Positions 1-64,000 of a stretch of DNA of 64,000 bases are shown piece after piece. A program made the translations under genes and the position numbers. The stretch's first letter is position 1, and the number at the start of each line of letters is the position of its first letter. The stretch spans positions 192,001 through 256,000 of the forward strand of contig CAWBKB010000004.1 in the NCBI GenBank assembly GCA_963789265.1. The letters are read 5' to 3'. The notes beneath the pieces were generated by a model. That model saw only the letters and a program-made list of their open reading frames with translations, made no database searches and was not told where the DNA came from. Source of the stretch: an uncultured delta proteobacterium. GTDB lineage: Bacteria; Desulfobacterota; Desulfomonilia; Desulfomonilales; Desulfomonilaceae.

Positions 1-1406
1 TCGAGACCTGATCTCGTCTCGCGCGGAGGCTCGACAATCTTACGACCCCAACGAATCGCCCCGTCATTTGTGAAGAATAGGCCGTCCCTTTCCGCCCAAG
101 CTTCCGCGGGAAACACGATATGGGAAAGCTGCTCCGCCCGGTTGGCGATCGGCCCGAAATATGCCGTCAACGAGGTGTCTTCGGTCCGCGCTGTTAAGCG
201 TCCAAGAAAGTCGTGAAGATAATCGCCGGAACATATTATTGCCCGTGGAGGATCAACTTGGTTGCTTGTCACCTTGGCCAGAAGATCGTCCGCAGAAACG
301 GAAGAATCAGCCTCCGGATTTTGGTCGGTTGCTTCGGATTCTGGTACCTGCAAATCCGCAGAGGTACTAAGTGGCGGTTGTCCGGCATCGAGCGGATACC
401 AGCCGCCCCCTTTCTCGCCTGTCCAGCCCATGGCGGCAGACATTGTCGGCCAGATTCCATCACTCGACGAACTGCCGCGAGCTCTGCCGGTTATCAATTG
501 TACGATCCCCACGTTGGCAAGAAGATAGGCGGTTTCCTTCAGCTCTTTGCAAGACACACCAATCGTGTCGGCTGCGGCTTCCAAAGAAATCCGTTCCAAG
601 GAATTTCCCAGTGACTCGGCGACGGTGAATTGATTTGAGACGGAATCAGGTGTGCGCAGGTCCTCCTCCAGGATCACTTTCATGAGTCCCACGCCCAGAA
701 CATTGGCGGTCGCCGGTCTGGTTCTCAACACAATGTCGGCCTTGGACATGGTCTTTGTGAAACGAGTATCTGCGACCACGACTTTCGCGCCTCTTTTTTG
801 AGCTTCCAGCACCCAGCGGAAAGCTACTGGATGGGTTGAAGCCGGGTCCGCACCTACGATGAAGAGACATCGGCTGTGAATCCAGTCGAAACAAGAACAA
901 GCCGGAGCATTGAGGAAGTCGGCCGGATACGAACCGTATGAGCGATCAACGGAGCTGAAGACGTAGGGCGTACCCCAGAGAGCTGCAAAACGTTTCGCCG
1001 CTAGGATAAAATCCAAGCCCGCCGCCGGGTCGCACTGGATGAAAAGGCTCGTCGGACCGTATTGATCTCGAATTTTTTTGAGACGATCAGCCAGCAAATC
1101 CAAAGCGCGGTTCCAGGTTTCCAGTTCGTCGAAGTCCTCATTCAGTGAATTCCTGGCTCTAGGCTTTGCGATCCTTTCCGGGCTATACAGATCTCGGACG
1201 AAATTTGTGCCGGCCGCACACAAGGTGCCCACGCTCACAGAGTCCTTCTCATCACCATGGACATCGACGAGTCGGCCTTCACAGACGTAAGCACACAGGC
1301 CGCAGCCCACTGAGCACTCCCTGCATATCGTTGTTACTATGCGATCATGTTCTCTTCGAGTCCCGTTCGATCGTCTGATGGGATGATAATCAAGCATACC
1401 ATTCAT
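1..1406 (-). CDS. Molybdopterin oxidoreductase (DMSO reductase superfamily) large subunit, truncated at the window edge
   Basis: Not in the ORF track because no stop falls inside the window. Manual translation from ATG 1406 gives MNGMLDY...TTICRECSVGCGL...LCAAG (N-terminal 4Fe-4S motif), LFIVGADPASTHP, GAKVVVADTRFTKTMSKAD and HIVFPAEAWAERDG. Confidence 0.85.
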   Translation of the reverse strand, partial: MNGMLDYHPIRRSNGTRREHDRIVTTICRECSVGCGLCAYVCEGRLVDVHGDEKDSVSVGTLCAAGTNFVRDLYSPERIAKPRARNSLNEDFDELETWNRALDLLADRLKKIRDQYGPTSLFIQCDPAAGLDFILAAKRFAALWGTPYVFSSVDRSYGSYPADFLNAPACSCFDWIHSRCLFIVGADPASTHPVAFRWVLEAQKRGAKVVVADTRFTKTMSKADIVLRTRPATANVLGVGLMKVILEEDLRTPDSVSNQFTVAESLGNSLERISLEAAADTIGVSCKELKETAYLLANVGIVQLITGRARGSSSSDGIWPTMSAAMGWTGEKGGGWYPLDAGQPPLSTSADLQVPESEATDQNPEADSSVSADDLLAKVTSNQVDPPRAIICSGDYLHDFLGRLTARTEDTSLTAYFGPIANRAEQLSHIVFPAEAWAERDGLFFTNDGAIRWGRKIVEPPRETRSGL

Positions 1407-1457
1407 GACCTTCCTTAGTTCCGCAGACAACTCTGGACTGGCGCCGTACGGCCAAGA

Positions 1458-1473
1458 AGCAAATACCATGCCA
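1458..1473 (-). promoter_or_regulatory. Sigma-54 (-24/-12) promoter of the molybdopterin oxidoreductase gene
   Basis: Minus strand reads TGGCATGGTATTTGCT, matching the TGGCAC-N5-TTGC consensus with correct GG-N10-GC spacing, about 50 nt upstream of the ATG. Confidence 0.75.
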
Positions 1474-2201
1474 CGGCGCAGATCCCTTCCCATCTCATGA
1501 CGCCATGAGTACCTATTTAGGGCCGATTCGATCTCTATGGGAAACCGCACAGGTTTGGGGGCTAATGCCGCGGGAATCAATACCCCATTCCATTCGGGCC
1601 ATTGTCGATCAATTGCTTGACATAACTAAGTAATCCGGATTTTGGGGTCATGTGGGGCAAAAGAGGTTGTTCCGGTCGCGCGTTCAGGTCGTTTGCCTCC
1701 GGTCGCGGTGGGAAGAACGCAAGAAAAGGGCGCTTACATACAGATAAATATATCATATTATCAGATAATTACGCACTCAGATAATTCTAAGTCAGGTACG
1801 TTTCCAACTGAGACTATTGGTACAAATCGTGCAAGACGTGCAACTGACTAACCTCACGAATCTATGGAACAAGCATGAAAAGTTAGGCGGACAAGGCATC
1901 AACTCCGGAGAGAGGCTCAGCGGGCGTTTCACGGACGCATTGTCGTGCGTAGAAGCCATGTGGCAGAAACTCGCTCCAGAAGATCTAAGCTTTCGTTCGT
2001 CTATTTCATGCTGAAGCCCTTTCTAAGAGGATGCAAGTCCCTGGAGAAGGGGAGGCCCTTTGATCTGGTAGGAAAGGGGGTAGATAAGATTCAGGATCAG
2101 CAATAGAGAGGCAAAGGGTCTGCCAATGAGGCGGCTCCGCTTACTTGGGAGGAAGTAAGGGGACCGGACAACCATCCTCCATATACAAGAAAGGTGTGGA
2201 A

Positions 2202-2732
2202 ATGACACTTGCAGTGCTGATCGCCATTAGCATCATGTGGCTACCGGTCGCGATACTTTTCCTGGGCCAAGGCGAAGCGAAGGGTACCGGCGCAGCCACA
2301 GGTTTTGTTGGGGCCGTGGTAGTTTTGAGCGCCATACTCCAGGCAGCGGTCTTCAAAGATCCGTTCACAGCCGGGCTGCTATTCGTTCATGGGCTGCTTT
2401 ACTGCACAGTAGCTTATGCGTTGCTTGCGGGTCTGGAAGATCTCAGGTCTGTGGGCAACGTTAGTCTGACAGTTGCCATTGTCTCTGCAATTTACATGGT
2501 CATCTTTTTCACGGGAGGGTCGATTGGAGCAGATGGAAAACAGTTGGTCGCTCCGAGCAATTTCTTCGCGATGGCCTGCGCCGGTTACTGTATCCTCACT
2601 CTTGAGGTATGGCTCAACGCGTACGGCAAGTTCCCGGCAAAAGGTCTTGCCTGGTCGCTCATAGTGTGGGCTTTCGTTGGGCTTTGGCTGCCTGCGTTCT
2701 CACTTTTGGCAACGGGGAAGCTTCCTTTCTGA
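2202..2732 (+). CDS. AmiS/UreI-family amide/urea channel-like membrane protein
   Basis: About 176 aa with roughly six hydrophobic segments. C-terminal GLWLPAFSLL resembles the AmiS/UreI WIP motif. RBS AAGGTG precedes ATG 2202. Confidence 0.6.
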   Translation: MTLAVLIAISIMWLPVAILFLGQGEAKGTGAATGFVGAVVVLSAILQAAVFKDPFTAGLLFVHGLLYCTVAYALLAGLEDLRSVGNVSLTVAIVSAIYMVIFFTGGSIGADGKQLVAPSNFFAMACAGYCILTLEVWLNAYGKFPAKGLAWSLIVWAFVGLWLPAFSLLATGKLPF

Positions 2733-2877
2733 GGTCGCGGGAGTTCACTGCTGCTTCGCAGCCGCGCAAGGAGCAGTGATCTCCCCGCCCAGTATAGTGA
2801 AGTCTGGACCGCCGAGAGGTGTGCTCTCGTCTAATGGAGCTTGAAGGCGAGTTTTTCGATTCGGGAGGGGGCGGAAA

Positions 2878-4050
2878 ATGTTCAGGGCAGCTACGGTGGT
2901 TGGCAACGACCGATTTTCAAAAGCTACGGGTCGGCGCCTGGCCGACTCACTCATCAAGGAGTTGGGTCAACGTCCGGATGCTTGCTGGCTCTTTTGTGCG
3001 GCAAGCAACGGTCTTCAGGATCTCGTGGAAGGAGCGTTCGATGCGGCCGGTGCGAAGTACTTCGTTGGATGTACCACTGACGGCGAAATCTCTACAACGG
3101 GGTTTAGCACCGGATCCGCGGTCCTGGCGGGAATCGCAACCGATCAGATTAGTTTTCAGGTTGCGTACACATCCGGCATTAGCCGCGACGGGGAATGGGC
3201 TGGGCGGCAGTTAGCCGAAGCATTGTCCCGTACCTCCCGTCATGTGCAACTGCTGTCGGATGGGCTTACAGGCAACGGGAGCGCCATTGCGCGAGGGATG
3301 ACGACGATCCTTGGGCCCGATGTCCCTATAAGTGGAGGGGCAGCGGGTGACTCAAGGCAGTTCAAGCGAACCTGGCAGTTTATCGGAAACAGGGTGCTTT
3401 CCGATTCGGCCGTAGCCATAGCGATGGACGGCAATTTCCATGTAGGAACCGGGGTAAGAAGTGGTTGGATCCCGGCAGGAATGCCCAGGAAGGTCACCCG
3501 GGCGCGAGGCAACGTGGTCTATGAATTCGATGGTGAGCCGGCCCTAGCGGTTTACCGAATGTATCTCGGTCCATTTGCGGATAAGCTTCCTGCTATAGGG
3601 GTGCAGTTCCCGTTTGGCATCATAGACGAATCTCTCGGCCTGGGCACGGATCCCATTTTACGTGCACCTATGGCGCTTAGCGAACAAGATGGCTCCGTCA
3701 CCTTTGCAGGAGAAGTTCCCGAAGGGGCAACCATGGTTTTGACCACCGGTGGAGTTGGCGAAAGCCTGTTGGAAGCTTCCGCTGAAGCGGCCAGACGAGC
3801 CCTATTCGATCTGGGAGACAGTACGCCGGCCATGATATTTTTTTACTCCTGCATGGCCCGTAAGATCGTGTTAGGACGTCGCACGGGCGAAGAAACGTCG
3901 CGCATTTGCTCGATTATCGGCAAGGGCGTGCCGGTAACCGGCTTCTACACCTATGGGGAGTACTGTCCTTCCCAACGAGGTAGCGGATGCCTGCTTCACA
4001 ATGAGACCGCGACCGTAACAGTGATCGGGTTGCCTCCCAGACGTCTTTGA
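2878..4050 (+). CDS. FIST N/C domain signal-transduction protein
   Basis: VGCTTDGEI, GGAAGD, SCMARK and GFYTYGEY...HNET motifs. Confidence 0.9.
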   Translation: MFRAATVVGNDRFSKATGRRLADSLIKELGQRPDACWLFCAASNGLQDLVEGAFDAAGAKYFVGCTTDGEISTTGFSTGSAVLAGIATDQISFQVAYTSGISRDGEWAGRQLAEALSRTSRHVQLLSDGLTGNGSAIARGMTTILGPDVPISGGAAGDSRQFKRTWQFIGNRVLSDSAVAIAMDGNFHVGTGVRSGWIPAGMPRKVTRARGNVVYEFDGEPALAVYRMYLGPFADKLPAIGVQFPFGIIDESLGLGTDPILRAPMALSEQDGSVTFAGEVPEGATMVLTTGGVGESLLEASAEAARRALFDLGDSTPAMIFFYSCMARKIVLGRRTGEETSRICSIIGKGVPVTGFYTYGEYCPSQRGSGCLLHNETATVTVIGLPPRRL

Positions 4051-4179
4051 TCCGCTTAAAGTCCGAAGAATCTTGGCGGACTTTGGGTCGGAAGCCTGAA
4101 CCGATGGTTCAGGCGATTGGACCGACAAACCGCGGTACCAGGCAGGCTCTCTTAAAGGGCTTGCCTCCCGTGAGGTGAG

Positions 4180-5445
4180 ATGAAAGCAAAAGAATCCTAC
4201 GCCGGATTCCCTCCACTCTCCGAAGTTGACCACATAGTGGAGGCTTTGGTCCACGATCCGCCCGATCGGCGATGGCGTATAGTGCGGGATTTATTCCGCA
4301 TTGACGACCGGGAGCGAACGCAGGAACTGATTACCAGGCTTCAACCGTACCTTTACCAAGTCGAAGATTTTCGGGTCAAATCACGTATAACCATAGCCTT
4401 GCAAGCGCTGCACCACCCGGGCGACACAGAGGGGTATCGGCTGATCAAGGGAAAGGGAGCTTTCCAAATGTCCGATCTTGAATCTTGCCGGGGCAAGCAA
4501 TCGGGACAGGAAGTCTTGCGGCACAACTTCGCTCCAGTCGTGGATTTTCATATTCATCCCAAAGTGCCGGATCTGAAATTATTTGCCGACCTGAGCCGGG
4601 CCGGGATCGCCTATGCGGTTATTCTCGCGACGGATACCGATCCCTCGGATGTTGACCGACCTGAAATCAGAGATGAGTTGCGAAAGGAATATTCGGGTTG
4701 TGCCCAATCGCATCGCCTGCCGTTCGACAAGGTGCTCGGACAAATAAGAGCAAGCCTCTATTCTCCGACTCATGTCACGAATCAGGACGTTGCAGACTGG
4801 GTAGAAGACTATCCGGACATTCTCTTCGGGTTCGGATCGGTAAACCTGTCGAAGGACAAATCGTACGTGGAGCGAAAACTCGAAGAGATCCAAGAGCTGA
4901 GGCTTCCGGGAATCAAGCTGCTGCCGTTTTCACAGTTCTTCAATCCTGCTGACAGTGAAAACGTTAATTTGCTCTTCGATTATTGCAGGCAGACCGGCTC
5001 CATCGTCCTCTCTCATACCGGCTGCGCCGCGGGACCGTTCGAGATCCTTGAACTGAGCCGGAATGCACATCCGGGAAATTGGGAACCGGTACTGAAAAAG
5101 TATCCGGACGTCCCCCTCGTCCTGGCCCATTGCGGATCGTACAGTAGTTATATTCCCGGAATTTGGCTCTATGAGGCCCTGCAAATGGGGAAGAAGTTCA
5201 GAAACGTTTTCGCAGACATAGCCGCGGTAGAATGGCTACTGGACCGGGAAACGGTCGTCAAAGAAATTCGAAAGACTATCGGATTCGATCGCATTCTTTT
5301 CGGCACGGATTACCCGTTGCCGCTTTCAGCAGGAGTAAGTATGGCCTATTTAGTCAGTGGGATTAAAGCAAATATTCTTCTGACTGAAAAGGAAAAGCGC
5401 AAAGTCCTGGGCGGAAACGCGGCTGAACTACTGGATATAGGATAA
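4180..5445 (+). CDS. Amidohydrolase_2-family metal-dependent hydrolase with an N-terminal helical extension of about 115 aa
   Basis: VDFHIH, GIKLLP, SHTG, VLAHCG and ILFGTDYP metal-ligand motifs. Confidence 0.85.
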   Translation: MKAKESYAGFPPLSEVDHIVEALVHDPPDRRWRIVRDLFRIDDRERTQELITRLQPYLYQVEDFRVKSRITIALQALHHPGDTEGYRLIKGKGAFQMSDLESCRGKQSGQEVLRHNFAPVVDFHIHPKVPDLKLFADLSRAGIAYAVILATDTDPSDVDRPEIRDELRKEYSGCAQSHRLPFDKVLGQIRASLYSPTHVTNQDVADWVEDYPDILFGFGSVNLSKDKSYVERKLEEIQELRLPGIKLLPFSQFFNPADSENVNLLFDYCRQTGSIVLSHTGCAAGPFEILELSRNAHPGNWEPVLKKYPDVPLVLAHCGSYSSYIPGIWLYEALQMGKKFRNVFADIAAVEWLLDRETVVKEIRKTIGFDRILFGTDYPLPLSAGVSMAYLVSGIKANILLTEKEKRKVLGGNAAELLDIG

Positions 5446-5487
5446 ACGGCAGAATGTGCCTTCCGGGTCTTTGTGAAAGGCGATTAA

Positions 5488-6325
5488 GTGGAACAAGGGG
5501 ATCTTACTAAGGAAATCACCGCATTAGCGGCGTTGCCGGACCACAGGATTGAGCTGGCTTCCGCAGCCCTCACCATCGCAAGGTCGGAATACCCGGATCT
5601 TGACGCATCGCGGTACGAAGAGCAGTTGAACGACATGGCCGCAACACTGAATCCAAGAATCCGGCAGATACCGACGTCGGAACGCGCACTCGATGAACTT
5701 AATAGCCTCATATTCAAGGAAGTCGGATTCCGCGGGAACCGCGATGATTACTACGATCCCAAAAACAGTTTCCTCAACGAGGTTCTTGACCGGAAACTCG
5801 GCATTCCTATCACTCTTTGCGTTGTTTACATGGAAGTGGGCAGGCGAGTAGGTCTGCCCCTTTACGGAATAGGTTTCCCGGGCCACTTCTTGACGGGTTC
5901 TGGTCACTGAAAAGAGCAGAGTTTTCATCGACCCGTTCAATGACGGGAAAATTCTCAGCGAAAGCGACCTTGTCAGGATGCTTCATGGTGGATTCGGCAG
6001 ATCGTTGCCTTTCAAGCAAAATCTCCTCGATCCGATGTGGCCCAAACAGATCTTGGTTAGGCTTCTGCGCAATTTGAAAGCCATTTATTGGCGCCGATCC
6101 CAATATTTAAGGGCGCTCCAGATGATCCAATGGATCTTAATCTTGAATCCGGATTCTGCCCCGGACCTTAAAGAGAGGGGGCTAATCTCTGAAGCCATAG
6201 GCGATATCCCAGGAGCAATCGAGGATCTTCAAAGATATTTGGAGCTCACCACCGCAGCGGAAGACGAACAGATCGTAAGAGCGACGATCGAGCGGCTGAA
6301 GAAGAGGAAGACTACGATTCATTGA
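5488..6325 (+). CDS. SirB1/YchA-family (transglutaminase-like core plus TPR) protein; one apparent +1 frameshift near 5899
   Basis: GFRGNRDDYYDPKNSFLNEVLDRKLGIPITL and FPGHFL, then in the shifted frame VFIDPFNDG, RLLRNLK and a TPR-like ERGL segment. Confidence 0.85.
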
Positions 6326-6747
6326 GGACTACCCATAATGGGAATAGACTAATAACGGTGCGAGAAATGGAAAGCGAAGAGCAAGATCTTCAAGAGCTGG
6401 AGAGAGCTAATCCAATTATACAGGTGGCCCTGGAGTTGGGCATCAAAGTCCGAGGCAGCGTGGGAAAGTGCTTCAAAGAGGACAGGCATGCCTCAGACGG
6501 TGTAAAGTCAACTCTCTTTTTCAACCCTGCGCGGAATAGGTTTCAGTGCCGAGACTGCGAGGACGTGGGGGGCACTGTTATAGATTTGGTGTGCCAGTAT
6601 AACGGATGGGAGAGACAAAAGGCCATAGAGTGGTTGCGTCACCGGGTGGAATTTGACCGGTACACAAAGGGTCTCTATCATGGAAAAGGGCGGAAAAAGC
6701 CGTCGGTCGCAAATGCAACGCAAACTGGGAAGGCAGAGGTAAGGTAA
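6322..6747 (+). CDS. Stand-alone CHC2-type zinc-finger protein (primase zinc-binding-domain-like); alternative start at ATG 6367
   Basis: C-x5-H...FQCRDC-x3-GGTVIDLV...AIEWL matches the primase ZBD pattern. No TOPRIM domain. Basic C-terminal tail. Confidence 0.75.
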   Translation: MRTTHNGNRLITVREMESEEQDLQELERANPIIQVALELGIKVRGSVGKCFKEDRHASDGVKSTLFFNPARNRFQCRDCEDVGGTVIDLVCQYNGWERQKAIEWLRHRVEFDRYTKGLYHGKGRKKPSVANATQTGKAEVR

Positions 6748-6752
6748 CAGGT

Positions 6753-8562
6753 ATGGGTTCCGAGTGGAATGCAGATGAAGAAAATCAAAGCCTCCCGAAG
6801 AATTCCACTGTCCGAGAGGTTGCTGAAGCAATTGTGAAGGAAGCGGAAGAGCACAGCCCACCTGAAGACACGCAGAGGAAAGACGAAATCGAGAAACGGA
6901 TACGGGAATCGGAGAAGAAACGACTCATGTTGGCCGAGGCGCTTCACTCTTCCAGAATAGAAATTCAGAGGCTTATGCCGGGCCGGGACAGGGACGCTGA
7001 TAGGGCTCTTCCGTTCGGAGTCTTTGTCCAGTACGGTCCGGATCGAGAGACTGTCGTTATAAAATACCACGGTCGGCTTCATGAAACGAAAGTGCTGCCC
7101 CAGGAACCGGGAACGGAAGACGAACCGGCAAAGGGAACTTTCCATGCCATACGACAGATCGGCAAGAAAAGGGATATTCGCCGAAGAGGGTTCAGGAAAG
7201 GGGAGTTGCTCCTACTTAACAATGACCTCCAGGTATTGGAACCGAGAGGATTTGACCTTGTTTGTGGAGGACTTGCTACTGTGCAGCAGATCCTCAGTGA
7301 GGAAAAGTTGCTGGTCAAAACGGTGGGCGATGAGAATCTCGTGGTGACGAGAGCAGCTCCCCTTTCACTCGTCAAAATAGTCATTGGCGACAAAATTGAA
7401 TACGACCACGAGTCTCTCTTCGCGTACGGGCTCCTCCCCAAGAGCGACGTGGATCGTTTGGCTCTGGAGAAGGTTCCTGACATTCACTATTCCGATATCG
7501 GGGGGCTCGAGGAAGCAGTCGAGTTGATTCGAGACGCCATCGAATTGCCGCACCTATACCCGGACTACTTCAAGGAGCATCGACTGGTCCCCCCGAAAGG
7601 GATTCTGCTCTACGGCCCCCCTGGATGCGGGAAAACGCTCCTTGCCAAGGCAGTGGCCAATAGCCTTGCAAAGCGAATTGAAGCGGAGACGGGGGAGCGA
7701 AAGGTAGGCTTCTTTCTCAACGTAAAGGGCCCGGAACTCCTCAATAAGTACGTCGGCGAAACTGAACAGGCTATCCGCGACTTGTTCGCCCGTGCCAGAA
7801 ACCAAGCCAGGCACCGCACTCCTGTAATAATCTTTTTTGATGAGATGGATTCCATGTTTCGGGTGAGAGGGTCCGGGATATCATCGGACATGGAAGCAAC
7901 GATTGTCCCGCAGTTCCTGGCCGAACTCGACGGCCTTGAACCTCTGGAAAACGTCGTAGTTATCGGAGCTACCAATCGAGAGGATCTTATCGACCCTGCC
8001 GTGCTAAGGCCCGGCCGCCTCGATCGCAAGATTCGAATTCCACGCCCAGAACGAGCGGCCGCACTCGAGATCTTTCCCAAGTACCTTGACTCCCGACCTT
8101 CCACTTGACCCTGTGCTCGTCGAACGCTGCGGAGATCCGGGCCGAGCCATAGACTGGCTCATTTCGACGTTGGTCGAGGAGCTGTACGGGATGACGAAGG
8201 AAAACGAACTCCTGGAAATAACTTATGCCGACGGAACTCAAACGATTCTGTATCTCAAGGATTTCGTGAGCGGAGCCATCATTGAACACATTGTCAACCG
8301 GGCAAAGCTGTCCGCGGTAAAAGATCTGGTCAACAGAGGGACAAGAGGTATCACTTTCGATCATCTGCAGACGGCGCTCCGTCGGGAATTCGAAGAAAAT
8401 GAGGATTTGCCCAGCAACACGAATCCAACGGAATGGTACCGGATAATAGGTTCAGGTGGAGACAGAGTAATCAGGATTCGCTCTTTATTCTGCAAGAGAG
8501 TCGCTATTTGCGAAGAACAGAAGCCTGGAGAGTTTTTGGAGGTAACCGACCGCCTCAAATAA
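6753..8562 (+). CDS. arc: ARC/Mpa-type AAA+ ATPase; apparent +1 frameshift near 8087
   Basis: N-terminal coiled coil, LEKVPDIHYSDIGGL, Walker A GPPGCGKT, FLNVKGPELLNKYVGETE, Walker B IIFFDEMD, R-G-S-G-I-S-S-D, and the Mpa-specific ENEDLPSNTNP. Confidence 0.93.
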
Positions 8563-8587
8563 ATGGGCTGAATATATGTGAGGGAGT

Positions 8588-10142
8588 ATGAGCATACCCA
8601 AGGTGGTTGGCATTGAAGAAGAATACGCAATCCACTTGCAAGGAGACCACGGTCTTACACCATTTCAGGCCTCCTGTGCACTCGTAAATTCGTACGCTCG
8701 CAAGGTAGGGCTGCGAGCACCTGGGATTAAACTGCTCTGGGATTACGGTCATGAGACGCCATTCCACGATTTTTCGCGGAGATCTCTTCGGAAAGAGTAC
8801 AGGCCAGGAAATCGTCTCCTCCGCAGAAAATCTTCGTCTTAACGCAGTGTTGCCCAACGGCGCCAGACTGTATACGGACCACGGGCACCCCGAATATTCG
8901 ACACCGGAGTGTCTGAGTGCCAGAAACGCGGTTGCTTGTGACAAAGCGGGGGAGCTGATTTTTCGGGAAGCTCTTGCCGCGGTGAGAGAATTGATGCCCC
9001 GGCTGAAGATCGGGCTGTTCAAGAACAACATCGACTATCAGGGGCACAGCTACGGGTGTCACGAGAACTACCTGATGGATGCGCGGGCACACGAAGAATG
9101 CTTCGTTCGCAGCCCGGAGAAAGCGGTGCGAATCCTGGTACCGTTTCTCGTCACTCGCCAGCTATTTGCGGGAACAGGCCGGGTCGGCTCAGCGAAGCCG
9201 CATGATCCATCGGTTCCGTACCGGATGTCGCAGCGGGCCGACTTTATCGAGACTATCTTCGGTTTGGAGACCATGTACTCGAGGCCCATTATCAACACCC
9301 GGGCAGAGCATCACGTGGATCCGAAACGTTTTCGGCGACTGCACTTGATCCTGGGTGACGCAAACATGAGCGAGTTCGCGGGCTTTCTCAAGATCGGCAG
9401 CACTCAAATAGTGCTACAGATGCTGGAAGACGGTTTCCTGACTGAAGACCTGACGCTCAAGGACCCGGTCAAGGCTATGCGAACGGTGGCGAAATTCGAC
9501 TCCCGGCTCGAACTGGCCGACGGTCGCACTATAAGTCCTCTGGATCTTCAGAGGCTGTTTCTGGCGGCAGCCAAACGGTACCATCGATCCGGGCACGGTT
9601 CTCAGGTACCTGATGCCGATCTGATTTTGCAAGCCTGGGCGTACGCTCTGGATGGATTGGAGAAACTCAGGCTTTCCGAAGACTTTGAGTTTGTGGAGGA
9701 CCCTCTGAACTTGAGCAAGCGTCTGGATTGGGTCATAAAACTGTGGTTGATTCATCGCTACCGAGAGAGCAAAGGGTGCTCGTGGGAAACCCAGGAGCTA
9801 AGTGTATTTGATCTGCAATATCACAACGTTGAACCTGACAGCGGCTTGTTCTGGCATCTTCAGAGTAAGGGCTTGGTTGATAGAATATTGGAGGACGATG
9901 AGATCTCGCGGGCAGTCAGAGAGGCTCCGCCCGACACCAGAGCCTACTTTCGCGGAAAGTGCATAGAAAAGTTCCCGAACGAGATCCACTTTGTTAACTG
10001 GGAAGTCGTGGGCTTCGATCACGGCGAAAGTCATCGCATGATACCGCTTCTCAACCCCCTGAAGGGCACCAGGGACCAATTCCGGGAAGTCTTTGAGATG
10101 TGCACGAATTCCAGGGAATTGGTGAAAATGGTCCAGGCATGA
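8588..10142 (+). CDS. dop: Depupylase/deamidase Dop; apparent +1 frameshift in a T-run near 8772
   Basis: VVGIEEEYAI, Dop-loop WDYGHETP, NGARLYTDHGHPEYSTPEC, SYGCHENYL, RRLHLILGDANMSE and PPDTRAYFRG. Confidence 0.9.
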
Positions 10143-10174
10143 ATGAGACTGATGGATCTGACTGGAGATAATTC

Positions 10175-10378
10175 ATGAGCGAATCTAGGCAGACACAAAT
10201 CCCTCAGAGGAAAAGAAGTAAGCAAAAGGACTCGACTGAAACAGAGACCTCGCTTCCGTCGATCTCCGGCGGAGAAAAGAAGCAGAAGCTTGAAGAGTTG
10301 GATGAGTTCATGGAAAGCGTGCTCCAAAAGGCAGGTGAAGAGTTCCTGGATGAGTTCAAACAGATTGAAGGGGAGTGA
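10175..10378 (+). CDS. pup: Pup-like prokaryotic ubiquitin-like protein with non-canonical C-terminus (QIEGE)
   Basis: 67 aa with a disordered N-terminal half and an acidic helical C-terminal half that aligns without gaps to the Pup C-terminus (VL-x4-E-x-F-x5-Q-x2-G-E). Lies between dop and pafA. RBS GGAG. Confidence 0.85.
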   Translation: MSESRQTQIPQRKRSKQKDSTETETSLPSISGGEKKQKLEELDEFMESVLQKAGEEFLDEFKQIEGE

Positions 10379-10381
10379 CAT

Positions 10382-11872
10382 TTGCAAACCCGGGTCTTCG
10401 GCACAGAGTGCGAGTATGCCCTGTTTTGCAGCCCCAGGGATGGGGAATCAAGAATCTATCTGGATGGCGAGCCGCTGCTGGAACATTTGAAAGGACTCAC
10501 ACCTTACCTAGTCGCTTCCTTGAAGGCCACAGGACGACCGTATGCCGGTGAGTTTCTGGGAAATGGAGGCCGGTTTTACATCGATCGCGGGGCGCATCCC
10601 GAGGACGCGACACCGGAATGTGCCAGGGTGAGGGATGTTGTCGCTCATGAAAAAGCGGGTGATCGAATCGTCCAGGAACTGGTCGAATTTGCCGGCTCAC
10701 ACATGGCCGAGGTCGGTAAGCGCGAAAAGATACGAATCTTCAAAAATAATGTGGATTCGTTCGGGAACACTTACGGCACTCACGAGAATTATCTCGTCAC
10801 GCCTCAAGCTATGGAAAACATCAGATTTATGGTTCCATTCCTGGTCAGTCGCCAGATATTTTCGGGTGCGGGCAAAGTGGCAACCGGGGGCACGCAGGGT
10901 CAAAGTTGGTATCAGTTGACTCAAAGGGCAGACTTTATCGACCGGATCTTCAGTGACAGAACGTCGCAGGTCCGCGGCATCATAAATCTTCGCAAACGGG
11001 AGATACCCAAACACGGACAAAACCTGCGGCTTCACCTCCTGGTTGGAGACTCCAACATGTCCGAGGACTCGCTCGGGCTAAGGGTTGGGACGACCGCCCT
11101 TGTACCAAGGCTGCTCGAAGAAGATTCTTTCGAGAATTTCCCGGCACTGGCATCCCCGGTAAAAGCCATGCGGGACATTTCCCAATCTTTTGGTAGCACT
11201 GTGGAACTCGAAAATCGCCGCCACCGATACCATGCTCTGGATATACAAGAAATCTATCTCAACAGAGTCCATAATTTCTTCGAAGATCACGAATCCAATA
11301 ATTGGGAAAAAGAAATCCTCGACCTTTGGAGACGTACGCTGGCAGGTCTGCGAGAAGTAAAAATATCGCACGAGAACTGGAACCTTGAGGATGACCCACA
11401 GGACTTGCACCGCAGAATCGACTGGCTCATCAAACTCTGGCTCATCAACAGGGTGCAGCACCAGAGCGGGCTCGATTGGCAAGATCCTCGACTGAGGCTG
11501 TTGGACGTGACATATCACGACCTCGATCCCCGAGAAGGCCTTTTCCAGAGGTGCCAGGATCTGGACCTGATTGACCGTATGGTAGACGAGCAGGAAATCC
11601 GCAAGGCCCAGACCAAACCACCGCAAGACACCCGGGCTTGGACCAGGGGCACCATTATCCAGCATGCCTGGGGGAGAAACGTCGAGACAATCGTCAAGAA
11701 CTGGGAAGCCGTTCAGATTATCGCAAAACCGCAGGGATGTGAGTCTTCTCACCCTTTCGGCAGACATCGGCGCATGGTCAATCGACTGGAAATAAAACTG
11801 GAAGATCCACTCAGGGCGGAGGACACAGCCGCTCTGGAAAAAGTGATGAAATTCGCTGAAGCTTGGAACTGA
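10382..11872 (+). CDS. pafA: Pup-protein ligase PafA
   Basis: MQTRVFGTECEY, FLGNGGRFYIDRGAHPE, KNNVDSFGNTYGTHENYL, RLHLLVGDSNMSE and PPQDTRA. TTG start 3 nt after the pup stop. Confidence 0.9.
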   Translation: MQTRVFGTECEYALFCSPRDGESRIYLDGEPLLEHLKGLTPYLVASLKATGRPYAGEFLGNGGRFYIDRGAHPEDATPECARVRDVVAHEKAGDRIVQELVEFAGSHMAEVGKREKIRIFKNNVDSFGNTYGTHENYLVTPQAMENIRFMVPFLVSRQIFSGAGKVATGGTQGQSWYQLTQRADFIDRIFSDRTSQVRGIINLRKREIPKHGQNLRLHLLVGDSNMSEDSLGLRVGTTALVPRLLEEDSFENFPALASPVKAMRDISQSFGSTVELENRRHRYHALDIQEIYLNRVHNFFEDHESNNWEKEILDLWRRTLAGLREVKISHENWNLEDDPQDLHRRIDWLIKLWLINRVQHQSGLDWQDPRLRLLDVTYHDLDPREGLFQRCQDLDLIDRMVDEQEIRKAQTKPPQDTRAWTRGTIIQHAWGRNVETIVKNWEAVQIIAKPQGCESSHPFGRHRRMVNRLEIKLEDPLRAEDTAALEKVMKFAEAWN

Positions 11873-12147
11873 TGCGCAGTCAAATGAGCGACAATCCTGG
11901 ATAAGATACGGTGGGGCAATCCTGCCCACGCGGGACTGCCTGTCCCGCGTTCCGCGGGATCACTCCGGACTTCGATTCGGGGGTAGCGCCGGCGTCCCTG
12001 CCGGCGATTCGCCAACAACCCCGCGTCCCGCGGGGAGGCCGGTCCTACTGGATGCCCGCGTATGCGGGCATGATGAAATGTAGGGGCGGGTTTCAAACCC
12101 GCCCCTACCAGAAACACGGTGTCACTTACTTGAAAGCCAGTCGGTAT
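11866..12147. repeat. Composite MITE-like repeat containing REP-type palindromes
   Basis: Shares ends and internal segments with 50378-50627. Its right part recurs inverted at about 18463-18530. Contains GTAGGGGCGGGTTTCAAACCCGCCCCTAC. Confidence 0.7.
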
Positions 12148-12175
12148 GAGACCCGGAAAGGTGCTTAGAAACGAT

Positions 12176-12876
12176 ATGGACCGGGAGATGGAACAAATTC
12201 CAGAGAATGCGACCGGTCGCGATGGAATCCGTCACGTTCTCTTAGTGCAATACGCACTTCACGAGGCAAACCATCATTCAGAGTCTGCCGGCAGTGCGGC
12301 GGATAGTTTCCCCACGGTCCCTAAGGCCCACACTCTTGCCGATATATACAAGTGCTTGCACCAGGGACAATTCGGGGTTGGGCACAGCATCGACGATCCG
12401 GTCAGGTTTGCCGGCAGGCTTGAACTTGAACTCGTCAAAGCCGACCCCGACTCTGCCGACCCGATTCTGGAAACGGTTTCCTCCGTGGCTCAGTTTTTCG
12501 TGTCAACCTGCGGCCGTTTCGACGGGCATTTGCGGGTCGCGACGAATTAGCGTCGCGTCTCTTGGTAGGGCTTTGCCTTAATTCCGCTACAAGGCAGAGG
12601 GGAACGATGAACGATTTCATCGAATCTCTGGAATGGTTTAGGGATTTGAACAACAGCGGAGAGTTGGCGGTTCAAGGCAGATCGTACATGTTCCCGAATG
12701 AGCAGGCAAACCGATTCGTAACCGAAGTGGCGTATTGCATTCATACGTTCGGAAATATACCGGTCTTGAGCCATTCATCGGTCTATAAGAAGCACAATTC
12801 CCCGTCCTACAGGGTGGTGGACCGAGAAGCCTTGGAACATTCGCCTTTGGCTTATCTTCTTAAAAAAATACAATGA
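12176..12876 (+). CDS. Conserved hypothetical protein; apparent frameshift near 12487
   Basis: The N-terminal part (DIYKCLHQGQFGVGH) joins the shifted-frame part (RVNLRPF...SHSSVYKKHNSPSYRVV). The stop overlaps the next ATG. Confidence 0.6.
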
Positions 12877-15056
12877 GTTGTATACACAAAGACAATACCT
12901 ATTGCTGTGCGGTGCTGCTTCAGCCGCCCCCAGGTGATCTAACCGGCCCGTATCCAGCTTTAGCATATCTGAAATCCTACGCTGCGCTGCATGGGCACAC
13001 AGTGCGGGTTCGGGACCTGGGGATCGAGGCTCTCCACTTTCTTACCCAAAAAGACAAGATTGCCGGCTACCTGGAGCGGGCAGCGTCCATGAGACGGGAA
13101 CTCGAATCCAAGGCCTCTCTGGATTCTGACGAGCTACGCCATTACAGACTGCTGGTTGTGGCTGCATGGATCGCGACCAAGCCGGACATGATCCCCACAG
13201 CTTTGAGATCTTTCAGTGACAGTAGCCAGTTTTACAACTATCGTCATTACAGTAGATCCTGCCACGTTCTCAACGCGTTCTACGGGTTGCTGTCCGCTGT
13301 TCATCATCCCACTGCGGTAACCCCGTCCGAATATCCCACGGCCCAGGCTCTCAATTCCATGAAAAACGTGCTTGCACACCGGCGCACGGATCTTAATCCG
13401 TACATGGAATACTACGAGGAGATTCTGTTTCCTGCACTTGCCGGACAGGCTCCCACAGCGATCGGTCTATCAATGGAATTCGCGGGGCAGTCGGTTCAAG
13501 CGCTGGTTCTTGGTCATCTGCTCAAGGAGCTGTTCCCTGAGATTCATATAACAATGGGAGGGGCTTATTTATCTCAATGGGTGATGTTGATGGGAGAAAG
13601 ACAGCTATCAGAGCTGTTTTCCTGTACCGACTCAGTAATCTGCGGGGAAGGCGAATCTGCCTTTGTGCAACTCTTGGACGGAATTGAAGCAGGCCTTTCG
13701 CCGTCGAGCGTTCCTAACCTGATTTATCGAGACTTACGTACCGGTGAGTTTCATCATCCTGCATCATTGGAATACCCCGATATTAATAGCCTTCCACCTC
13801 CCGACTTCTCAGACCTCGATCTGAAGTCATACCTCATTCCTAAAACGGTGATTCCCTATGCCATCAGTCGGGGATGTTACTGGGGCAAGTGCGTCTTTTG
13901 TCAGAACAGATACGGCGAGAACCGAATGCGCAAATACCAGACGGTGCCCGTGGAGAAGTCCATAGCCGAGATGTCTTACCTCGCCGAGAAATACGGCACC
14001 AACCACTTTAACTTCAGTAATGACGTTTTGGACCCTTCCTATTTGCAACGGCTGAGCGAAGCACTCATTGCGTCGAAGAAAAAGTTCTTGTGGAACACTG
14101 ACTTGCGTGCGGAAAAGGCGTTTTCCAGAGATCTCTGCGGCCGCATGGCCCGTGCAGGTCTGAACAGTGTCGCCATTGGACTCGAAAGCGGGTGCCAAAG
14201 AACCCTGGATGCAATGAACAAAGGCAAAGACGTTCAGACTGTGCGGCAGGTCATGAAAGACCTTTACGACGCTGGAATTGCAACTCAAGCCATGGGATTC
14301 TTTGGCTTTCCAGAGGAGACCGAAGAAGAGGCTGAAAGAACTGTGGCGTTCTTGGAGGACAACGTGGCCGCAATATCCTATTACGTCATCGGCCTGCTCA
14401 TGGTAGTTCCAGGTTCCAGAATGCATGAGGAGCCGCAGAAATACCGTGTATCATCAATTAGTTATGAGGGCAATGAACTGATGGCTCCGCCGCCTGTTTG
14501 GAGGGCGGAAGGAAGGATTCCGGCCGCGGCGGTGAATCGACTTTATCACCGGTTGAGTCATCTCGAAGAGACCTTCGCCATAAATGAATATCCGTACGTG
14601 GGGGCGCTTTCCACGAATCATTCGTTTCTGTACTTCGAGACGGGACCGGATGTGCTCAAAAGGCTAAAGAGGGAAGAAAGCGATCGGCATCTCAAGCTGC
14701 TTCGGATCATGGCAACCAAGGACAAGAGTGAAAGAGGAAAGAAGCTCAAGTCCCTACTGCCGCGATTCGCGCTTCCGTGTCTGATTTATCACACGCACTT
14801 TCTCATAGATCAGATTGAGAACGGCGATAAGACCACCCGCAGTCGTCCGCGCCCCTTCTCTCCCAACGGCTGGGATTATCTTGTGGGTCCGTCGGATATG
14901 GTAATTCCTATTCGAGAGGTTGAGAGGGGGTTTCTGGAGGCTATAGACGGCAAGAAGAATCTGAAATCAGTTTTGGCCAAGTATGAGGATGCTGACGTTG
15001 AGAGGCTTGTTTCGATCTTGTTGGGCCTCGTTTCCCGGGGCCTGATTGTCATTTAG
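12873..15056 (+). CDS. B12-binding-domain radical SAM protein
   Basis: PYPALAYLKS, SRGCYWGKCVFC (CxxxCxxC), IGLESG and FFGFPEET. Possible winged-helix/PqqD-like C-terminal domain. Confidence 0.88.
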   Translation: MSCIHKDNTYCCAVLLQPPPGDLTGPYPALAYLKSYAALHGHTVRVRDLGIEALHFLTQKDKIAGYLERAASMRRELESKASLDSDELRHYRLLVVAAWIATKPDMIPTALRSFSDSSQFYNYRHYSRSCHVLNAFYGLLSAVHHPTAVTPSEYPTAQALNSMKNVLAHRRTDLNPYMEYYEEILFPALAGQAPTAIGLSMEFAGQSVQALVLGHLLKELFPEIHITMGGAYLSQWVMLMGERQLSELFSCTDSVICGEGESAFVQLLDGIEAGLSPSSVPNLIYRDLRTGEFHHPASLEYPDINSLPPPDFSDLDLKSYLIPKTVIPYAISRGCYWGKCVFCQNRYGENRMRKYQTVPVEKSIAEMSYLAEKYGTNHFNFSNDVLDPSYLQRLSEALIASKKKFLWNTDLRAEKAFSRDLCGRMARAGLNSVAIGLESGCQRTLDAMNKGKDVQTVRQVMKDLYDAGIATQAMGFFGFPEETEEEAERTVAFLEDNVAAISYYVIGLLMVVPGSRMHEEPQKYRVSSISYEGNELMAPPPVWRAEGRIPAAAVNRLYHRLSHLEETFAINEYPYVGALSTNHSFLYFETGPDVLKRLKREESDRHLKLLRIMATKDKSERGKKLKSLLPRFALPCLIYHTHFLIDQIENGDKTTRSRPRPFSPNGWDYLVGPSDMVIPIREVERGFLEAIDGKKNLKSVLAKYEDADVERLVSILLGLVSRGLIVI

Positions 15057-15140
15057 CTGGATGCTGAAAATTCGGAAATTGGGCCAAGGCTTTCGCCTGA
15101 CTGGGGAGGCTGAGATAGCGCGGCCGCGAAGGAGTCAAAA

Positions 15141-15823
15141 ATGTTGGTAAAAAGATGGATGAGCAAGGACGTGATCTCAATAGATCCCGACGATTCTATG
15201 CAACTGGCAGTTAATCTCATGAAAGAGCACGATATCCGGCTACTTCCTATCATGAAAGACAATAAGCTGGTGGGGGTTCTTAGTGATGGCGACCTGAAAA
15301 AGGCTTCAGTGACAAACGCCGTGGATTTTGACGTGAAGGATCTTTTGTACAGATCTGTACAAAACCAAAATAAGAGATATCATGACGCGGGATCCTTTTA
15401 CCATTCCCATGGACGAGACAGTTGACGAGGCCGCCGCGGTACTCTTGAAGAACAAGATTTCTGGAGCACCGGTGGTCGACCGTAAAGGCACAGTGGTGGG
15501 CGTGATAACTCAGTCTGATATCTTCAGGGTTTTGATTTCCTTGACCGCGATGGGAACCCGCGGGATTCAATTCGCATTCCATGTGAAAGACACACCTGGT
15601 GCGGTCACGAAACTCATTGATATATTCCGCAATTATGGAGGTCGCACCGCAAGCGTTCTCAGCTCGTATGAAAATGCACCTCCGGGTCACCGGAATGTAT
15701 ATATAAGAACTTTCAATTTGGATCGCGGCAAGCTTGCACAAGTGATGCAAGAAACTAAAAGAAAAGGCGACCATGCTCTACATGGTCGATCACCGTGAAA
15801 AAAGGCGGGAAATCTTCGAATAA
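15141..15823 (+). CDS. CBS-pair plus ACT domain protein (AcuB-like); two apparent +1 frameshifts (about 15351 and 15753)
   Basis: MLVKRWMSKDVISI, MTRDPFTI...VVGVITQSDIF and ACT DTPGAV. The corrected frame ends ...REIFE at TAA 15821-15823. Confidence 0.8.
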
Positions 15824-15863
15824 ACGGAAGTGGGCAGTGTAACTGCTCAGCAGGCAGTACAGA

Positions 15864-16065
15864 TTAACCGCAGAGCGCGCCGAGAACGCGGAGAATTCTG
15901 TTTTCGCGGCACGTTTATCCGATGGAGCACGGTAAATTCTGGTCTGTGATTATACGGCAGTAAGGGCGACCGGCCGTCGCCCTGGGCGAATACCATTCGC
16001 CCCTACCGGCCCTGGATTGGCGTCCAGGGCCAGAGGGTTGAATTCTCCGCGGTCTCTGCGGTGAA
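15864..16065. repeat. REP-like palindromic intergenic repeat cluster
   Basis: Outer inverted repeats ACCGCAGAG...CGCGGAGAATTC and GAATTCTCCGCGGTCTCTGCGGT enclose GGGCGAATACCATTCGCCCCTAC, which also occurs at about 34856. Confidence 0.65.
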
Positions 16066-16093
16066 CTATTGCAGGTTTCTCCGAAGCTTGCCC

Positions 16094-16348
16094 CTATGCT
16101 TTCCTGACTTCAATCTCCAAGATTTTGTCCGCGGGGATTATGATGCCTCTTTCTTCAACTACGTCGATGTATGCTCCATCCTGAAGAACCTTTTTCCAGA
16201 TCTGCTCGCCGACCTTTTCAGCAGAGGTTGCGTATTCCTCGGGATGTCCCGCCTTATATAGCCTTACCAATCTCTTATCGTCGTCGGCAATGTTAAAGAT
16301 TTTGGGTGGGTCTTCTCCTAAAACTCTGATCCTTAGCGTCCAGGCCAT
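16094..16348 (-). CDS. Hypothetical protein (84 aa)
   Basis: Clean ORF with AGAGAGG RBS and protein-like composition. Confidence 0.65.
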   Translation of the reverse strand: MAWTLRIRVLGEDPPKIFNIADDDKRLVRLYKAGHPEEYATSAEKVGEQIWKKVLQDGAYIDVVEERGIIIPADKILEIEVRKA

Positions 16349-16606
16349 GAACTGAACCTCTCTTTCTTGTACCTATTTTATGCCGGAAGCAACAAAAGGA
16401 TATGACATCGAGTTGTCATACGCCAGACAAGAACTTTAAAAATTTTCTTAAGAAGCTTCTTTTTTACGCGGACCGCGTCACGGCATGGCTCCGCAGAATT
16501 ACTAAACTGTTCACGGCCGGTTCGCTGGCGGTGTTGCCTATTTTTTAATTGGGCTCCCATCCATGAGCTGGAAATGATATGGTAGCGTCCCGGGAGAATT
16601 GTTTCG

Positions 16607-18055
16607 ATGAATAGAGTCTTACTCTTTTTTTCCGCGCTCGCCGGGTTCCTCATACTTTGCCAGTGGTTCGTTTTTGTTTCGGTGAGGAAGCATCTCTTTC
16701 AGCGACACAATGTTATCAGCAGAAAAGTGGCCTATTCAGTTCTTGGATTGTTGGGCCTGACAAACCTTCTCGCCGTGAGATTGGGTTTTGGTGCGCTGTC
16801 TCCGGACACTCCGGCAAGTCTGATAACTGCGATTTCATATTTTAGCTACCTGGGATGGGTCTTGATCCTCTGCTTTTTTTTCCTCGGCTTGGAAGGGGTC
16901 TTTCAGGCGTTGCACTTGAAGGATATCGCTCTTTCGGCCATTAAATCGCGCATGGGCCGCGCAGAAAATCTTAGCGACTGTCAACAAGGCTGTGACGGCC
17001 CCGAGGGCTGCGAGGCGAGTCCGCCCGAGGCTCTATGCGTACAGAAGATGCTTCCAGGATGCAAAGCCGAGCAAGTTTTCTGCAAATCCGCCGGACAATC
17101 TAGGATGGAGGATCAATCACGGTTAGCCCCCTCTTCTTATGGCCTCTCACCCACTCGCCGCGAATTCCTCAGACGGTCCGCTGCGGTAGGGCTGGTCGCG
17201 GCCGGCGGCTATGCAGGTTACGGAATAGCGGGGGCCTACCGGCGGCCGGTAGTTGACGAATTCGATCTGTATTGCCACAAACTTGATGGACTGGCCCGAC
17301 CTCTCACATTCATTCAGGTAACCGATTTTCACTTTGGGATGTTTTTTGATAGTCCCGAACTCGAGCAAGTGGTTAAACTGGTCAATGCCCTGGAGGGAGA
17401 CGCGGTCTTCATAACAGGGGACATATTTCACTCACCGCTGACGCCTGTGGAGCACGCGATACCGATTCTCAAACAATTCAAGGCACGGCGCCTCGGCAAT
17501 TTTGTGGTACTGGGCAACCACGACTTTTACGCCGGGGAGTGGAGATCCGCAAAAAGTATTAGACAAAGCGGTCTTAGCCTGCTTCGAAATGAATGGATCA
17601 CGTTTAAGGAAAGCGGCGCGGAGATCCACCTGGGGGGTATCGACGATCCCAGGGTTAATTGGGTTTGGGGTTCAAGTTTTCCGAATTTCCCGGCCTTCAT
17701 AGCCAAAGCTCCCCGGTCGAAGGGAATGCGCATCGTGCTGTCACACCGGCCCAGCATTCTGCCTTTCGCGGCCGGGGCAGGAATCGATTTTGTGTTGTCC
17801 GGCCACATTCATGGCGGGCAGATGATTTTTCCTTATCCCGGTATCGATCGCGGGGTGAGCATTGCCCGCTTGGCATCCCCCTTCACTCACGGATGGTATC
17901 ATATAGGCGAAAGTAGGATGTATCTGAACCGCGGCATAGGACTCACGTTCGTCCCCTGGAGAATCAATTGTCCGCCGCAAATCGCCGTATTCCATCTTCA
18001 TCCTGACGGCAGTGAGAAGATCGGAGTGCGAAAAAGAGCTTCCAATCATGCTTGA
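16607..18055 (+). CDS. YkuE-like membrane metallophosphoesterase
   Basis: Three N-terminal TM segments, internal RREFL twin-Arg motif, TDFH, TGD, GNHD, SHRP and SGHIHGGQ. Confidence 0.9.
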   Translation: MNRVLLFFSALAGFLILCQWFVFVSVRKHLFQRHNVISRKVAYSVLGLLGLTNLLAVRLGFGALSPDTPASLITAISYFSYLGWVLILCFFFLGLEGVFQALHLKDIALSAIKSRMGRAENLSDCQQGCDGPEGCEASPPEALCVQKMLPGCKAEQVFCKSAGQSRMEDQSRLAPSSYGLSPTRREFLRRSAAVGLVAAGGYAGYGIAGAYRRPVVDEFDLYCHKLDGLARPLTFIQVTDFHFGMFFDSPELEQVVKLVNALEGDAVFITGDIFHSPLTPVEHAIPILKQFKARRLGNFVVLGNHDFYAGEWRSAKSIRQSGLSLLRNEWITFKESGAEIHLGGIDDPRVNWVWGSSFPNFPAFIAKAPRSKGMRIVLSHRPSILPFAAGAGIDFVLSGHIHGGQMIFPYPGIDRGVSIARLASPFTHGWYHIGESRMYLNRGIGLTFVPWRINCPPQIAVFHLHPDGSEKIGVRKRASNHA

Positions 18056-18345
18056 AGAGTTGGATTGTCATCATGAATAACGAAGAAGCGCTCGATCACC
18101 ACAAGAAGCTGGTCGATGCCGGATGGGTCAGGAGATTCACAGCCGAGGAGCCACGTCTTTCCGAGATGGCCGAATTCTACCGGTCCATCGGCTTGGATGT
18201 GCGCGTCGAATCGGGAAGTCCCGATGAAAGCGAGGAATGTCGAAGCTGCTTCGACGTGGAGGGATTCGAGACCCGATACAAGACTATTTATACTAAAGGC
18301 GAGCCCACGTGTGAGCAGGGCGAATCGGAAGATCTTTTCGACTAA
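18052..18345 (+). CDS. Small hypothetical protein with CxxC
   Basis: GWVRRFTAEEPRLSEMAEFYRSIG...CRSC. Adjacent to or overlapping the upstream stop. Confidence 0.65.
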   Translation: MKSWIVIMNNEEALDHHKKLVDAGWVRRFTAEEPRLSEMAEFYRSIGLDVRVESGSPDESEECRSCFDVEGFETRYKTIYTKGEPTCEQGESEDLFD

Positions 18346-18430
18346 AGCGATTCTCAAATGTGACAGCCGATATGGCGAATAACCTGGTAGCGACGGCCGG
18401 CGCGCGGAACGCTGATCTGCCGGGATCAAA

Positions 18431-18775
18431 GTAGGGTGGGCATCCTGCCCGCCGACTGATTAATACCGATTCGTTTTCAAGCAAGTGAGACCGTGTGTCT
18501 GGTAGGGGCTGGTTTCAAACCCGCCCCTCCGCGTAATCATGCCCCTCGCGCTGCAACCAATGGCACCGGCCTCTGTGCCCGCAGTTCACGAGTCACCGGC
18601 GGGACGCCGGCGCTACTGCCGGATCGGAAATTCCATAGGCTCTAACTCAACGATTTGCCTCCCTTTATTAAAGAGGGGCACGAGGGATTTTGAGATAACT
18701 AATTGAAAATCCCCCTAAATCCCCCTTTACAAAAGGGGGACGTCGAAGGCCGTAAGTTGTCTTAAGTGCTCAAGA
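18431..18775. repeat. Cluster of REP/MITE-like repeats
   Basis: Contains a GTAG palindrome, an inverted copy of the 12080-12147 segment, and a degenerate copy (from about 18634) of the 34654-34834 element. Confidence 0.65.
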
Positions 18776-18936
18776 CCAAGCAGCCAACTCTATTTTGACG
18801 CTTGGGTGCCACTGATCTGGGCTTTGTCAGATCCGTGCCGGCTTCGGCGAATGTTCCATTGTTTCACCGTGAACCGATATGGACCGACTCCAGGGAGTCG
18901 GCGTGTCGAAATACGTTGAGCAGTTCCGAGCACTAC

Positions 18937-19932
18937 TCACTTGGCCGTGGAAACAAGCTGATTCATGTGATCCCCGTCCCGAATCATCCGGACCTCCTTG
19001 AACCCCGCGTGCTCCAAATCGTCCCTGACCTCTGCGAATGTGTATGCAGTGCCTGCCGTAGTTGCTGCCAACATATTTACCGCGAACATAGCGCCGTCCG
19101 GGGGAGAAATGCGGGTGGAGTTCAGAAAGTAGTCCCTGATGAGTATAGAGCCGCCCGGTGCCAAGGCTTCATGAATTTTAGCGAAAAGCTCCCGATTAAC
19201 ATCTCGGCCGTTGCTGTGAATGATTGCGGACAACAATACGAGGTCATGGCCTTTCGGCAATTCATCGACGGTGTAGTCTCCCGCCACTACCTGAACCCGG
19301 TCAGTGAGACCGTTTTCAGCGATGCGCTTCCGTGCCATCTCCACGACGCCGGGAAGATCGAACACGGTGGCGGTCATGTGCGGAGCTCTCTCCAGAAACG
19401 CCATTGTGTAGGTCCCGGACGCTCCGCCGACGTCCAGCATTCGCGTGAAAGGTTTCAGATCGACTGACGCGGCAATTTCTTTAGCCATCTTTAGACCGAT
19501 GAAGTGCATCGCGCCGATAAAGGCTTTCATGTCTTCGCCGGGTTGAGACAAGATGTCTTTGCGATTCGGATTACTGCCCGTCTTAACGATCTCGGTGAGA
19601 TGTGACCATGTCTCCCACATGGTTCCTCTATGCAGGACCATAGGGAGTATGGAATCCTTCCCACCTTTGACCAATAAGCCCTGAATGGACGGATTCACGC
19701 TGTAGTGACCGTCGGGTGAACGGTTCAAGATTCCCTGGGCTGCCAGGGCATCCATTAATATCGTCAGTCCGCGAAGGCTCCAGCCCTGCTCCCTGCACAG
19801 CTCGCCCGCGGTCCGAGGCCGTTCTTCCAGCTTAGTAAAGAGGTCGAGCTGGGCCGCGGTCAAAAGTATTCTACATTCTTGAAATGAGCTGGTGACTTCG
19901 TGAAGTCTTCGCTCGTTCCACTGATCGGACAT
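18937..19932 (-). CDS. O-methyltransferase (dimerisation plus Methyltransf_2 domains)
   Basis: AAQLDLF, MLDVGGASG, VFDLP and VAGDY motifs. Confidence 0.88.
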   Translation of the reverse strand: MSDQWNERRLHEVTSSFQECRILLTAAQLDLFTKLEERPRTAGELCREQGWSLRGLTILMDALAAQGILNRSPDGHYSVNPSIQGLLVKGGKDSILPMVLHRGTMWETWSHLTEIVKTGSNPNRKDILSQPGEDMKAFIGAMHFIGLKMAKEIAASVDLKPFTRMLDVGGASGTYTMAFLERAPHMTATVFDLPGVVEMARKRIAENGLTDRVQVVAGDYTVDELPKGHDLVLLSAIIHSNGRDVNRELFAKIHEALAPGGSILIRDYFLNSTRISPPDGAMFAVNMLAATTAGTAYTFAEVRDDLEHAGFKEVRMIRDGDHMNQLVSTAK

Positions 19933-20372
19933 CTTGATTCACCTCCTGGGGAGAACGAATGTTGAGTATTCGATTTCCTGAATTCGGCCTCTTGTTTCAG
20001 ACAATGTCGTTTGTGCTTGCAATCCTATCCTACGCCGTCACCTCGGACTCAGATCCGGGGTCCAGTCTGTCCAGCGTCGCGCGGGACCGCGTGCGCGATA
20101 ATGGTAGGTTGGAAAACCTGCCCCACGCAAGTCAGGATTCCCGCGTGCGCGAGAATGACCGCAACGGCAGCAGAATGCGCGACCGTATTTGCGCCATAGT
20201 GTAAAAGCCATGCTGCTACCTCGATCTACTATATCGAAGGAAGGCCCACGTTGATAAACGGTAAGTCTGATCTCTCAGCTCCAGACGGAAAAATGCGTAG
20301 GGGGACCATGCTTGACAACCACCCTCTTAAGTTTATTCTAAACATTATACGCTCGGTCAAAAGAGGTGCGAG

Positions 20373-20528
20373 ATGAAATGGCTTGTTGGAGGCGTCCTTG
20401 GGGCGTTGGCTGGTTTTGGCGTGTATCTGGTTGGCGTTAACCTTCAGTCCGGCTGAGCCTTGTGGTGCAACCCGGTCCTGGCCGTTATTATCGGAACCTT
20501 GATCGGTACGGCGATCTCCTCCGTGTGA
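20373..20528 (+). CDS. Putative 51-aa two-TM selenoprotein (DUF6132-like) with in-frame TGA at 20454-20456
   Basis: RBS AAGAGGTG. Reads MKWLVGGVLGALAGFGVYLVGVNLQSG-U-ALWCNPVLAVIIGTLIGTAISSV. The frame continues past TGA with a second TM helix. Confidence 0.6.
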
Positions 20529-20573
20529 GGAAGATATCACAAGATGCTTCAGCCTTACCAACTTGAGGGCAAT

Positions 20574-21713
20574 ATGGGAAAGCATCTGGTCTTTGTGGGA
20601 GGGGGCCATGCCCACTTAACGTCCTTGGTCAACATTCAGGACTACATCAATTTGGGGCATAAGGTTTCCCTCATAAGTCCTGTAACACATCATTACTACT
20701 CCGGCATGGGCCCCGGACTCCTCTCAGGAATTTACCGTCCGGAAGAGGTCCGATTTCATATCAAGAAACTTGTCGAAGATCAAGGGGCTGCCTTTGTGAG
20801 AGGTTACGTTGTCCGCGTCGACGCGGATAGACGCTTGCTGATTTTGGACTCGGGCGATGAAATTCCTTACGATGTAGCCTCTTTCAACACGGGAAGCTCA
20901 GTCCCGCTGGATGGAATCAATGATAACCCGAAGAAAGTCTATCCTGTCAAACCTATAGTCAACCTGCTCAAGGCAAGAAAAGTAATACTGGACAAGATCC
21001 GCACGGGTGTACCACGTCTGTTGGTGATCGGCGGAGGCCCCGCTGGTGTCGAACTTTCCGGTAATGTCTGGCGCTTAATCCATGACAACGGAGGCCGAGC
21101 TGAAATATCCCTTGCTTCCGGCGGAAATCTCCTGTCTTCCTTTCCGGAGAGAGTGCGCAACCTGGCCCTTTCCTCTTTAGAGGAACGGCGCATCGAAGTG
21201 GTGGAGGGGGCGCAAATCAGCCGATTTGCAGACGGGGAAGCTGTGCTGGCAGACGGTAGGCGTATCCCTTACGATGTGGCGTTTGCCGCTTTGGGGGTGA
21301 AGCCTTCGGGAATATTCGCGGAATCCGGTCTACCGTCAGGCCATGATGGCGGCCTACTGGTGAATTCACGCCTCCAAAGCGTTGCGTACCCGGAGATCTT
21401 CGGAGGCGGCGACTGTGTTTCTCTCCAGGGATCGACTCTAGATAAGGTCGGCGTCTATGCGGTACGGCAAAACCCGGTGCTTCACCAGAACCTCGTAGCG
21501 ACCCTCTCCGGCAAGCCTTTAGAAACGTTCACGCCTCAGCGATTCTACCTCCTAATTTTCAATCTTGGCGACGGCACGGGTATTTTTGTGAGAAAATCAT
21601 GGGTGTGGAGCGGCAGGCTTGCTTTCCGGTTCAAGGATTACCTGGATCGCTCTTTTATGCGGAAGTTTCAGGTTTCCGGAGAACGGGAGGATCATTCTGA
21701 AGTGTTGGACTGA
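20574..21713 (+). CDS. FAD-dependent pyridine nucleotide-disulfide oxidoreductase resembling the N-terminal domain of long SelD fusions
   Basis: HLVFVGGGHAH, YSGMGPG, IGGGPAGVE, KVGVYAVRQ and FKDYLDRSFMRKF. Confidence 0.8.
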   Translation: MGKHLVFVGGGHAHLTSLVNIQDYINLGHKVSLISPVTHHYYSGMGPGLLSGIYRPEEVRFHIKKLVEDQGAAFVRGYVVRVDADRRLLILDSGDEIPYDVASFNTGSSVPLDGINDNPKKVYPVKPIVNLLKARKVILDKIRTGVPRLLVIGGGPAGVELSGNVWRLIHDNGGRAEISLASGGNLLSSFPERVRNLALSSLEERRIEVVEGAQISRFADGEAVLADGRRIPYDVAFAALGVKPSGIFAESGLPSGHDGGLLVNSRLQSVAYPEIFGGGDCVSLQGSTLDKVGVYAVRQNPVLHQNLVATLSGKPLETFTPQRFYLLIFNLGDGTGIFVRKSWVWSGRLAFRFKDYLDRSFMRKFQVSGEREDHSEVLD

Positions 21714-21946
21714 AGGCGGCGGCCGCATGCGGTCGGTGCACGGGACCTTCCAGTCCAACAAAGGCACTATAGCGGTTCTCAAAGGTAATCGCGGAAAAAG
21801 AAGACGGCTTGGTGGCGACGGGCATCTTGCCCGTCATTCCCAATAGACAGGCTGGAAGCCTGTCCCACCAATTCAAATAAGTTGCGACACGCATCGTGTG
21901 TGACGACAATACTTTTGAGAATTACTGTAGACACAGGATCAAGCAA

Positions 21947-23101
21947 ATGGAAAGACCGGTTTATCTCGATTACAACGGCACTACGCCTCATGACCCTGAA
22001 GTCGTAGAAGCGATGAAGCTTTTTTTGGATGAGGAGTTCGGTAACCCGTCCAGTACCCACTGGTACGGTATTGCCCCCAAAAGAGCCATAATTCAAGCGA
22101 GAAGGCAAGTAGCATCGATTTTGAATTGCGATCCCGAAGAAATCATTTTCACGAGCGGCGGAACTGAATCAAATAATAACGCAATACTTGGTATTGCCTT
22201 TGAAAATCGACACAAAGGGAACCATATCATTACCAGTCTGATCGAGCATCCCGCGGTGCTCGAAGTCTGCCGCTTTTTGGAAGAAAGAGGCTTCAGGACA
22301 ACGTACGTGCCGGTCGATGAATTCGGCATGGTAACCGTTTCCGATGTTGAGGAAGCCATCACCCCTCAGACCATTCTGATCACTATAATGCACGCAAACA
22401 ACGAAGTGGGAACCACCCAGCCTGTCGAAGAGATTGCTTCACTCGCTCGGAGCCACGGCATAGTGATGCACACCGATGCAGCCCAATCAATAGGTAAGAT
22501 ACCTACGGACGTGCAAGCGTTGGGAGTCGATCTGCTGTCCGTGGCAGGCCACAAATTGTACGCTCCCAAAGGGATCGGAGCGCTCTACATTCGCCACGGA
22601 ATACGGCTCCAAAAGTTTATGCTGGGAGCGGGCCAGGAGATGGGGAAAAGAGCCGGCACCGAAAATGTGCTCGAAATCGTCGGGCTTGCTAAGGCATGTG
22701 AGATCGCGCTGCGCGATTTAGAAAAGAACACGGACCGTATGAAGCACACCAGAGACATGCTTCACGATAGTCTGAAAGCGAGACTTGAGCATATAAGACT
22801 CAACGGACATCCTGAAAGACGTCTGCCGAATACCCTCAATTTGTCTTTTCTCGGCCTCGAAGCCAACAGAATTTTGGAAGAGATCGGATTGGAAGTAGCA
22901 GCCTCTGCGGGAGCAGCCTGCCATTCAGACCAGGTGCAGATTTCGCATGTGCTCGAAGCAATGAGCGTGCCGATTGACTGGGCCAAGGGGACGCTGCGGT
23001 TCACCACCGGTAGAATGACGACTGAAACAGAGATTGCTCGGGCTGCGAACGTTATTGTCGATGCGGTAACGAGGTTGCGAGAGCACGCTGACGAGCGGTG
23101 A
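21947..23101 (+). CDS. Group I (NifS/IscS-type) cysteine desulfurase or selenocysteine lyase
   Basis: YLDYNGTTP, FGNPSS, FTSGGTESNN, EHPAV, HTDAAQ, AGHKLYAPKG and SAGAACHS. Confidence 0.9.
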   Translation: MERPVYLDYNGTTPHDPEVVEAMKLFLDEEFGNPSSTHWYGIAPKRAIIQARRQVASILNCDPEEIIFTSGGTESNNNAILGIAFENRHKGNHIITSLIEHPAVLEVCRFLEERGFRTTYVPVDEFGMVTVSDVEEAITPQTILITIMHANNEVGTTQPVEEIASLARSHGIVMHTDAAQSIGKIPTDVQALGVDLLSVAGHKLYAPKGIGALYIRHGIRLQKFMLGAGQEMGKRAGTENVLEIVGLAKACEIALRDLEKNTDRMKHTRDMLHDSLKARLEHIRLNGHPERRLPNTLNLSFLGLEANRILEEIGLEVAASAGAACHSDQVQISHVLEAMSVPIDWAKGTLRFTTGRMTTETEIARAANVIVDAVTRLREHADER

Positions 23102-23144
23102 AATTGGCTGCTAGCGATGACACGGCAGCCGTGATTCACCCGGC

Positions 23145-25433
23145 TCACGCGATTCCTTGTTTCGAGTACTTTTCCAAGATGTTAATCATTTGAGGGTACC
23201 TACGCTCGCTAGCTATCGAAAACGGTGTCCTTCCATTCGCATCAGCTACGTCGGTGGATGCTCCCCAAGCAAGCAGCATTTCCACCACGTCCGCTTGGGA
23301 TTTGTCGCATGCCCAGATGAGGGCTGTACTGCCATCATGATCCGCGGCTTCGAGATCCGGTCCGGTAGCAAGGACAAGTTTCACAACCTCGGTCCGGCCA
23401 CTAATGCAGGCCCAGATCAAGGCTGTGCGTCCGCTTTTGTCCTGGGCGTCTATAGCGACGTCGTGGTCCAGCAAGGTTTCCACGATTTCCGGGGTTCCAT
23501 AGAGCGCGGCCCACATAAATACTGTTCTCCCGGCATTGTCGTGAATGTTGACGTTCGCTCCGTGAGTTAGCAGAAGCTTGGCAACCTCCTCGCGATTTCG
23601 ATAACATGCCCACATCAAAGCGGTCCTCCCAGCCTTGTCTTTGGCGTTGAGGTCGACAACAGCCGGCAGCAGATGCTCTACATCTTCCAGACTACCCGCT
23701 ATGCACGCCTCTATGAGCACTTCGGCATCTATTTCGACCTCCCCATTCTCGTCCAACACGATCGAAGAAGTGGAGGCGACCCCGGGTGCGGATTCCTCTA
23801 TATCGGCACTCAAGTTCGCGTCTGCGATCTGCGGCGGAAAATCCACTTTGGCACCCGCATCTGTGAGCAGGCGGACCACATGCCAGTGGCTTTTTGTCGA
23901 CGCCCAGTCCACAGCAGTAAGTCCAGCCGCATCTTTCATCTCAACATCAGCTCCGTGGTCCAGGAGAAATTCCACCACTTCGCTCAGCCCTTTGTAAGAG
24001 GCTCTCATTAAAGCAGTGAGCCCATGCTTGTTTGCAGCGTTAATCTGCGCGCCATGTTCCAGCAGGATTCGCGCAACCTCTGTTTGCCCAACGGAGCAGG
24101 CTTTCATCAGAGCGGTCTTCCCTGCATTGTCCTGCATTTCCACACTGGCGCCGCGTTGCAGCAGGAGTTGCACGATTTCCGCGTGACCTTTGTATGCGGC
24201 CCTCATAAGAGGCGTAAGACCATATTTGTTTCCGGCGTTGACATTTGCTCCTAAGTCCAGTAGCCGCTGCACTGCGTCAATCAGCCCGGAACCCGCAGCA
24301 TCAATCAAATCTTTATTTCCGTATTTGGAGAGTGCTTCCACGAGGAATCCGCGCTCCAGAGTCAGTTCCAGAGTGTCGGTATCACCTCCGTCCGGGGCCT
24401 CCAACATCGCCTCAATAGTCTTTTCGGCTTCCGATGTGATAGCTGCCCCTCTCTCCAAGAGAAGTTCAACCACCTCGCCGTGCGATTCCTGGGAGGCCCA
24501 AACCAGAGCGGTCATGCCGGCCTTGTCTCCAATGTCAAAATCAGCTCCACGGTCCAACAAGAGGTTTACCACTGAGATACGGCCGACCCGAGCACCCCAC
24601 ATGAGGGCGGTGCGTCCTGCTTTGTCCTGGCGATTGATTTCGACACCCGTGTCCAGAAGAGATTTCACAACGGCCAAATGGCCTCTATCCGAGGCCACCA
24701 TGAGAGGGGTCCATCCTGCATTGTCTTCGATGTCGGGATCGGCCCCCTTTTCAAGCAGGAGTTCGACTATTTCAAGAAAGCCTCTGTGAGCCGCTTTCGC
24801 GAGAGCGGTTCTCCCGGCCTTGTCAACTGCATTCACGTCTAGTCTATGCTTGAAAAGCAAGTTCATCATGCCAACATGGCGATCGAACGCCGCCATCATC
24901 AGAGGGCTTCTGCCGGCATCGTCTTTCGCGTTGGGATTCGCCCCTTTGTCCAAAAGTCTCGCGACTATGATTGGGCGGCCGGCTGTCAAGGCAACCATAA
25001 GAGCGGTCTTGCCATCTGAAGTCCGAGCCTCTACGTTGGCACCGGCGTTCAGGAGTATGCCGAACAATTCCAGGTGTCCATAATATACGGCAGCCATCAG
25101 AGGGGTGTACCCTTGATTGTCCTGGCCTTCAAGGTCAGCGCCCAGTCCTAAGAGGACCCGGGCTGCCATTGTTTGGCCTGTAATGCAAGCCGCCATCAAG
25201 GCCGTGCACCCTTTTTCGTCTTTTGCATTCACATTGGGCTTCCGTTCAAGAAGTTCCTTGACTACCCGATAATGACCGCCGTACATGGCCTTCATCAAGG
25301 GTGTAGCGCCGGATACGTCCCGCGAGTCGACGCTCACACCTTTTGCCAAAAGGTGTCGCACTTGATCGGGCTGATTCTTTTGGACAGCCTCAAACAGTGC
25401 TCTGCTTTTGTCTCGTACAAAAAGCATCGCCAT
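23145..25433 (-). CDS. Ankyrin-repeat protein (762 aa, about 18-20 repeats)
   Basis: Repeated G-x-T-[AP]-L-M-x-A...V-x-x-LL-x-x-GA-D-V-N units separated by two acidic linkers. Confidence 0.95.
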   Translation of the reverse strand: MAMLFVRDKSRALFEAVQKNQPDQVRHLLAKGVSVDSRDVSGATPLMKAMYGGHYRVVKELLERKPNVNAKDEKGCTALMAACITGQTMAARVLLGLGADLEGQDNQGYTPLMAAVYYGHLELFGILLNAGANVEARTSDGKTALMVALTAGRPIIVARLLDKGANPNAKDDAGRSPLMMAAFDRHVGMMNLLFKHRLDVNAVDKAGRTALAKAAHRGFLEIVELLLEKGADPDIEDNAGWTPLMVASDRGHLAVVKSLLDTGVEINRQDKAGRTALMWGARVGRISVVNLLLDRGADFDIGDKAGMTALVWASQESHGEVVELLLERGAAITSEAEKTIEAMLEAPDGGDTDTLELTLERGFLVEALSKYGNKDLIDAAGSGLIDAVQRLLDLGANVNAGNKYGLTPLMRAAYKGHAEIVQLLLQRGASVEMQDNAGKTALMKACSVGQTEVARILLEHGAQINAANKHGLTALMRASYKGLSEVVEFLLDHGADVEMKDAAGLTAVDWASTKSHWHVVRLLTDAGAKVDFPPQIADANLSADIEESAPGVASTSSIVLDENGEVEIDAEVLIEACIAGSLEDVEHLLPAVVDLNAKDKAGRTALMWACYRNREEVAKLLLTHGANVNIHDNAGRTVFMWAALYGTPEIVETLLDHDVAIDAQDKSGRTALIWACISGRTEVVKLVLATGPDLEAADHDGSTALIWACDKSQADVVEMLLAWGASTDVADANGRTPFSIASERRYPQMINILEKYSKQGIA

Positions 25434-25631
25434 CTCACCGTCCTGTTTCGGGGTATGGAGAAACCGGAAGGAGCAGTTGCGCCAAATGGGACGAACGCAT
25501 TCTTGGTTTTAACCCGGATCCGCGCTTTCAGTCGCCCATCCGGATCTGCCACTTAAACAAAATAAACAATCCGTTTGGAGAAAGGAAGGGCAGAGAAGGA
25601 AACTCCTGTCCTCACTTCTTCGCAGGACTCC

Positions 25632-26378
25632 TTAATCTCGGCTTCTCAATTTAGTGAGCAGCCGCAGCACCTCTATATAGAGCCAAACCAAGGTCACCAT
25701 GAGGCCAAAGGCGGCATACCACTCCATGTACTTCGGCGCCCCGCGTCGGGCTCCGCTGTCAATGAAATCAAAATCGAGAACAAGATTCAGAGCGGCCACG
25801 ACGACCACAAACAGGCTGAATCCTATTCCAAATAACCCGTTGTCATAGATATAGGGCACGTGCAAGCCAAACAGGTTCAAAATGATCGATGCCAGGTACA
25901 CGAGGGCAATCCCGCCGGTGGCAGCGACCACACCAAGTTTGAAATTCTCTGTCGCCTTTATGAGCCCGGATGTATAGGCCATCAATACCACAACGCACGT
26001 CCCGAAAGTGAGACCCACAGCTTGCAGTACTATGCCGGGATACCGAGATTCCGCCAGCGCGGATATACCTCCAATAAAAAGGCCCTCAAGAAGCGCATAT
26101 ATGGGCGACGTAACCGGAGCCCACTGCTGTTTAAATACAGTTACAAGAGCGACGATAAAACCGCCGATAGCTCCTCCTATCATCCACGGAGTCACAGCAG
26201 CAGGATTTGAAGTACTAAAGAAGAGGTGCCAGGTCCACAGAGTGGTCAGCAAGACACAGCCTAAGAGGAGCGCAGCCTTATTCACCGCGCCTTGGGCGGT
26301 CATCGCTTCATCGGTTTGCACATAGCCACCGAATTGAGCAAACGTATTTTCGTTAAGTGCGGGATTACTTGTCCTCAT
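25632..26378 (-). CDS. Bax inhibitor-1/YccA-family membrane protein
   Basis: MRTSNPAL, YALLEGLFIGGIS, LVLDFDFI and GAPKYMEWYAAFGLMVTLVWLY. Confidence 0.9.
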   Translation of the reverse strand: MRTSNPALNENTFAQFGGYVQTDEAMTAQGAVNKAALLLGCVLLTTLWTWHLFFSTSNPAAVTPWMIGGAIGGFIVALVTVFKQQWAPVTSPIYALLEGLFIGGISALAESRYPGIVLQAVGLTFGTCVVVLMAYTSGLIKATENFKLGVVAATGGIALVYLASIILNLFGLHVPYIYDNGLFGIGFSLFVVVVAALNLVLDFDFIDSGARRGAPKYMEWYAAFGLMVTLVWLYIEVLRLLTKLRSRD

Positions 26379-26731
26379 CTTGTTTTTGCCCCCTTTAATT
26401 TGTTTTCAGTTATAGCACTCCCGCCGATTACGTCAATGATTCCATCCGAGTATTGCTGTCCGTAGACGATTTGGCCTATAAGCATTTCAGCACCTCAGTT
26501 GACCGAGATAACTAAAACTATTAAATCCGTAGTCAAAAAAATAATTCGAGCGATGAAAGAAAGCCGTTGAGAAAATCGCCGGCTTTGTGTAAATGCCATG
26601 AACACAAAAAAGGCCGAGGCTGAGTTGTTCCATCTGGTAACCTGAGCCCAAGTGAGGCTGACAAAGACTTGTTGAAGGGGCACGGAAGCAGCGCGGTGCT
26701 GAAGTATTATAATCCTCGGAGAAACATAGTT

Positions 26732-28696
26732 ATGAATGAACGAAAACCCGTCCGCAAGCTTATTCAGCGCCCCAAAAACGGACAAACAAGAGCCGCGATG
26801 TTGGGGCCTGTATCCAACCTTGAAGAACACGTCAGTCCCGACTGGTGGCGCTCGATCTTTAACGCTCTTTATCTCAAAACGGATGCGGATGTCGTGGCGG
26901 ATGAGAATATCACCAGTGCTGAAGTCGGTTTCTTTGTCGCTGCGGCCGAACTTTCACAAGATGCGAAAATTCTGGATTTGTGCTGCGGACAAGGGCGTCA
27001 TTCGCTGGAATTGGCCCGCAAGGGGTTCAGGAACGTTGAAGGGCTGGACCGGTCCCGATATCTCGTAACCAAGGCGAGGGCTCTCGCGACCAGAGAAGGA
27101 CTCGGTGTCAAATTCAGGGAGGGGGACGCAAGAAAGACGCACTATCCGCCGGACACCTTCGACTGCGTCATGATACTCGGCAACAGTTTCGGTTATTTCG
27201 AGACCGTTAGAGATGACCTTCAGGTGCTTAAAGAGGTGTTCAGAATTTTGAAGCCGAATGGTCGATGCCTGCTCGACGTGACAGACGGCGATTACCTGCG
27301 GGACAGGTTTCAAACCCGGTCCTGGGAATGGATTGACAAAAAGCATTTCGTTTGCCGGGAGCGGTCTCTTTCAGCGGATGGGGAGCGCCTGATTTCGCGG
27401 GAGGTGGTTACAAACAGCAGCAAAGGAGTGATCGCCGACCAATTCTATGCGGAACGACTGTACTCCAAGGAAGGGATTGTCAGTTTACTCAAAGAAGCCG
27501 GTTTCAGAGATTGCACGGTTCATGGCCAAATTTCGCCCAATTCCCTGCGCAACCAGGACCTGGGGATGATGGAGCAGCGCATAATAGTTACAGGTCGAGT
27601 CGAAAAGGCCTTTACGCGGCCCAGGGTGAAACGTGCCCAAGGTGTGAGGAACGTTGTGGTCCTTTTTGGTGATCCGAGCAAGCCCGATCCTCTAAAGCCG
27701 TCAGCGGTCTTTGATGAAGATGATTTCTACACAATCCAGCAAGTAAAGTCCGCGCTCGAAGGCCTGCCGCATTACAGATTCAAATACCTCGATAACCATG
27801 ACACTCTCATACACGACTTAAAGAAAATGAACGGCAAAATTGACCTTGTCATGAATCTGTGCGACGAGGGTTACGGAAACGATCCGCGGCAAGAGCTGCA
27901 CGTTCCCGCGCTGCTGGAACAATTGGATCTGCCCTATACCGGCGCAGGCCCACAGTGCTTGGCTTACTGCTACGACAAATCTCTGGTTCGGGGCATTGCC
28001 AAGGAGATGAAAATCCCCGTGCCACGGGCCTTCTTTGTAAGGCCGGAAGACAGCACCTTCGAGCTGCCTTTCTCTTTTCCAGTCTTGATAAAACCCAACT
28101 TCGGCGATTCGAGCTTCGGCATCACGCAGCGAAGTGTGGCGAGTAGCCTGGAAGAAGCTCTAAATGCCATCTCGGAAATTCGTTGCAAGTTTGGGTACGA
28201 TAAGCCGATACTCGTGGAGGAATTCCTAACGGGTAACGATATCAGCGTGGGCATTATAGGCAATCCGCTGGAGGGATACAGGGTCCTGCCGGTTTCGGAG
28301 GAAGATTATTCCGACCTATCCGAAGATTTGCCACGGATCTGTGGGTATGAAGCAAAGTGGCGGCCAGATTCCCCGTACTGGAAAGTGAAATCAGTTCCTT
28401 CGTTTCTGCCTGAAGACGTTGAAAAATCAGTAGTGGAATGGTGCCTGAGACTGTTCGAGAGGCTGGAATGCAGGGATTATTGCCGCTTCGACTGGAGATT
28501 AGACATAGAGGGCAATCCGAAACTTCTCGAAGTGAACCCGAACCCGGGCTGGTGTTGGGACGGCCACTTGGCGAAAATGGCAGGCTTTGCCGGGATATCT
28601 TACAGAGACATGCTAGGAGCAATTCTGAGTGCTGCAGAAACAAGGCTGGGAATCCAAACCAACGGGCGGCAACTCCGCGGATCGCAGTCCGCTTGA
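26732..28696 (+). CDS. Class I SAM methyltransferase fused to a D-Ala-D-Ala-ligase-like ATP-grasp domain
   Basis: ILDLCCGQGRH in the N-terminal half. PYTGAG, DKSL, IKPNFGDSSFGI, LVEEFL, RFDWR and LEVNPNPG in the C-terminal half. Confidence 0.88.
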   Translation: MNERKPVRKLIQRPKNGQTRAAMLGPVSNLEEHVSPDWWRSIFNALYLKTDADVVADENITSAEVGFFVAAAELSQDAKILDLCCGQGRHSLELARKGFRNVEGLDRSRYLVTKARALATREGLGVKFREGDARKTHYPPDTFDCVMILGNSFGYFETVRDDLQVLKEVFRILKPNGRCLLDVTDGDYLRDRFQTRSWEWIDKKHFVCRERSLSADGERLISREVVTNSSKGVIADQFYAERLYSKEGIVSLLKEAGFRDCTVHGQISPNSLRNQDLGMMEQRIIVTGRVEKAFTRPRVKRAQGVRNVVVLFGDPSKPDPLKPSAVFDEDDFYTIQQVKSALEGLPHYRFKYLDNHDTLIHDLKKMNGKIDLVMNLCDEGYGNDPRQELHVPALLEQLDLPYTGAGPQCLAYCYDKSLVRGIAKEMKIPVPRAFFVRPEDSTFELPFSFPVLIKPNFGDSSFGITQRSVASSLEEALNAISEIRCKFGYDKPILVEEFLTGNDISVGIIGNPLEGYRVLPVSEEDYSDLSEDLPRICGYEAKWRPDSPYWKVKSVPSFLPEDVEKSVVEWCLRLFERLECRDYCRFDWRLDIEGNPKLLEVNPNPGWCWDGHLAKMAGFAGISYRDMLGAILSAAETRLGIQTNGRQLRGSQSA

Positions 28697-28723
28697 CGCG
28701 AATTCAGCTTGAAGCCGAGAAAA

Positions 28724-28761
28724 TCAGGTAATGGCAGGCTGTTGAGCCTGCCATTACCTGA
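28724..28761. terminator. Strong hairpin, probable terminator
   Basis: 17-bp perfect stem TCAGGTAATGGCAGGCT-gttg-AGCCTGCCATTACCTGA just downstream of the CDS. Confidence 0.65.
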
Positions 28762-29113
28762 ATAAACGGATTTCTGCACCAAGGACTAATGCTGCTGCTT
28801 TGGCGTAGTCTCATTTCAGGACGCCGTGATACCAACTCCCATAGCTAGAAAGCTACAACGAAACATGAAAACGTCAGTAGGAGCGGCATCTTGCCGGTCG
28901 GTAAAAGGACGTTTTCATAGAAATCCGCATTCAAAGTCCCCCCGTCCTCCCTTTATTAAAGGCGGGGTAGAGGGGATTTCATTTTAACTTTGAACGCGAA
29001 CTGGTATGAGTTGTCCCGCGCCCTCGGATTCTTGAAGATTTCGTCAAAAAAATTTAGCTTACCGTTGCTTTGACGGCGTCTCCAATCCGGTCTCAAATAA
29101 TTACATGCCGGAC

Positions 29114-29305
29114 TTACTTCATCTTGGCAGGTTTCTTACATTCCTTGCAGCTTTTTACCACTTCACCCTTCATTTTATCGCACTTCGCCTGGGTGACTTT
29201 GTGGCATTTGCCCTTGGCGCAGCAGTCGACCTTTTTCGCGGCCATTGCCAATGGAGCAGCCGCCATAAAGGCCATCAGAGTTAACAGCATAAAAAATTTC
29301 TTCAT
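29114..29305 (-). CDS. Small secreted Cys/Lys-rich protein (63 aa)
   Basis: RBS GGGAGG, signal peptide MKKFFMLL...AMA, mature part with 6 Cys. Confidence 0.7.
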   Translation of the reverse strand: MKKFFMLLTLMAFMAAAPLAMAAKKVDCCAKGKCHKVTQAKCDKMKGEVVKSCKECKKPAKMK

Positions 29306-29504
29306 CAGACGCCTCCCAAACCTAAGGAGATCTAACCGCCACACCATACAAAGTATGGTCGGTGGGGGAATCACGGCATCCTACTCCGCCGTGTTCTTCC
29401 GTTGCAAGACTTTTCTATCGTGCCGCCGAATTTCTTCCCGGCTAAAAATTGATCTTGATACATCAATCTGAATCCCTCAAGTCGTGGACTGCACCTGACA
29501 CTTG

Positions 29505-30605
29505 TCAGGAGAGAGTCCTGGGGCACAGCTTCTCGATGCGCAAAGTGAGTGGCCAGGGCGGGTCCGCAGGCTGTTCGGCAGACTTCAGCCTGACAACGCC
29601 GTAGCCCTTCTGCCGGTAATTCTCGTCATCGTGCATGACCACGGCCTTAGGAACAAATTTCAATTGATATCCGGCGTCAAACAATCTCTTTGAAAAGGAC
29701 ACATCTTCGCCCTGATAAAACCCCAGATCGTCGTTCCAGGCATGATCTTGGAATATGAAATCCTTGTATATTCCATATCCTCCCGTAACATATTGGCATT
29801 TGTCGAAGGCTTCATGGTAGGCCCTCAGAAAAGTGTAGTTTTCAATGATACTTACCCAATCGCAGTATCGGGAGAGATCCGGGTTCACTATAATTCCCGT
29901 GGCAATGTCAAAGTCCCCATTAATGTCCTCCACAGCTTCAGCCCACTTCGGATGTAGTAAGAAATCGTCATCCAAGCTCACGAATTTGTTGAACGCTGCG
30001 GCTCTTGCGAGAACATTGCGCATGGCGCCCAGCCGTCCCTCGGAAGCGGCTCGGTCCATGGGAAACTTTCTGATCCCGTCGTCCGTCCTGAGCCCGTCCA
30101 CACAACCGGCTATGAGGATTTCGTAACGTTCTTCGGCGAGATTCTGATTTCTTATAGACTCTATTAGATTAGCTAACTTTTCGTTGCGTTTGCCGTTGGT
30201 GATGATCCCGAAGCTGTAGCCATGCGGCTTCGAGGATTTTTTGGTCCTGCCGGGAACGGTTGGCGGCAACGCTTTGCCAAAATCGTTCAACAGCGAGATC
30301 CTCTGGGTTAGAGTAAGAATTTCGAGCCTGTGAATAGCAGCAATATCATCTTGAATTTCATTACGCAGGATGTCGATTTCTTGCTTCAACAAGGCCAAGT
30401 CTTTATCGTCCGCGTAACGCATATCAGTGCGTAAAGTTTCGATCTCGCTTTTCACTGAGTTTATGTCACTAAAACGATCTCTTTGTGCCACCTCACGCAA
30501 TTCCTTGAGTTCTCTCTTCAAGATCTGTATTTGTTCGTTTTCGCATGTTGGAAAAATCCTTCTGAGAATCGCGCCCACTCTGTATCGGAGACGCTGAGCA
30601 ATCAT
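29505..30605 (-). CDS. GT2-family glycosyltransferase with N-terminal coiled coil
   Basis: SFGIITNG, GAMRN, SLDDD and GEDV motifs. Confidence 0.75.
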   Translation of the reverse strand: MIAQRLRYRVGAILRRIFPTCENEQIQILKRELKELREVAQRDRFSDINSVKSEIETLRTDMRYADDKDLALLKQEIDILRNEIQDDIAAIHRLEILTLTQRISLLNDFGKALPPTVPGRTKKSSKPHGYSFGIITNGKRNEKLANLIESIRNQNLAEERYEILIAGCVDGLRTDDGIRKFPMDRAASEGRLGAMRNVLARAAAFNKFVSLDDDFLLHPKWAEAVEDINGDFDIATGIIVNPDLSRYCDWVSIIENYTFLRAYHEAFDKCQYVTGGYGIYKDFIFQDHAWNDDLGFYQGEDVSFSKRLFDAGYQLKFVPKAVVMHDDENYRQKGYGVVRLKSAEQPADPPWPLTLRIEKLCPRTLS

Positions 30606-31112
30606 GCTGTTTCCTCCTGAGCTTACAACTTCAACTGGAATTGCAGTAATAACCGGGCAGGCCCAACCTGCTCGGGTTTACCGGTCACGCCGTCTCCCTC
30701 GAGCGCCACTCAGAATATTCATAGTAAGTGAGGTCAGATATGCTTCTCCGGCCCAAGAGCGAGCCCAATACCATAATCAGCCGTTCCAACAGGCCAATTC
30801 TTAAGTTGTGGTCTTATGAGGAGCCCAAATTCGGTTTTGCCCGGCTGCTGTCGCTGCCGGGGGGCTCGGCCCTCTCAAATGTAGAGCTTATCTTAATCCA
30901 TATGATAATAGAGGAGACTCAGCAGGAATTCAATATGTTTTTTCGCTTCGCCGTGCTATCCCCAGTACTCTGAAGCCCAAATTCGGTCACGTATTCCGGT
31001 TTCATTGCCGCCGTTCCCGGTTACGCAAGAATCCATTGCAAGGGCACCTATCGTGGGTGCTCGCGACAGGGCGGACACAATCTCGCGTCGCGCGACGGGA
31101 CTGCACCTACCA

Positions 31113-31610
31113 TCAAGCCTTGGGCGATAATTGCCTCGATTCAACGGTCACGTCTTTTATATCCGTCACCATATCCGCTGCGTCGATAATCAATTGAGGC
31201 GGATCTTCGCCCGTCATGATGACATGCACATCCTCCGGACGCTTCGACAAGAAGTCGACCACCTCGTTTGCTGCGATTGCATCATGAGCAAGGAAGTACA
31301 TGAAGTCGCTCAGGACTACCATCTGGTAGCTTCCGGATCCGATCGTTTCTTTGACGAATTGCCAGGCTTTTTGCGCGGCGTCAGGGTCGGGCCATCCGGA
31401 TTTGCTCCGCGAACCGCTTGCTAATGCGTGCACGGCCAGTAAATCTCCGAACTGTTCAGATGAAAGGGATCGGCTGATCCACCGGTCACTTCCGAACTCG
31501 ATCACGCAGACTCTAAGCCCTTGCCCGAGAGCCCTAAAGACTTGCCCGAAAGCTGAAACACTCTTGTCTTTTGCAGAGCCGGTCAGGATTATAAGCAATC
31601 CCTTCTTCAT
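31113..31610 (-). CDS. CobO/BtuR-like cob(I)alamin adenosyltransferase homolog with degenerate motifs
   Basis: KGLLIILTG..K.K..SAFGQVFRALGQGLRV and RPEDVHVIMTG..P..IIDAADMVT. Confidence 0.75.
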   Translation of the reverse strand: MKKGLLIILTGSAKDKSVSAFGQVFRALGQGLRVCVIEFGSDRWISRSLSSEQFGDLLAVHALASGSRSKSGWPDPDAAQKAWQFVKETIGSGSYQMVVLSDFMYFLAHDAIAANEVVDFLSKRPEDVHVIMTGEDPPQLIIDAADMVTDIKDVTVESRQLSPKA

Positions 31611-31871
31611 GAGATTCTCCCCCGGCCCTTCTTCCAACCAATCTCTGGAAGTTTGACCCGTGTCCCTCCTTCCAAGGAGGAAAGGGCAATTCGCGTAGCA
31701 GCCGAATCGGCTTTGACCAAAATTCGTATAAGTTGGCCACAGTGCATACAATTTGCAAAGAAGAGTGTCGTTGGTGGCATGCTTTACCTTAAGTGTGTCA
31801 TGCGCTTGACCGCGAAGACACCGGGAATTAATGTTTAATTATAATTCCGTCTCCGCCGCGGAGAGGAAACA

Positions 31872-32162
31872 ATGTTTCGCGAAATGGAGGAGAACGAAAT
31901 GGAAGGGGCACACGAACACGCGCATGAGCATGCACACGAACATGGACATAGTCACACCCACGAACACATGCACGGAAGCGAAACCCACACGCATGAACAT
32001 GTCCATAGCCATAGCCACGAACACGAGCACACACACTCTCACGAGCATGAGCACCAGGAAGGCACTTTGGCTCATGCTCACGAACACACAGGTGATCACG
32101 GTTCCCATGACCATGTTCATGTTCGCCACGAGGCCGAAACTCACGACCATGTTCATGTGTGA
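31872..32162 (+). CDS. His/Glu-rich putative metal-binding protein
   Basis: Near-continuous H-x-H-x-H repeats, RBS GAGAGGA. Confidence 0.75.
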   Translation: MFREMEENEMEGAHEHAHEHAHEHGHSHTHEHMHGSETHTHEHVHSHSHEHEHTHSHEHEHQEGTLAHAHEHTGDHGSHDHVHVRHEAETHDHVHV

Positions 32163-32210
32163 AGCGCCGCGCATGCGCTGAAGTTCATGAGTGTGGTTCC
32201 ATAATTGAAC

Positions 32211-32672
32211 TTACTCTGATGACGATTTAACAGTCAGCACAGGGCAATTCGCGGTACGCACCACGTTTTCTGCGGTGCTACCGAGGACCAGATGTTTGAA
32301 GCCGGTCCACCCGTGTGTACCCATAATTATAAGATCAACTGATTCTTGCTCGGCGAAACGGACTATTTCGTTAGCTGGTACACCGATCCGGGAATAAGTG
32401 GTCACGTCACTGAGCGTTTTTTTACACTCTTCCACCAGTGCCGCAAATCCCTTTTCGACCGATTCTTCTAGAGCTTTAAGCACTTCTTGGACATTAACCG
32501 GGACCGCCATCTCGAATGCAGGAAATCCCAGCCTCGAAGAGTTGACCACGTGCAAAATGGCAAGTCTGGCTCCAAAGGCTTGAGCATAGTCGATCGCGAT
32601 CTCACGCGCGGGGCGTGAGTTTTCCGAGAAGTCCGTGCATAGTAGGATATTTTTCGGAATCATTACATTCAT
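32211..32672 (-). CDS. Universal stress protein (UspA family)
   Basis: ILLCTDFSENS and DLIIMGTHG...LGSTAENVVRTANCPVLTV. Confidence 0.93.
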   Translation of the reverse strand: MNVMIPKNILLCTDFSENSRPAREIAIDYAQAFGARLAILHVVNSSRLGFPAFEMAVPVNVQEVLKALEESVEKGFAALVEECKKTLSDVTTYSRIGVPANEIVRFAEQESVDLIIMGTHGWTGFKHLVLGSTAENVVRTANCPVLTVKSSSE

Positions 32673-32864
32673 CCCCTTTCAGCGTCAGCCCGTGTAATTT
32701 GATCATAGCACTCAAGCGGTAGCGTGATGCCCTCACCATACCAGAATTGCCTCAGAATCAAAATTTGTTATCTTACGGAAGCAACGCGCGGGGTCCCGGT
32801 TCCAAATTCACTGTTCCAGTTAATTGAGACGGGGCCCCAATCGAAAAGGTCGAAAAGAGAGCAA

Positions 32865-34038
32865 TGGATGAACCCTTCTCACAATAAGAGTTTTAACCTC
32901 CAGATCTTGCTGATTTTGGCATTGGGCCATCTCGTGACCGACATTTACCAAGGCGCGCTACCGGCAGTCCTTCCCTTCCTTAAAACGAAGCTTGCCATTT
33001 CCTATACGATGGCCGGCGTGATTATGATGGCCGCGAATTTTACCTCCTCGGTCGTCCAGCCGGTGTTCGGCTATTTGTCGGACAAGAAGGAGAAGATGTT
33101 CTTGCTGCCGCTGGGCAGTTTCCTGGCGGGCGCAGGCATGTGCCTTGTCTCCGTGCCCGACAATTACCTCCTGGTCCTGTTTCTGGTAGTAGTCAGCGGC
33201 CTGGGAGTGGCCGCCTACCACCCTGAAGGTTACAAAACCGCCTATTTCTTCACCGGCGACAACGTGGCTACCGGGATGTCGGTCTTTTCCGTGGGCGGCA
33301 ACTTGGGTTTTGCTCTGGGACCTATAATTTCGCTTTCCATTATCACGTATCTGGGATTTGGTTACTTCCCCTTGATGGTGATCTTTTCTCTTATATTTCT
33401 TTCGCTTCTGCTTTACGCGTGGAATTCCCTTGCCCGTAAAAAGCCGGATGTGGCCATGCGAGCGAAGGGCATGGAGGCAGCGCGAAAAGGGGCGTACAGT
33501 TTCTCTTTTTCTCATTATCGGGACTGTGATTATGAGATCCTGGACCCAGATCGGGCTCATGACCTATATTCCCTTCTATTACATTGACATTTTAAAAGGA
33601 GAGCCTCTGTACGCAGGCAAGCTCGTGTCAGCCCTTCTTCTCGGGGGTGTTGTGGGCACAATCGCGGGCTCCATTATAGCCGACAGAATCGGCCACAAGA
33701 GGTACCTGATTCTTTCCATGGCCCTTACAAGCCTTTTATTCCCTCTGATCTTCGTAGCACACGGTTTCATGCTGTTCATCACTCTTGGCGTGTTCGGCAT
33801 GGTGCTGATTTCCACATTCACCGTCACTATCGTAATGGCGCAACAGCTTCTGCCCAGAAATCTGGGAATCGCATCCGGGCTCATGGTGGGATTTGCAATC
33901 GGCACGGGCGGACTTGGCGTAACAATACTAGGAGTGATCGCGGATCATTTTGGGGTGCTGAATGCTTTGAAATCCATAATGGTCCTGCCGGTGGCAGGGC
34001 TATTGCTCTGCCTGCCGATCAGGTATCAGGGGAATTAA
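32865..34038 (+). CDS. MFS transporter, Fsr (fosmidomycin-resistance)-like; apparent frameshift near 33498
   Basis: GHLVTDIYQG, QPVFGYLSD, AAYHPEG, GGNLGFALGP and ASGLMVGFAIG. Confidence 0.85.
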
Positions 34039-34140
34039 CGACCTTAGTTCTTACCAACTCCCATGATGGAGAGCATCACAACCGGACATGAAAACACCAG
34101 TAGGATTGTTCCGCGCTCAACGCGGGAATGCCGGTAGCTG

Positions 34141-34557
34141 TCACGCGTATTCCCCTGCCTCCCAAATCTCCTCACGCGTAGAGGACTCGATGCGACATTC
34201 TTCGCAGATCCCTCGGAGCCAATGGACCATTGTCTTTTGGAGTCCGATGAAACTTTTGGGCTTGCCTTCGCTGCAGATTTCCCATTCTCCGTCCGCACGG
34301 CAGTAATTTGGAGTAAAGGTGTCACGTTGAGTGTCGCAGTCGATCTGCACTGCGTGACGGCTCTGTGTATCCTCGAAGTATATCCGAACCACTTCGAGAT
34401 CTTTATCGAAGATCCATCCGGATTTGACAAATCCGAACGGTGCGACTATCGGACTGAATTCCTTGATAACATCGTTGGCAAATTGTTCCCGTACCAGCCC
34501 TTGAGCCGCATCAATCCTGTCCCCGTAAATTCTGAATTTAGCTTCAGTCGCCATCAT
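34141..34557 (-). CDS. Hypothetical protein (138 aa)
   Basis: Clean ORF with plausible RBS. No motif recognised. Confidence 0.55.
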   Translation of the reverse strand: MMATEAKFRIYGDRIDAAQGLVREQFANDVIKEFSPIVAPFGFVKSGWIFDKDLEVVRIYFEDTQSRHAVQIDCDTQRDTFTPNYCRADGEWEICSEGKPKSFIGLQKTMVHWLRGICEECRIESSTREEIWEAGEYA

Positions 34558-34653
34558 CCATCACCGCCTTTCGGGTTTTTCGCACTTGCCAAACATTTTG
34601 TTCGATTCGGAAGATAAAATCCTGGGATTGTAGGGGCGGTCCCGCGAGACGCG

Positions 34654-34834
34654 CATGGGCGTTAAGTTAACGATTTATACCCCCCTTTCGTAAAGGGGGG
34701 CCAGGGGGGATTTTGGGATAACTCATTGAAAATCCCCCTAAGTCCCCCTTTAGAAAAGGGGGACTTTGATCGCCCTTGGCCTGCTGCATTTACCTCTTGA
34801 AAAGGAACGAAATTGCCTTAAGTTAACGCCTATG
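34654..34834. mobile_element. 181-bp MITE with 17-bp imperfect TIRs and 11-bp target duplication, inserted in a REP palindrome
   Basis: Left end CATGGGCGTTAAGTTAA; right end reverse-complement CATAGGCGTTAACTTAA. CGCGAGACGCG is duplicated at 34643-34653 and 34835-34845. Confidence 0.8.
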
Positions 34835-35019
34835 CGCGAGACGCGGGACCGCCCTGGGCGAATGCCATTCGCCCCTACAACGTCCGACGAAAAAAACCCC
34901 GTTTATGGCAACTGCTCTATGTGCATCAGGTTCCCGATCGGATACCATTTTCTCAACTACCCTAAAATATGCACTTTCGGCTGAGAGGCAATCGACCAAT
35001 TTGATGCGGTCGGTGGCAC

Positions 35020-36663
35020 TCAGGAATTCTTGGAGCGCGGGACTATTCTCCACAGACGGAACCTCGGTGTTGCGTCAGCATCCGGGATGGCTTCCAGGTC
35101 CAATCCCAGGCTTCGCAAGGCCCTTACCGTTTCATCGAAAAGGGCTTGATCGTGGGCATCCGAAAAGAGATATGCAGGCTTACGAGACGTGATTAAATGT
35201 TGGAGCTTTGTCTGATTCCTAACCCAAGTCTGTTTTAGAGAAACGCCTGAGTGTATCAACTCGATCGTGGGTCTTGCTGATAGATAATGAAGCACCCTTG
35301 GATGCATTGACATCACTACATCGTCCGAAGTGTGCTCGCGAAGCCAAAAAGCAGCCTTAAAATATGGGAGATCCCGAACCGATTCAGCGCCCCCTCTTTG
35401 AATTGCAGTGCGTGCATGGAGCACAGTTATAAAGTTGTGTCCAAGGTTGAGAACCGCCAGTAGTAAAAAGATGCCGACCAGGACACTTGCAGGCCGTGCC
35501 AATCCGCCGGCGGAAACCCGGAATCTTTCGTTCGCCCATTGAGAAGCTCTCAACAGGCCCAATGCCAGGAACAGATACAGCCCGGGAAGGAGTAGAATCA
35601 GGTATCGGCTTCCAGCCGGCATCAGAAACAGAGCGCCGAATTGAATTACCGTCAACGGTATAAAAAGCCGCTCACGACGACGAACAGCCACCCACATCCC
35701 GACAAGAATCAGGCAAGGCAAAATCCATTCCAGGAAGCCCGTTTTGATGACCGCTCCGGAAAGCGCGTAGGTCGTTTCCTGAGCATATTCCCAGATGGAC
35801 GTTAATGTGACCTGTACCTGGTATGCCGGCGGTCTTCCGGTTATTGCAGCATAGTAAGTGCCTTCATTGACTGACCCGGGAAAATACGACTTGCATATTT
35901 CCCATGCTGCTATGGGAATGCTGCTCAGTAAAAGAAATAGACCGGTGTGAATTGCGCGGCGCAATCCCGTCGTTTCCTTCCAGGCGCAAAAAAGAAAAAA
36001 ACCTATGGCGGCCACTAGCCCAACGCCGTTGATCCGTATCAGTGGGGGTATTCCCGAAGCCAGAGCGGCCAGCACAGTCCAGTGCAGCCGCGCAGGATTC
36101 CTCGCCGCGGAGATAGCCGCATTTAAGCTGCAAATGCCGAAGAACGCGAAGGGAACATCTGATGCCGTGAAAGTGGAATTCTGCAACAGTACGTGATTTA
36201 TAGCAAAAAGCCCGCCCACCAGAAGTGCCGCATCCGGTCCGTAGAGTCTGAAAATCAACAAGTAGCCCGCGCCGGCCGTTAGCAGCCCTATCAAGGCCAT
36301 AAGTGCGCGATAGGTCAGAAAGCTCTTCCCGAAAAAGTGCGCGGCGACGGCCACGATGGCAGGGTAACCGGGCGGAACGTACGTGTGTGGCTCCCCGTTG
36401 AAGAGATACCCGTGTCCTGCAGCCAGGGATTCTCCCAATTCCAGGTACAGCGCACTGTCCGGAGTGGCCTTCCAGGAGCTGTTAACGACGAGGAGGAAGG
36501 GCACCACGGCGATAATTGCCAGCACGACAACGCGTTGTGCAGTGCACAGCCCTTTCAAACCGGAGCCCATATCACTGAATAAAGTAGATTCCAAAATTTG
36601 GCTGCCTTTGCAACTTTGAGGTTTTGGACTATGTTTCACGAGTTCCAACTCTGTATCGATCAT
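35020..36663 (-). CDS. GT-C type (ArnT/PMT-like) membrane glycosyltransferase
   Basis: TPDSALYLELGESL, PPGYP, SDVPF and many TM helices. Confidence 0.75.
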   Translation of the reverse strand: MIDTELELVKHSPKPQSCKGSQILESTLFSDMGSGLKGLCTAQRVVVLAIIAVVPFLLVVNSSWKATPDSALYLELGESLAAGHGYLFNGEPHTYVPPGYPAIVAVAAHFFGKSFLTYRALMALIGLLTAGAGYLLIFRLYGPDAALLVGGLFAINHVLLQNSTFTASDVPFAFFGICSLNAAISAARNPARLHWTVLAALASGIPPLIRINGVGLVAAIGFFLFCAWKETTGLRRAIHTGLFLLLSSIPIAAWEICKSYFPGSVNEGTYYAAITGRPPAYQVQVTLTSIWEYAQETTYALSGAVIKTGFLEWILPCLILVGMWVAVRRRERLFIPLTVIQFGALFLMPAGSRYLILLLPGLYLFLALGLLRASQWANERFRVSAGGLARPASVLVGIFLLLAVLNLGHNFITVLHARTAIQRGGAESVRDLPYFKAAFWLREHTSDDVVMSMHPRVLHYLSARPTIELIHSGVSLKQTWVRNQTKLQHLITSRKPAYLFSDAHDQALFDETVRALRSLGLDLEAIPDADATPRFRLWRIVPRSKNS

Positions 36664-37663
36664 GCAGGTACACGGCCGACGCGATAGGCAGACCCACTAG
36701 CCACAAGATCTTCGCCGGAACATTGGTCAAGAGGGTAAATTGCGACCGTAACCCGAAGCCGGAATGAAACGAAAACCGAGCATAATGAATCGCGCAGCGA
36801 AGGAAATACCACGGGTCGCAAAGGAACCAATCAATTTGTTCCGTCAGGACTGACTGAAGTGCCAGGCGCCCTTCAGCAGCATTATCTCCAGGCGAGCCTC
36901 CTCGAAGGAGCGATGGCTGGTCCTGCCAGTACACCCGTAACATTTCGTTAATGTATAGAGTCTTGTACACCCGTGCCATTCTGCACCATACTGTTGCTTC
37001 GGGGATGTATCTGACCTCAGGCTCAGGAAACGGGAATTCTTTCATCACAGACGTTCTAACGCAAAGCCACATCTCGTTCTTTATCTTAAACTTGTAGATC
37101 ATCTCCAGATGGTTCGAGGCCATAGCGTCGGCCGGAAACGGAACCCCAACAAGCCGTCCGTCCGAGTACCGGCACAGAGCGGTCACTCCGCAGAACAGGC
37201 CTCGATTGCTTTCATCAATGGCTTGCCAATGGTAAGCGAAACGCTCCAGGGCCTCCGGTACGCATGTGTCGTCCGAGTCCAATATGATGAAGAAGAAACC
37301 GAACGCTTCTCGGACCGCGTAGTTTGTCGCGACGTGCTTTCCTCTATTAGCCTGATAAAAATACCTTATAGGAAAGGAAGAAGATTCACTTTTCCAACTT
37401 TCGACAAGGCTGCAGGTGTCGTCCGATGATCCGTCATCCACTACGATCCATTCAAAATCCAGCAGCGTCTGTTCTTTCAAAGAGAGGTAGAGACGTCCCA
37501 AAGTATGAGCTCGATTATACGTCGGGGTGAATACCGTAAAAAGGGGCCGTGTTCTTTCCTGAAGGTTTGAAGACGTCTTCACCATAACTGTATTCTGAGG
37601 CATTATGCCGCGATCTCTCCATTCTGGGGTTTTACGGCCTGTCTCACAAACCCGGTTCGGCAC
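36629..37663 (-). CDS. GT2-family glycosyltransferase (true start probably downstream, near 37603)
   Basis: TVFTPTYNRAHTL, VVDDGSSD, NRGKH and LDSDD. Confidence 0.88.
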   Translation of the reverse strand: MPNRVCETGRKTPEWRDRGIMPQNTVMVKTSSNLQERTRPLFTVFTPTYNRAHTLGRLYLSLKEQTLLDFEWIVVDDGSSDDTCSLVESWKSESSSFPIRYFYQANRGKHVATNYAVREAFGFFFIILDSDDTCVPEALERFAYHWQAIDESNRGLFCGVTALCRYSDGRLVGVPFPADAMASNHLEMIYKFKIKNEMWLCVRTSVMKEFPFPEPEVRYIPEATVWCRMARVYKTLYINEMLRVYWQDQPSLLRGGSPGDNAAEGRLALQSVLTEQIDWFLCDPWYFLRCAIHYARFSFHSGFGLRSQFTLLTNVPAKILWLVGLPIASAVYLHDRYRVGTRET

Positions 37664-37687
37664 ATCCTGCCGGCACTTGACATTTTT

Positions 37688-39367
37688 TCAGGCACTTTCA
37701 TGAACCGGAAGCACTCCGGCGATCCAATTCTTCACACTTCCCCACCGGATATTGCGGGAATTCCGTTTCAGATATATTTTACCCATCGGAGTGAGGGCGC
37801 TCACGTACCGTTTCTCCAGATAAGGGGCCGCTTCCTCGCCTAGGCCCCATATTTGCACGACGACATCGGGTCGCAGTTCGCCTATTGAATATGAGTAATC
37901 CCACTTCAAATGACCCGGATAAAAGGCCCGATACTTGTAAAGCGGTTTGGAATCATAAGAGAGACGATGCATCTTCTCGTGGGCGATTTTCTTGTCGTTT
38001 TTCCCCAACATGTCTATCGCAGTTCGATTTGTGAAATATGGCACTGCGCCCGCTGCCAACACAGCTATAGTGGCATCAGGAGTGGTAATCCGGCTCAGAA
38101 GCATAGCCGTCTCCACCGACTTCTGTCCGGCATCCGTATAGGGCGTGTCAAGCAACAGCCATTCTCTGAATTCTTTTATTCCGGGGATGGCATTCAAACT
38201 AATCTGAGCGAAGAGAATGATGGCAATCGCACCCAGCGTAATACCTTTCTTGCTTAAAGAGATGGGCTTGACGGTCTCGGAATCCAGGAAAGTCCGCCGC
38301 ATATCGGCCAAGGTGCATCCCAGCAACATGAAGAAAGCCGGCAATGCTATGGTAAGATACCGATTCGAGCGCCCCCAGAAACTCCACGCGTCACCCCCCA
38401 CATATATGCTGTATAAGACTTGAGTGACATAGACCCATAACAGGAGCAGCACGCGAGTATCTTTACGCAGCAGGCGATAGACGAATGGCGCCAAAAACGC
38501 TAAGGGGAGTATTGTGCACAAAGGCTTAGACATCACGATTAGACCCCTTGAGATCCGGAGCAAGAACGGATAGCCGGTCATCTTGAGATAATACGTGTTT
38601 GGCAAGAATTCGCCGTAATACGCGAATCTAAAGGCGGTTTGCAGTAGAATAAAAGCGGAGAAAAACGTTAACCCGAGCCTGGCATTGCCTGCCCTGTTAC
38701 TCGAATCTACGACAAGAAGATAAGTCAAGATGCTGACGGCAGGAACAATCATGTCCGGCCGGACGAGCGTGGCGGCTCCCAGAACGAAATACAATGCATA
38801 GGAAGGCCGACCCTGACGGAGAGATCGCAACGCCAACCATATTGAGACGTCAACCAAACAGACCAACACGCTTACTTCCATCCCCCCTAAACTCCAGTAT
38901 ACCAGCGGATAGCAGAAAGCGGTCAGGAAAACAGCAGTTAAGGCGGCCAACCGATCGCCATCCGAAATGAAGTAGGCAATCTCTTTTACCAAGAATAGGT
39001 TGATCAAAAGAAATACCATGCCGCTGAGCTGGATCGGCAAACCAATCTTGGATGCAGATATCGGCAGAAGATGGAATAGGGCCATCCAAAGCACCCATAG
39101 AAAGTTGGTATAACCTTCCACTCTCGCTCCGCCGGGGTTCCAAACCAGGCCATGTCCATTGGCGAGATTCTTGGCGTACCTCATGGAAATCATGGCGTCG
39201 TCCAAAAGACTGAAAAACCTTTCTCCGTGGACCACAAAGCTCATGCGGTAGATGAAGAGCGAAGCGTATAAACAGTACGCTATCAGTATCAAGCCGAAAA
39301 GAACTTGGGCGGTCTTCCCGAAATCATCCGGCTCATACTGCGTTGGAGGGGAAACCCGGAATTTCAT
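37688..39367 (-). CDS. GT-C type membrane glycosyltransferase
   Basis: DDAMISMRYAKNLANGHGLVWNPG..VEGYTN, GME, RPD and YYGEFLPNTYYLK. Confidence 0.78.
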   Translation of the reverse strand: MKFRVSPPTQYEPDDFGKTAQVLFGLILIAYCLYASLFIYRMSFVVHGERFFSLLDDAMISMRYAKNLANGHGLVWNPGGARVEGYTNFLWVLWMALFHLLPISASKIGLPIQLSGMVFLLINLFLVKEIAYFISDGDRLAALTAVFLTAFCYPLVYWSLGGMEVSVLVCLVDVSIWLALRSLRQGRPSYALYFVLGAATLVRPDMIVPAVSILTYLLVVDSSNRAGNARLGLTFFSAFILLQTAFRFAYYGEFLPNTYYLKMTGYPFLLRISRGLIVMSKPLCTILPLAFLAPFVYRLLRKDTRVLLLLWVYVTQVLYSIYVGGDAWSFWGRSNRYLTIALPAFFMLLGCTLADMRRTFLDSETVKPISLSKKGITLGAIAIILFAQISLNAIPGIKEFREWLLLDTPYTDAGQKSVETAMLLSRITTPDATIAVLAAGAVPYFTNRTAIDMLGKNDKKIAHEKMHRLSYDSKPLYKYRAFYPGHLKWDYSYSIGELRPDVVVQIWGLGEEAAPYLEKRYVSALTPMGKIYLKRNSRNIRWGSVKNWIAGVLPVHESA

Positions 39368-39723
39368 ACCATGATCTCGCGTGCGGATAATCGGATGAAG
39401 ACTTTATACCATTTTTCAGCACGCATTTCCCGTGAGGCAGAGCGATGGCCGACAATTTTCCACTACCATCAGCCATGCTCATCTTGTATGCATTCAGTTA
39501 CAGCCGGAATTTGCCGGTGGTTTCGTGGGGTGGGCTTTCTAGCCCGCCATTGGACAGGGGTTTCCTCGGCAGGCTGTCTCGCGCCTCGCGGGACTGCCCC
39601 ACAAGATTGAATGGTTGCCTCATCTTTCCTTATTTTCTTGAATTCTACTGCTAAAATGTGCATCTGTTTAAGTAGCACGCTATGAGCATGGAGGGACTGA
39701 ATGGCCCCAAATGGAGGTTTTTC

Positions 39724-39948
39724 ATGCCTATTCTGAACTACAAGTGCCGAGAATGCGGCAAAGAATTTGCAAAAATATTCTTTGCCGAAGAAAATGCGCC
39801 CCACGAGTGCCCTGTTTGTCATGCTGAGGGGCCCGAAAAACTTGGGCCGGCCTTCAATCCGGATCGTGAGTCCTTGAAACGCCTCTTGTGTGTGTCGTGT
39901 GAAACTTGCGGAGATGAGGGTTTGTGCTCCGAAGCTCCGTCGTCCTGA
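39724..39948 (+). CDS. FmdB-family zinc-ribbon protein
   Basis: MPILNYKCRECG...CPVC plus a C-terminal CxxCxxC. RBS GGAGG. Confidence 0.85.
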   Translation: MPILNYKCRECGKEFAKIFFAEENAPHECPVCHAEGPEKLGPAFNPDRESLKRLLCVSCETCGDEGLCSEAPSS

Positions 39949-40035
39949 TAGGGAGATATCCCGGAGAGTTGCTCCGGCCCGATTGCAGTCTTTATCAGTG
40001 GTCAGTGACATTGCGACATCAACACGGAGAACCGT

Positions 40036-41664
40036 ATGAAGAAAGAAACAAATGGCGAAGCAAATTCTTCCTTGGTCAAAAAATCGGCAAAGGGGGAGCG
40101 AGCCAATTGCCCGACTTGGCCAATTGAAGACAACCTTGCCGTGCTGGAGGACATGAGGGCCGAGGCCGCGCAAGGAGGCGGGGTTCAGAGGATTGCCCAG
40201 CAACATGCCCGAGGCAAATTAACGGCCAGGGAACGGTTGGATCTCCTACTGGACGAAGGATCTTTTGAGGAATTTGATGTACTTAAGGCCGGTAGGGGCG
40301 GCCATCTCGGCGGAGATCGAGAGTACCTGACCGACGGCGTGGTAACGGGTCACGGGACGATTGACGGTCGCGAGGTTTTTATTTTTAGCCAGGATTTCAC
40401 GGTCATTGGTGGCTCGCTCGGTGAAGCGCATTCCGAGAAAATCAGTAAAGTCATGGATCATGCGGTTCGGGTGGGAGCGCCGTTCATAGGGCTCAATGAT
40501 TCGGGCGGTGCCCGAATTCAGGAAGGTGTGGACGCGTTGGCCGCCTACGGGGAGATCTTCAACCGCAATGTTATGGCTAGTGGGGTGATCCCCCAGATTT
40601 CATGCATCATGGGTCCGTGCGCCGGAGGTGCCGTGTACAGCCCGGCAATGACAGACTTTACTTTCATGGTAGAAAGTTCTTCGTACATGTTCGTCACGGG
40701 TCCCAATGTGGTGAAAACGGTCATTCATCAACAAATTAGCTTCGAGGACCTGGGCGGCACAGGAGTGCACTCCGAAAAGAGCGGTGTGGCCCATTTCGTA
40801 TTACCCAATGACATTCTTTGCCTGCGGGAGGTGCGGCGACTCATAAACTATCTTCCTTCCAACAACCGGCAGAAGCCGCCCTTCCTGGATCTAAGAGACC
40901 CTTTGAACAGAATCGACCCGGCCCTTGATTATCTTGTCCCGGTCAATCCAAACCAGGCCTATGACATGAAGGTCCTGATTCACAGCATTTTGGATGGAGC
41001 CGAATTTTTCGAGATCCAGGCTCACTTTGCCAGGAATCTCATCGTAGGCTTCGGCAGACTGGGGGGCGAGACCATCGGATTGATAGCTAACCAACCTGCT
41101 GTGCTGGCCGGAGTGCTTGACACCAATGCTTCCGTCAAAGGTGCCAGATTCGTGCGATTCTGCGACGCTTTCAACATTCCGTTGATCTGCCTGGTTGACG
41201 TGCCGGGCTTCATGCCCGGGCCGGAGCAGGAACACGGAGGAATTATCCGGCATGGCGCGAAGCTTCTTTACGCGTTTATTGAGGCTACGGTGCCGCGTAT
41301 TACGGTGTTCGTGCGCAAGGCTTACGGAGGAGCTTACATTGTCATGAACTCCAAGCACATCGGAGCGGACATCAATTATGCCTGGCCCACTGCCGAGATA
41401 GCGGTTCTCGGGCCCCGGGGAGCCGCGGAAGTCATTTATCGGAAAGAAATTCAGTCCGGTGCGGACCCGACTGCTGTCCTGGCGGAAAAGGAAAGGCTTT
41501 ACCGCAAGGCGTTCGTAAACCCGTTTCTTGCGGCCAAGAGGGGCTACATAGACGATGTCATATTTCCTCGGGACACCCGCCTAAGGCTGATTCGGAGCCT
41601 TCAATTTCTCGAAGGCAAGAAGAAAGCCCAACCTAAACGCAAACACGGCAACATTCCCTTATGA
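40036..41664 (+). CDS. pccB: Acyl-CoA carboxylase carboxyltransferase subunit (propionyl-CoA carboxylase beta-like)
   Basis: GKLTARER, QDFTVIGGSLG, DSGGARIQEG, GPCAGGAVY, RKAYGGAY and KHGNIPL. Confidence 0.9.
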   Translation: MKKETNGEANSSLVKKSAKGERANCPTWPIEDNLAVLEDMRAEAAQGGGVQRIAQQHARGKLTARERLDLLLDEGSFEEFDVLKAGRGGHLGGDREYLTDGVVTGHGTIDGREVFIFSQDFTVIGGSLGEAHSEKISKVMDHAVRVGAPFIGLNDSGGARIQEGVDALAAYGEIFNRNVMASGVIPQISCIMGPCAGGAVYSPAMTDFTFMVESSSYMFVTGPNVVKTVIHQQISFEDLGGTGVHSEKSGVAHFVLPNDILCLREVRRLINYLPSNNRQKPPFLDLRDPLNRIDPALDYLVPVNPNQAYDMKVLIHSILDGAEFFEIQAHFARNLIVGFGRLGGETIGLIANQPAVLAGVLDTNASVKGARFVRFCDAFNIPLICLVDVPGFMPGPEQEHGGIIRHGAKLLYAFIEATVPRITVFVRKAYGGAYIVMNSKHIGADINYAWPTAEIAVLGPRGAAEVIYRKEIQSGADPTAVLAEKERLYRKAFVNPFLAAKRGYIDDVIFPRDTRLRLIRSLQFLEGKKKAQPKRKHGNIPL

Positions 41665-41673
41665 GGTTCAATA

Positions 41674-43687
41674 TTGATTGCAAAGATCTTGATCGCTAAC
41701 AGGGGCGAAATCGCTTCAAGGATAATTCGTACGTGCAAACGCATGGGCATCGGCACAGTTGCGATCTATTCAGAGGCTGATTTTCGCTCTCCGTATGTGC
41801 AGGAGGCGGATGAAGCAACATGCGTCGGTGCAAGTCCTTCGCAGGAGTCGTACCTCGTCAGGGAAAGAATCGTTGAAGCAGCCCTTGCCCATAGTTGCCA
41901 GGCAATCCATCCGGGTTACGGTTTTTTGTCCGAGAACTCGAAATTCGCTGAAATGGTGGCCGAAGCCGGTCTTGTTTTTGTCGGCCCTTCCGCGGCCGCA
42001 ATTGCTATGCTGGGGGACAAAGTGGCATCTAAGGCCCTCGCAATACGCGCGGGTGTGCCTGTAGTCCCAGGATACCACGAAGCCCTTGGAGACCCTCAAG
42101 AGGCCGCTGCCATCGCAGTGAAGATCGGGTTCCCCGTCTTGCTGAAACCGGCCGCAGGAGGAGGCGGCCGAGGAATGCGCATCGTAAACTCAAAGGAAGA
42201 GATCGCTCCGGCCCTCGCTGCATGTCGCGAAGAAACGAGAAAAAGCTTTGGGGACGAAAGAATATTCATGGAGCGCTATATTTCCAAGCCGCGCCATATA
42301 GAGATTCAGATTGTAGCCGATCAACATGGCAACGTTGTCCATCTAGGGGAAAGGGAATGCTCAATACAGCGCCGCTATCAGAAGGTTATTGAAGAAACCC
42401 CGTCTCCGGTGGTCGATGAGGCGCTCCGCGAAAGAATGGGCCGAGTCGCCTGCGCCCTCGCCGTTGAAGCCGGGTACACCGAGCGCGGGGACGGTGGAAT
42501 TTATCCTGGACGGGGAAAAGAATTTCTATTTCCTGGAAATGAATACTCGCCTTCAGGTTGAACATCCCGTGACAGAGATGGTGACCGCCGTGGATCTGGT
42601 TGAATTGCAGATCCGTGTCGCCGCGGGGCAGCCGCTGCCCGTCTCGCAAGAAGGCGTGGAAATGAAGGGGTGGGCTATAGAAGCCCGCATTTGCGCCGAA
42701 GATCCGGCCCGGGGCTTTGTCCCCACCACCGGCATGGTTACGCGTTACGCAGTCCCCCGCGGCAAGAATGTGCGAGTGGACAGCGGCATTGACGCGGGAA
42801 GTGTAATAAGCATCTATTACGATTCATTATTGGCCAAGGTGATTGCGTTTGGTGAGAGCAGAGAAGAGGCCAGGAGGACTCTTGTAAGGGCCCTGAACGG
42901 GTACCACATAGAAGGATTGATCACCAATGTTGATTTTGCCAATGCCATCATAGGTCATCCTGCGTTTGCCGCCGGGGAATTGTCTACGGACTTTATCGAG
43001 GAACACTTTGGCGGGGGACAATCCAAGATTCCGCCCGACGGAGAAAAGATTCGTTACATGGTTATAGGGGCTGCATTGATATACCAGACGCGCCAGAGTC
43101 TCGCGCGGCAATCTTTGAAGCCGATGACAGCACTGGTTGGCGGGCCGCCGGCACGGCTCGCTTCTCATCATTACGTCGTGAAAGTCGATGAAGATGTATT
43201 CGAAGTAGAACTCAAAGGGGATCAGGGATCCCGACGCTGGATCGCCCGGGTGAATGACAAATCGTATGAGGTGATCACTCCGGAATTCGAATACTATCGC
43301 CGCCGGCTCAAGCTTAAGATTGACGGCACTTACCGTATGTTCCGTTTTCAGTACAGCGAAAATCACATACAGGGTTTTTTTTGTGGGATTGTTCGCATGA
43401 TCGAAATCTACACTCCGCAGGAATGGAGCCTAACGCATTACATGCCGCGAGAAAAGAAGATCGTTCCGGAGAACGTTCTCAAATGCCCGATGCCCGGCCT
43501 GCTGGTCGCGGTATCTGTTCAAGAGGGTTCTTATGTCCGGCGTGGTGACGAGCTTTTACGCATGGAGTCTATGAAAATGGAAAGCGGTATTGCATCCCCG
43601 GTGGACGGGCAGGTTGAGAAAATCCTTGTTCATTCAGGCCAAACGGTAGAAACGGATGAGACGCTCATGACTTTCAAGCTTTCATGA
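41674..43687 (+). CDS. pccA: Biotin carboxylase plus biotin carrier subunit (propionyl-CoA carboxylase alpha-like); apparent +1 frameshift near 42481
   Basis: ILIANRGEIA, HPGYGFLSEN, GGGGRGMR, ERECSIQRR, LEMNTRLQVEHPVTE and biotinylation motif ESMKME. Confidence 0.88.
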
Positions 43688-43707
43688 CATCGAAGACTCC
43701 ACAGAGG

Positions 43708-43980
43708 TAACGATTCAGTTATCCGGGCAGGGGGAATCCCGAGCCCTGAAGGTGCGTACCAAGAATAGCCACGGCTGCAAACCCGTGGAACCGGATGCTC
43801 CCAGCCCCGAATCACCGACCCTAACGGGGGCGACCGAACGTGGCGATTCTGGATGAGGTGGACCCTTCCAGGTTCCTTTGGAACCAACGCCGTGCCCTTT
43901 TCCGTGGGTTTACACCCACGGCTACCGTTGGATTGCCCCTTCAGGGCACTGATGACACGCTCCGCTTAACTGAATGCTTA
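43708..43980. repeat. MITE-like element with terminal and nested inverted repeats
   Basis: Ends TAACGATTCAGTTA and TAACTGAATGCTTA. Internal pair GCCCTGAAGG/CCTTCAGGGC and TAGCCACGG-type palindromes. Confidence 0.6.
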
Positions 43981-44071
43981 TTTCTCGGGTCCCCTTGCGT
44001 TTGAAAATCGGGAGCCTTTCATATATATTCCTATGCCTTTATATGAAGACCATTCTGACACAAGGTATTGA

Positions 44072-45727
44072 ATGCCGGAATTCTTTCGCAAATGTTCATG
44101 GGAGACGGTTGTCCGCATTCTATTTTGGGTGATAGGCCCGCTTATGGCCGCAGTTCTCGCCTATACGACTCGCTATTTCATAAATGGCGATGCAATTGCG
44201 TACATTCAGATGGGAGATGCGCTGAGGCACGGTCAACTCTGGGGGCTAACCAACCTTACGTATAGTCCGGGATACCCTGTGCTCTTGGCGTTGGGCCAGA
44301 TCCTGCTCAACACCAGCCCTCCGAACGAACTGGAAACGCTGAGGATCGTCAATTTCTTTTGCTTTCTCCTGGCTATGGTCTCTTGCGAACTGTTCATGAT
44401 GTTCTGCAAGCGAGAAGGCGCAGCCCTTTCGAGCTCTAATGAACCCTTACTGCCGCGTCCAATCATGAGCCTCCTGTGCTACTCGACTTTTCTGCTGGCT
44501 ACGCTCGTTTGGATAAAAGTGCAGCTTCTGAACCCTGACATGCTCGTGATGGCGCTTATGCTGACCGGTGCCGCGCTTATTCTCTGGATCAGAGAAAATC
44601 CGGCAATTCATAGGTATATTGTTCTTGGGGTGTGTTGTGGAATGGGCTATTACCTCAAATCCTTTTTTTTCATTTTCTCGAGCGTCTTTTTCTTGCTTGC
44701 GGCTCTTTGTGCCCGGACTTATTGGAAAGCGTTATCTCGAACGGCAGTTGCCATTTTGGTCATGCTGCTGGTGGCCTCGCCTCTAATTGCCGCATTGTCG
44801 CACAAACTCGGACGATTCACCTACGGTGAGCTGGGGAAACAGGCGTACGCGTATTTCATTTCCGGCACGGGCAAACCATTTCGCCCCAAATTGATTGACG
44901 AAAAGACGCAAACCTTCTTTTACCTGGGTGGCGATCCAGTCGCCAGGCAGTGTGACATGTGCTACTGGCAAGAAGGAATAGTCCCCAAGTTTGATTTTAA
45001 GGCTCATGCCAAAGTTTTCTTGCACAATCTCATTGATGTGTTCAATGAGCTTCCATTCATTTTTTTGGTGGTTGCCTGGTACTTCGTACAAGTTCGCTTA
45101 TGCTCGTATTCCTTCGCCAGTTCTCATCCACCCTCCTTCTACTTGATTCTCGCATTCATTTCACTGGCGGGAGTGGGTTTCTATACTCTAATACACGTGG
45201 AAACTAGATACATTGCCGGCGCTTTGTTCATTGGTTTTGCGACTCTGGTCATGAGTGTCAGGTGTCCGGCTCGGGCTGACTGGAAGGCCCTGATGCCGTC
45301 AATCCTGTTCCTGTGCCTTCTTTGGCCGCACCTAATTTATTCGGGCGTAGATCAGAGCTTGCGCTCACTGCGATCGACCCCGACAAAACCGTCGTACAAA
45401 GAGAGCTACTTGGAGTTGTACACAGTGAAGAATTTTGTGCTAAGCAACGGATTGAAAAAAGGAAACGAAACAGCCATTCTGGGGGAACCGCCGGTTTACT
45501 GGGCCAGATTTGCGGGTGTACGGATAACGGCGGAAATCCAAGCGCCCAAGGAATTCCTGGCCATCAACGAAAATCAGAGAAAGCATGTTCTGGAAAAGCT
45601 CGATGGTCAGGGAATCAAGGCCGTAGTGGGTAGGGGCGCCTGTCTAAGCGGCCTCGTACGCGAGGGCTGGCGGCATGTGGCAGGTACACGCGATTATTAC
45701 GTGATGTTCATCCATGCGGGTCGCTGA
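44072..45727 (+). CDS. Polytopic membrane protein, probable GT-C glycosyltransferase
   Basis: NGDAIAYIQMG, YSPGYP, NPD and RY motifs with more than 10 TM segments. Confidence 0.65.
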   Translation: MPEFFRKCSWETVVRILFWVIGPLMAAVLAYTTRYFINGDAIAYIQMGDALRHGQLWGLTNLTYSPGYPVLLALGQILLNTSPPNELETLRIVNFFCFLLAMVSCELFMMFCKREGAALSSSNEPLLPRPIMSLLCYSTFLLATLVWIKVQLLNPDMLVMALMLTGAALILWIRENPAIHRYIVLGVCCGMGYYLKSFFFIFSSVFFLLAALCARTYWKALSRTAVAILVMLLVASPLIAALSHKLGRFTYGELGKQAYAYFISGTGKPFRPKLIDEKTQTFFYLGGDPVARQCDMCYWQEGIVPKFDFKAHAKVFLHNLIDVFNELPFIFLVVAWYFVQVRLCSYSFASSHPPSFYLILAFISLAGVGFYTLIHVETRYIAGALFIGFATLVMSVRCPARADWKALMPSILFLCLLWPHLIYSGVDQSLRSLRSTPTKPSYKESYLELYTVKNFVLSNGLKKGNETAILGEPPVYWARFAGVRITAEIQAPKEFLAINENQRKHVLEKLDGQGIKAVVGRGACLSGLVREGWRHVAGTRDYYVMFIHAGR

Positions 45728-45738
45728 CTACTCCTATG

Positions 45739-45918
45739 CCTAAATTCGGTCGAGCATTCTGGTGTCATTGCCGTTCTCCCCTCAGTGGGACGGGCATCTT
45801 GCCCGTCATTAAGCGACAGGCAGGATGCCTGTCCCACCAAGAATCAAGACCAGACGCCGGATTGGAGTCCAGGCGTCTGATGGATTCAAAGCGTCCGAAA
45901 TAAAGCACCGTATTTAGG
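45739..45918. repeat. Inverted-repeat-bounded element containing a GTGG-type REP pair
   Basis: Ends CCTAAATTCGGT and ACCGTATTTAGG. Internal ACGGGCATCTTGCCCGTCATT...CCTGTCCCACC also at about 21811-21870. Left end is similar to about 30976. Confidence 0.6.
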
Positions 45919-45940
45919 AAATCGGTCGCTAAACATTCCA

Positions 45941-46657
45941 TTATGCATTTCTCGCCGAAATAAAGAGAGATTGCGCAGACCTCCTGAGAAACGGCACCCG
46001 TTCAAGCATGTCGCCTGCCTTTATAAGGACTGGAATCAGTGAATCAGGCGTGTTGGGTAGAAGAAAGTCGCGATACTCGACTCGAATATGACTGAAGCCG
46101 GCTTCAGCCAGCTTTCTTGCAATCCATTTCCCTGTAAACGCCATTTCCTGGGGCTCCATGCGAATCAGTCTGCGAAGGAGGCCGATCCTGAAAATTAAAA
46201 AAACGACAGGATTATAAAGGTTTGGTTCCCAAAAGATCAGCTCGCCACGGGGTACGAGCAGATTTTTCAGTCTTGGCAGTACATCGTTCAGATCTCCGTA
46301 AAGATGATGAAGTATCCCGTTGCCTACGATGTAATCGAATTGACTGCCGAGTTGCTCCGCCAAATCCGGCCTACTAACGTCAAGAATCTCAAACGATAGG
46401 TTCGGGGCCTGGTGATTGCGGCGGGCTTCGTCGATAAAATCTTTGCAAATGTCGGTAGCCAACACATCAGAGCCCTCATGTTCGGCCAGCAGTTTACTCA
46501 TATAGCCAGTCCCGCACCCCAATTCCAAGATTCTGTGCGGCCGGCTGACATCCATTTCAGCAACCATGCGTTGGCAGCGGCGGTCGCTTCTCAGCTCCCA
46601 CGCCTTGGTGGGAATAAAGCACTGATTGTAGCCTCTATCATCGGCAATTGCGCGCAC
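45941..46657 (-). CDS. Class I SAM-dependent methyltransferase
   Basis: ILELGCGTG, FDYIVGNGILHH and FWEPN. Confidence 0.85.
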   Translation of the reverse strand: MRAIADDRGYNQCFIPTKAWELRSDRRCQRMVAEMDVSRPHRILELGCGTGYMSKLLAEHEGSDVLATDICKDFIDEARRNHQAPNLSFEILDVSRPDLAEQLGSQFDYIVGNGILHHLYGDLNDVLPRLKNLLVPRGELIFWEPNLYNPVVFLIFRIGLLRRLIRMEPQEMAFTGKWIARKLAEAGFSHIRVEYRDFLLPNTPDSLIPVLIKAGDMLERVPFLRRSAQSLFISARNA

Positions 46658-46822
46658 GACACTCTCCAGGAGAAGGCATGCCTAGTACAGGTTTTCGTAA
46701 ATACGGTCGTGGATTTGGGTGCCACTGCTGGCTTGTCCAGCAGTGGCACCCAACCAAAGGCGATTACCCCCACACGAGATGGTATTTCGTGTAATCGTAC
46801 TTAGGAAATAGAGTACTTAGCT

Positions 46823-48292
46823 TCATTTCCTCAGCAACCGATCTCTCAGAATTCTCATCAAAAATGGCGGATACAAAAGCCCGTTTCTGAAAAGCAGCGT
46901 ATCCTTCAAAAGGGTGAAAAATTTTGCTCGCATGAATGTGCGGTAAAAGCGCTTCTCCCTTGTCATCAGATCGCTCTCGGAAAAGTCTTTCGTGACAATG
47001 AACGGCTTATACAAGATGTTGTCGTCACTTTCCTCTGTATCAAGAATCGTCCAATCATTCTTGATACAATCTTCATACAACTTGGTGCCCGGCAGAGGGT
47101 TGGCAAAGGCCGCGGCCGCGCCGTTCAGCGGCAAAGTCTTCAGTTGCCGCAGAGTCTTTTCGAATTTTTCCTCTGTTTCTCCGGGCATCCCGATAATGTA
47201 AAAAGCAGTAACTACAAGGCCGATTTCGGCTGCGATTTTGGTTACGCTTTCAATCTTCTCATCAGTAAGCCGTTTTCCTATGACTTTATTTCTTAACTCC
47301 TCATCTCCGCTCTCTATGGCCACGCAGATTCCTTTGCATCCCGCCTGCTTCATCGCGGAGAGGACCTCTTTATCAAGCGTATTAATGGAGATGCCATTGG
47401 GGGTATTCCATCGAATTCTAACTTCGGATCGCAGTATTGCTTCGCATATCTCCATAACCCGAGTTTTGCTGAACGTAAAATTGTCGTCCATAATGAAGAG
47501 GTCCTGGACATTATATTGTTGTTTCAGATGCAGAATTTCACCCAAGACATTTTCAGGGCTCCGCGAACGCCAACGCGGACCGTGTATTTTGTACATACTG
47601 CAGAAATTGCAGCGATTCGGGCATGATCGACTGGTGAGGATCGAAGCGGACCTTTTCAGTCCCAGGCCGTGAAGCACACTCTTCCTAGTCAAATATGCCT
47701 CAAAATCTATGAGGTCACGGGCGGGGAAAGGAATATGGTCCAGATCTTTTATGTATGAATGTTTCGGCGTGATGACTACTTCGCCGTTTCTTGAGAAAGC
47801 GACCCCTTCGATCTTCATAAGGGAGTCAGTGGAATCCGACAGAGCGTTCAATAAATCCAGTAGCGAACGTTCCCCTTCTCCGATCACGCAGTAATCGATT
47901 AAGCCGGTTTTAATGACTTCTTCAGGAAACAATGAAGGATAAGTGCCACCGGCTACAAGGGTTACACCCGGAAATCTTCGCCTGATGTCCCGGGCAAGCC
48001 TCAGAAAGTCGCCTTTCTTCTTGCTGAACATACAGGTTATGCCGATGACGTCAGGTTGATATGTGTCTATCTCCTCAAATGTCTTCTCTGTGGTGAGGCC
48101 GTACCAATACAGGTTTTGATCAACCTTTGTCACACGCTTGTTGGCCAAACAATCCAGGATGCCCACTTTGTGGCTGGAAAACTCTCTGACATAAGACGCC
48201 AAATACAAAAGCCCCAAGGGCTCCGTCACTTGCAGCCAGGGCGTTTGATAGGTAACCGGCGGGTTGACAAGGAGTAGCCTCAAATCAATCAT
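46823..48292 (-). CDS. B12-binding radical SAM protein (class B methylase-like)
   Basis: EPLGLLYLAS, GEGE, TSRSCPNRCNFC, MDDNF, IESG and IIGMPGET. Confidence 0.9.
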   Translation of the reverse strand: MIDLRLLLVNPPVTYQTPWLQVTEPLGLLYLASYVREFSSHKVGILDCLANKRVTKVDQNLYWYGLTTEKTFEEIDTYQPDVIGITCMFSKKKGDFLRLARDIRRRFPGVTLVAGGTYPSLFPEEVIKTGLIDYCVIGEGERSLLDLLNALSDSTDSLMKIEGVAFSRNGEVVITPKHSYIKDLDHIPFPARDLIDFEAYLTRKSVLHGLGLKRSASILTSRSCPNRCNFCSMYKIHGPRWRSRSPENVLGEILHLKQQYNVQDLFIMDDNFTFSKTRVMEICEAILRSEVRIRWNTPNGISINTLDKEVLSAMKQAGCKGICVAIESGDEELRNKVIGKRLTDEKIESVTKIAAEIGLVVTAFYIIGMPGETEEKFEKTLRQLKTLPLNGAAAAFANPLPGTKLYEDCIKNDWTILDTEESDDNILYKPFIVTKDFSESDLMTREKRFYRTFMRAKFFTLLKDTLLFRNGLLYPPFLMRILRDRLLRK

Positions 48293-48313
48293 TCCTCATC
48301 TGCGTAGCCCGGA

Positions 48314-50362
48314 TCAGATAGTTCGCCTCTCGCCATGCCGACCTCGAACAGAAATTTTCGCGAGCTTAATGAACTCAGTAATGTCATCAGGGGAGTCTAT
48401 GATTTCGTTTCCCTTCATGACCCTCGAACGGATGTAACGCGGTCGATTCTTTACCTCTTCAAGCACTTTTCCCAGGTAATCCCCCAATATACTGAGCGAC
48501 AAGAGTTGGATTCCACCCAGTCCCAAGATCAGAATGATGACAGTCGGTATGCCCTTGGCATTTGCCGGTGGATAAAGCAAAGCAGAGCCCAGATAGAACA
48601 GACCCATAACAAGACTGACTGCAAACATGATGGTTCCAAGCGTTTGAATATATTCCAACGGCTTGATGCTGAACGAGAAGATCGCTTTTTTCGCCCACCA
48701 GATATTCTTGAGGAAATTATTTGTTGACCTGCCGAACATCCGCTCGGGCCTCACATACAGAACTCCCGTTTGCCTGAAACCCGCCCAAGCTCTCAGTCCC
48801 CTCAGAAAAATGTCCTTCTCGGGGAACTTAACGATGTAGTCCATTACTTTTCTATCGATTAAAGAAAAGTCTCCTGCATCAACAGGTATTTCTACGTCGG
48901 ACAAATGTCGAAAGACGCGGTAAAACAACTTGTACAGCAATTGTAAGTGCAAAGGCGCGACCCGCCTTGTTCTGATGCCGTAAACCACTTCGAAACCGTC
49001 ATTCCACTTTTTGATGAACTCTGAGATCAACTCCGGTGGGTCTTGAAGATCGCCATCCAACAGCACCACCGCGTCACCGGTAGCGATCTCCATGCCACTC
49101 AAGAATGCGGACTGCGAACCGAAATTACGAGAATGAGAAACCCCTATCACATGAGGGTCCCGGCGGCACAATTGGCAGATCACTTCTTCATCTTCTGTAG
49201 GGCTGCGATCATTGACGAACACTATCTCATATTCTACGCCTTCGGCCTCGAAGACTTTTACGAGCCGCTCGTGCATGATCGGGATCGCTTCATGGTCACG
49301 ATAACAGGCAATGATGGCGGAGATTCGTTTGGTACTTTTCGGGATTGGTGCAAATCGAATGATTTTCCTTGCAGCCGTCTCCCACAGTCCGGCCAGTTTC
49401 AGACCTTCATCAAACGAAATCCGGTGTTGCCATCTCATTTTTTGTAAGGCAAGACTGGGATTGCCGAACCAATCCGATAAGTCCCATTTGCGATTTCCCA
49501 TACTTCCAAATTTGGCCTTTGCCTTCACGTCAAAAATGCGTCCTGCGATCTCGGCAACTTCTTCGAGAGAAGTCTTGGTTCCCGATGCGATGTTGATCGA
49601 GAGCCCCGGTTCCGTCTTGCACACCGTGAGGGCAGCCTTCACCAATGCCCTTAAGCAGTCGTCTATGTATACGAAATCACGTGAAATATTACGATCGACA
49701 AAAGGTGGAAATGTCCCGTCCAAAGCATTTGTCAAAAGCACCGGTATGAGACGGTCACGCTCTTCCCACGGTCCATAAACGGAGTAAAGTCTCAGATTCA
49801 CGCACGGAAAGCCCTTGATTCTGCCGTAGTACTTTACGAGAAACGAACCGGCTGCCTTGGAGACCGCATAATGGCTATTGGGCAGAAGCTCGTCCGATTC
49901 ATCGGGGGCCGAGCAATTCAAGCCGTACTCGGAAGAGCTTCCCGCCTGCACGAAGGCATCACACCCGTGTTCGAGCAAAGTTCGAATCAGATGTAACGTT
50001 CCCAAATAGTTTACATCGTGAATACGAAGCGCATCACTCTGTCTTTCGAATCCGCCGTAAGCGGCCATATTGAATACTGTTCTCGGTTGCAGTTGAGAAA
50101 CGACATCGTCCACCTTGTTCGGATACGTGATGTCCACTGAAAAGCAGCGGTGAAAGCTGTTGGGCGAGTTAGCCAACCTCCAACTGCTCCCTACGTCTCG
50201 GGACACTCCGTAGACATCGTCGCGAAGACTCGACAGCCGGAAAAAAAGGTTTGCGCCTATGAAGCCGGATGCGCCGAAAATAGCGATGGGTCCGGAGAGC
50301 CGCAGGGCATCCTCGCGATCGGCATTATTCCAATGGTCGGGAAATAGGGAATTGTCAGTCAT
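48314..50362 (-). CDS. NAD-dependent epimerase/dehydratase fused to a GtrB/ArnC-like GT2
   Basis: IFGASGFIG, GSSSEYG and YAVSK (YxxxK), then SRNFGSQ, LDGDLQDPPE and two C-terminal TMs with GDYLGK. The ORF-track extension to 50563 is repeat-derived. Confidence 0.88.
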   Translation of the reverse strand: MTDNSLFPDHWNNADREDALRLSGPIAIFGASGFIGANLFFRLSSLRDDVYGVSRDVGSSWRLANSPNSFHRCFSVDITYPNKVDDVVSQLQPRTVFNMAAYGGFERQSDALRIHDVNYLGTLHLIRTLLEHGCDAFVQAGSSSEYGLNCSAPDESDELLPNSHYAVSKAAGSFLVKYYGRIKGFPCVNLRLYSVYGPWEERDRLIPVLLTNALDGTFPPFVDRNISRDFVYIDDCLRALVKAALTVCKTEPGLSINIASGTKTSLEEVAEIAGRIFDVKAKAKFGSMGNRKWDLSDWFGNPSLALQKMRWQHRISFDEGLKLAGLWETAARKIIRFAPIPKSTKRISAIIACYRDHEAIPIMHERLVKVFEAEGVEYEIVFVNDRSPTEDEEVICQLCRRDPHVIGVSHSRNFGSQSAFLSGMEIATGDAVVLLDGDLQDPPELISEFIKKWNDGFEVVYGIRTRRVAPLHLQLLYKLFYRVFRHLSDVEIPVDAGDFSLIDRKVMDYIVKFPEKDIFLRGLRAWAGFRQTGVLYVRPERMFGRSTNNFLKNIWWAKKAIFSFSIKPLEYIQTLGTIMFAVSLVMGLFYLGSALLYPPANAKGIPTVIILILGLGGIQLLSLSILGDYLGKVLEEVKNRPRYIRSRVMKGNEIIDSPDDITEFIKLAKISVRGRHGERRTI

Positions 50363-50377
50363 GGACGCGGTCCTGTA

Positions 50378-50627
50378 ATACCAATGCGTCATCAAACAAG
50401 TGACAATCTTAAACAGGATATAGTGGGGCATCCCGCGTTCCGCGGGATCACCCCGGACTTCGATCCGGGCTATGTAGGGGCGGACCTGCGTGTCCGCCCA
50501 GGGCAGACACATAGGTCTGCCCCTACAATTGATCCCCGCGTACGCGGGCATGACGACAGGCAATCACGCCCGGGCGTGACTGTCCCACAAAAAACACGGT
50601 TTCACTTGTTCGAAAGCGAATCGATAT
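50378..50627. repeat. Composite MITE-like repeat, same family as 11866-12147
   Basis: Imperfect terminal IR (ATACCAATGCG..CAAGTGAC and TTCACTTGTTCGAAAGCGAATCGATAT). Shared core TCCCGCGTTCCGCGGGATCAC and GTAG REPs. Confidence 0.7.
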
Positions 50628-50719
50628 AAAGTGTCTCCGAAAGAGGGTTCGACCTAATAAGAGGAACTCCCCGGACTCTTTGAAACGCCAGACAGAACTA
50701 GCCTGTACCGTTTTACTTT

Positions 50720-51670
50720 TCAATCAGAACTAGCGAGACGGCGGACAAGCTTTCTTGCAGACCTCGCTATCAATTTCGCTGCGATGCCCTCAGCCGAAAG
50801 GCCCGCCTTGTCCCGCAAAAAATGAACACTGCCGCATAAGCACGGCATATCATCCGGGATGCCCAAACGAAGGACTCTGCATGGAAGGCCGTTTTCCGCA
50901 GCCACCTCTGAAACCAAAGATCCAAGGCCACCACACAGGTAGTGCTCTTCAACCGTGGCGACCAGAGGGTACTGTTCGAGCAATCGTGTGAGGTCGTCCA
51001 CAGGTGCCGGTCGCAGCGAAGATACAACCGCCACGGTTGCCTCAAAGCCTTTCTCGGCGAGAATTGCAGCCGCTCGCAGCGCTTCGGAACTTATATTTCC
51101 AATGGATACGATCAAAAGGTCCGGGCCTTCTCTCACGATTTCGAGGCATCCCAGACTGAATCTACCCTCCAAATTCGGCAATATCCAATTGTCCTGCTTG
51201 CTCATTCTATAGTAAATGGGTCCGGAAATGTCATAGGTCTTATGCACGGCACTTACTGCCTGTGCATCGTCGGCCGGAACTATCACTGTGAGCCCCGGTT
51301 GAACCCGCGCTATTGCCAAATCTTCGAGTGCATGGTGCGTGAAGCCCGCGTGGCCGTATTCGAAGCCTCCTCCGATTCCGATGACTCGGACAGGCAAATT
51401 GTGCAGAATCGGTCCGTTCCGCATCTGCTCGTAACCACGCATAGAGGCGAAGGTTGCGATGGAATATACAAAGGGGATGTAGCCCGAAGCTGCCAGGCCC
51501 GTCGCCAAACCGATCATGTTGGCCTCAGCCACTCCGACGTTAAAGAAGCGCGATGGATAGGCTTGGGCAAACTCTTCCAGAACCATGAAACCGAGGTCTG
51601 CGGTCAACAAAATGATCCGATCGTCAGACTCGGCTATTTCGCAAAGCGTCTGAGCAAAAGCACGTCTCAC
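50720..51670 (-). CDS. Transketolase C-terminal (pyrimidine-binding) subunit
   Basis: LLTADLG, FFNVGVAEANM, GFTHHALED and VEEH..GGLGS. Confidence 0.9.
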   Translation of the reverse strand: MRRAFAQTLCEIAESDDRIILLTADLGFMVLEEFAQAYPSRFFNVGVAEANMIGLATGLAASGYIPFVYSIATFASMRGYEQMRNGPILHNLPVRVIGIGGGFEYGHAGFTHHALEDLAIARVQPGLTVIVPADDAQAVSAVHKTYDISGPIYYRMSKQDNWILPNLEGRFSLGCLEIVREGPDLLIVSIGNISSEALRAAAILAEKGFEATVAVVSSLRPAPVDDLTRLLEQYPLVATVEEHYLCGGLGSLVSEVAAENGLPCRVLRLGIPDDMPCLCGSVHFLRDKAGLSAEGIAAKLIARSARKLVRRLASSD

Positions 51671-52479
51671 CGGGCGTCGGCCTCCTCGATCTCACGGATT
51701 GCCTGAACATATTGCTCATCGGACAGGGGCATGTAATGCCACTCCACTTTGCCCTCCATGAAGGACACCCCTTTACCGCTGGTGGTATTGGCAATTATTA
51801 CTTTCGGCGGGCCGCCGGCGGTGTCTAGTCCGCGAATTGTCTGCTGAATCTCCGCCCTGTCATGCCCGTCAATTTCGTGAATCTCCCAGCCGAAGGCTGC
51901 CCATTTTTCTCCTATGGGATTCAGGTTAATGATATCCTTGGTCTTACCAAAAGCCTGCTGTCCATTATTGTCGACTATAGCAATCAAGTTGGAAAGATTG
52001 TGATGAGCCGCGAACATGACCGTTTCCCACAAGGATCCTTCATTGCATTCCGCGTCACTGGCCAGCACGAAAATTCGGTAGGACGTCCCGCTCAATCTCG
52101 ACGCCAAGGCCACGCCCGCGCCAATGCTTAGACCGTGGCCGAGAGATCCGGTAGAAAACTCGATGCCTTCAAGAGTATGCTCCGGATGGACCCCCAGCAG
52201 GCTTCCATCGCAGCAGTAGGTCTGTAACTGGTCTCTGTTAAGAGTGCCGTTAAGGCAAAGGGCCGCGTACAGCGCCAGCACGGCATGGCCCTTGGATAGT
52301 ATGAAGCGATCCCGCAACGGGTCATCTGTACCCGGCAAATGCAATTCACTTTCAAACAGCACAGCAATAATATCGGCCACGGACAGGGCCGAACCTATAT
52401 GTCCAACATGGGCTCGTTTGGACTCTTCAATGATGATCCTGCGAACACTGTTCGGGGGAAACTGTGAATATGCGGTCAT
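51667..52479 (-). CDS. Transketolase N-terminal (TPP-binding) subunit
   Basis: GHIGSALS, DRFILSKGH, STGSLGHGL, SDAECNEGSLWE and GKGVSFME. Confidence 0.9.
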   Translation of the reverse strand: MTAYSQFPPNSVRRIIIEESKRAHVGHIGSALSVADIIAVLFESELHLPGTDDPLRDRFILSKGHAVLALYAALCLNGTLNRDQLQTYCCDGSLLGVHPEHTLEGIEFSTGSLGHGLSIGAGVALASRLSGTSYRIFVLASDAECNEGSLWETVMFAAHHNLSNLIAIVDNNGQQAFGKTKDIINLNPIGEKWAAFGWEIHEIDGHDRAEIQQTIRGLDTAGGPPKVIIANTTSGKGVSFMEGKVEWHYMPLSDEQYVQAIREIEEADAR

Positions 52480-52898
52480 GCGGTCTCGGACCCTGTTGAA
52501 CCTCTGATAGGATACGGATGTTTGGTCGGCGGCAAATTTACTCCACTCATACCAAGCCTCTATCCCATTTTGCAGGAGCACGTTAGCAGCATATCGGCGA
52601 TCCCGTCAATAGGAAAGGCCGGATCACCTTGTAATCTAATGGCTTGTCCCGTAATGGGCACTCAGGGGCCTGAGTCGTTGCGAAAAGCCGCCCATGAGGG
52701 AGATTCAACCAGTGATAACACACGAGCCGTGGCACTTCAATCCATCAAAAATTGGTATTTTATATTGAGAACGAATCAGGGTTCGTCCGGCAGTTTTACG
52801 GTCTCTTGCAGAAATCGCCGCCTTTCCACGCTCAGCGAGATCCGCGTATTCCGGGCCTGAGCGATGTGACACGGAGGGAGGAGGATGCAGCGAGCATT

Positions 52899-53579
52899 CT
52901 ACGTGCCGTGAATCTCACACGTGGCACAATCAATGGAAGCTAGTTGCTGACATAGTTTTGCTCCGGTCATGGCATCGGGTGCCCAATAATCCGATCCCAC
53001 ATATTTGCAGACTTTTTCATTAGTCAACCCGCCCCCGATAATCGTGGGCACAGGAGGCCTGCCTCGTTGCGTATCTTCATGTAATAAGGTGATGGTTTCA
53101 CGCATCGTATCGTACGATACGGTCAACAGCCCTGAAATACCAACAGCGTGTGGCGAGCATTCTCGTGTGGCCTTCAAGAAATCTCCAGGCGACACATCTA
53201 CACCAAGATCGATCAGCTCAAAGCCGTGGCACCGCAGAATCACCCCGAAGAGGTTTTTGCCAATGTCGTGGATGTCTCCTTGAACCGTCCCCAATACTAC
53301 CCGCCCGGACGCTTTTACGTGAATACTATTCTCAAGAATGCGTTGCAACATTTCGGAGACCTGGCGCATTATCTCCCCTGCCATCATAAGCCCGGAAAGA
53401 TAATAACGACCCTGCTCGTAATTGGCTCCGACGTAGCCTAGGGCTTGCTGGCAGCTTTCTAGAATGCTCAAAGGCGGTTCTTCTTTTTCCAGTAGACGCT
53501 GAACCTCTTTCAGCACTTCCTGCTCGTTCAAGTCCGTGAGGAGAGTAATCAACTCTAGATGCCGGAGATCCGGATTCAT
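52899..53579 (-). CDS. Corrinoid (B12-binding) protein
   Basis: GTVQGDIHDIGKN, DLGVDV, SGLLT and IGGG. Confidence 0.9.
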   Translation of the reverse strand: MNPDLRHLELITLLTDLNEQEVLKEVQRLLEKEEPPLSILESCQQALGYVGANYEQGRYYLSGLMMAGEIMRQVSEMLQRILENSIHVKASGRVVLGTVQGDIHDIGKNLFGVILRCHGFELIDLGVDVSPGDFLKATRECSPHAVGISGLLTVSYDTMRETITLLHEDTQRGRPPVPTIIGGGLTNEKVCKYVGSDYWAPDAMTGAKLCQQLASIDCATCEIHGT

Positions 53580-53612
53580 AGTACGACCTCTGTATTCGTC
53601 TGAAAACCGGCC

Positions 53613-54383
53613 CTAATCCCAGATACCCACTTTGGCTGAAAAATTCAGCCTATCTGAGGAACAGATGAAATAGCCGAAGCTAACGGGCTGGTTGTTGAAA
53701 TCGAAAAACGTGTGCTCCAGGCGAAACGCGGGAGTCGCCGGCTGAACTCGCAACAGCGATGCGTCTTCCTCATTCAGCAAAATGGATCTGATTACCAACA
53801 GGCCTTTCTTGATATCGGTCTCTCCTGTGCCGCTGAAAAGACCATGGAGAGAAGTCACGTCCATTTCTGCTTCCATGATAGGACGCATAGGGTCGTATAT
53901 CAGGTGTTCTTCATGACAGAGAATGGGGTCGTCGTTTCTTAGCAGTAGACGGCGAATATAGATTACCCTTGTGCCAGGCGGAATCGCCATCGCGTGAGCG
54001 ACGTTTTCCGAAGCAGGTACAATTCGCGTTCTGAGAAGTTTAACCTTCGAATGTTTTTTGTCCCGAAATAGGTTCTGTAACTCATCCAAAGCGAACGTGG
54101 AGCTTCCTAACTCCAAACCTTTGACAAATGTTCCGCGTCCTTGGACTGTGGTCACAAGGCCCTGATCCAAAAGCATGTTTACGGCCCGACGGACCGTCAT
54201 GGGACTGACTGCGTAACGGCTACAGATGGCCGCTTCCGATGGGAGTTGGTCCCCAGGTCGGTACTGCCCGGACGATATTTGCTGCCTCAAGAGCTTCACA
54301 AGCTGGGCATACGCGGGTTCGTATGAATCTCGATTTATGGTCTGCGGTGTTTCCATCAATTCAATTGCGTCCTTCACCATCAA
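53613..54383 (-). CDS. GntR-family (HutC/UTRA) transcriptional regulator
   Basis: PGDQLPSE...VSPMTVRRA...QGRGTFV wHTH plus UTRA domain. Confidence 0.92.
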   Translation of the reverse strand: MMVKDAIELMETPQTINRDSYEPAYAQLVKLLRQQISSGQYRPGDQLPSEAAICSRYAVSPMTVRRAVNMLLDQGLVTTVQGRGTFVKGLELGSSTFALDELQNLFRDKKHSKVKLLRTRIVPASENVAHAMAIPPGTRVIYIRRLLLRNDDPILCHEEHLIYDPMRPIMEAEMDVTSLHGLFSGTGETDIKKGLLVIRSILLNEEDASLLRVQPATPAFRLEHTFFDFNNQPVSFGYFICSSDRLNFSAKVGIWD

Positions 54384-54571
54384 CGTCGATCTCTATATAT
54401 CTATATAAGACGACTGTCCAGGGTCAAGTCAAATGGCCCATAATCCGCATTCGCTAGTCCATAGGCGCAGGTTCGACCTGCCTCTGGGGTGGATGATGGC
54501 GCATAAGGTGCCGACGGTTTTCGGGGATTCCTATGGCGGACCCAAAAACTGGGCGTCACCCATCTTTTTGC

Positions 54572-54608
54572 TTGACTCAGGCGTCACCTCTATATATAAC
54601 TATATAAC
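54572..54608 (+). promoter_or_regulatory. Sigma-70-type promoter of the corrinoid operon overlapping a TATA-rich putative operator
   Basis: TTGACT-N17-TATAAC. CTCTATATATAACTATATAA resembles CTCTATATATCTATATAA at 54391-54408. Confidence 0.55.
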
Positions 54609-54682
54609 TGTATATCATGAGTAGTCGAGCGGCTCGAGCCCCTAGAGGAGTTTGCAAGGATTACGGAGGAGCAGGTTTTGTA

Positions 54683-55282
54683 ATGCACCTAATTGTAGTC
54701 ACCGGATTTCTCGGGTCAGGCAAAACCACCTTCATAGTGAAACTTGCCAAGATTGCTATGGAAAAGGGCTTGAAAGTTGCCATAATAGTTAACGAATTAG
54801 GCGAAATCGGCATTGACGACCAATTCATGAAAGAGCTTGGATTCAATGTCCGGGAAATTCTCGGGGGCTGCATTTGCTGCACGCTTGTCGGCGATTTGGT
54901 CCAAACCATCAATAAACTTCAGGCCGATTATTCACCGGATGTCGTCATTGTTGAACCCTCCGGAGCGGCCGATCCAAGAAACATTGTCGGTGCGCTCAGC
55001 ATGAATCCAATTGAGTCCCTAAGAAGTAAACGCCAGATTGCTTTGCTCGACCCGCTGCGTATGGAAATGCTGATAACCGTGGTGGAGCCACTGATCGTTT
55101 CGACGATTAGGCAAGCCGACCTGGTACTCATCAACAAGGCCGATACAGCGACCGCCGAGCAGATCGAATACACCCGACGTGTGGTTGATCAAGCCCATCC
55201 GGATGCCAGGGTCATGGTCATTTCTGCAAAGAATGATCCAGAGCCGCAGGTTTGGTCGGAGATTTCGTCATGCATGGGATGA
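54683..55282 (+). CDS. CobW/HypB/UreG-family (G3E) GTPase
   Basis: GFLGSGKTT, VNELGEIGID, GGCICC, EPSG and INKAD. Confidence 0.9.
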   Translation: MHLIVVTGFLGSGKTTFIVKLAKIAMEKGLKVAIIVNELGEIGIDDQFMKELGFNVREILGGCICCTLVGDLVQTINKLQADYSPDVVIVEPSGAADPRNIVGALSMNPIESLRSKRQIALLDPLRMEMLITVVEPLIVSTIRQADLVLINKADTATAEQIEYTRRVVDQAHPDARVMVISAKNDPEPQVWSEISSCMG

Positions 55283-55701
55283 TGCTTGAACCACTAGCCA
55301 TCCATATCCGCTTTGCGCTCTCTGCTCCAAAGCGGATTCAAGAATGGACTGAAATCTTAAAGCGTTTCCTGGAAACTTTGGCCGAGCTTTGCCACAAATC
55401 GGAGCCATGCATGATAGGCCATATTAAAGGGTTAGCACTTTTGGGTGGTAATCGGTACATGCGTGGAAGCGTCATCAGCCCCTCGTTACCCGCTCAAGTG
55501 GAAACGAATGTTTCAGAGGACCTTATCGAGTTGCCTCTAACGCTGAATATGTTGGTTTATGGACTGTCGCGAAGAAGCCTTGAGCGCAATGTAGAAAGGG
55601 CGGCCGTACAACTTGGAACGGCTTGGAGTGGAACGATTACGGTTGAACCCATCTCGGCGACAAATCACGGGGATAAGCCCGCCCCGCACCACGAACATTA
55701 A
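55270..55701 (+). CDS. Hypothetical protein, probable partner of the G3E GTPase
   Basis: IGHIKG motif. Overlaps the GTPase stop. Confidence 0.6.
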   Translation: MHGMMLEPLAIHIRFALSAPKRIQEWTEILKRFLETLAELCHKSEPCMIGHIKGLALLGGNRYMRGSVISPSLPAQVETNVSEDLIELPLTLNMLVYGLSRRSLERNVERAAVQLGTAWSGTITVEPISATNHGDKPAPHHEH

Positions 55702-56413
55702 ATGAAACCCTCCCGAACAAAAGTAATTGCCTGTGAAGTCTTGATAAATGAGATGCTGGACTTTATGCCGCCAGACATGGAGCACGAGGCTCTCGACGTG
55801 GGTCTCCACGTCAACCCGCAGTCATTGAAACGAGCATTGAGGGAATCGATCGAAAATTCGGCCGATACTTTCGATACGATCATCCTTGGTTACGGTCTGT
55901 GCTCCAGGGCAGTGGAAGGTTTGGGTTCCTCCAGCAGCACACTGGTGGTCCCCAGGGTAGACGATTGTATAGGGATACTCTTAGGTTCCCGGGAGGCGCA
56001 CAGGTCCGAAACGCTCCGGGAGCCCGGAACCTATTATCTCAGCCGGGGCTGGATAGATACCGGCAAGCACCTCTTCGAAGAGGTACGATTACATGGAAGA
56101 ACGCTTTGGTCCTAGTAAAGCCCGGAGTTTGATGGAGACGATGCTGAAGCATTACACACGCCTGGCATTTGTGAAGACGGGCCAAGAAGGGGATCTTGAT
56201 CGGTACCTGGATTATTGTCACAGGACAGCTCAGCGATTTGGGTTGCGTTCGGAGGAGATTACCGGGTCCCTGGCTTTGGTGAAGAAGATGATTTTTGGTC
56301 CATGGGATGAAGAGTTCGTCACGGTTCGTCCCGGCCAGGAAATACCGTATGAGGAATGGCTGCGGGATCCAAATCCGGCTCTGGAGCCGATATCAAGGGT
56401 CGCCCTCAAATGA
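55702..56413 (+). CDS. DUF1638-family protein; apparent +1 frameshift near 56082
   Basis: IACEV, GLH..P, LGYGLCS, VDDCIGILLGS, GTYYLSRGW and GPWDEEF. Confidence 0.8.
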
Positions 56414-56546
56414 GGAGAGATGCGACTTCTCCGCGCCTTATGCAGCCGCGGTACGAAATACGATGGGGACCGTCAGGGAATTACCGCAAGAACTCCCCGG
56501 CTCTTCGCGGGAAGAGGGGGGCAACATGGAGAGAAAGGAGGCAAGC

Positions 56547-57167
56547 ATGGGCAAATCACTGACAGAGCTGATAGGCGACCTCGAGGAAACCGCAGCTCTT
56601 GCCACAGTGCGGCAACAACTGAAAGATGGGACAGCTCCTCTTACGATCTTGAAAGATTGTCAGGCAGGCATGGTGGAGGTGGGGAAAAAGTTCGAAATGG
56701 GACAATACTTCATTTCCGATCTCATGATGTCCGGTGAAATCTTCAAGCAAATCCGGGAGATCCTTGCTCCGGAAATGAAAGAGGCCTCGGGGCTGTCCGC
56801 GGGAAAAGTTGTCATAGGCACGGTGGCCGGGGACATCCACGACATCGGGAAGGACCTGGTAGTGGGAATGCTCCGATCCGCTAACTACGAAGTGACCGAC
56901 TTAGGGGTGGACGTTCCGGCTGAGAGGTTCGTGCAGGCAGTAAAAGAAACTGGAGCCACCGTTGTTGGTCTATCCTGTTTGCTGACAATCGCTTTTGATT
57001 CAATGAAGACAACCATAGAAGCTTTGGATAAGGCAGGACTGCGATCCAAAGTGAAGGTGATGGTGGGCGGTGGCCCCATGGACGAGAAAGCCTGTTCATA
57101 CACCGGCGCCGATGCCTGGGGAAATGACGCCAATGCGGCGGTCAACTTTTGCAAGGAGTGGATATGA
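56547..57167 (+). CDS. Corrinoid protein (MtaC/OdmA-like)
   Basis: GTVAGDIHDIGKD, DLGVDV, LSCLLT and MVGGG. RBS AAGGAGG. Confidence 0.92.
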   Translation: MGKSLTELIGDLEETAALATVRQQLKDGTAPLTILKDCQAGMVEVGKKFEMGQYFISDLMMSGEIFKQIREILAPEMKEASGLSAGKVVIGTVAGDIHDIGKDLVVGMLRSANYEVTDLGVDVPAERFVQAVKETGATVVGLSCLLTIAFDSMKTTIEALDKAGLRSKVKVMVGGGPMDEKACSYTGADAWGNDANAAVNFCKEWI

Positions 57168-58306
57168 GCACAGACAAGGAAAAGCTGTATCAGGAAAGGT
57201 TGAACCGCGTGACAAAAGCGCTCAACCTTGAGCCGGTTGATTGTATTCCTTCGCTCTACATGGCCACAGCATTTTCCCCACGTTATATGGGCATGACTCA
57301 GGCCGAGTTTTGTACCAATCCTGATGGTGCAGTCGATGTGACTATAGCGGCCATGGAGCGCTTGGGGGACGTTGATGGCATCAACCTGATGCCGTCTGGC
57401 TACCATCCCATCAACCTGAGCCATATTTGGCTCTCGAAAGTGCTTATCCCAGGGCAAGACCTGCCGGAAGACGCTTTGTGGCAGGTCGTCGAAAAAGAAA
57501 TCCTGAGTGTTGAAGATTATGACTTCATTATCGACAAGGGGTGGGAAGCACTGAAAGAGAAAACTATTCCAGTGGTTGTGGACATGAACATGAATAAGGC
57601 CCATTGGGACTGGGTTCTCTCAAGTTTTTCGGGAGTCGTTCCGAAATTCCGCAAAGCTGGGTATGTCGTTGCTGTGTGCGGAATCACGACCGTTCCTTTC
57701 GAGCTTCTCTGTGGCGGTCGTTCCATGCCTAAATTCTTTTTGGATCTGTACCGAATTCCCGACAAAGTGAAAGCGGCTATGGACGTGATGCTTCCCGCCA
57801 TGATCGAGCAGGGAATTATGGCCTCGAAACTTGGGGGGGGGCCCACGGTGTGGGTTGGCGGTTGGCGAACCGCCAGCGCTCTGCTTGCCCCCAAGATATG
57901 GGACAAGCTTGTGTTTCCCTATTATCATGAGATCGTACTCAAATTAGCTGATAACGGCATTACCTCCGTGCTGCATTGGGATCAGGACTGGACGCGCGAC
58001 CTGGGACGCCTTCTGGAACTGCCGGCCAAAAAATTCGCATTGAATCCCGATGGGATGACCGACATCCGCAAAGCTAAAGAGATCCTGCGAGACCATGCGG
58101 CTATTATCGGGGATGTCCCCTCGTCTCTGTTCGCAGCAGGTACTCCGGAGGACATTCGCGATTACGTACGTGACCTCGTGCGCGACGTCGGGCCTGACGG
58201 GCTGATTCTCTGCCCAGGTTGTGATGCGCCTATCAACACGAAACCGGAGAACATGGAAGCTTTTGTCAGTGCCAGTCGTGAATTTGGGACTTTGGTTGGT
58301 CAGTAG
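57164..58306 (+). CDS. UroD-family methyltransferase (MtaA/CmuA/OdmB-like)
   Basis: RS..KFFLDLYR.P, LHWD, TDIRKAKEIL..H..I.GDV and ILCPGC. Confidence 0.85.
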   Translation: MSTDKEKLYQERLNRVTKALNLEPVDCIPSLYMATAFSPRYMGMTQAEFCTNPDGAVDVTIAAMERLGDVDGINLMPSGYHPINLSHIWLSKVLIPGQDLPEDALWQVVEKEILSVEDYDFIIDKGWEALKEKTIPVVVDMNMNKAHWDWVLSSFSGVVPKFRKAGYVVAVCGITTVPFELLCGGRSMPKFFLDLYRIPDKVKAAMDVMLPAMIEQGIMASKLGGGPTVWVGGWRTASALLAPKIWDKLVFPYYHEIVLKLADNGITSVLHWDQDWTRDLGRLLELPAKKFALNPDGMTDIRKAKEILRDHAAIIGDVPSSLFAAGTPEDIRDYVRDLVRDVGPDGLILCPGCDAPINTKPENMEAFVSASREFGTLVGQ

Positions 58307-58414
58307 GGCTTCGAAACAAGAATATTCGTTTCTGGTTCGTCGTGAGCGGGGCCGATCACCTAGTAGGTTTGCGGTGGTCGGCCTTGTGTATCTTTTTTCA
58401 AAGGAAGCAGTCAA

Positions 58415-59218
58415 ATGCAAATCATCGGGGAGAAGATTAACGGAACACGAAAACAGGTGAGAGAGGCGATCGTCAGCGGGGACGCAGGCTTCATCAGAGA
58501 CTTGGCCTTGAGTCAGGTGCAAGCTGGAGCGGATCTTTTGGATGTGAACGCCGGAACAGCCCCGGACCGGGAGCTTGATGACCTACTGTGGCTGGTCAGG
58601 ACTGTGCAAGAAGCTGTTGATGTTCCGTTATGCTTGGACAGTCCCAATTCAGGGGCCCTAACCGTTGCTGTATCTGAAGTGAATCATCCACCCATGATCA
58701 ACTCAGTCAATGGCGATCACGAAAAACTGGCGAACATTATTCCTCTTGTCAGCAAGCACGGATGCACCGTAATAGCCTTGGCTCTTGACGAAAGAGGAAT
58801 GCCCAAAGGTGTCCAGGACCGGATGACCGTGATCAGAAGAGTGTTTGAGACCACAAGGGCAGCCGGGATTCAAGACGAGAGAGTGTACGTTGACCCTTTG
58901 ATCATGACCATTGCGACCGACAGTCACGCGGGTATAACCGTTTTGGAAACTATGCGGTCAGTTCGTGCCGAATTTCCTGACGCGCACATTACCGGTGGAT
59001 TCAGTAACATCTCATTTGGGCTACCCGGTCGGACCCTCATCAATCGCACTTTCCTTGCATTGGTCCTCGAGGCGGGAATGGACTCCGCCATAATAGACCC
59101 CACGGACGAGCAGTTTTACGAAGCGCTTCTCACAACCGAGCTATTGCTGGGCCGAGACCGATTCTGCCGGAACTACACTCAGGCACACCGCTCTGGACGC
59201 ATTGGACAAAGAAGGTGA
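58415..59218 (+). CDS. Methyltetrahydrofolate:corrinoid methyltransferase (pterin-binding, AcsE/OdmD-like)
   Basis: IIGEKINGTR, LDVNAG, LCLDS, MINS, VDPL, GFSNISFGLP and SAIIDP. Confidence 0.9.
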   Translation: MQIIGEKINGTRKQVREAIVSGDAGFIRDLALSQVQAGADLLDVNAGTAPDRELDDLLWLVRTVQEAVDVPLCLDSPNSGALTVAVSEVNHPPMINSVNGDHEKLANIIPLVSKHGCTVIALALDERGMPKGVQDRMTVIRRVFETTRAAGIQDERVYVDPLIMTIATDSHAGITVLETMRSVRAEFPDAHITGGFSNISFGLPGRTLINRTFLALVLEAGMDSAIIDPTDEQFYEALLTTELLLGRDRFCRNYTQAHRSGRIGQRR

Positions 59219-59461
59219 TTCCGAACCGCCGCTGCGCGAGGATCGGGCTCTAAGGACCAGGTCTTTTCAAATTGTGGGAGCAGCTATCGCACACTCCGGC
59301 ACTAGTCGACGAGAAAGAGTCAATGGTTAGTTGCAATATGGTCCCTAATAGATTGCCGCTTACAAGATTCCTGCCTCAAATCCTGTCTTGATTCAACTTG
59401 CCATTTTCAGGCATTATGATACGCGCTCCGGGGAAATCGACCCTACCAGGAGAAGTTCAAG

Positions 59462-59905
59462 ATGTCTCTTTTCTACATTGTGCTCGCTTTCGTTGCCGGA
59501 GCTTGTGCCCCCGCTCAAGCTGGAATTAATTCCGAATTGCGTTTGTGGACAAATGACCCTGTCTTTGCAGCCATGATTTCATTCGCAGTGGGCACTGTCG
59601 CACTTTTGTGTTACGTGCTTTTTCTCCGGATTCCCTGGCCGGCATTAAAGGTCGGCTTCGCTTCGCCGTGGTGGATATGGACAGGAGGCTTCCTGGGCGC
59701 CTTCCTGGTTTCAGCGTCAATAATTCTCGTCCCCAAGCTAGGGGCCGCCACGATGTTGGGCATCATGGTAGCGGGCCAGATGGTAGCGGGTGTCGTACTG
59801 GATAATTTTGGTCTCGTGGGCTACGAGGTGCACCCTGCAAACCTTTGGCGCTGTTTAGGGGCACTTTTGGTAGTTGGGGGCGTCATAATAATCAAAAGAT
59901 TTTAG
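59462..59905 (+). CDS. DMT-superfamily YdcZ/DUF606 membrane protein
   Basis: QAGINSEL, ISFAVG, PWWIWTGGFLG and GQM...LDNFG. Confidence 0.88.
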   Translation: MSLFYIVLAFVAGACAPAQAGINSELRLWTNDPVFAAMISFAVGTVALLCYVLFLRIPWPALKVGFASPWWIWTGGFLGAFLVSASIILVPKLGAATMLGIMVAGQMVAGVVLDNFGLVGYEVHPANLWRCLGALLVVGGVIIIKRF

Positions 59906-60072
59906 CAGGCGAACTCTCATGGTGCATGTACGCCGTAGCTCGCGGCGGAAGATTACGGATTTTGCAACTTTCCGATGCTTTGAAATCTTGGCTCGGCCGG
60001 AGCAGTGTTGACCGATCGCAACGCCTGACTATATTAAAATAAGTAGGTGAAACGCTTCCGTGGAGGTTTACC

Positions 60073-60189
60073 ATGAAAGCCCGAAAAGAATGCTGCTGCA
60101 TAGGAAGCTTTTGCAGGAAATTGAATGACGAATCAGATTGTGTGAAGGCCGGCGGGAAAGTTGTGAAAGATTGTTCAGAATGCAAGTAA
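60073..60189 (+). CDS. Small Cys-rich protein (38 aa), below the ORF-track cut-off
   Basis: RBS GGAGG. MKARKECCCIGSFCRKLNDESDCVKAGGKVVKDCSECK has a Cys pattern like 29114-29305. Followed by a hairpin plus T-rich tract at about 60210-60256. Confidence 0.65.
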   Translation: MKARKECCCIGSFCRKLNDESDCVKAGGKVVKDCSECK

Positions 60190-60440
60190 TCCGGGTAGAA
60201 GAAGCTTCATCGGCGTCAGGGTTCGCACGTGGGTCAGCCTTGGCGCCGTTTTGTTTCCGAGAAGTCCCCGCGGTATCCTTGGCTTGATAAAACTCCTCTC
60301 GTGAAATATCCTGTAACTAAATTAGCGAACCGGGCAATTGGCGCGATGTGAATCGCACAAGTACCGGTATTTGATATTGTGAACATGACTAATTGCAAAT
60401 TGAGGCAAATGCTTCATTAGCCTGAAAGGGGAGTCAAACC

Positions 60441-61181
60441 ATGCGCGAGAAAGAGATTCGCCTCACAGCCCGTAGAGATTTTCTGGCAAAGACCGGCCTC
60501 ATAGTCACCGGAGCCGTCCTTTCTTTTCCGGTCCCTGTTCTGGCCAAAAAGGGACAACTCGAACCTGAAAAGGGTAAGAAACAAGAGGCTGAAGAGGTTT
60601 CTCCGCCGGAAGATCTGATGCGGGAGCATGGCGTCCTTCGACGAATCTTGCTCATCTACGATGACATTCAAGGGCGAGTGAATAGCGGAAAAGAATTTTC
60701 TCCCGATGTACTTGGAGCCGTGGCAGGCATAATCAAGAAGTTCATTGAAGACTATCATGAGAAACTCGAAGAAGATTACCTGTTCCCACGATTTCGGAAA
60801 GCAGGAAAATTGGTGGATCTTGTGAAGGTGCTTTTGGAACAGCATCATGCAGGCCGGCGCTTGACAGCACGGATCAAGGAATTAGCCGCAGCCGGCAAAC
60901 CGAGCAAGGAATTGGGCGAAAGTCTTCACCTATTTGCAAGGATGTATCGCCCTCACGCAGCCCGCGAAGACACGGTCTTGTTTCCAGCCCTGCACAACAT
61001 TGTCTCCGCGGAAGAATTCAATTACCTCGGAGAAGAGTTCGAGGACAAGGAGCATGCCCTGTTCGGTAAGCAAGGGTTCGAAGGCGTCGTCGTCGAGGTG
61101 GCAAAACTCGAAAAAACACTCGGGCTGTACGATCTAACTCAATTTACTCCACCGGGCAAGTCTCCGAGCAAATCTTCGTAA
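60441..61181 (+). CDS. Hemerythrin-like (HHE) domain protein with Tat signal
   Basis: ARRDFL signal. LMREH, YHEKLEEDYLFP, EQH and HAAREDTVLFP. Confidence 0.85.
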   Translation: MREKEIRLTARRDFLAKTGLIVTGAVLSFPVPVLAKKGQLEPEKGKKQEAEEVSPPEDLMREHGVLRRILLIYDDIQGRVNSGKEFSPDVLGAVAGIIKKFIEDYHEKLEEDYLFPRFRKAGKLVDLVKVLLEQHHAGRRLTARIKELAAAGKPSKELGESLHLFARMYRPHAAREDTVLFPALHNIVSAEEFNYLGEEFEDKEHALFGKQGFEGVVVEVAKLEKTLGLYDLTQFTPPGKSPSKSS

Positions 61182-61384
61182 CTGGATAGCGCTTCTAAAA
61201 GATGTTCTTATTTGCCTTGACCTCGAACAGTCGAGAAGGATATTCTCCGCTCTCATAGCTTGATGTTAGCCAGCATACGTACAGGTAACATCAAGCTATG
61301 TGGACCTGACGCAGTGCCAAGCGCACAGCACAATACCTTCAAAATCATCGGGGTGGATACGTCTGTAGGGGTAAAATCGGTTAA

Positions 61385-63236
61385 ATGAAAATCCCTGTTC
61401 TCTTGGTCCTCAATTCCGCCCTTGTGGTTTTCTTTGTTTTTCTCCTACGGAAACCCGGATTACTCGCAGATTACTCCAAGGGACGTTTTCTGGCTCACAT
61501 GGCTAGGCATCGGGGTGATAACCCTGATGGATGAGTTGACCTCTGTGTTTTATGCGCCTGCTGAAGCCTATCGTTTTATCGGCCCGGCTGCAATATTCTT
61601 TATCGCTTTGACCTCCATACTTATCCGTTACTTCAGTTCCCGCCTTGTGGAAATCTCGGAGATCCTGGAACATCACGGTTTGTTCGGCGGAGGAGTCTAT
61701 TCTTTTTCTTATCTTGTTCTGGGACCGGTCGTCTCGTTCGTGGCCGTATCCTCTATCATGGTGGATTATATTCTCACCGCCTGCATTTCGGCCATAAGCG
61801 CGGTAGAAAATGGGACCTCGTTCTTTGCCATGCCCCATTACGCCAAAATGGTGACGGCCATGGCAACGGTGTGGGCCATAGCCGGCCTGAATATTTTGGG
61901 CATCCGAGAGAACGTTCGCTTCACATTTGGGGTGTTCATTTTAGCAGCATTTGTCTTCATGAATCTCATTGTTTCCGGGGTGCTAGGCCTGGATCAAGGA
62001 TCGTACGTACGGTTGTATAGCTCGCTCAGTCACGGAATGACCAGTCTGCAAACGGGCTCTTTCACGAGAGACTATGGAATTTTTATTGCCTCAGTTGCGA
62101 GTTGCGTTCTTGCTTACTCGGGGGTGGAGTCTGTTCTTCAAACGGCGGGATATGCTCGCTCCTGGCGCGAAATCTCCAAAGCGTATATCTTTCTTGCGCT
62201 CACGGTAGGCATTGTCACACCGGTGGTGGCTGCACTGGCCCTGTCAGCCCCCATAGACTTTGCCAAGCACGAAGGGGACCTCATCACTCATCATGCCACC
62301 ATGCTCAACGGGGTTCCATTCGGCGTGATTGTGGGTTCGTTGGCGAGCATCACTCTTATTATGGCTGTAAATACAGCATTCGTTGCTTCCAGCGAACTGA
62401 TGGAACGAGTCGCTGACCGATACGGCTTTGAATGGCTTATAACGACCAGCCGAAGACAATCCTTGTACCGCATCCACCTGATCAACGCTACCTCCTTTTC
62501 GATTATTATCATTATCACCGGTGGTAGCCAAATGATTCTGGCGGACATGTACGCCATCGGTCTTCTGGCCTGTTTCACTATCAACCTGGGCTCTCTCATT
62601 CTTTATAGGTATTTTATGGGTACCAAGGAGGTGATTCATTATTATACGAACCGCTTCGGCACGCTCGTACTGTTCCTCATCTTTCTTAGCTGCTTCTTCT
62701 TCCTGGCCTGGCACAAACCTCACGGTACGGAGCTATGGGGCATTGTGACCAGCTTGGTGCTGATCGGGGGGCTGATCATGGCGCGGACGCGGGGTCCGGA
62801 GATAAAGGCGGTCGGAGAGACGGACAGTCACATGGATATCATCCTGTATCTTGCGGAATCAACCGAAAATGATGTTCACATTATTTTCCGCAGACCCCGA
62901 GAAGAGGGATTGAGAATCGCCAGACAGAATGAGGTTTACGTAAGCTTTTACAACCCCAGACAGGGGGCTCCGCCCCAATTGGCTTCAAATCACTTCCGAA
63001 TTGCCGGAAGTAAAAGGAGTCTTTATCAGAATATAATCGCTTTGCTGAAAGTGGTGAAATACGAGTTGCCCGATCGGACAGTAGTCATTCACTTCGGCTG
63101 GCCGTTGTCCTCCTGGCTGGATCGTATGGCTATAGGGGTGATGGTGTTTAACATCATGCGTCTGCCCAGACAATTTCCGAGCTTTGATTTTCACATAGAT
63201 TATGCCGGATCCAAGCATGTGACGCCCTCCCCCTGA
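61385..63236 (+). CDS. APC-superfamily permease; apparent +1 frameshift near 61487
   Basis: ATG 61385 MKIPVLLV...GRF joins WLTWL...TSVFYAP. GGGVYS, LAYSGVES and about 12 TMs plus a cytoplasmic C-terminal domain. Confidence 0.8.
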
Positions 63237-63487
63237 GGCCACCATCGATGCGCACGCGGGTACACGGGAGATTTTTTGGAGACCGATCGGATTGCGCGTC
63301 TCCTTTGTCACGGCACGCGCCTTGCCCGTCCCACCTGGTCCTACCCCACTGGGCTGTACACTGGGCGGCTTGTAGGAGAGCACCCATTCCGGAAAAGAGG
63401 AATAATCTCACACTTTCCCGGATGAGTCTGGAATAGTACCTCCATCCGCCCAGGTACACCAAAATATTTGAGAGTGTAGCCTCAGAC

Positions 63488-63772
63488 TTACTTGGCTTTC
63501 TTTACGGCTTCTTTTAGTGCCTTAGCCGCCCTGAACCGGGGCACTCTCGATGCGGGGATCTTGATCTTCTTGCGAGTCTGAGGGTTCACGCCATTGCGGG
63601 CTTTCGTATGGACAGCCACGAAGGTCCCCAGATCAGCGACACGGATTTGACCGCCTTTGGCCTTCAGCGAACCGTGAACCGCACCGACGAAGGACTTCAA
63701 CACGGCAGCGGCAGCCTTCTTGGAAATGTTCGCCTCTGTAGCAATGCGGGCAACCAGTTCAGCCTTTGTCAT
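63488..63772 (-). CDS. hup: HU-family DNA-binding protein
   Basis: MTKAELV...LGTF...ARNGVNPQT...IKIPA..VPRFRAAKALKEAV. Confidence 0.93.
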   Translation of the reverse strand: MTKAELVARIATEANISKKAAAAVLKSFVGAVHGSLKAKGGQIRVADLGTFVAVHTKARNGVNPQTRKKIKIPASRVPRFRAAKALKEAVKKAK

Positions 63773-64000
63773 GATAGTACCCTCCAAATGAAATAGAAGT
63801 TTCAGGACCTTGTTACGACTCCAAGGAATTGCAAAAGGTTACATATACCAGACTGATTTGTCAAGATAAATCTGAACAACGACCAATCTATTCATTTATT
63901 CGGGGCCAATGACCCGCTTCCAGAAGTGTCGTCGCGAGTCTCGCGAGCCGAAGCAGTCTTTCATTGTGAATGTACAAAGCTGGATTGCTTCGTCGTTTCA

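Follow-up and report, generated by a model that had tools for sequence, protein, structure and literature searches.

A putative proteasome-independent Pup-type tagging operon in a Desulfobacterota bacterium

A nine-gene operon within the window, by which we mean the entire 64,000 nt stretch of DNA analysed, probably (at roughly 70%) equips a Desulfobacterota bacterium with a functional Pup-type system of protein tagging that operates independently of a proteasome. The genes run in the order amidohydrolase, SirB1-like protein, CHC2 zinc-ribbon protein, ARC, Dop, tag, PafA-like ligase, unk243 and B12 radical-SAM methyltransferase (Table 1), and comprise the sole Pup_ligase locus of the 6.06 Mb genome. 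The initial annotation had described four tightly spaced arc-dop-tag-PafA genes; this arrangement is borne out by the ORF layout and by Pfam, with two of the genes being split. The spacings of 25, 32 and 3 nt were correct on recount, the last placing the ligase start 3 nt past the stop codon of the tag, and the motifs GxExE, Y.D...HPE, HENY and RLH..GD.N were all found in the sequence. Upstream, the CHC2 gene shares 4 nt with the SirB1-like gene and stops 5 nt short of arc; downstream, the start of the radical-SAM gene overlaps unk243 by 4 nt.

Table 1. Coordinates of the operon genes and the associated repeat in the window.
Feature	Position	Strand	Remarks
Amidohydrolase (Amidohydro_2, weak N-terminal HEAT)	4180..5445	+	First gene of the nine-gene block
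SirB1-like protein (transglutaminase-like core 2 + TPR_9)	5488..6325	+	ORFs 5488-5910, 5978-6325
Small CHC2 (DnaG-type) zinc-ribbon protein	6322..6747	+	Lys/Arg-rich tail
ARC/Mpa-type AAA+ unfoldase	6753..8562	+	ORF pieces 6753-8108 (451 aa), 8086-8562 (158 aa)
Dop (deamidase/depupylase) with Dop-loop	8588..10142	+	ORF pieces 8588-8842 (84 aa), 8751-10142 (463 aa)
Pup-like tag, 67 aa	10175..10378	+	Lys-rich N-terminus, C-terminus QIEGE
Divergent PafA-like Pup ligase, 496 aa	10382..11872	+	TTG start, no Dop-loop
Palindromic repeat copy, dispersed type	11920..12145	.	Between PafA-like gene and unk243
unk243, conserved 243 aa protein, fold unknown	12146..12876	+	ORFs 12146-12550, 12562-12876
B12-binding radical-SAM enzyme (class-B methyltransferase type)	12873..15056	+	Pfam Radical_SAM, B12-binding

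By homology, the PafA-like protein would activate the last glutamate of the tag at its side-chain carboxylate, at the expense of ATP, and join it to lysines of target proteins. Between about one fifth and nearly half of relatives have tags ending in glutamine; these would need prior deamidation by Dop, the enzyme that would also remove the tag from its targets. An ARC hexamer would bind the tag and unfold or dismantle the tagged proteins and, because no 20S proteasome is encoded and the docking tail is missing, would not feed such a protease, which matches the mode proposed for Corynebacterium. That conjugation takes place, which proteins it targets and what ARC does are inferred from homology; among the matches listed, none was to an RNA run holding the locus.

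The window tag had no Pfam match at E<=0.01, and the tags of loci of this type (hereafter type A) returned nothing from NCBIfam at E<=10 except one 13.2-bit match to Pup, the tag falling below both the Pfam and NCBIfam Pup thresholds. Comparison of the tag profile with 46 canonical Pups using hhalign scored 96.7% (E 4.3e-10), with the alignment running through the last residue; judged by its profile, the tag is a true Pup homologue, so far unrecognised, in a family whose 277 protein clusters all bear the name "hypothetical". Of the best 120 among these clusters, 119 have a C-terminus reading Q[VIM]EG[EQ] (EGE in 96, EGQ in 23), one has another ending and none has GG[EQ], and all 20 tag-bearing metagenome loci have an [ED]G[EQ] end. 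Such constancy indicates purifying selection on the C-terminus, which lacks the di-glycine found in all the canonical Pups examined. Structure predictions of the ligase-tag complex gave ipSAE values of 0.87, 0.86 and 0.87, the best of three controls reaching 0.00; among solved complexes 116 of 157 attain the corresponding mark, as do two of 215 mismatched pairs, but, since a solved complex of the same kind exists (4BJR), passing it shows likeness rather than binding. At least 80% of contacts were common to the runs, with a partner pLDDT of 60-61. The predicted interface involves residues 38-67 of the tag as the binding part, with positions 57-67 figuring among the contacts alongside ligase active-site residues 11, 13, 68-72 and 125-134.

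Both ligase-family proteins exceed the Pfam Pup_ligase cut-off of 25 bits, the two pieces of Dop scoring 26.2 and 438.3 and the PafA-like protein 378.3. In the tree, Dop falls inside the Dop clade (SH-aLRT 100, 25 rows), and its intact orthologue in the same-genus genome G001 scores 453.5 bits against TIGR03688, below the cut-off of 492.3. The PafA-like protein has 331.5 bits against TIGR03686 (cut-off 551.3), with the Dop model close behind at 314.3, and matches the solved structure of Dop slightly better than that of PafA (224 and 207 bits). It has PafA-type spacing and lacks the Dop-loop, which is reported for all Dop and for no PafA proteins (PMC8599861). Sixty-four of the 84 columns universal to PafA and Dop are kept, as are the catalytic and Mg-binding positions, including equivalents of Acidothermus Dop E8, E10, R90, Y92, D94, E99, H155, R227 and H241, as mapped by eye onto the residues named in PMC8599861. 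In all eight PafA-like members, KREIP[KR] stands in place of DEPHAD, a stretch that follows the conserved Arg and is universal elsewhere. Grouping these with canonical PafA as one clade was not rejected by an AU test (p-AU 0.505); in the free tree their stem is long (1.39) and its position unresolved. By these measures the ligase appears fast-evolving and far from canonical PafA. The system has all four components in order and is complete and divergent, in keeping with its earlier description.

The synteny survey found the nine-gene block conserved in same-genus and same-family genomes and in metagenome loci. The full set is present in all ten metagenome loci whose upstream flank extends to 7 kb, and so is the amidohydrolase, which is found with six of the seven type-A loci, as is the CHC2 gene. 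For unk243 relatives at 39% identity or above, the immediate upstream neighbour is the PafA-like gene in 29 of 30 metagenome loci, and the immediate downstream neighbour is the radical-SAM gene in 29 of 30. Spacing is tight in most loci, with successive genes overlapping or separated by 3-44 nt. The 79 Pup loci surveyed from other phyla contain none of the accessory genes, nor do six non-type-A loci from within the phylum. At six loci, unk243 homologues of lower identity (33-39%) are paired with an amidohydrolase homologue in the absence of Pup genes, and two of these loci share contigs with the full operon. These associations would fit tag and ligase serving a single pathway with the amidohydrolase, unk243 and the B12 radical-SAM methyltransferase, rather than broad labelling: one partner protein might be tagged or remodelled, or the radical-SAM enzyme might carry out a RiPP-like modification of the tag itself or of a tagged substrate. 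The best NCBIfam match of that enzyme (Pfam Radical_SAM 65.5 bits, B12-binding 22.3 bits) is indeed a RiPP-maturation C-methyltransferase, TIGR03975, and a protein glutamine C-methyltransferase family is also matched; however, none of these matches comes near its family cut-off (for TIGR03975, 131 bits where 281.85 are required). Furthermore, a shared operon need not imply a shared substrate, ARC and Dop are components typically associated with general, reversible tagging, and unk243, despite an AF2 pLDDT of 83.5, has no convincing PDB match and no recognisable fold or family, and so provides no chemical link to the tag. We regard a dedicated pathway as possible but rather unlikely.

Among the other accessory proteins, the G001 orthologue of the amidohydrolase scores 100 bits against Pfam PF04909, and that of the SirB1-like protein, an intact 278 aa, 176 bits against Transglut_core2 and 67.5 against TPR_9. 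The CHC2 protein has a weak match to Zn_ribbon_DnaG (E 0.0043) and, in PADLOC, resembles the N-terminus of RTasDnaG (E 5e-12). For the repeat downstream of the ligase gene, 40 of 339 candidates in its own genome were scored, yielding 72 matches, and Rfam has no match; contig depth in four metagenome runs is 120-234 over the repeat against 0-25 in the other 29 bins.

ARC has Pfam matches to AAA (131.5 bits) and to the proteasomal-ATPase OB domain (31.8 bits), and its 93% identical G001 orthologue, at 600 bits, passes the TIGR03689 'proteasome ATPase' equivalog cut-off of 504.75. A search with PF00227 found no 20S proteasome genes in the genome as assembled, of which about 4% is missing, the one match being hslV, adjoining hslU. 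Four of five other type-A genomes tested have a single HslV-sized match, and G001 (88% complete) has none, whereas each of four canonical-type genomes of the same phylum has three, two of them beside the ligase. The C-terminal G[QE]YL of ARC, present in both canonical loci compared, occurs in none of six type-A genome loci or 13 metagenome loci, GQYL being absent from the window protein as well. By gene content, the Pup-like system is proteasome-free, with HslV only and an ARC without the docking tail. ARC could instead pass tagged proteins to another protease, such as HslV, ClpP or some further partner, with the insert of about 30 residues in the first OB region of type-A ARC, or its own conserved C-terminal region, as a new docking surface; but hslV adjoins the gene for its own ATPase, the nine-gene block includes no protease gene, and ARC C-termini differ between type-A lineages, unlike a docking motif. 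The one proteasome-free system that has been studied acts through unfolding alone, as given in a review (PMC8223512). Degradation of this kind is therefore an improbable outcome.

More improbable still is decay of the operon to a pseudogene remnant in this strain through real and inactivating frameshifts, which the initial annotation had seen as a danger to its reading. In the assembly as given, arc and dop are interrupted by stops. Compared with G001, there are single extra bases in the SirB1-like gene (at 5898), in arc (at 8084) and in dop (a T at about 8771, inside a T-run), because of which each is read as two ORFs, and unk243 is similarly divided because one base is missing near 12486, making four uncompensated 1 nt indels in 9.5 kb. 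However, the base at 8084 is absent from a 323 nt contig of run X1 that otherwise has no differences to the window, and that at 5898 from window-identical contigs of runs X1 and X2. Position 8771 lies outside any window-identical contig and is covered only by a relative of about 91% identity in run X4, in which the extra base is absent too. At least six genes within the 64 kb window are split alike, including arc and dop and, with a split MFS transporter also elsewhere in the window, biotin carboxylase; this pattern is typical of indel-prone assemblies. All four genes are unbroken in seven other loci of the same type (G001, G009, G014, G235, G293, G400 and one Syntrophobacteraceae MAG), and, aside from the indels, the window genes have no further stops and 90-93% protein identity to their intact G001 orthologues. 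The arc frameshift is an assembly error, as the X1 contig demonstrates, and the dop frameshift is very likely one.

The host is a sulfate-reducer-type soil bacterium, a Desulfobacterota/Thermodesulfobacteriota MAG near Syntrophobacteraceae and Desulfomonilaceae. The relatives of both PafA and a housekeeping carboxyltransferase encoded 30 kb from the operon place the contig outside the actinobacteria: the nearest named PafA relative is from a Syntrophobacteraceae MAG (49% identity), and the named relatives of the carboxyltransferase, 82-88% identical, are labelled Deltaproteobacteria, Desulfomonilaceae, Thermodesulfobacteriota or generic Pseudomonadota/Proteobacteria MAGs, with no actinobacterium among them. 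Despite an estimated genome contamination of 6.07%, mis-binning or mis-joining of an operon from an actinobacterium or other Pup-bearing organism can be dismissed as extremely improbable, since GC is flat across the window (0.48-0.56), the contig is 332,585 bp long, gene order including the flanks is repeated in same-genus and same-family genomes, actinobacterial PafA proteins are at most 41% identical among the matches listed and form a separate clade, and in G001 a single 628,967 bp contig bears both the operon and the carboxyltransferase (97% identity), such that the window contig does not appear to be chimeric.

UBact, attributed to Lehmann et al. in 2017, is reportedly a Pup homologue of Gram-negative phyla accompanied by Mpa, Dop and PafA homologues, and is said to have its own C-terminal signature and usually to lie alongside proteasome genes. 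On that description, the window shares with it a Pup-like tag with these three partners in a Gram-negative context, and would be set apart by the signature and the usual proteasome genes ascribed to UBact.

Canonical Mpa/ARC-Dop-Pup-PrcB-PrcA-PafA loci are found in Actinobacteria, Nitrospirota and others, including four lineages within the phylum of the window (G042/G087, G066, G060 and G241). They have homologous ARC, Dop, tag and ligase, with the same catalytic and Mg-binding residues, and the two-helix C-terminal half of the tag aligns end to end with canonical Pup. In contrast, the window lacks 20S subunits and GQYL on ARC, its tag has a different C-terminal motif, and its tag gene abuts the ligase gene, where canonical loci mostly have about 1.5-2.3 kb of intervening prcBA.

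The suggestion that pupylation in a non-actinobacterial host might be an uncharacterised system holds as regards divergence, but not as regards occurrence: work by Iyer, Burroughs and Aravind in 2008 (PMC2588565) already describes sporadic Pup systems beyond Actinobacteria, including the deltaproteobacterium Plesiocystis and Rhodopirellula, with no proteasome linkage, and defines all Pups generally by a G-[EQ] end, features that the window shares. The ligases in that account have a four-transmembrane-helix insert and a linked membrane-protein gene, whereas no such insert was seen in the window ligase, which can be aligned over its full length to soluble PafA/Dop structures; the window also has ARC and Dop.

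Similar in organisation is the system of Corynebacterium glutamicum, for which the review (PMC8223512) gives a proteasome-free mode of action, with ARC disassembling ferritin. The same four components occur in the same order (arc-dop-pup-pafA) without prcBA, the tag gene already encodes the usable form with Glu at its end, and the expected outcome is alike, namely unfolding or remodelling rather than degradation. Non-actinobacterial, proteasome-free pupylation as such is hence already known, and the window holds a divergent version of it: the host belongs to another phylum, Desulfobacterota, with an anaerobe-type gene context; tags of the window type have a Lys-rich N-terminus and, in place of G-G-[EQ], the ending [ED]-G-[EQ]; the ligase is long-branched, falls outside the clade of canonical PafA and no longer has DEPHAD; and the genes are embedded among the amidohydrolase, SirB1-like, CHC2 zinc-ribbon, unk243 and B12 radical-SAM genes. 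The invariant acidic-Gly-[Glu/Gln] end of the tag and the fixed partnership with the amidohydrolase, unk243 and the radical-SAM enzyme suggest a specialised use, and the constancy of this linkage, which has no counterpart in known pupylation, could reflect a different, narrower chemistry.

The pupylation-type locus of this window encodes an ARC/Mpa-type ATPase, a Dop, a small tag and a divergent ligase, termed PafA-like here; the intergenic distances (25, 32 and 3 nt) and the motifs quoted in the initial annotation were found to be the same on re-reading the window. In Pfam, the ATPase matches AAA at 131.5 bits and, at 31.8 bits, the proteasomal-ATPase OB domain. Pup_ligase (Pfam PF03136) is detected on the two pieces of Dop at 26.2 and 438.3 bits, and on the PafA-like protein at 378.3 bits, the cut-off being 25. 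No second Pup_ligase locus is present in the source genome, which comprises 6.06 Mb in nine contigs and is 95.6% complete and 6.1% contaminated. The locus is real and, apart from assembly errors (very likely so in the case of dop), intact.

Genes of the operon, single-base indels relative to G001 and other split genes in the window, with the number of type-A genome loci having each operon gene
Feature	Position	Strand	Remarks	Type-A genome loci
1 amidohydrolase				6/7
2 SirB1-like protein			transglutaminase-like + TPR	4/7
3 CHC2 zinc-ribbon protein				6/7
4 ARC/Mpa-type AAA+ ATPase	6753-8108 and 8086-8562	+	two ORFs in assembly	7/7
5 Dop	8588-8842 and 8751-10142	+	two ORFs in assembly	7/7
6 tag	10175-10378	+	67 codons	7/7
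7 PafA-like	10382-11872	+	496 codons, TTG start	7/7
8 unk243	12146-12876		conserved 243-aa protein	7/7
9 B12-binding radical-SAM enzyme				7/7
indel	5898		+1 base in window, splits SirB1-like gene
indel	8084		+1 base in window, splits arc
indel	8771		+1 base in window, in T-run, splits dop
indel	12486		-1 base in window, splits unk243
MFS transporter (Pfam)	32724-33587 and 33430-34038		split likewise
biotin carboxylase	41674-42561 and 42389-43687		split likewise; Pfam ATP-grasp model split at positions 158/156

Comparison with G001, a genome of the same genus with an intact operon (89% nucleotide identity), revealed four uncompensated single-base indels in 9.5 kb, each of which splits a gene that G001 has whole. 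Contigs from public metagenome runs, denoted X1 to X4, bear on all four: the base at 8084 is absent from a 323-nt X1 contig having no other differences to the window, and that at 5898 from contigs in both X1 and X2. At 8771 and 12486, coverage comes solely from relatives of approximately 91% identity (X3 and X4), which are in frame there too; no contig identical to the window crosses either position in these four runs, that from X1 stopping at 12485. In total, single-base indels cut at least six of the genes in this 64-kb stretch, two of the indels being directly contradicted by window-identical contigs, and all four core genes are unbroken in seven other genome loci of the same kind, referred to here as type A. 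For a genome in nine contigs, so many split genes within 64 kb point to an indel-prone assembly rather than decay. The extra base in arc is an assembly error, and that in dop is very likely to be another; the suggestion that these frameshifts are real and inactivating therefore fails for arc on the evidence of an identical contig, and for dop is improbable. The assembly of this genome is in need of polishing, and pseudogene calls made from it should be taken cautiously.

It had also been considered that the contig might be actinobacterial or chimeric. The closest named relative of the PafA-like protein among the matches listed is from a Syntrophobacteraceae MAG (49% identity), the remainder being from Poribacteria, Rokubacteria/NC10, Actinomycetota and Nitrospirota at 36-41%. 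For a propionyl-CoA carboxylase beta gene lying 30 kb downstream, the named relatives (82-88% identity) are labelled as Deltaproteobacteria, Desulfomonilaceae, Thermodesulfobacteriota and some generic Pseudomonadota/Proteobacteria MAGs, with no actinobacteria among them. In G001, a 97%-identical orthologue of this carboxylase gene and the operon are found together on one contig of 628,967 bp. GC content is even along the window, which also encodes proteins typical of anaerobes, including parts of corrinoid methyltransferases, a molybdopterin oxidoreductase and several B12 radical-SAM enzymes. Hence the contig is not actinobacterial and does not appear to be chimeric.

Two further features of the window were observed. 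Between 52899 and 59218 lies a group of corrinoid methyltransferase parts (two B12-binding proteins, URO-D/MtaA-like and pterin-binding proteins, cobW and DUF1638) together with a GntR regulator, some ORFs of which are apparently truncated or split; this cluster fits anaerobic methyl-group metabolism. On the minus strand, 23145-25433 encodes a 762-aa protein that consists of little but ankyrin repeats (Pfam Ank_2, 636 bits), a size unusual for a free-living bacterium.

Pup_ligase genes were found in 3/24 genomes of the same family and 0/16 of the sister family, together 40 relatives, and in 10/400 other genomes sampled evenly from the phylum. A survey of synteny found type A in seven genome loci: four in the same family (G001, G009, G014 and G400), two in another family (G235 and G293), and that of the Syntrophobacteraceae MAG. 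Five genomes of the phylum (G042, G087, G066, G060 and G241) instead carry the canonical type, with the order ARC, Dop, Pup, PrcB, PrcA, PafA and a Pup ending QRGGQ, as read in G042. Two loci on very long branches were also seen: L117, in genome G330, combines an ARC-like gene with a pair of very divergent ligase paralogues and a Pup whose end is QRGGE, no proteasome genes being adjacent, and L118, in genome G161, consists solely of two paralogues, likewise very divergent.

The tag is 67 aa long and ends E-G-E, in keeping with the definition of Pup as a small protein (50-90 aa) with a conjugation-competent C-terminal G-[EQ] given by Iyer et al. (PMC2588565). It has no Pfam match at E<=0.01, and weak Pfam matches were obtained for six of eight type-A tags, the best having an E value of 4.8e-5. 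Tags of this type do not reach the thresholds of PF05639 (27 bits; best relative 16.8 bits) or TIGR03687 (41.45 bits; best relative 13.2 bits), a canonical Pup of the same phylum scoring 55 bits as a positive control; the window's own tag matches neither model, and no NCBIfam match bore the name UBact. However, when the eight type-A tags were compared by hhalign with a set of 46 different canonical Pups, taken from other loci and selected for their Q-[KR]-G-G-[QE] end, a match of 96.7% (E 4.3e-10) extended over 64 columns with the C-termini aligned. The match continues up to the last residue, and the tag is therefore a divergent Pup.

A profile of the tag, searched against 5.8 billion proteins, retrieved 277 clusters at E<=0.001 from 8000 scored candidates, making type A a large and coherent branch of Pup that has so far gone unannotated. 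The best 120 clusters each score at least 90 bits, none having a Pfam domain, and the names given among them are either 'hypothetical protein' or evident misannotations; annotation pipelines thus overlook these tags. Organism labels in the same 120 include Deltaproteobacteria, Desulfomonilaceae, Thermodesulfobacteriota, Desulfobacteraceae and Desulfatitalea. Of these clusters, 96 end in EGE and 23 in EGQ, with one other that is probably truncated, whilst 20 tags from metagenomes end in EG[EQ] (19) or DGE (1), nine of these 20 being Gln-ended. A GG[EQ] end was found in none of the best 120 clusters and none of the 20 metagenome tags.

The relationships of the two Pup_ligase proteins were studied using a tree built with IQ-TREE in quick mode (58 rows; 34 loci chosen from approximately 90), in which three long-branch rows were retained but not relied on. 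Type-A Dop sequences form a clade (SH-aLRT 98) within the Dop clade (SH-aLRT 100). The type-A PafA-like sequences likewise form a clade (SH-aLRT 100), with a stem of 1.39, lying outside both the canonical PafA clade (97) and the Dop clade in the free tree; constraining them to group with canonical PafA gave a tree 0.16 lnL better than the free one (p-AU 0.505), hence the data are compatible with PafA orthology. The PafA-like protein falls below the equivalog cut-off of TIGR03686 (331.5 vs 551.3 bits), the Dop model scoring 314.3 on the same protein, and against solved structures it scores 223-224 bits with Dop and 205-207 bits with PafA. Intact Dop from G001 is itself below the equivalog cut-off of TIGR03688 (453.5 vs 492.3 bits). 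Scores and tree give the same picture of what appears to be a drifting ligase.

Conservation of the active site was assessed using 84 reference columns, each with the same residue in >=95% of the canonical PafA sequences and >=90% of those of canonical Dop; type-A ligases keep 64 of these in all eight members, and type-A Dop keeps 73. The Mg ligands and catalytic residues of Acidothermus Dop are named by Cui et al. 2021 (PMC8599861), and their equivalents were read by eye from an alignment: the ligands E8, E10, Y92, E99, H155 and H241 correspond to E9, E11, Y66, E74, H134 and H218 of the window ligase, the catalytic D94 to D68, and R90 and R227 to R64 and R204. All of these are present in 8/8 type-A ligases. 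There is one clear loss, the DEPHAD motif that follows the last conserved Arg of canonical enzymes being replaced by KREIP[KR] in 8/8. The distance from GxExE to the catalytic Asp is 56 residues in the PafA-like protein, against approximately 88 in the neighbouring Dop. The Dop-loop is absent from the PafA-like protein and present in the product of the upstream gene; in the window, G001, G009 and G014 the loop includes the conserved Trp (WDY). As this loop occurs in all Dop and in no PafA, and Dop becomes a ligase on removal of it together with a swapped alpha-loop, according to the same paper, the downstream gene is assigned as the ligase.

A predicted ligase-tag complex gave ipSAE values of 0.87, 0.86 and 0.87, the best of three controls being 0.00, at a mark passed by 116/157 solved complexes and 2/215 mismatched pairs; since a PafA-Pup complex has already been solved, this is a measure of likeness, and not of binding. 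The runs have at least 80% of their contacts in common, with a partner pLDDT of 60-61. The predicted interface involves the last 30 residues of the tag, whose stretch 57-67 is among the confident contacts, as are active-site residues 11, 13, 68-72 and 125-134. A charge swap, in which the new Glu of the tag would pair with the KR residues that replace DEPHAD in the ligase, is not supported, as residues 205-206 lie outside the confident contacts and type-A Dop keeps EHHAD at this position.

The sole PF00227 match in the 95.6%-complete source genome is hslV, located between an xerC-like gene and hslU; no PrcA or PrcB 20S subunits were found there with this model. Four other type-A genomes each have one HslV-sized PF00227 match, and G001 (88% complete) has none. 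By comparison, PF00227 is matched three times in each of the four canonical-type genomes, twice (prcA and prcB) beside the ligase; G330 has one match. The ARC of G001, 93% identical to that of the window, scores 600 bits with TIGR03689, above the equivalog cut-off of 504.75. A C-terminal G[QE]YL was found on none of the type-A ARC proteins (0/6 genome loci and 0/13 metagenome loci), all of which end in unrelated sequences. The two canonical loci of the phylum in which the end of ARC is visible (G042 and G066) both have GQYL or GEYL; in PMC8223512, the GQYL motif is described as docking Mpa to the 20S particle.

The core is part of a nine-gene operon, and in type-A loci neighbouring genes overlap or are separated by a few bases. 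Scans for promoters (10 vs 6.5+/-2.6) and terminators (16 vs 12.7+/-3.9) were at the level of chance, and among the sequencing runs listed as containing the locus none was of RNA. The accessory genes flanking the core are absent from six non-type-A loci of the phylum and from 79 loci of other phyla. When metagenomes were scanned with unk243 as the sole query, 80 loci were recovered. Relatives of at least 39% identity have a PafA-like gene directly upstream in 29/30 loci with enough flank, and a radical-SAM gene directly downstream in 29/30; all nine genes are found in 10/10 loci for which the upstream flank extends to 7 kb. More distant homologues were not accompanied by a Pup ligase (0/31) or such a radical-SAM gene (0/24).

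Predicted with a pLDDT of 83.5, unk243 has no match in Pfam, NCBIfam or PADLOC and no usable Atlas match, and its structural matches are unconvincing (Foldseek PDB, best E 0.28; VIA-align wide, best Z 6.1, to a designed solenoid). For the radical-SAM enzyme, the nearest family is that of RiPP-maturation C-methyltransferases, at 131 bits and far under the cut-off of 281.85. A defence-system reading was set aside, as the resemblances that PADLOC found in the nine proteins were all generic (AAA, zinc-ribbon and radical-SAM). Six unk243 homologues of 33-39% identity (loci L162, L163, L165, L166, L158 and L159) adjoin a homologue of the amidohydrolase (49-57%) without Pup genes, two of these pairs being on contigs that also carry the complete operon; unk243 and the amidohydrolase seem to form a functional unit of their own.

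Insertions are found within the operon. In the two loci of one family, L113 (7876-9843, genome G235) and L114 (8591-10558, genome G293), a full-length acetate-CoA ligase (NCBIfam, 1020 bits) lies between dop and the tag gene. In the window, the gap between the PafA-like gene and unk243 holds a dispersed repeat of approximately 200 bp with a palindromic core (11920-12145), which has at least 72 matches in the source genome (40 of 339 candidates scored) and no Rfam match; contig depth at the repeat is 120-234, compared with 0-25 across the remaining 29 bins, in the four metagenome runs. The repeat is found in the window's genus, and G001 has a different, longer insert in the same gap.

By homology, the ligase would phosphorylate the side chain of the tag's terminal Glu and pass the tag to lysines, Dop would deamidate Gln-ended tags and strip tags from targets, and ARC would bind the tag and unfold the tagged protein. 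Given that there is neither a proteasome nor a docking tail on ARC, the expected outcome is remodelling or disassembly. The constancy of the accessory genes suggests a chemistry that is narrower, or additional. It is conceivable, if improbable, that the nine genes form one undescribed machine, in which the radical-SAM methyltransferase would modify the acidic-Gly-Glu/Gln end of the tag or the target, with the amidohydrolase and unk243 as partners or substrates; were this so, ubiquitin-like tagging would be tied to radical-SAM chemistry in anaerobes. The radical-SAM enzyme and two uncharacterised proteins, being strictly linked, are candidates for explaining the use of proteasome-free pupylation outside Actinobacteria.

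The initial annotation proposed an uncharacterised, divergent tagging system. The divergence is borne out; occurrence outside Actinobacteria and apart from a proteasome is not new, as Iyer et al. (PMC2588565) described such Pup systems in 2008, including a deltaproteobacterium and proteasome-unlinked loci. No published description of the Desulfobacterota clade, the [ED]-G-[EQ] tag or the nine-gene operon was found in a search that did not extend to the UBact study or the supplement of Iyer et al., and among the papers listed on pupylation in Syntrophobacter, Desulfobacterota, Deltaproteobacteria and Desulfo* (the last judged by title and abstract) none was on the topic. Type A is hosted by anaerobic Desulfobacterota from soil, sediment and wastewater, and has no proteasome. 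These loci constitute a natural experiment on the role of the penultimate residues of Pup, acidic-Gly vs Gly-Gly, and on how far a Pup ligase can drift with its active site retained; the tag and ligase might also serve as an orthogonal pair for pupylation-based proximity labelling.

In comparison with known systems, the type-A tag shares the G-[EQ] signature of Pups in general, as set out in PMC2588565, but differs from canonical Pup in having acidic-Gly in place of the di-glycine and a Lys-rich N-terminus, and type-A ARC differs from canonical ARC in that its first OB region contains an insert of approximately 30 residues. Corynebacteria are an established case of pupylation without a proteasome, and ferritin disassembly is the mechanism proposed for it in Corynebacterium glutamicum, according to PMC8223512; by analogy, the same proteasome-free outcome would be expected for type A.

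Follow-up and report, generated by a model that had tools for sequence, protein, structure and literature searches.

Can a Pup tag serve a bacterium that encodes no proteasome to receive the tagged proteins? The question is raised by a locus within a 64,000-nt stretch of DNA (hereafter, the window) from a soil bacterium. The window carries arc, dop, pup and pafA in that order (Table 1), the nearest named locus being that of a Syntrophobacteraceae MAG. Only 3 nt separate pup, which ends at 10378, from the TTG start codon of pafA at 10382 (GTG at the matching position in relatives), in agreement with a preliminary description of this DNA that had seen no space for prcB and prcA between the two genes. 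That description's reading of the operon was also upheld; what it had overlooked was one extra base in each of ARC and Dop, which breaks the reading frame. We consider it likely that the locus encodes every part of a pupylation system and that this system operates with no proteasome, i.e., a degradation-independent system of the Corynebacterium type outside the Actinobacteria.

The arc-dop-pup-pafA locus and its broken frames

Table 1. Features of the Pup locus and its neighbours (positions in the window).
Feature	Position	Strand	Evidence and remarks
Amidohydrolase-fold protein	4180..5445	+	PF04909, E 3.8e-31; 421 aa, Amidohydro_2 at residues 196-419
SirB1-like transglutaminase-core2 and TPR protein	5488..6325	+	PF13369 and PF13371 on two pieces
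Small protein, weak CHC2 zinc-ribbon likeness	6322..6747	+	PF01807, E 0.012, below cut-off; 141 aa
ARC/Mpa-type AAA+ ATPase	6753..8562	+	TIGR03689; 602 aa minus spurious base at ~8084-8085; ends ...KPGEFLEVTDRLK
Dop-type depupylase	8588..10142	+	Pfam Pup_ligase, TIGR03688; 517 aa minus one T of T5 at ~8770-8774
Pup	10175..10378	+	67 aa, C-terminus ...EEFLDEFKQIEGE; profile-profile match to canonical Pups
Divergent PafA-like Pup ligase	10382..11872	+	Pfam Pup_ligase, E 7e-113; 496 aa, TTG start
Spacer filled with short palindromic repeats	11873..12145	.	blastn-short
His-rich protein, split near 12488 by missing base	12146..12876	+	Single 247-codon frame in G001
B12-binding radical SAM enzyme	12873..15056	+	PF04055; PF02310 weak, under cut-off; 727 aa

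In the window, the ARC gene ran through two frames, 6753-8108 and 8086-8562, with one base more than its orthologue in the same-genus genome G001. The two pieces matched TIGR03689 at profile positions 4-379 and 379-511 (448.8 and 131 bits), while the intact G001 orthologue scored 600 bits (cut-off, 504.75), and the best solved relatives were Mpa/ARC chains (E 1.9e-138). A short-read contig from run X1 (7933-8256), identical to the window in every other letter, lacked one base at 8084, and the protein repaired in silico aligned to that of G001 without gaps at 91.0% identity. Same-strain short-read contigs do not contain the extra base, so an assembly error accounts for the ARC frame break. Both Walker motifs (A and B), the pore loop (KYVGE) and the RPGRLD motif were invariant. 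The first OB domain was not detected by Pfam; it carried an insertion of ~27-30 residues, and the N-terminal helix was shorter than in canonical ARCs. The dop gene was likewise found in two frames (8588-8842 and 8751-10142) with one base more than in G001. Both pieces matched Pfam Pup_ligase (PF03136), TIGR03688 was the best NCBIfam model, and removal of one base in silico gave a protein with 91.3% gapless identity to G001. Dop was placed within the Dop clade of the tree (support, 100), carried the signature D-H-G-HPEYSTP and had a Dop-like spacing of 92 residues from GxExE[YF] to HPE.

Four single-base indels within 6.6 kb (near 5898, 8084, 8774 and 12488) might alternatively mark a locus that is decaying in this strain, the frameshifts of ARC, Dop and the neighbouring genes being real pseudogene lesions. 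Short-read contig support covers the 8084 and 5898 breaks, and dop may be a true pseudogene in this strain. Decay of the locus as a whole nevertheless appears very improbable: the extra base is missing at 8084 from X1 contigs, and at 5898 from X1 and X2 contigs, that otherwise match the window exactly; once a base is removed, ARC and Dop match G001 from end to end with neither gap nor stop; and similar breaks occur throughout the window. Taken together, the window-wide distribution of one-base breaks, the read contigs and the gapless repairs point to assembly errors. Breaks of this kind were common elsewhere in the window, e.g., in the genes for an MFS protein and a biotin carboxylase, both of which are split; in an assembly with such frequent single-base indels, apparent pseudogenes need read-level support.

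The 20S proteasome and the C-terminal tail of ARC

The preliminary description had reported no prcA or prcB in the 64 kb, and Pfam scans of the large window ORFs (11, then 45) produced no Proteasome-family or peptidase-family match. The genome-wide search that it had suggested also recovered neither gene, and HslV alone. In the assembly (6,061,876 bases in nine contigs; 95.6% complete, 6.1% contamination), PF00227, the Proteasome family, which we take to cover Anbu and BPH as well, had one match, HslV (NF003964, 277 bits), and no other at E <= 0.01. HMMs built from three prcB and three prcA sequences of related loci matched HslV only (E 0.0014), the alpha model giving no match. HslV lies on contig C1 and the Pup locus on contig C4, where no proteasome-like peptidase gene was found linked to it. 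As for sensitivity, PF00227 scored 68-135 bits on the two 20S subunits where related loci encode them. Absence of the 20S core is not absolute, given the completeness and contamination of the assembly.

The Dop/PafA pair was present in 13 of 70 family genomes, and none of these 13, six of which are 99-100% complete, contained a prcB-prcA pair. Nine had one HslV-sized PF00227 match, two had none (G001, 88% complete, and G082, 100% complete), and the remaining two had an HslV-like match (partial in G072) together with a further lone match that was weak (27.6 or 21.3 bits). That proteasome genes exist and are merely missing from the assembly could be argued from its 95.6% completeness in nine contigs and from G001, which at 88% completeness lacks even an HslV match. 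However, the canonical site of prcBA is between pup and pafA, where there are 3 nt here; prc genes lie directly upstream of pafA in 72 of 80 related loci; the pair is missing from every Pup-bearing clade genome, the most complete included; and an ARC without a docking motif is consistent with true absence. We therefore regard an assembly gap as an extremely improbable explanation.

The C-terminus of ARC, ...CEEQKPGEFLEVTDRLK (i.e., ...GEFLEVTDRLK, with the stop codon at 8560-8562), lacks a terminal docking motif of the GQYL/HbYX type, as had been described. In contrast, of 48 related loci with both ARC and prcBA, 45 had an ARC ending in [YF]L (GQYL, 34; GAYL, 6; GTYL, 2; GTFL, 2; GHYL, 1). This ending was found in none of the four prcBA-less loci of the same table and was also missing from eight further family loci. 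The earlier suggestion that GEFL resembles the GQYL of Mpa was not borne out by the C-termini of relatives: the corresponding residues are RECL in G001 and VETV in G070, the tails of other clade members differ again, and we rejected GEFL as a conserved docking motif, considering the likeness due to chance. The same comparison spoke for the tail itself, which had been doubted because one G>T change after GEFL would create a stop codon. The G001 tail (…RECLEVTDHLK) is identical in length and has the same stop, so on this comparison the window tail is real and not a read-through artefact.

Tail length and sequence varied widely within the clade. In ~12 of 14 members, though, a loose E-x-[VLI]-[DE]-[VLP] patch was kept near the end, whereas more drift would be expected if the tail were dispensable; this acidic-aliphatic patch could serve to dock some other partner. 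ARC might then feed tagged proteins to HslV, ClpP or some other protease by way of its own tail; HslV is encoded in the genome, and the ORF next to it reads as HslU-like, by eye alone. Such a route seems improbable to us. Neither the scanned window ORFs nor the module elsewhere gave a Proteasome- or peptidase-family Pfam match, the ARC tail is unlike the C-terminus of the HslU-like ORF, and the tail is highly variable among clade members. The SirB1-like protein encoded upstream, inspected by eye, presumably has Pro-Ile-Thr in place of the catalytic Cys of transglutaminase-like peptidases.

Pup, its ligase and the co-inherited neighbours

No Pfam or NCBIfam model matched Pup. When 14 clade Pups were aligned with 14 canonical Pups using hhalign, the match extended to the last residue (probability 96.2%, E 2.6e-9), and the C-terminal half was conserved in all 14 clade sequences; on this comparison we judge the Pup of the window and its clade to be homologous to canonical Pup. 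The protein ends in ...FKQIEGE, so that Glu-Gly replaces the di-glycine and the C-terminal G-[EQ] is kept. All 12 family sequences read, that of the window included, had Q[IV]EGE instead of GG[EQ], whereas all 52 canonical C-termini recovered ended in Q[KR]GG[EQ].

The ligase was more divergent. The NCBIfam models for PafA and Dop scored 331.5 and 314.3 bits, respectively, each under its cut-off, and among solved chains Dop (224 bits) ranked slightly above PafA (207 bits). The protein joined the tree on a long branch (1.03) at the PafA/Dop node. It nevertheless lacked the Dop-loop (65 residues vs. 92 in Dop) and had one residue inserted behind the catalytic Asp, as PafA does (D-R-G-A-HPE). Of the 104 columns that show no variation among 42 canonical PafAs, it deviated at 32, among them the canonical T-x-DEPHAD block, so that ligase activity cannot be taken for granted. 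The signatures of Dop and PafA agree with Table 1 of PMC7947786, as far as the accessible part of that source goes.

The Pup locus and the amidohydrolase-like, zinc-ribbon-like, His-rich and B12 radical-SAM genes are inherited together as a module. The amidohydrolase-like gene, the first of the module, had orthologues in Pup-bearing genomes only (4 of 41 relatives, G000 included) and held the same position in the L027 and f33 loci. The SirB1-like gene was split by an extra base near 5898, absent from the X1 and X2 contigs; removal of one base gave 278 aa, and G001 has a single frame of 292 codons. The position of the small zinc-ribbon-like gene was conserved in G001, G009, G014, L027 and L126. 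Beyond pafA, the repeats of the spacer had at least 59 further matches on other contigs and places in the genome by blastn-short, and summed contig depth in runs X1 and X2 was 228-616 in the bin 11907-12147 vs. single digits elsewhere. The His-rich protein (243-247 aa in relatives) was also confined to Pup-bearing genomes (4 of 41); its model had a pLDDT of 80.7 and no convincing fold match, and no family was found. For the radical SAM enzyme, which is encoded at the same position in the G014, L027 and f33 loci, the best NCBIfam model was TIGR03975 (RiPP maturation radical SAM C-methyltransferase), whose score of 129.8 bits fell short of its cut-off of 281.85.

The amidohydrolase-like and His-rich genes thus occur in precisely those genomes that have the Pup genes, gene order is kept across genera (~50% identity) and also in a second family, and in that second family a bona fide acetate-CoA ligase (TIGR02188, 983 bits) lies between dop and pup. 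Tagging could accordingly be a dedicated regulator tied to these neighbours and to acyl-CoA metabolism, and not part of general proteostasis. We think this unlikely, as shared inheritance of an island is no proof of joint function, the repeat-filled spacer puts 273 nt between pafA and the downstream gene pair, the acetate-CoA ligase insertion occurs in one genus only, and the His-rich protein matches no fold or family. Equally tentative is a reading that joins these elements, whereby Pup tagging would have been re-purposed as a dedicated, reversible switch in an eight-to-nine-gene module controlling acyl-CoA enzymes, the Glu-Gly-Glu end would have co-evolved with a charge-swapped ligase loop, and some new partner might bind to the tail of ARC. 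Control of acyl-CoA enzymes is proposed because of the acetate-CoA ligase wedged between dop and pup in the sister family.

Predicted outcome of tagging and comparison with known systems

We return to pupylation without a proteasome as the preferred reading. Gene content, intact ATPase motifs and the lack of prcBA and of a docking motif were observed directly; a full Pup gene set without a proteasome suggests that tagged proteins are probably unfolded or regulated, and not destroyed, as in Corynebacterium. By analogy with the characterised actinobacterial enzymes, Pup, whose C-terminal residue is already Glu, should require no deamidation before its attachment. Dop would strip the tag from its targets again, which would make tagging reversible, and an ARC hexamer would recognise the tag and unfold or disassemble tagged proteins with ATP, with no hand-over to a 20S core. 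A Corynebacterium-like, proteasome-independent role had been put forward in the preliminary description, and it is sustained by the lack of 20S genes, of the pair in all 13 genomes and of [YF]L in ARC.

In Corynebacterium, pupylation controls iron release from ferritin, via a proposed ARC-driven disassembly, and to our knowledge proteasome-less pupylation has been studied in that genus only. Outside the Actinobacteria, Lehmann et al. reportedly described a Pup-like tag, UBact, in Gram-negative phyla in 2017; its loci are said to include proteasome genes and the tag to have a different conserved ending.

According to the accessible parts of PMC3511204 and PMC8223512, corynebacteria lack prcBA and have pup directly before pafA, their ATPases lack the C-terminal motif, and handling of ferritin without degradation has been proposed. 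Compared with the proteasome-less locus of Corynebacterium glutamicum and other Actinobacteria, the window is identical in its set of four genes and in their order, pup adjoining pafA. Both lack prcBA and a proteasome-interaction motif on the ATPase, and both have a Pup ending in Glu; the window locus thus shows the features that define the type in the portion of PMC3511204 available. It differs in being non-actinobacterial, in a Pup ending in E-G-E rather than G-G-E, in a much more divergent PafA and in its place within a conserved module with extra genes. With the canonical mpa/arc-dop-pup-prcB-prcA-pafA loci (Actinobacteria, Nitrospirota, Poribacteria and others), it shares ARC, the Dop/PafA pair and the G-[EQ] end of Pup, but it lacks prcB, prcA and the terminal GQYL-type motif and has Q[IV]EG[EQ] in place of Q[KR]GG[EQ]. 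Pup-ligase loci without linked proteasome genes were also reported from Plesiocystis and Rhodopirellula, one of them a deltaproteobacterium (Iyer, Burroughs and Aravind, 2008; PMC2588565, accessible part). These are likewise non-actinobacterial; however, their ligases have four transmembrane segments inserted and occur in linkage with a membrane protein, whereas Dop and PafA here are of ordinary length, with no large insert in alignments, and ARC is present.

The Pup_ligase tree, comprising the clade and the 80 nearest loci and no Corynebacterium or Micrococcus sequence, placed the clade on a separate long branch. Taken as a whole, the locus represents a second, putatively independent lineage with ARC, Dop, Pup and PafA and no 20S core, among anaerobic Thermodesulfobacteriota. 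Such a lineage supports the view that the tag and unfoldase pair is useful alone, and beside the corynebacterial type the clade offers natural variation in the form of an E-G-E tag end, an altered ligase loop and conserved neighbour genes.

Layout of the locus and its frame breaks

The arc, dop, pup and pafA genes lie in a closely packed stretch of the plus strand, and the gap between pup and pafA claimed in the preliminary description was borne out, with pup ending at 10378 and pafA starting at 10382. The start codon of pafA is TTG in the window; this start is supported because contigs of related strains have GTG at the same position and G001, a genome of the same genus, has Val there.

Features of the pupylation locus and its neighbours in the window
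Feature	Position	Strand	Remark
Amidohydrolase-fold gene	4180-5445	+	
SirB1-like transglutaminase-core/TPR gene	5488-6325	+	split in window
Small gene, weak CHC2 zinc-ribbon likeness	6322-6747	+	
ARC	6753-8562	+	split in window, 6753-8108 and 8086-8562
Dop	8588-10142	+	split in window, 8588-8842 and 8751-10142
Pup	10175-10378	+	
PafA-like gene	10382-11872	+	
Spacer, 273 nt	11873-12145		between PafA-like gene and His-rich gene
His-rich gene, no known family	12146-12876	+	split in window
B12-binding radical SAM gene	12873-15056	+	

It had been overlooked that ARC and Dop are each read in two frames; the SirB1-like and His-rich genes are split between frames as well. Compared with G001 (88.7% DNA identity), the window carries single extra bases at ~5898, 8084 and 8770-8774, and a fourth break, in the His-rich gene, corresponds to one base missing from the window near 12488. 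Two short-read runs of the same strain, X1 and X2, yielded contigs with depths of 2.4-5.4, each run alone being thin evidence; X1 contains 0.51 of the words sampled from the stretch. The X1 contig over 7933-8256 differed from the window solely by the absence of one base at 8084, and one base was absent at 5898 in contigs of both runs. Together with intact ARC and SirB1-like frames in G001, in the related genomes G009 and G014, and in L027 (a locus from a MAG labelled Syntrophobacteraceae), these contigs show that both breaks are assembly errors. Programmed frameshifting was considered for the two ARC frames and ruled out because the same-strain contigs lack the extra base. The ARC tail codons 8530-8562 straddle two bins of X1 coverage, 8292-8532 with a depth of 0 and 8533-8773 with 1.44, and no contig was listed for the Dop break near 8774. 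When one base was removed in silico, ARC became a 602-aa protein with 91.0% identity to the 602-aa protein of G001, and Dop a 517-aa protein with 91.3% identity, both aligning without gaps.

Many other window genes are split by single-base indels relative to G001, including an MFS transporter (32724-34035) and a biotin carboxylase (41674-43684), with sites at 32849/33498, 42481 and others. Both indels that could be tested by reads (5898 and 8084) were assembly errors. Single-base errors run through the whole assembly, and apparent pseudogenes in this genome are not trustworthy without reads.

Proteasome genes and the ARC terminus

The assembly comprises 6,061,876 bases (95.57% complete, 6.07% contamination). 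A search with PF00227, which detected the bacterial prcB and prcA of related loci at 68-135 bits, gave one match in the whole assembly, on contig C1; it was identified as HslV (NCBIfam NF003964, 277 bits) and adjoins ORFs that by eye read like XerC and HslU. HMMs for prcB and prcA, built from three sequences each, were run on six-frame ORFs of at least 50 codons; the prcB model matched HslV alone (E 0.0014) and the prcA model gave zero matches. The absence of prcA and prcB reported for the window thus extends to this assembly. The SirB1-like protein was considered as the missing protease and rejected by eye, as it has no Cys at the expected catalytic position.

A PafA-alignment scan of species-representative genomes identified 80 loci, in 72 of which prcB and/or prcA lie immediately upstream of pafA. 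Four of the remaining eight begin within 350 nt of pafA, three have pafA alone on that strand, and the last is L027 (49% identity), in which arc-dop-pup-pafA leaves no space for prcBA. ARC terminates in [YF]L at 45 of the 48 loci with ARC and prc genes (GQYL 34, GAYL 6, GTYL 2, GTFL 2, GHYL 1), GQYL being described in an excerpt of PMC8223512; the three exceptions (L041, L047, L105) look like mis-framed calls. The terminal motif was absent in all four proteasome-less loci (L027, G001, G009 and G014). One further proteasome-bearing locus breaks this rule: at L128, a locus of genome G285 (4405-11321, minus strand; arc-dop-prcB-prcA-pafA), the 742-aa ARC ends in ...RPSGDKI and lacks a [YF]L terminus.

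The window ARC ends in ...EEQKPGEFLEVTDRLK, and those of G001, G070, G009 and G014 in ...EEQKPRECLEVTDHLK, ...EEQKPVETVEVTESLK, ...EEKPTEIVEL and ...KAEEVVELG, respectively. Since the tail of G001 matches it in length and ends at the same stop, the window tail is judged genuine, which answers the earlier doubt that a stop lay one change away. The preliminary description was right that this terminus lacks the docking motif; the likeness it saw between GEFL and GQYL did not hold, as GEFL is not conserved among ARC tails of the clade, i.e., family members with arc-dop-pup-pafA and no prcBA. The only recurrent element was a loose E-x-[VLI]-[DE]-[VLP] patch in ~12 of 14 sequences, counted by eye. 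Elsewhere ARC retains Walker A (GPPGCGKT), the pore loop (KYVGE), Walker B (FFDEMD) and RPGRLD, and its nearest solved relatives are Mpa/ARC. Its first OB domain, which contains an insertion of ~27-30 residues, is missed by Pfam, and canonical ARCs have a longer N-terminal helix. A predicted complex of two copies of ARC residues 30-120 with Pup scored 0.02, giving no usable model and counting neither way on binding.

Dop, the PafA-like ligase, Pup and conserved neighbours

Positions diagnostic of Dop versus PafA are listed in Table 1 of PMC7947786. The upstream paralogue clusters with Dop (tree support 100), has the D-H-G-HPEYSTP signature and spans 92 residues from GxExE[YF] to the HPE motif (85-91 in canonical Dop). 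The downstream paralogue spans 65 residues (56 in canonical PafA) and has D-R-G-A-HPE, in which the catalytic Asp is followed by one additional residue, as is typical of PafA. Judged by its sequence, this ligase is very divergent: its branch, of length 1.03 in a quick LG+G4 tree, attaches at the PafA/Dop node, and solved Dop chains match it slightly better than solved PafA chains. Of the 104 columns that do not vary across 42 canonical PafAs, it keeps only 72. The T-x-DEPHAD block, invariant in the same 42 proteins, reads L-x-KREIPK in the window (PafA residues ~203-210), with a variable final residue in relatives; in Dop this block is altered less strongly.

Pup had no family match, and its profile aligned end to end with canonical Pup (96.2% probability, E 2.6e-9). 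All 52 canonical Pups recovered end in Q[KR]GG[EQ], a 'CGQ' match in L073 having proved spurious; clade Pups end in Q[IV]EGE and that of L027 in QVEGQ. The canonical [KR]-G-G-[EQ] ending has thus become [IV]-E-G-[EQ], the change falling at Pup residue 65. An acidic residue in place of the first Gly of Pup, alongside a basic ligase loop in place of an acidic one, may reflect co-evolution, and a charge swap between the ligase block and the Pup end is possible.

Of 41 relatives, 4 have Pup genes, and precisely these 4 also encode the amidohydrolase-like and His-rich proteins; the module's gene order is kept in L027 and in a second family within the phylum. The 243-aa His-rich protein gave a confident model (pLDDT 80.7) with no usable ESM Atlas match, nothing at E <= 0.001 in Foldseek against the PDB, and a best VIA-align Z of 5.5, inside the noise range for helical models. 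Alignment with relatives revealed invariant LHE, YK.LHQ..FGVGH and HS..Y...N.P.YRVV motifs, and the protein may belong to a family of metal-binding enzymes that has yet to be characterised. Among known families, RiPP C-methyltransferases come closest to the radical SAM enzyme, which scores far under the cut-off for that family. The spacer upstream of this pair is filled with short GC-rich palindromic repeats that look like REP-type elements; the genome contains at least 59 more copies of them, and their depth summed over metagenome contigs is very high. Given this spacer, the pair may form a separate transcript.

Among five same-genus genomes without the locus, the FIST-domain gene upstream of the module had no close match, the downstream phosphoesterase was present in all five, and the flanks did not define a clean insertion site. 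Elsewhere in the window, 23148-25433 (minus strand) encodes a 762-aa protein made almost entirely of ankyrin repeats (13 Ank_2 stretches), an unusual size for a bacterium. A cluster at 52902-59215 (corrinoid-binding proteins, URO-D/MtaA-like methyltransferase, pterin-binding enzyme, CobW, DUF1638) looks like a corrinoid-dependent methyl-transfer system.

Distribution and comparison with known pupylation systems

The Dop/PafA pair was found in 13 of 70 species genomes of the window's family, and each of the 11 family loci read had an ARC without the motif and a Pup ending in Q[IV]EGE. PF00227 gave one HslV-sized match in nine of the 13 (G000, G009, G014, G070, G076, G077, G078, G081, G083) and none in G001 and G082; G071 had an HslV-sized match and G072 a partial HslV-like one (54.4 bits), each with one weak solitary extra (27.6 and 21.3 bits, respectively). 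No beta-alpha pair was detected by PF00227 in any of the 13. Pup ligases occurred in 11 of 401 sampled phylum genomes. A canonical locus with prcBA was confirmed by our own HMMs in G285, and G087, G132 and G111 were taken as canonical from spacing only. In L129 (G373, a different family; 5304-10574), no prc genes lie between pup and pafA and the tag ending is the ordinary ...QRGGE. The second family (G336, G279) has the same module as the window, except that a complete gene for acetate-CoA ligase (TIGR02188, 983 bits) lies between dop and pup (L126 9591-11555; L127 8876-10840).

Küberl et al. (2016) reportedly described the release of ferritin iron in C. glutamicum. An excerpt of PMC8223512 presents this release as pupylation-dependent and degradation-independent. 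According to portions of PMC3511204, corynebacteria have pupylation genes and lack those for proteasome subunits, their pup lies immediately 5' of pafA, and their ATPases have no C-terminal interaction motif. Excerpts of PMC2588565 and PMC7947786 mention sporadic Pup systems of a membrane-anchored kind in deltaproteobacteria and sporadic homologues in Proteobacteria, respectively; our literature search found nothing on this pupylation system in Syntrophobacter-type bacteria or Deltaproteobacteria. With no 20S genes and no ARC terminal motif, the degradation-independent pupylation proposed in the preliminary description is still the best reading, and the locus probably represents proteasome-independent pupylation of the Corynebacterium kind. 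The window's clade is nevertheless separate and non-actinobacterial: its Pup has a distinctive ending, its ligase is divergent and its neighbouring genes are conserved.

Follow-up and report, generated by a model that had tools for sequence, protein, structure and literature searches.

A conserved Pup-type tag with glutamate at position -3, encoded in a proteasome-less operon of Thermodesulfobacteriota-type bacteria

The window, by which we mean the whole 64,000-nucleotide stretch of DNA analyzed here, encodes a small Pup-like tag that ends in KQIEGE and is located directly between a Dop-type gene and a PafA-type gene. The tag is a real, conserved, and lineage-specific variant of Pup in a proteasome-less operon, and we infer that it is conjugated to other proteins. 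We consider it probable, at roughly 80%, that the tag is genuine and functional, that it is one of the intrinsically disordered tags of the Pup superfamily, and that it represents a subfamily not described before which, as far as sampled, is confined to Thermodesulfobacteriota-type bacteria.

Pup is conjugated by PafA, which joins the γ-carboxylate of the terminal Glu to target lysines through an isopeptide bond. A di-glycine before the terminal Glu or Gln is usually taken as the hallmark of Pup, and the C-terminal rule for UBact is R[ST]G[EQ]. The genes of the operon under study, and their arrangement in the window, were as follows.

5488-6325, + strand: transglutaminase-like plus TPR (SirB1-like) gene, split into 5488-5910 and 5978-6325; one 278-aa ORF in relatives
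6322-6747, + strand: conserved 141-aa protein just upstream of the ATPase, with sub-threshold likeness to a CHC2 (DnaG-type) zinc ribbon
6753-8562, + strand: Mpa/ARC-type AAA ATPase gene, split in the window into 6753-8108 and 8086-8562; product ends in ...VTDRLK
8588-10142, + strand: Dop-type depupylase/deamidase gene, in two frames in the window (8588-8842 and 8751-10142); Dop-loop present
10175-10378, + strand: Pup-like tag gene, 67 aa, C-terminus KQIEGE; family signature [KR]Q[IVLM]EG[EQ]
10382-11872, + strand: PafA-type ligase gene, 496 aa, TTG start; no Dop-loop, GTECE and YIDRG..HPEY boxes
12146-12876, + strand: conserved protein of about 243 aa, split in the window into 12146-12550 and 12562-12876, apparently by another indel
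12873-15056, + strand: B12-binding radical SAM enzyme, 727 aa; NCBIfam likeness below cut-off

Conservation of the tag gene and its C-terminal ending

The tag gene (10175-10378, + strand) started with ATG and comprised 67 codons, its translation ending in ...LDEFMESVLQKAGEEFLDEFKQIEGE before the stop and the ORF in ...EEFLDEFKQIEGE-TGA. A GGAGA box resembling a Shine-Dalgarno sequence was located 8 nt 5' of the start, and the stop was followed after 4 nt by the TTG start of the PafA-type gene. When 5.8 billion protein clusters were searched, 20 proteins of 64-70 aa were obtained (the query and 19 relatives), and E65, G66, and E67 were invariant in the alignment of all 20. Scanning one genome per prokaryotic species yielded 14 loci with a tag, 12 of them ending in EGE ([IVL]EGE) and two in VEGQ; the tags of two further genomes of the phylum (L021 and L022) ended in VEGE. 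When 1.84 billion cluster representatives were searched with a HMMER profile, nine clusters were obtained, all of the EG[EQ] tag family, whose representatives comprised seven ending in EGE, one in EGQ (P0024), and one frameshifted copy that diverged after about residue 48. All intact members combined a length of 64-70 aa, within the 50-90 residues set for Pup by Iyer et al. (2008), with a G-E or G-Q end, and all of them carried Glu at -3 in place of the first Gly of the di-glycine. The sequence-only reading had asked whether the ending would recur in the small ORFs of relatives, and this proved to be so. The alternation of E and Q at the last residue is the pattern that a reactive terminal side chain would lead one to expect.

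Across loci, Glu at -3 was encoded by GAA 13 times and by GAG twice, Gly at -2 by GGG, GGA, GGC, or GGT, and the last residue by GAG, GAA, or CAA, such that the codon changes at -3 and -2 were synonymous. A 660-nt contig from a public soil-metagenome run (X1), which may be the sample behind the window assembly, spanned 10055-10714 with no gap and one difference, the latter outside the tag ORF. The tag ORF and its EG[EQ] ending are therefore real and under selection. No RNA run carrying the window sequence was present among the eight public runs found.

Relationship of the tag to Pup and UBact

Homology to Pup was detected by profile methods, with the C-termini in register. A profile search of the PDB aligned family positions 10-67 end to end with residues 8-68 of Mycobacterium tuberculosis Pup (3m9d_G) at an E-value of 0.59, placing VLqkAGeEFLDeFkQvEGE opposite VLEENAEDFVRAYVQKGGE. 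With hhalign, the family and an 18-row Pup alignment matched over 44 columns ending at both C-termini (probability 81.3%, E 1.2e-5). Both alignments reproduced the gapless match to the Pup C-terminus that had been proposed from the window alone. BLASTP to one canonical Pup gave an E-value of 0.002, and the nearest protein-language-model neighbors beyond the family's own cluster were Pup clusters (0.88 and 0.85), which we took as a lead only. The residues kept in register with Pup were V-L, E-E-F, Gln at -5, Gly at -2, and Glu/Gln at -1, and those changed were Gly to Glu at -3 and Lys/Arg to I/V/L/M at -4. The case for homology has a limit in that it consists of profile-profile and weak pairwise scores, and these cover some 45 residues of an acidic, helical peptide of low complexity.

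Curated models passed over the family. The window tag (P0001) matched neither Pup nor UBact at E≤10 (Pfam PF05639 and PF20513, NCBIfam TIGR03687 and NF033388), and the Pfam Pup model found nothing in the six frames of the whole source genome. Four of the 20 members were matched by PF05639 below its cut-off, the best at an E-value of 0.0076, and P0024 scored 16.6 bits against the curated Pup model (cut-off 27). The UBact models matched none of the 20 members at E≤1, and none of P0001, P0024, and P0026 at E≤10; no family member reached the threshold of any curated Pup or UBact model. The same models recognized the control tags, with 55-76 bits for two canonical Pups of the same phylum (L034 and L035) and 77-84 bits for two UBacts ending in RTGE (L085 and L092). 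The HMMER search of 1.84 billion representatives revealed no bridge from the tag family to Pup or UBact. Between the family and the sole UBact-type tag of the phylum, hhalign matched no more than the final 8 residues (probability 0.5%). This comparison involved one UBact sequence, as a word-based search with that tag returned a single relative and gave no UBact alignment. The ending of the family, [IVLM]EG[EQ], departed from R[ST]G[EQ], and by sequence the body of the tag protein resembles Pup, not UBact.

Iyer, Burroughs and Aravind (2008) gave the signature of Pup orthologs loosely as G[EQ] (PMC2588565). Because that signature already admits EG[EQ], the tag is to be regarded as a variant of Pup and not as a new kind of tag. 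A full-text literature search, which covered neither the UBact paper of 2017 nor the supplementary alignment of Iyer 2008, turned up no EG[EQ] variant of Pup and no account of pupylation in taxa with Desulfo- names.

The neighboring Dop-type and PafA-type enzymes

Both neighbors of the tag gene belonged to the Pup_ligase family (PF03136), with 438 bits for the upstream and 378 bits for the downstream gene, and they formed the only such pair in the source genome. Among NCBIfam models, Dop scored best for the upstream enzyme and PafA for the downstream one. The shortened Dop ORF of the window scored 403 against TIGR03688 (cut-off 492), and the window PafA scored 331 against the TIGR03686 equivalog (cut-off 551); since the latter is below its cut-off, the window PafA is a divergent member. 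The invariant residues G7, E9, E11, and D68 in 14 sequences indicated that the G-h-E-x-E and Asp boxes were retained, and Asp68 of the YIDRG..HPEY box is presumably, by its motif, the catalytic Asp of PafA. A loop of 40-65 residues before strand β2 with a conserved Trp is found in all Dop and never in PafA (PMC8599861). The upstream paralogs shared this insertion and an LWDY..E.P motif with three canonical Dop proteins, and the downstream paralogs were without it. In the window, the Dop-loop stretch is also the site of the Dop frameshift.

A quick ligase-family tree (LG+G4) was built from 29 rows, only seven of which were canonical rows from the phylum. The 10 Dop and 10 PafA proteins linked to EG[EQ] tags formed one clade each (SH-aLRT 96 and 99), and the tree joined these two clades against the canonical enzymes. 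An alternative tree with all Dop rows in one clade was not rejected (p-AU 0.377), which leaves one-to-one orthology of the EG[EQ]-type Dop and PafA with the canonical enzymes compatible with the data, although the tree obtained groups them otherwise. Trp353 and Arg357 (PafA numbering) were common to both EG[EQ]-type enzymes and different in seven of seven canonical rows.

Predicted complex of the ligase and the tag

We co-folded the window PafA (14-row alignment) with the tag (20 rows), alongside three controls. The PafA-tag complex scored 0.86, and the best control scored 0.02; the complex passed a score mark that 116 of 157 solved complexes and 2 of 215 mismatched pairs attain. Contact agreement among the PafA-tag runs was at least 93%, and the pLDDT of the partner at least 59. 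The predicted interface involved tag residues 38-67, with the tail placed at residues 11, 13, 68, 70-72, and 125-134 of the catalytic boxes of PafA. Trp353 and Arg357 fell within this predicted interface, where Arg357 contacted tag residues 42, 43, and 46. Because PafA-Pup and Dop-Pup complexes have already been solved (4BJR, 7OXY), the good score may stem from resemblance to these structures instead of from binding by the window copy itself. Along with the Dop-loop-bearing and loop-less neighbors and the remote homology to Pup, the predicted complex supports the original assignment of the ORF as a Pup-like tag.

The operon, its ATPase, and the proteasome

The ATPase, Dop, tag, and PafA genes were found together in all 16 loci with an EG[EQ] tag examined for gene content. 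The 243-aa protein was encoded directly after PafA in 15 of the 16, the B12-radical SAM enzyme was present in 14, and the 141-aa protein preceded the ATPase in 14. These three additional genes set the EG[EQ] operon apart from Pup-ligase loci with other tags, being present in none of the five such loci compared. The tag forms a tight family with an operon of its own and with separate clades of Dop and PafA, and it thereby stands as the distinct subfamily that had been suspected. The tag gene was flanked directly by Dop and PafA in 14 of 16 loci, one gene being inserted between Dop and the tag in L041 and L042. These two genomes belong to another family of the phylum, and the inserted 655-aa ORF (L041:7591-9558, also in L042) upstream of an EGE tag gene looks, by eye, like an AMP-forming acetyl-CoA synthetase.

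The two pieces of the window ATPase scored 448.8 and 131 bits against TIGR03689. Proteasomal ATPases dock through a GQYL-type C-terminus with a G-x-Y-L ending (PMC8223512). This ending was absent from 12 EG[EQ]-type ATPases, which terminated in unrelated sequences such as ...DRLK, ...DRFK, and ...GLA, whereas the ATPases of two proteasome-linked loci of the phylum ended in GQYL and GEYL. No 20S proteasome genes were found in the source genome (6.06 Mb, 95.6% complete), its sole PF00227 match being HslV. Scanning 11 of the 14 genome loci with Pfam gave no proteasome family either; the ORFs of L003, L008, L010, L011, L013, L041, and L042 were outside the scan.

The 243-aa protein (L002:8365-9096 in locus L002) carried invariant His, Cys, and Tyr positions, as in the LHE..HH and YKCLHQGEFG.GH stretches. 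Its fold was predicted with a pLDDT of 86.9 and a pTM of 0.83. It matched no Pfam or NCBIfam model and, at E≤0.001, no PDB entry by Foldseek, and its best VIA-align Z of 6.0 is within the range of that tool for unrelated helical models. The best NCBIfam likeness of the radical SAM enzyme was to RiPP-maturation C-methyltransferases, at 129.8 bits against a cut-off of 281.85.

Frameshifts in the window

A 7.5-kb part of the window held four genes that were split in comparison with locus L002, which is 91% identical, namely those of the ATPase, Dop, the 243-aa protein, and the transglutaminase-TPR protein. The extra base at 8084 in the ATPase gene is an assembly error, since it was absent from the otherwise identical X1 contig, and it was absent from X3 and X4 as well. 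At about 8771, an extra T in a T run (T5) split Dop; X1 did not cover this site, and X4, a relative's contig, was one base shorter there. The shift at about 12485-12560, which split the 243-aa gene, was covered by relatives' contigs only, and the transglutaminase-TPR gene was interrupted by a gap at 5910-5978. These other shifts are probably assembly errors too, which suggests that the window is a long-read assembly with residual indels.

Proposed mechanism and alternative explanations

By analogy with known pupylation, the conjugation of the tag, its chemistry, and its consequence may be pictured as follows. The C-terminal 30 or so residues of the tag would become helical on entering the groove of the PafA-type ligase encoded next to it, bringing the tail ...Q-[IVLM]-E-G-E into the active site. 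The upstream Dop-type enzyme would strip the tag off and, in EGQ lineages, would first deamidate Gln to Glu. The sequence-only reading had confined Dop to depupylation on the ground that a terminal Glu needs no deamidation; the ground is sound and holds for tags such as that of the window, but the conclusion is too narrow for the family, as Dop must deamidate in those relatives that end in EGQ. Tagged proteins would then be recognized by the Mpa/ARC-type ATPase. Proteasomal degradation appears a less likely outcome than unfolding, remodeling, or regulation of the kind seen in Corynebacterium, or than transfer to a so far unknown partner, because 20S genes were not found and the ATPase lacks the proteasome-docking tail.

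Two explanations would attribute the observations to errors or decay of the sequence. A single transition (GAA to GGA) would suffice to turn a true GGE end of an ordinary Pup into the one observed, but a base-call error has practically no chance of being correct. E65 was invariant in 20 of 20 proteins, 14 of 14 loci, eight of eight intact cluster representatives, and L021 and L022, and it was encoded by both GAA and GAG. The invariant ending of intact relatives, the synonymous codons, and the identical ORF on the X1 contig together exclude the error, a possibility that the sequence-only reading had itself raised. It is also conceivable that the frameshifts are real and that the locus is decaying in the source genome, the tag gene being an intact but functionless leftover. 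Four genes are indeed split relative to a 91%-identical locus, and the shifts at 8771 and 12485-12560 were covered by contigs of relatives, not of the same strain. We nevertheless regard decay as highly unlikely, given that the extra base at 8084 was missing from X1, X3, and X4, that the shifts consist of one extra base each, in one case within a T5 run, as is typical of errors in long-read assembly, and that all four genes were intact in L002 and most other loci.

The remaining explanations concern what the protein does. It might never be conjugated and act instead in unattached form, regulating the ATPase or serving as its adaptor, or it might be a RiPP-like precursor for the B12-radical SAM enzyme two genes downstream, its likeness to Pup being ancestral only. 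The co-occurrence of the radical SAM gene in 14 of 16 loci, the RiPP-maturation enzymes nearest to its product (although far below the cut-off), and the sub-threshold scores of all curated Pup models could be read in this manner. Yet the tag was always located between Dop and PafA and never adjoined the radical SAM gene, its last residue alternated between E and Q exactly as in Pup, the predicted complex put its tail in the ligase active site, and a complete ligase, a Dop-loop depupylase, and an ATPase were conserved alongside it, all of which makes an unconjugated protein distinctly unlikely. A more elaborate proposal accepts conjugation and goes further: the EG[EQ] tag would mark a separate, proteasome-independent pathway of anaerobic Thermodesulfobacteriota, in which the 243-aa, B12-radical SAM methyltransferase-like, and 141-aa zinc-ribbon-like partners act on the tag or on tagged proteins (e.g. 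by radical SAM modification of the tag or the isopeptide), and Glu at -3 would confer specificity, being recognized by a co-evolved Dop and PafA pair with the family-specific Trp353 and Arg357 in the predicted interface. As a whole this proposal is unlikely, and we favor the plainer reading of a functional Pup-superfamily tag that forms its own subfamily.

Comparison with known systems

The system was closest in plan to the arc-dop-pupE-pafA locus of Corynebacterium glutamicum. In both, dop and pafA flank the tag gene, an Mpa/ARC ATPase is encoded upstream, the terminal Glu needs no deamidation, and proteasome genes were not found. As in the tag of that locus and actinobacterial Pup in general, the N-terminal half of the tag was basic and of low complexity, and the C-terminal half was helical and acidic. 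Its last 25 or so residues aligned with actinobacterial Pup without gaps, sharing V-L, E-[ED]-F, Q at -5, G at -2, and E/Q at -1. It differed from actinobacterial Pup in having Glu, not Gly, at -3 and I/V/L/M, not K/R, at -4, in falling below the thresholds of the Pfam and NCBIfam Pup models, and in its host, a Thermodesulfobacteriota-type MAG. Pupylation without a proteasome has been described for Corynebacterium, with ferritin as a target (PMC8223512).

UBact (PF20513, NF033388), a Pup homologue of several Gram-negative phyla, is likewise a Pup-family tag outside Actinobacteria that is encoded after dop. It shares with the EG[EQ] tags a non-Gly residue at -3 and a G-[E/Q] end, as in the examples L085 and L092 (YRQRTGE) and L036 (YKQRSGE), but the EG[EQ] tags match no UBact model and have a Pup-like body. 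In the UBact-type locus L036, two ORFs between the tag and PafA were of proteasome-subunit size, a likeness by size alone. The Pup/ligase pairs of Plesiocystis and Rhodopirellula also combine a tag and a ligase outside Actinobacteria, with a deltaproteobacterial host by the former classification, and they are not linked to proteasome genes (PMC2588565). Their ligases, in the same account, differ by a four-helix membrane insertion and a linked membrane protein, whereas the EG[EQ] loci encode an ordinary soluble-type Dop and PafA with an ATPase.

Against this background the advance is incremental, as the 2008 definition G[EQ] admits EG[EQ] and UBact already has a non-Gly residue at -3. What is added is a natural, conserved Pup-type tag with Glu at -3, encoded by a gene that current Pfam and NCBIfam models miss. 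It extends Pup-type tagging, inferred as conjugation is here, to Thermodesulfobacteriota-type anaerobes in which proteasome genes were not found, and it ties a Pup-type system to three conserved genes of unexplained role. The family also offers a natural experiment on the requirements of PafA and Dop at -3 and -4.

There is a practical consequence for proteomics. The standard signature of pupylation is a GGE remnant of +243.09 Da on lysine. The tryptic remnant of EG[EQ]-family tags would be QIEGE (+556.249 Da) or QVEGE (+542.234 Da), and routine proteome searches would miss the conjugates because this remnant replaces GGE. The corresponding pyro-Glu remnants would have masses of 539.223 and 525.207. 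The masses given for the window tag and for Pup in the sequence-only reading agreed with our recalculation (QIEGE 556.2493, GGE 243.0855).

Distribution of the tag family

The family was seen only in Thermodesulfobacteriota-type MAGs, and in four of 401 sampled genomes of the phylum. The hosts of the 14 genome loci, all of them MAGs, were labeled delta proteobacterium, Thermodesulfobacteriota, Desulfomonilaceae, Desulfarculaceae, Desulfatiglandales, Desulfobacterales, Deferrisomatales, or similar. Pup_ligase genes were present in 11 of the 401 genomes, and the EG[EQ] tag in four of these 11. The other seven genomes provided four tags, ending in QRGGQ, QKGGE, QRSGE, and QRGGE; one held a doubtful candidate, one gave no tag (contig end), and for one the analysis covered a lone ligase region only. 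The doubtful candidate (L038:4477-4797) ended in PPGQ and accompanied a divergent Pup-ligase pair of the phylum. An 80-aa tag ending in SRQRGGE (L039:6715-6957), beside another divergent Pup-ligase pair, was recognized by no Pup or UBact model.

A mixed Dop alignment retrieved 80 metagenome loci, 56 of which had a tag downstream of Dop. These tags, beside other Dop genes, ended in [KR]GG[EQ] in 54 cases and RTGE in two, and none ended in EG[EQ]. Together with the failure of Pup and UBact models on the window tag and their success on control tags, this count agrees with the earlier description of the ending as neither GG[EQ] nor R[ST]G[EQ]. For 24 of the 80 loci a tag was not found, partly as contigs end. 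Several of the top-scoring Dop loci, L045-L050, had no tag within 1.2 kb. The metagenome locus L054 (311-6477) encoded Mpa (ending in GQYL), Dop, PrcB, PrcA, and PafA in this order, with a gap of only 25 nt between Dop and PrcB and no tag ORF in the usual slot.

Repeats downstream of the ligase gene

The intergenic stretch between the PafA and 243-aa genes (11873-12145) was GC-rich and built of hairpin repeats. An Rfam search of 5000-16000 gave no match at E≤0.1, and an 85-aa ORF over the hairpin repeats (11911-12168) is probably spurious. The core palindrome (12080-12110) was found in contigs of all four metagenome runs at a depth of 54-256 with many loose ends, and it is therefore a widespread short repeat.

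Follow-up and report, generated by a model that had tools for sequence, protein, structure and literature searches.

This DNA encodes a very small membrane protein that is in all probability a selenoprotein. Its 51-codon gene is predicted to specify two transmembrane helices and carries an internal, in-frame TGA that would be read as selenocysteine (Sec); from sequence comparison, we put the probability of this reading at roughly 0.9. The gene lies in a window of 64,000 nucleotides (the whole stretch of DNA that was analysed). It starts at an ATG at 20373 and runs through 27 codons to the in-frame TGA at 20454-20456, then through 23 sense codons to a TGA stop at 20526-20528. The gene and its upstream signals are as follows:

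20373-20528, plus strand: gene of the putative two-helix membrane selenoprotein, 51 codons, stop codon inside the coordinates.
20454-20456, plus strand: candidate Sec codon UGA, residue 28; a TGA column in the family, Cys in homologues.
20362-20368, plus strand: ribosome-binding site AGAGGTG, its GAGG core ending 6 nt 5′ of the ATG.
20312-20339, plus strand: promoter-like (sigma-70-like) site, TTGACA and TATTCT separated by a 16-nt spacer, ending 34 nt before the start codon.

The sequence-only reading had described a ribosome-binding site, a helix, an in-frame TGA at 20454 and 23 further codons forming a second helix. Both the sequence and an AlphaFold2 model agree with that description. The model, built from a 61-row alignment (mean pLDDT 82.8), contains a helix at residues 2-24, a loop at 25-33 and a second helix at 34-50, and places U28 and C32 within the inter-helix loop. 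The motif G-U-x-[LI]-W-C-N-P is invariant in the window's family. At the seven loci from the genus, the 25 nt upstream of the gene, including the AGAGGTG motif, are preserved. The promoter-like site was identified by its match to the consensus, with 2 such sites found against 0.5 expected in shuffled sequence. A base-calling error, with TGG or TGC as the true codon, would have to recur in 100+ genomes that have TGA here. TGA is likewise present in a contig from a public sequencing run, which covers 20300-20473 with zero differing letters, although this match is not independent because the run may be the source sample. No RNA sequencing runs are listed as containing the stretch. The gene had also been said to escape ORF calling, and public databases bear this out: the protein with U replaced by C has no homologue (0 matches) in a set of 5.8 billion proteins, and public gene calls stop at the UGA, which makes the family invisible to standard gene calling.

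The TGA is conserved at the same column wherever the family was found in close relatives. A six-frame search of 41 related genomes recovered the gene in 19 of them (13 genera) as 20 hits, and all 20 contain exactly one TGA, at the same column, with identity ranging from 98% down to 43%. The gene occurs in 18 of the 24 genomes from the same family and in 0 of the 16 from the sister family. A profile search of a phylum-wide sample (401 genomes) gave 36 matches in 35 genomes. The 33 strongest contain a single TGA; the three weakest are short and partial, and one of them has TAA. We also scanned 185,579 species genomes with a DNA pattern derived from the invariant columns, permitting TGA, TGC or TGT at its first codon. 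The scan returned 105 places, of which 100 are family members carrying TGA, one (L155, with TGC) is a true Cys form, and four are chance matches without membrane-like character. Members of the window's subtype (G-U-x-[LI]-W-C-N-P) come from records titled Desulfomonilaceae, Desulfomonile or Desulfomonilales. The S-S-U-A-L-T-C-N-P-Y and S-T-U-G-L-T-C-N-P-Y subtypes come mostly from records titled Syntrophaceae, Thermodesulfobacteriota or delta proteobacterium. A few Sec forms are from records titled Sumerlaeota (2), Wallbacteria, Poribacteria, Acidobacteriota and Fischerbacteria. All carriers from the scan with titled records are metagenome-assembled genomes. One genome (G020) has two family copies (loci L027 and L032), and the ORF of the second extends 15 codons beyond the usual end.

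Homologues with Cys in place of the TGA, which the sequence-only reading had named as a check, do exist. The family profile matched 23 of 1.84 billion representative proteins. The top match, P0003, is 971 aa long with 15 matched stretches, and we take it as a glycine-rich repeat match. Two others, P0018 and P0024, are gene calls whose last codon immediately precedes the TGA. The 20 full-length or longer homologues have Cys at the Sec column in all but one case (19 Cys; Trp in P0008), and the column is at least 90% Cys in the homologue alignment. These Cys-containing proteins (among P0004-P0025), together with L155, provide the Cys/TGA alignment that is expected of a selenoprotein family.

Codon evolution indicates purifying selection upstream as well as downstream of the TGA. 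Close pairs (97, at 80-99% nucleotide identity) have a dN/dS of 0.19 for the upstream part and 0.23 for the downstream part, compared with 0.81 in a +1 frame control, in which the part downstream of the TGA is read out of frame. Variation is concentrated at third codon positions, and the frame and length of the 23 downstream codons are preserved in 93 of 101 sequences. These observations bear on the alternative that translation ends at 20454, yielding a 27-residue single-helix micropeptide followed by an RNA element that regulates or stabilises the next gene. The public calls that end at the TGA (P0018 and P0024) would fit such a peptide, as would the two strongly conserved RNA hairpins downstream and the lower synonymous divergence after the TGA (pS 0.265, against 0.411 before it). 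Nonetheless, the preserved frame and length, the third-position bias and the dN/dS contrast with the control all argue for translation of the downstream codons. Moreover, the Cys homologues are one continuous protein with Cys at the column, and the invariant W-C-N-P is a protein motif common to DUF6132 forms. We therefore consider the micropeptide highly improbable.

The RNA downstream of the UGA contains two conserved hairpins, the second of which spans the stop codon:

20472-20506, plus strand: hairpin 1, candidate SECIS by position; MFE -13.3 kcal/mol, z-score -1.64.
20472-20477 with 20501-20506, plus strand: basal stem of hairpin 1, CCGGUC / GAUCGG.
20480-20484 with 20492-20494 and 20497-20498, plus strand: upper stem of hairpin 1.
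Around 20485-20491, plus strand: apical loop of hairpin 1.
20514-20535, plus strand: hairpin 2, across the stop codon; MFE -7.7 kcal/mol.
20514-20521 and 20522-20526, plus strand: 5′ arm AUCUCCUC and loop CGUGU of hairpin 2.
20527-20535, plus strand: 3′ arm of hairpin 2, with GAGG at 20527-20530, a bulged A at 20531 and AGAU at 20532-20535.

Neither of these is the small hairpin, CCGGTCCTGG (20472-20481), that the sequence-only reading had compared to the fdhF apical loop. That structure can form only two G-C pairs and is unconserved among relatives; we rejected it as a SECIS, and its CCGGUC pairs instead with GAUCGG at 20501-20506. Hairpins 1 and 2 were tested as structures that we had named ourselves, with slid-partner and shuffle controls. 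In the window's family, 86% of the cells of hairpin 1 are paired, against 17-46% with slid partners, and four pairs show compensatory change. In the other subfamilies, the corresponding helix begins 11 nt past the UGA, is 91.7% paired (27-46% when slid) and has five compensatory pairs, with a covariation score reached by 0 of 500 shuffles. Its apical loop is unconserved between subfamilies. Across 101 sequences, hairpin 2 is paired in 91.3% of cells (24-63% when slid), with 87 cells changed on both sides, and its covariation score was likewise reached by 0 of 500 shuffles. The pair at columns 68-74, which includes the second base of the stop codon, is never broken: 60 sequences have U-A, 40 have C-G and 1 has U-G. 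The identity of the stop (UAA or UGA) covaries perfectly with the codon two positions earlier, and the pairing of the stop-codon base in hairpin 2 accounts for the constant TGA stop of the window's family and the nearly constant TAA elsewhere. Hairpin 2 is also retained in the 8 of 101 sequences whose ORF extends past it. Its loop reads N-G-[G/U]-N-U across all subfamilies, where the G (column 70) was fixed by the scan pattern but is also invariant in two alignments independent of that pattern. Two general searches gave a different picture: RNAalifold on the 20-sequence alignment returned five scattered pairs and missed both hairpins, and a permissive Rfam search of 20300-20600 returned two chance-level eukaryotic matches and no SECIS family.

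We propose that one or both hairpins (20472-20506 and 20514-20535) would direct Sec insertion. As published (PMC13188914), the bacterial SECIS model has a loop of 3-9 nt with a G within the first two nucleotides, a stem of 4-16 bp, a distance of 16-37 nt from the UGA, an MFE at or below -7.5 kcal/mol and the SelB-binding loop pattern N-G-[G/U]-N-N. Neither hairpin meets every rule of this model. Hairpin 1 has a spacing of 28 nt, and its loop begins with G-U only when the closing pair is open. The loop of hairpin 2 (C-G-U-G-U) fits the SelB-binding consensus; this hairpin starts 60 nt after the UGA, for a model spacing of 65 nt. As in genes with a SECIS inside the ORF (e.g., E. coli fdhF), the UGA here is internal to the ORF, Cys homologues exist, stem-loops follow in the coding region and the genome encodes SelA, SelB, SelD and tRNA-Sec. 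Two differences stand out: there are two conserved hairpins rather than one, and the hairpin with the consensus loop begins 60 nt past the UGA and takes in the stop codon. It is possible, if doubtful, that hairpin 2 recruits SelB while hairpin 1 acts as a structural spacer, forming a natural bipartite, distal bacterial SECIS. Hairpin 1 would then fold away ∼40 nt and bring hairpin 2 to the ribosome. Such a distal element would explain why the loop of hairpin 2 is kept in all subfamilies and that of hairpin 1 is not, as well as the stop-codon covariation and the persistence of hairpin 2 in the 8 of 101 longer ORFs. The stop-codon hairpin may also offer a natural test of the maximal distance at which a bacterial SECIS can act from its UGA. 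In 2005, Su et al. reportedly described a 3′-UTR SECIS working in E. coli, a report that we do not use as evidence.

Many of the T-C-N-P-Y loci also have tandem repeats directly 3′ of the gene, with locus-specific units of ∼6-8 nt. At L072, L074, L075, L085, L095, L130 and L136, these short repeats lie within the 50-60 nt that follow the stop-codon hairpin.

The genome encodes the machinery that would be needed to read the UGA at 20454 as Sec, namely a SelA/SelB/SelD/tRNA-Sec system. The presence of this system had been proposed as a further check, and all parts were found: selA (594 bits), selB (386 bits), selD (360 bits) and a tRNA-Sec with anticodon TCA. The selD gene (G000:C7:193442-194362, locus L001) itself contains one in-frame TGA, by which the genome's selenophosphate synthetase is also a selenoprotein. 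Across the phylum sample, selA is present in 33 of the 35 peptide-positive genomes (the remaining two, 99% and 79% complete, have selB), a co-occurrence that is consistent with Sec decoding but non-discriminating because selA is found in 371 of the 401 genomes. The least credible alternative is that a near-cognate tRNA inserts Trp or Cys at the UGA, or that the organism gives UGA some other reading, with no Sec involved. The Trp of homologue P0008 at this column favours it. Against it, this very gene ends in an ordinary TGA stop in the window's family, the genome has a complete Sec system, and conserved hairpins follow the UGA, one of them having a SelB-type loop; the strict conservation of TGA (not TGG or TGY) over 100+ genomes also argues for a codon-specific meaning.

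The family is best read as a divergent branch of the DUF6132 superfamily with a U-x3-C-N-P signature. The sequence-only reading had likened the protein to DUF6132-type proteins, with the TGA at the second Cys position. That likeness is essentially correct, although the window's own protein falls below the Pfam threshold. Six of the 20 homologues scanned exceed the gathering cut-off of Pfam DUF6132 (PF19628; 23.2 bits), with scores of 24.7-50.9 bits. The window's protein has no DUF6132 match in Pfam at E up to 0.01, 2 of 20 family members match the model at E = 4, and a search of the window's genome with the model at E up to 10 did not match the locus. In a protein-atlas search, the natural Cys homologue P0010 returned DUF6132 clusters at 0.87-0.88, which we treat as a lead only. 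Run over the 401 phylum genomes, the DUF6132 model found 12 places in 10 genomes, all above the cut-off. All 12 of these canonical genes read C-x4-U, with a TGA at the second Cys of C-x4-C. Both groups share a length of ∼50-70 residues, a glycine-zipper helix, a Cys/Sec loop, [NS]-P and a second helix. Furthermore, canonical members from the phylum read G-S-T-U-G-L-T, as does one subfamily here. This shared motif, together with the six Cys homologues that pass the DUF6132 cut-off, leads us to place the family in the superfamily as a divergent branch.

The two groups differ both in their Cys residues and in their RNA. The upstream Cys of C-x4-C/U is absent from the family described here, which instead has an invariant Cys four residues after Sec. 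In the canonical Sec-DUF6132 genes that were folded (5 of 12), the UGA is followed at ∼19 nt by a classical hairpin whose loop reads U-G-G-U-C-A, whereas this branch has a long hairpin plus a second one at the stop codon. The neighbours of the 12 canonical loci have no common theme; they include TPR, ribonucleotide reductase and CGGC-domain proteins (the last twice) and FMN reductase once. One canonical gene, L177 (G091:C30:8270-8419), has an open frame with two TGAs, of which the first, near the N-terminus, could precede the true start or could encode a second Sec. The U-x3-C spacing of the family recurs in TsoA (NF045695, LULAxC motif), according to the motif list in a 2026 review; the NF045695 model matches 0 of 20 family members at E up to 10.

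The selenoprotein family appears so far uncatalogued, judged by the table of that review, the BSepDB supplement and NCBIfam. The review's table of 119 prokaryotic selenoprotein families includes neither DUF6132 nor a comparable tiny two-helix membrane protein. A keyword search of the BSepDB supplement found no DUF6132, PF19628 or membrane-protein entry, and a full-text literature search for DUF6132 or PF19628 returned no true match. No NCBIfam model matches the family, and the window's protein has no significant match in Pfam or NCBIfam (release 20). The family would add very small membrane proteins to a bacterial selenoproteome that otherwise consists mostly of soluble thioredoxin-fold enzymes.

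Three genes flank the peptide gene in the window:

20574-21713, plus strand: flavoprotein disulfide-reductase-family gene (Pyr_redox_2, 90.7 bits; TIGR03169, 262.5 bits).
21896-23101, plus strand: NifS/IscS-type cysteine desulfurase gene (Aminotran_5, 254 bits; TIGR03402, 472.7 bits).
18937-19932, minus strand: O-methyltransferase gene (Methyltransf_2 plus dimerisation domain), divergent from the peptide gene.

The reductase gene has a conserved start at 20574 (20544 in the ORF list), 45 nt after the peptide gene, and the two are likely in the same operon. The downstream genes had been described as selenium-associated types, a description that holds in part. The best NCBIfam match of the reductase is indeed TIGR03169 (Nterm_to_SelD) and the second gene is NifS-type; however, both scores fall under the family cut-offs (262.5 bits against 310 for the reductase; 472.7 bits against 530.75 for the desulfurase). 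The desulfurase is beside the peptide in the window's genus only, and the reductase is 3′ of it in the genus plus one distant lineage (L120, at 54% identity). The O-methyltransferase, whose best NCBIfam match is BchU, far below cut-off, is the only neighbour conserved across the window's family. It is found at 17 of 20 loci, always divergent, and, counting the W-type loci with at least 4 kb of sequence, at 19 of 24.

Beyond the window's family, several redox genes recur. A thioredoxin gene is directly upstream on the same strand at 8 loci of one family and at 10 in the wider set. Rubrerythrin (9 loci), cytochrome bd subunit I (8), Fe/Mn SOD (7) and FMN reductase (6-7) are also found repeatedly nearby, as are DUF2231 (13 loci), a GalT-like HIT protein (18), MFS genes that precede the peptide gene (13) and ABC exporters that follow it (10). 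The neighbourhoods are heterogeneous: of the 67 loci with at least 4 kb of sequence, only 28 have thioredoxin, rubrerythrin, SOD, cytochrome bd, FMN reductase or the reductase within 2.5 kb (23/41, 5/24 and 0/2 by subtype), counts that overstate independence because the genomes are related.

This family would give DUF6132, whose function is unknown, a chemical handle: a position occupied by Cys or Sec only, paired with a second Cys. Positions of this kind are normally redox or soft-metal sites. We lean tentatively, at somewhat short of even odds, towards a redox centre at the membrane surface that is reduced by a thioredoxin-type system. The Sec/Cys pair would cycle between selenol/thiol and selenenylsulfide, and may be kept reduced by thioredoxin in some lineages or by the adjacent flavoprotein disulfide reductase in this genus. 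In support of a redox role, the reductase family is directly downstream in two distant lineages, and the Cys homologue P0019 runs into the start of a thioredoxin domain (20.8 bits, under cut-off). The family is common in Desulfomonilaceae and Syntrophales-type anaerobes, often beside oxygen-defence genes, and may therefore help strict anaerobes protect their membranes; its role would be defence against oxygen or oxidants at the membrane. Two observations do not fit the redox reading. First, the homologues carry positive charge in both their N- and C-terminal tails, which by the positive-inside rule would place the Sec loop on the outer face and away from thioredoxin in the cytoplasm. Second, the O-methyltransferase partner is unexplained.

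The main rival to a redox role is metal or selenium handling, which we consider unlikely. Here, the Sec/Cys pair would bind a soft metal or chalcogen (Hg, Cu, Cd, As or Se) and move it through the membrane or along it. In this genus, selenium might be handed on in this way to the SelD-associated-type reductase and the NifS-like lyase. Two-helix mercury importers with Cys pairs are known (MerF and MerE), and MerT is another small mercury importer with Cys pairs. In keeping with such a role, the gene precedes the TIGR03169-like reductase and the NifS-like enzyme in the genus, ABC exporter-type genes follow in 10 loci and MFS genes precede in 13, and MerT is faintly matched (E 0.027) by the Cys homologue P0020. 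The published list also includes a mercuric-transport-like selenoprotein family. Against these points, the MerT model (PF02411) matches none of 20 family members at E up to 10, the annotated clusters contain no mer, ars or cop regulators or reductases, and the selenium-type neighbours score under their family cut-offs, with the desulfurase limited to one genus.

Several other features of the neighbourhoods deserve mention. In one subfamily, baeRF_family10 aeRF1-like genes (a cluster of 5 loci, among them L082, L085, L095 and L096) lie within 2.5 kb; as release-factor homologues, these are curious neighbours for a UGA-recoding gene. In the window, an 81-codon ORF at 19959-20204 (plus strand) has no family match and no counterpart in related loci, and is probably not a gene. 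Further downstream, 23145-25433 (minus strand) encodes a protein of 762 residues that consists almost wholly of ankyrin repeats (Ank_2, 636 bits, 14 stretches), a size unusual for a bacterium.
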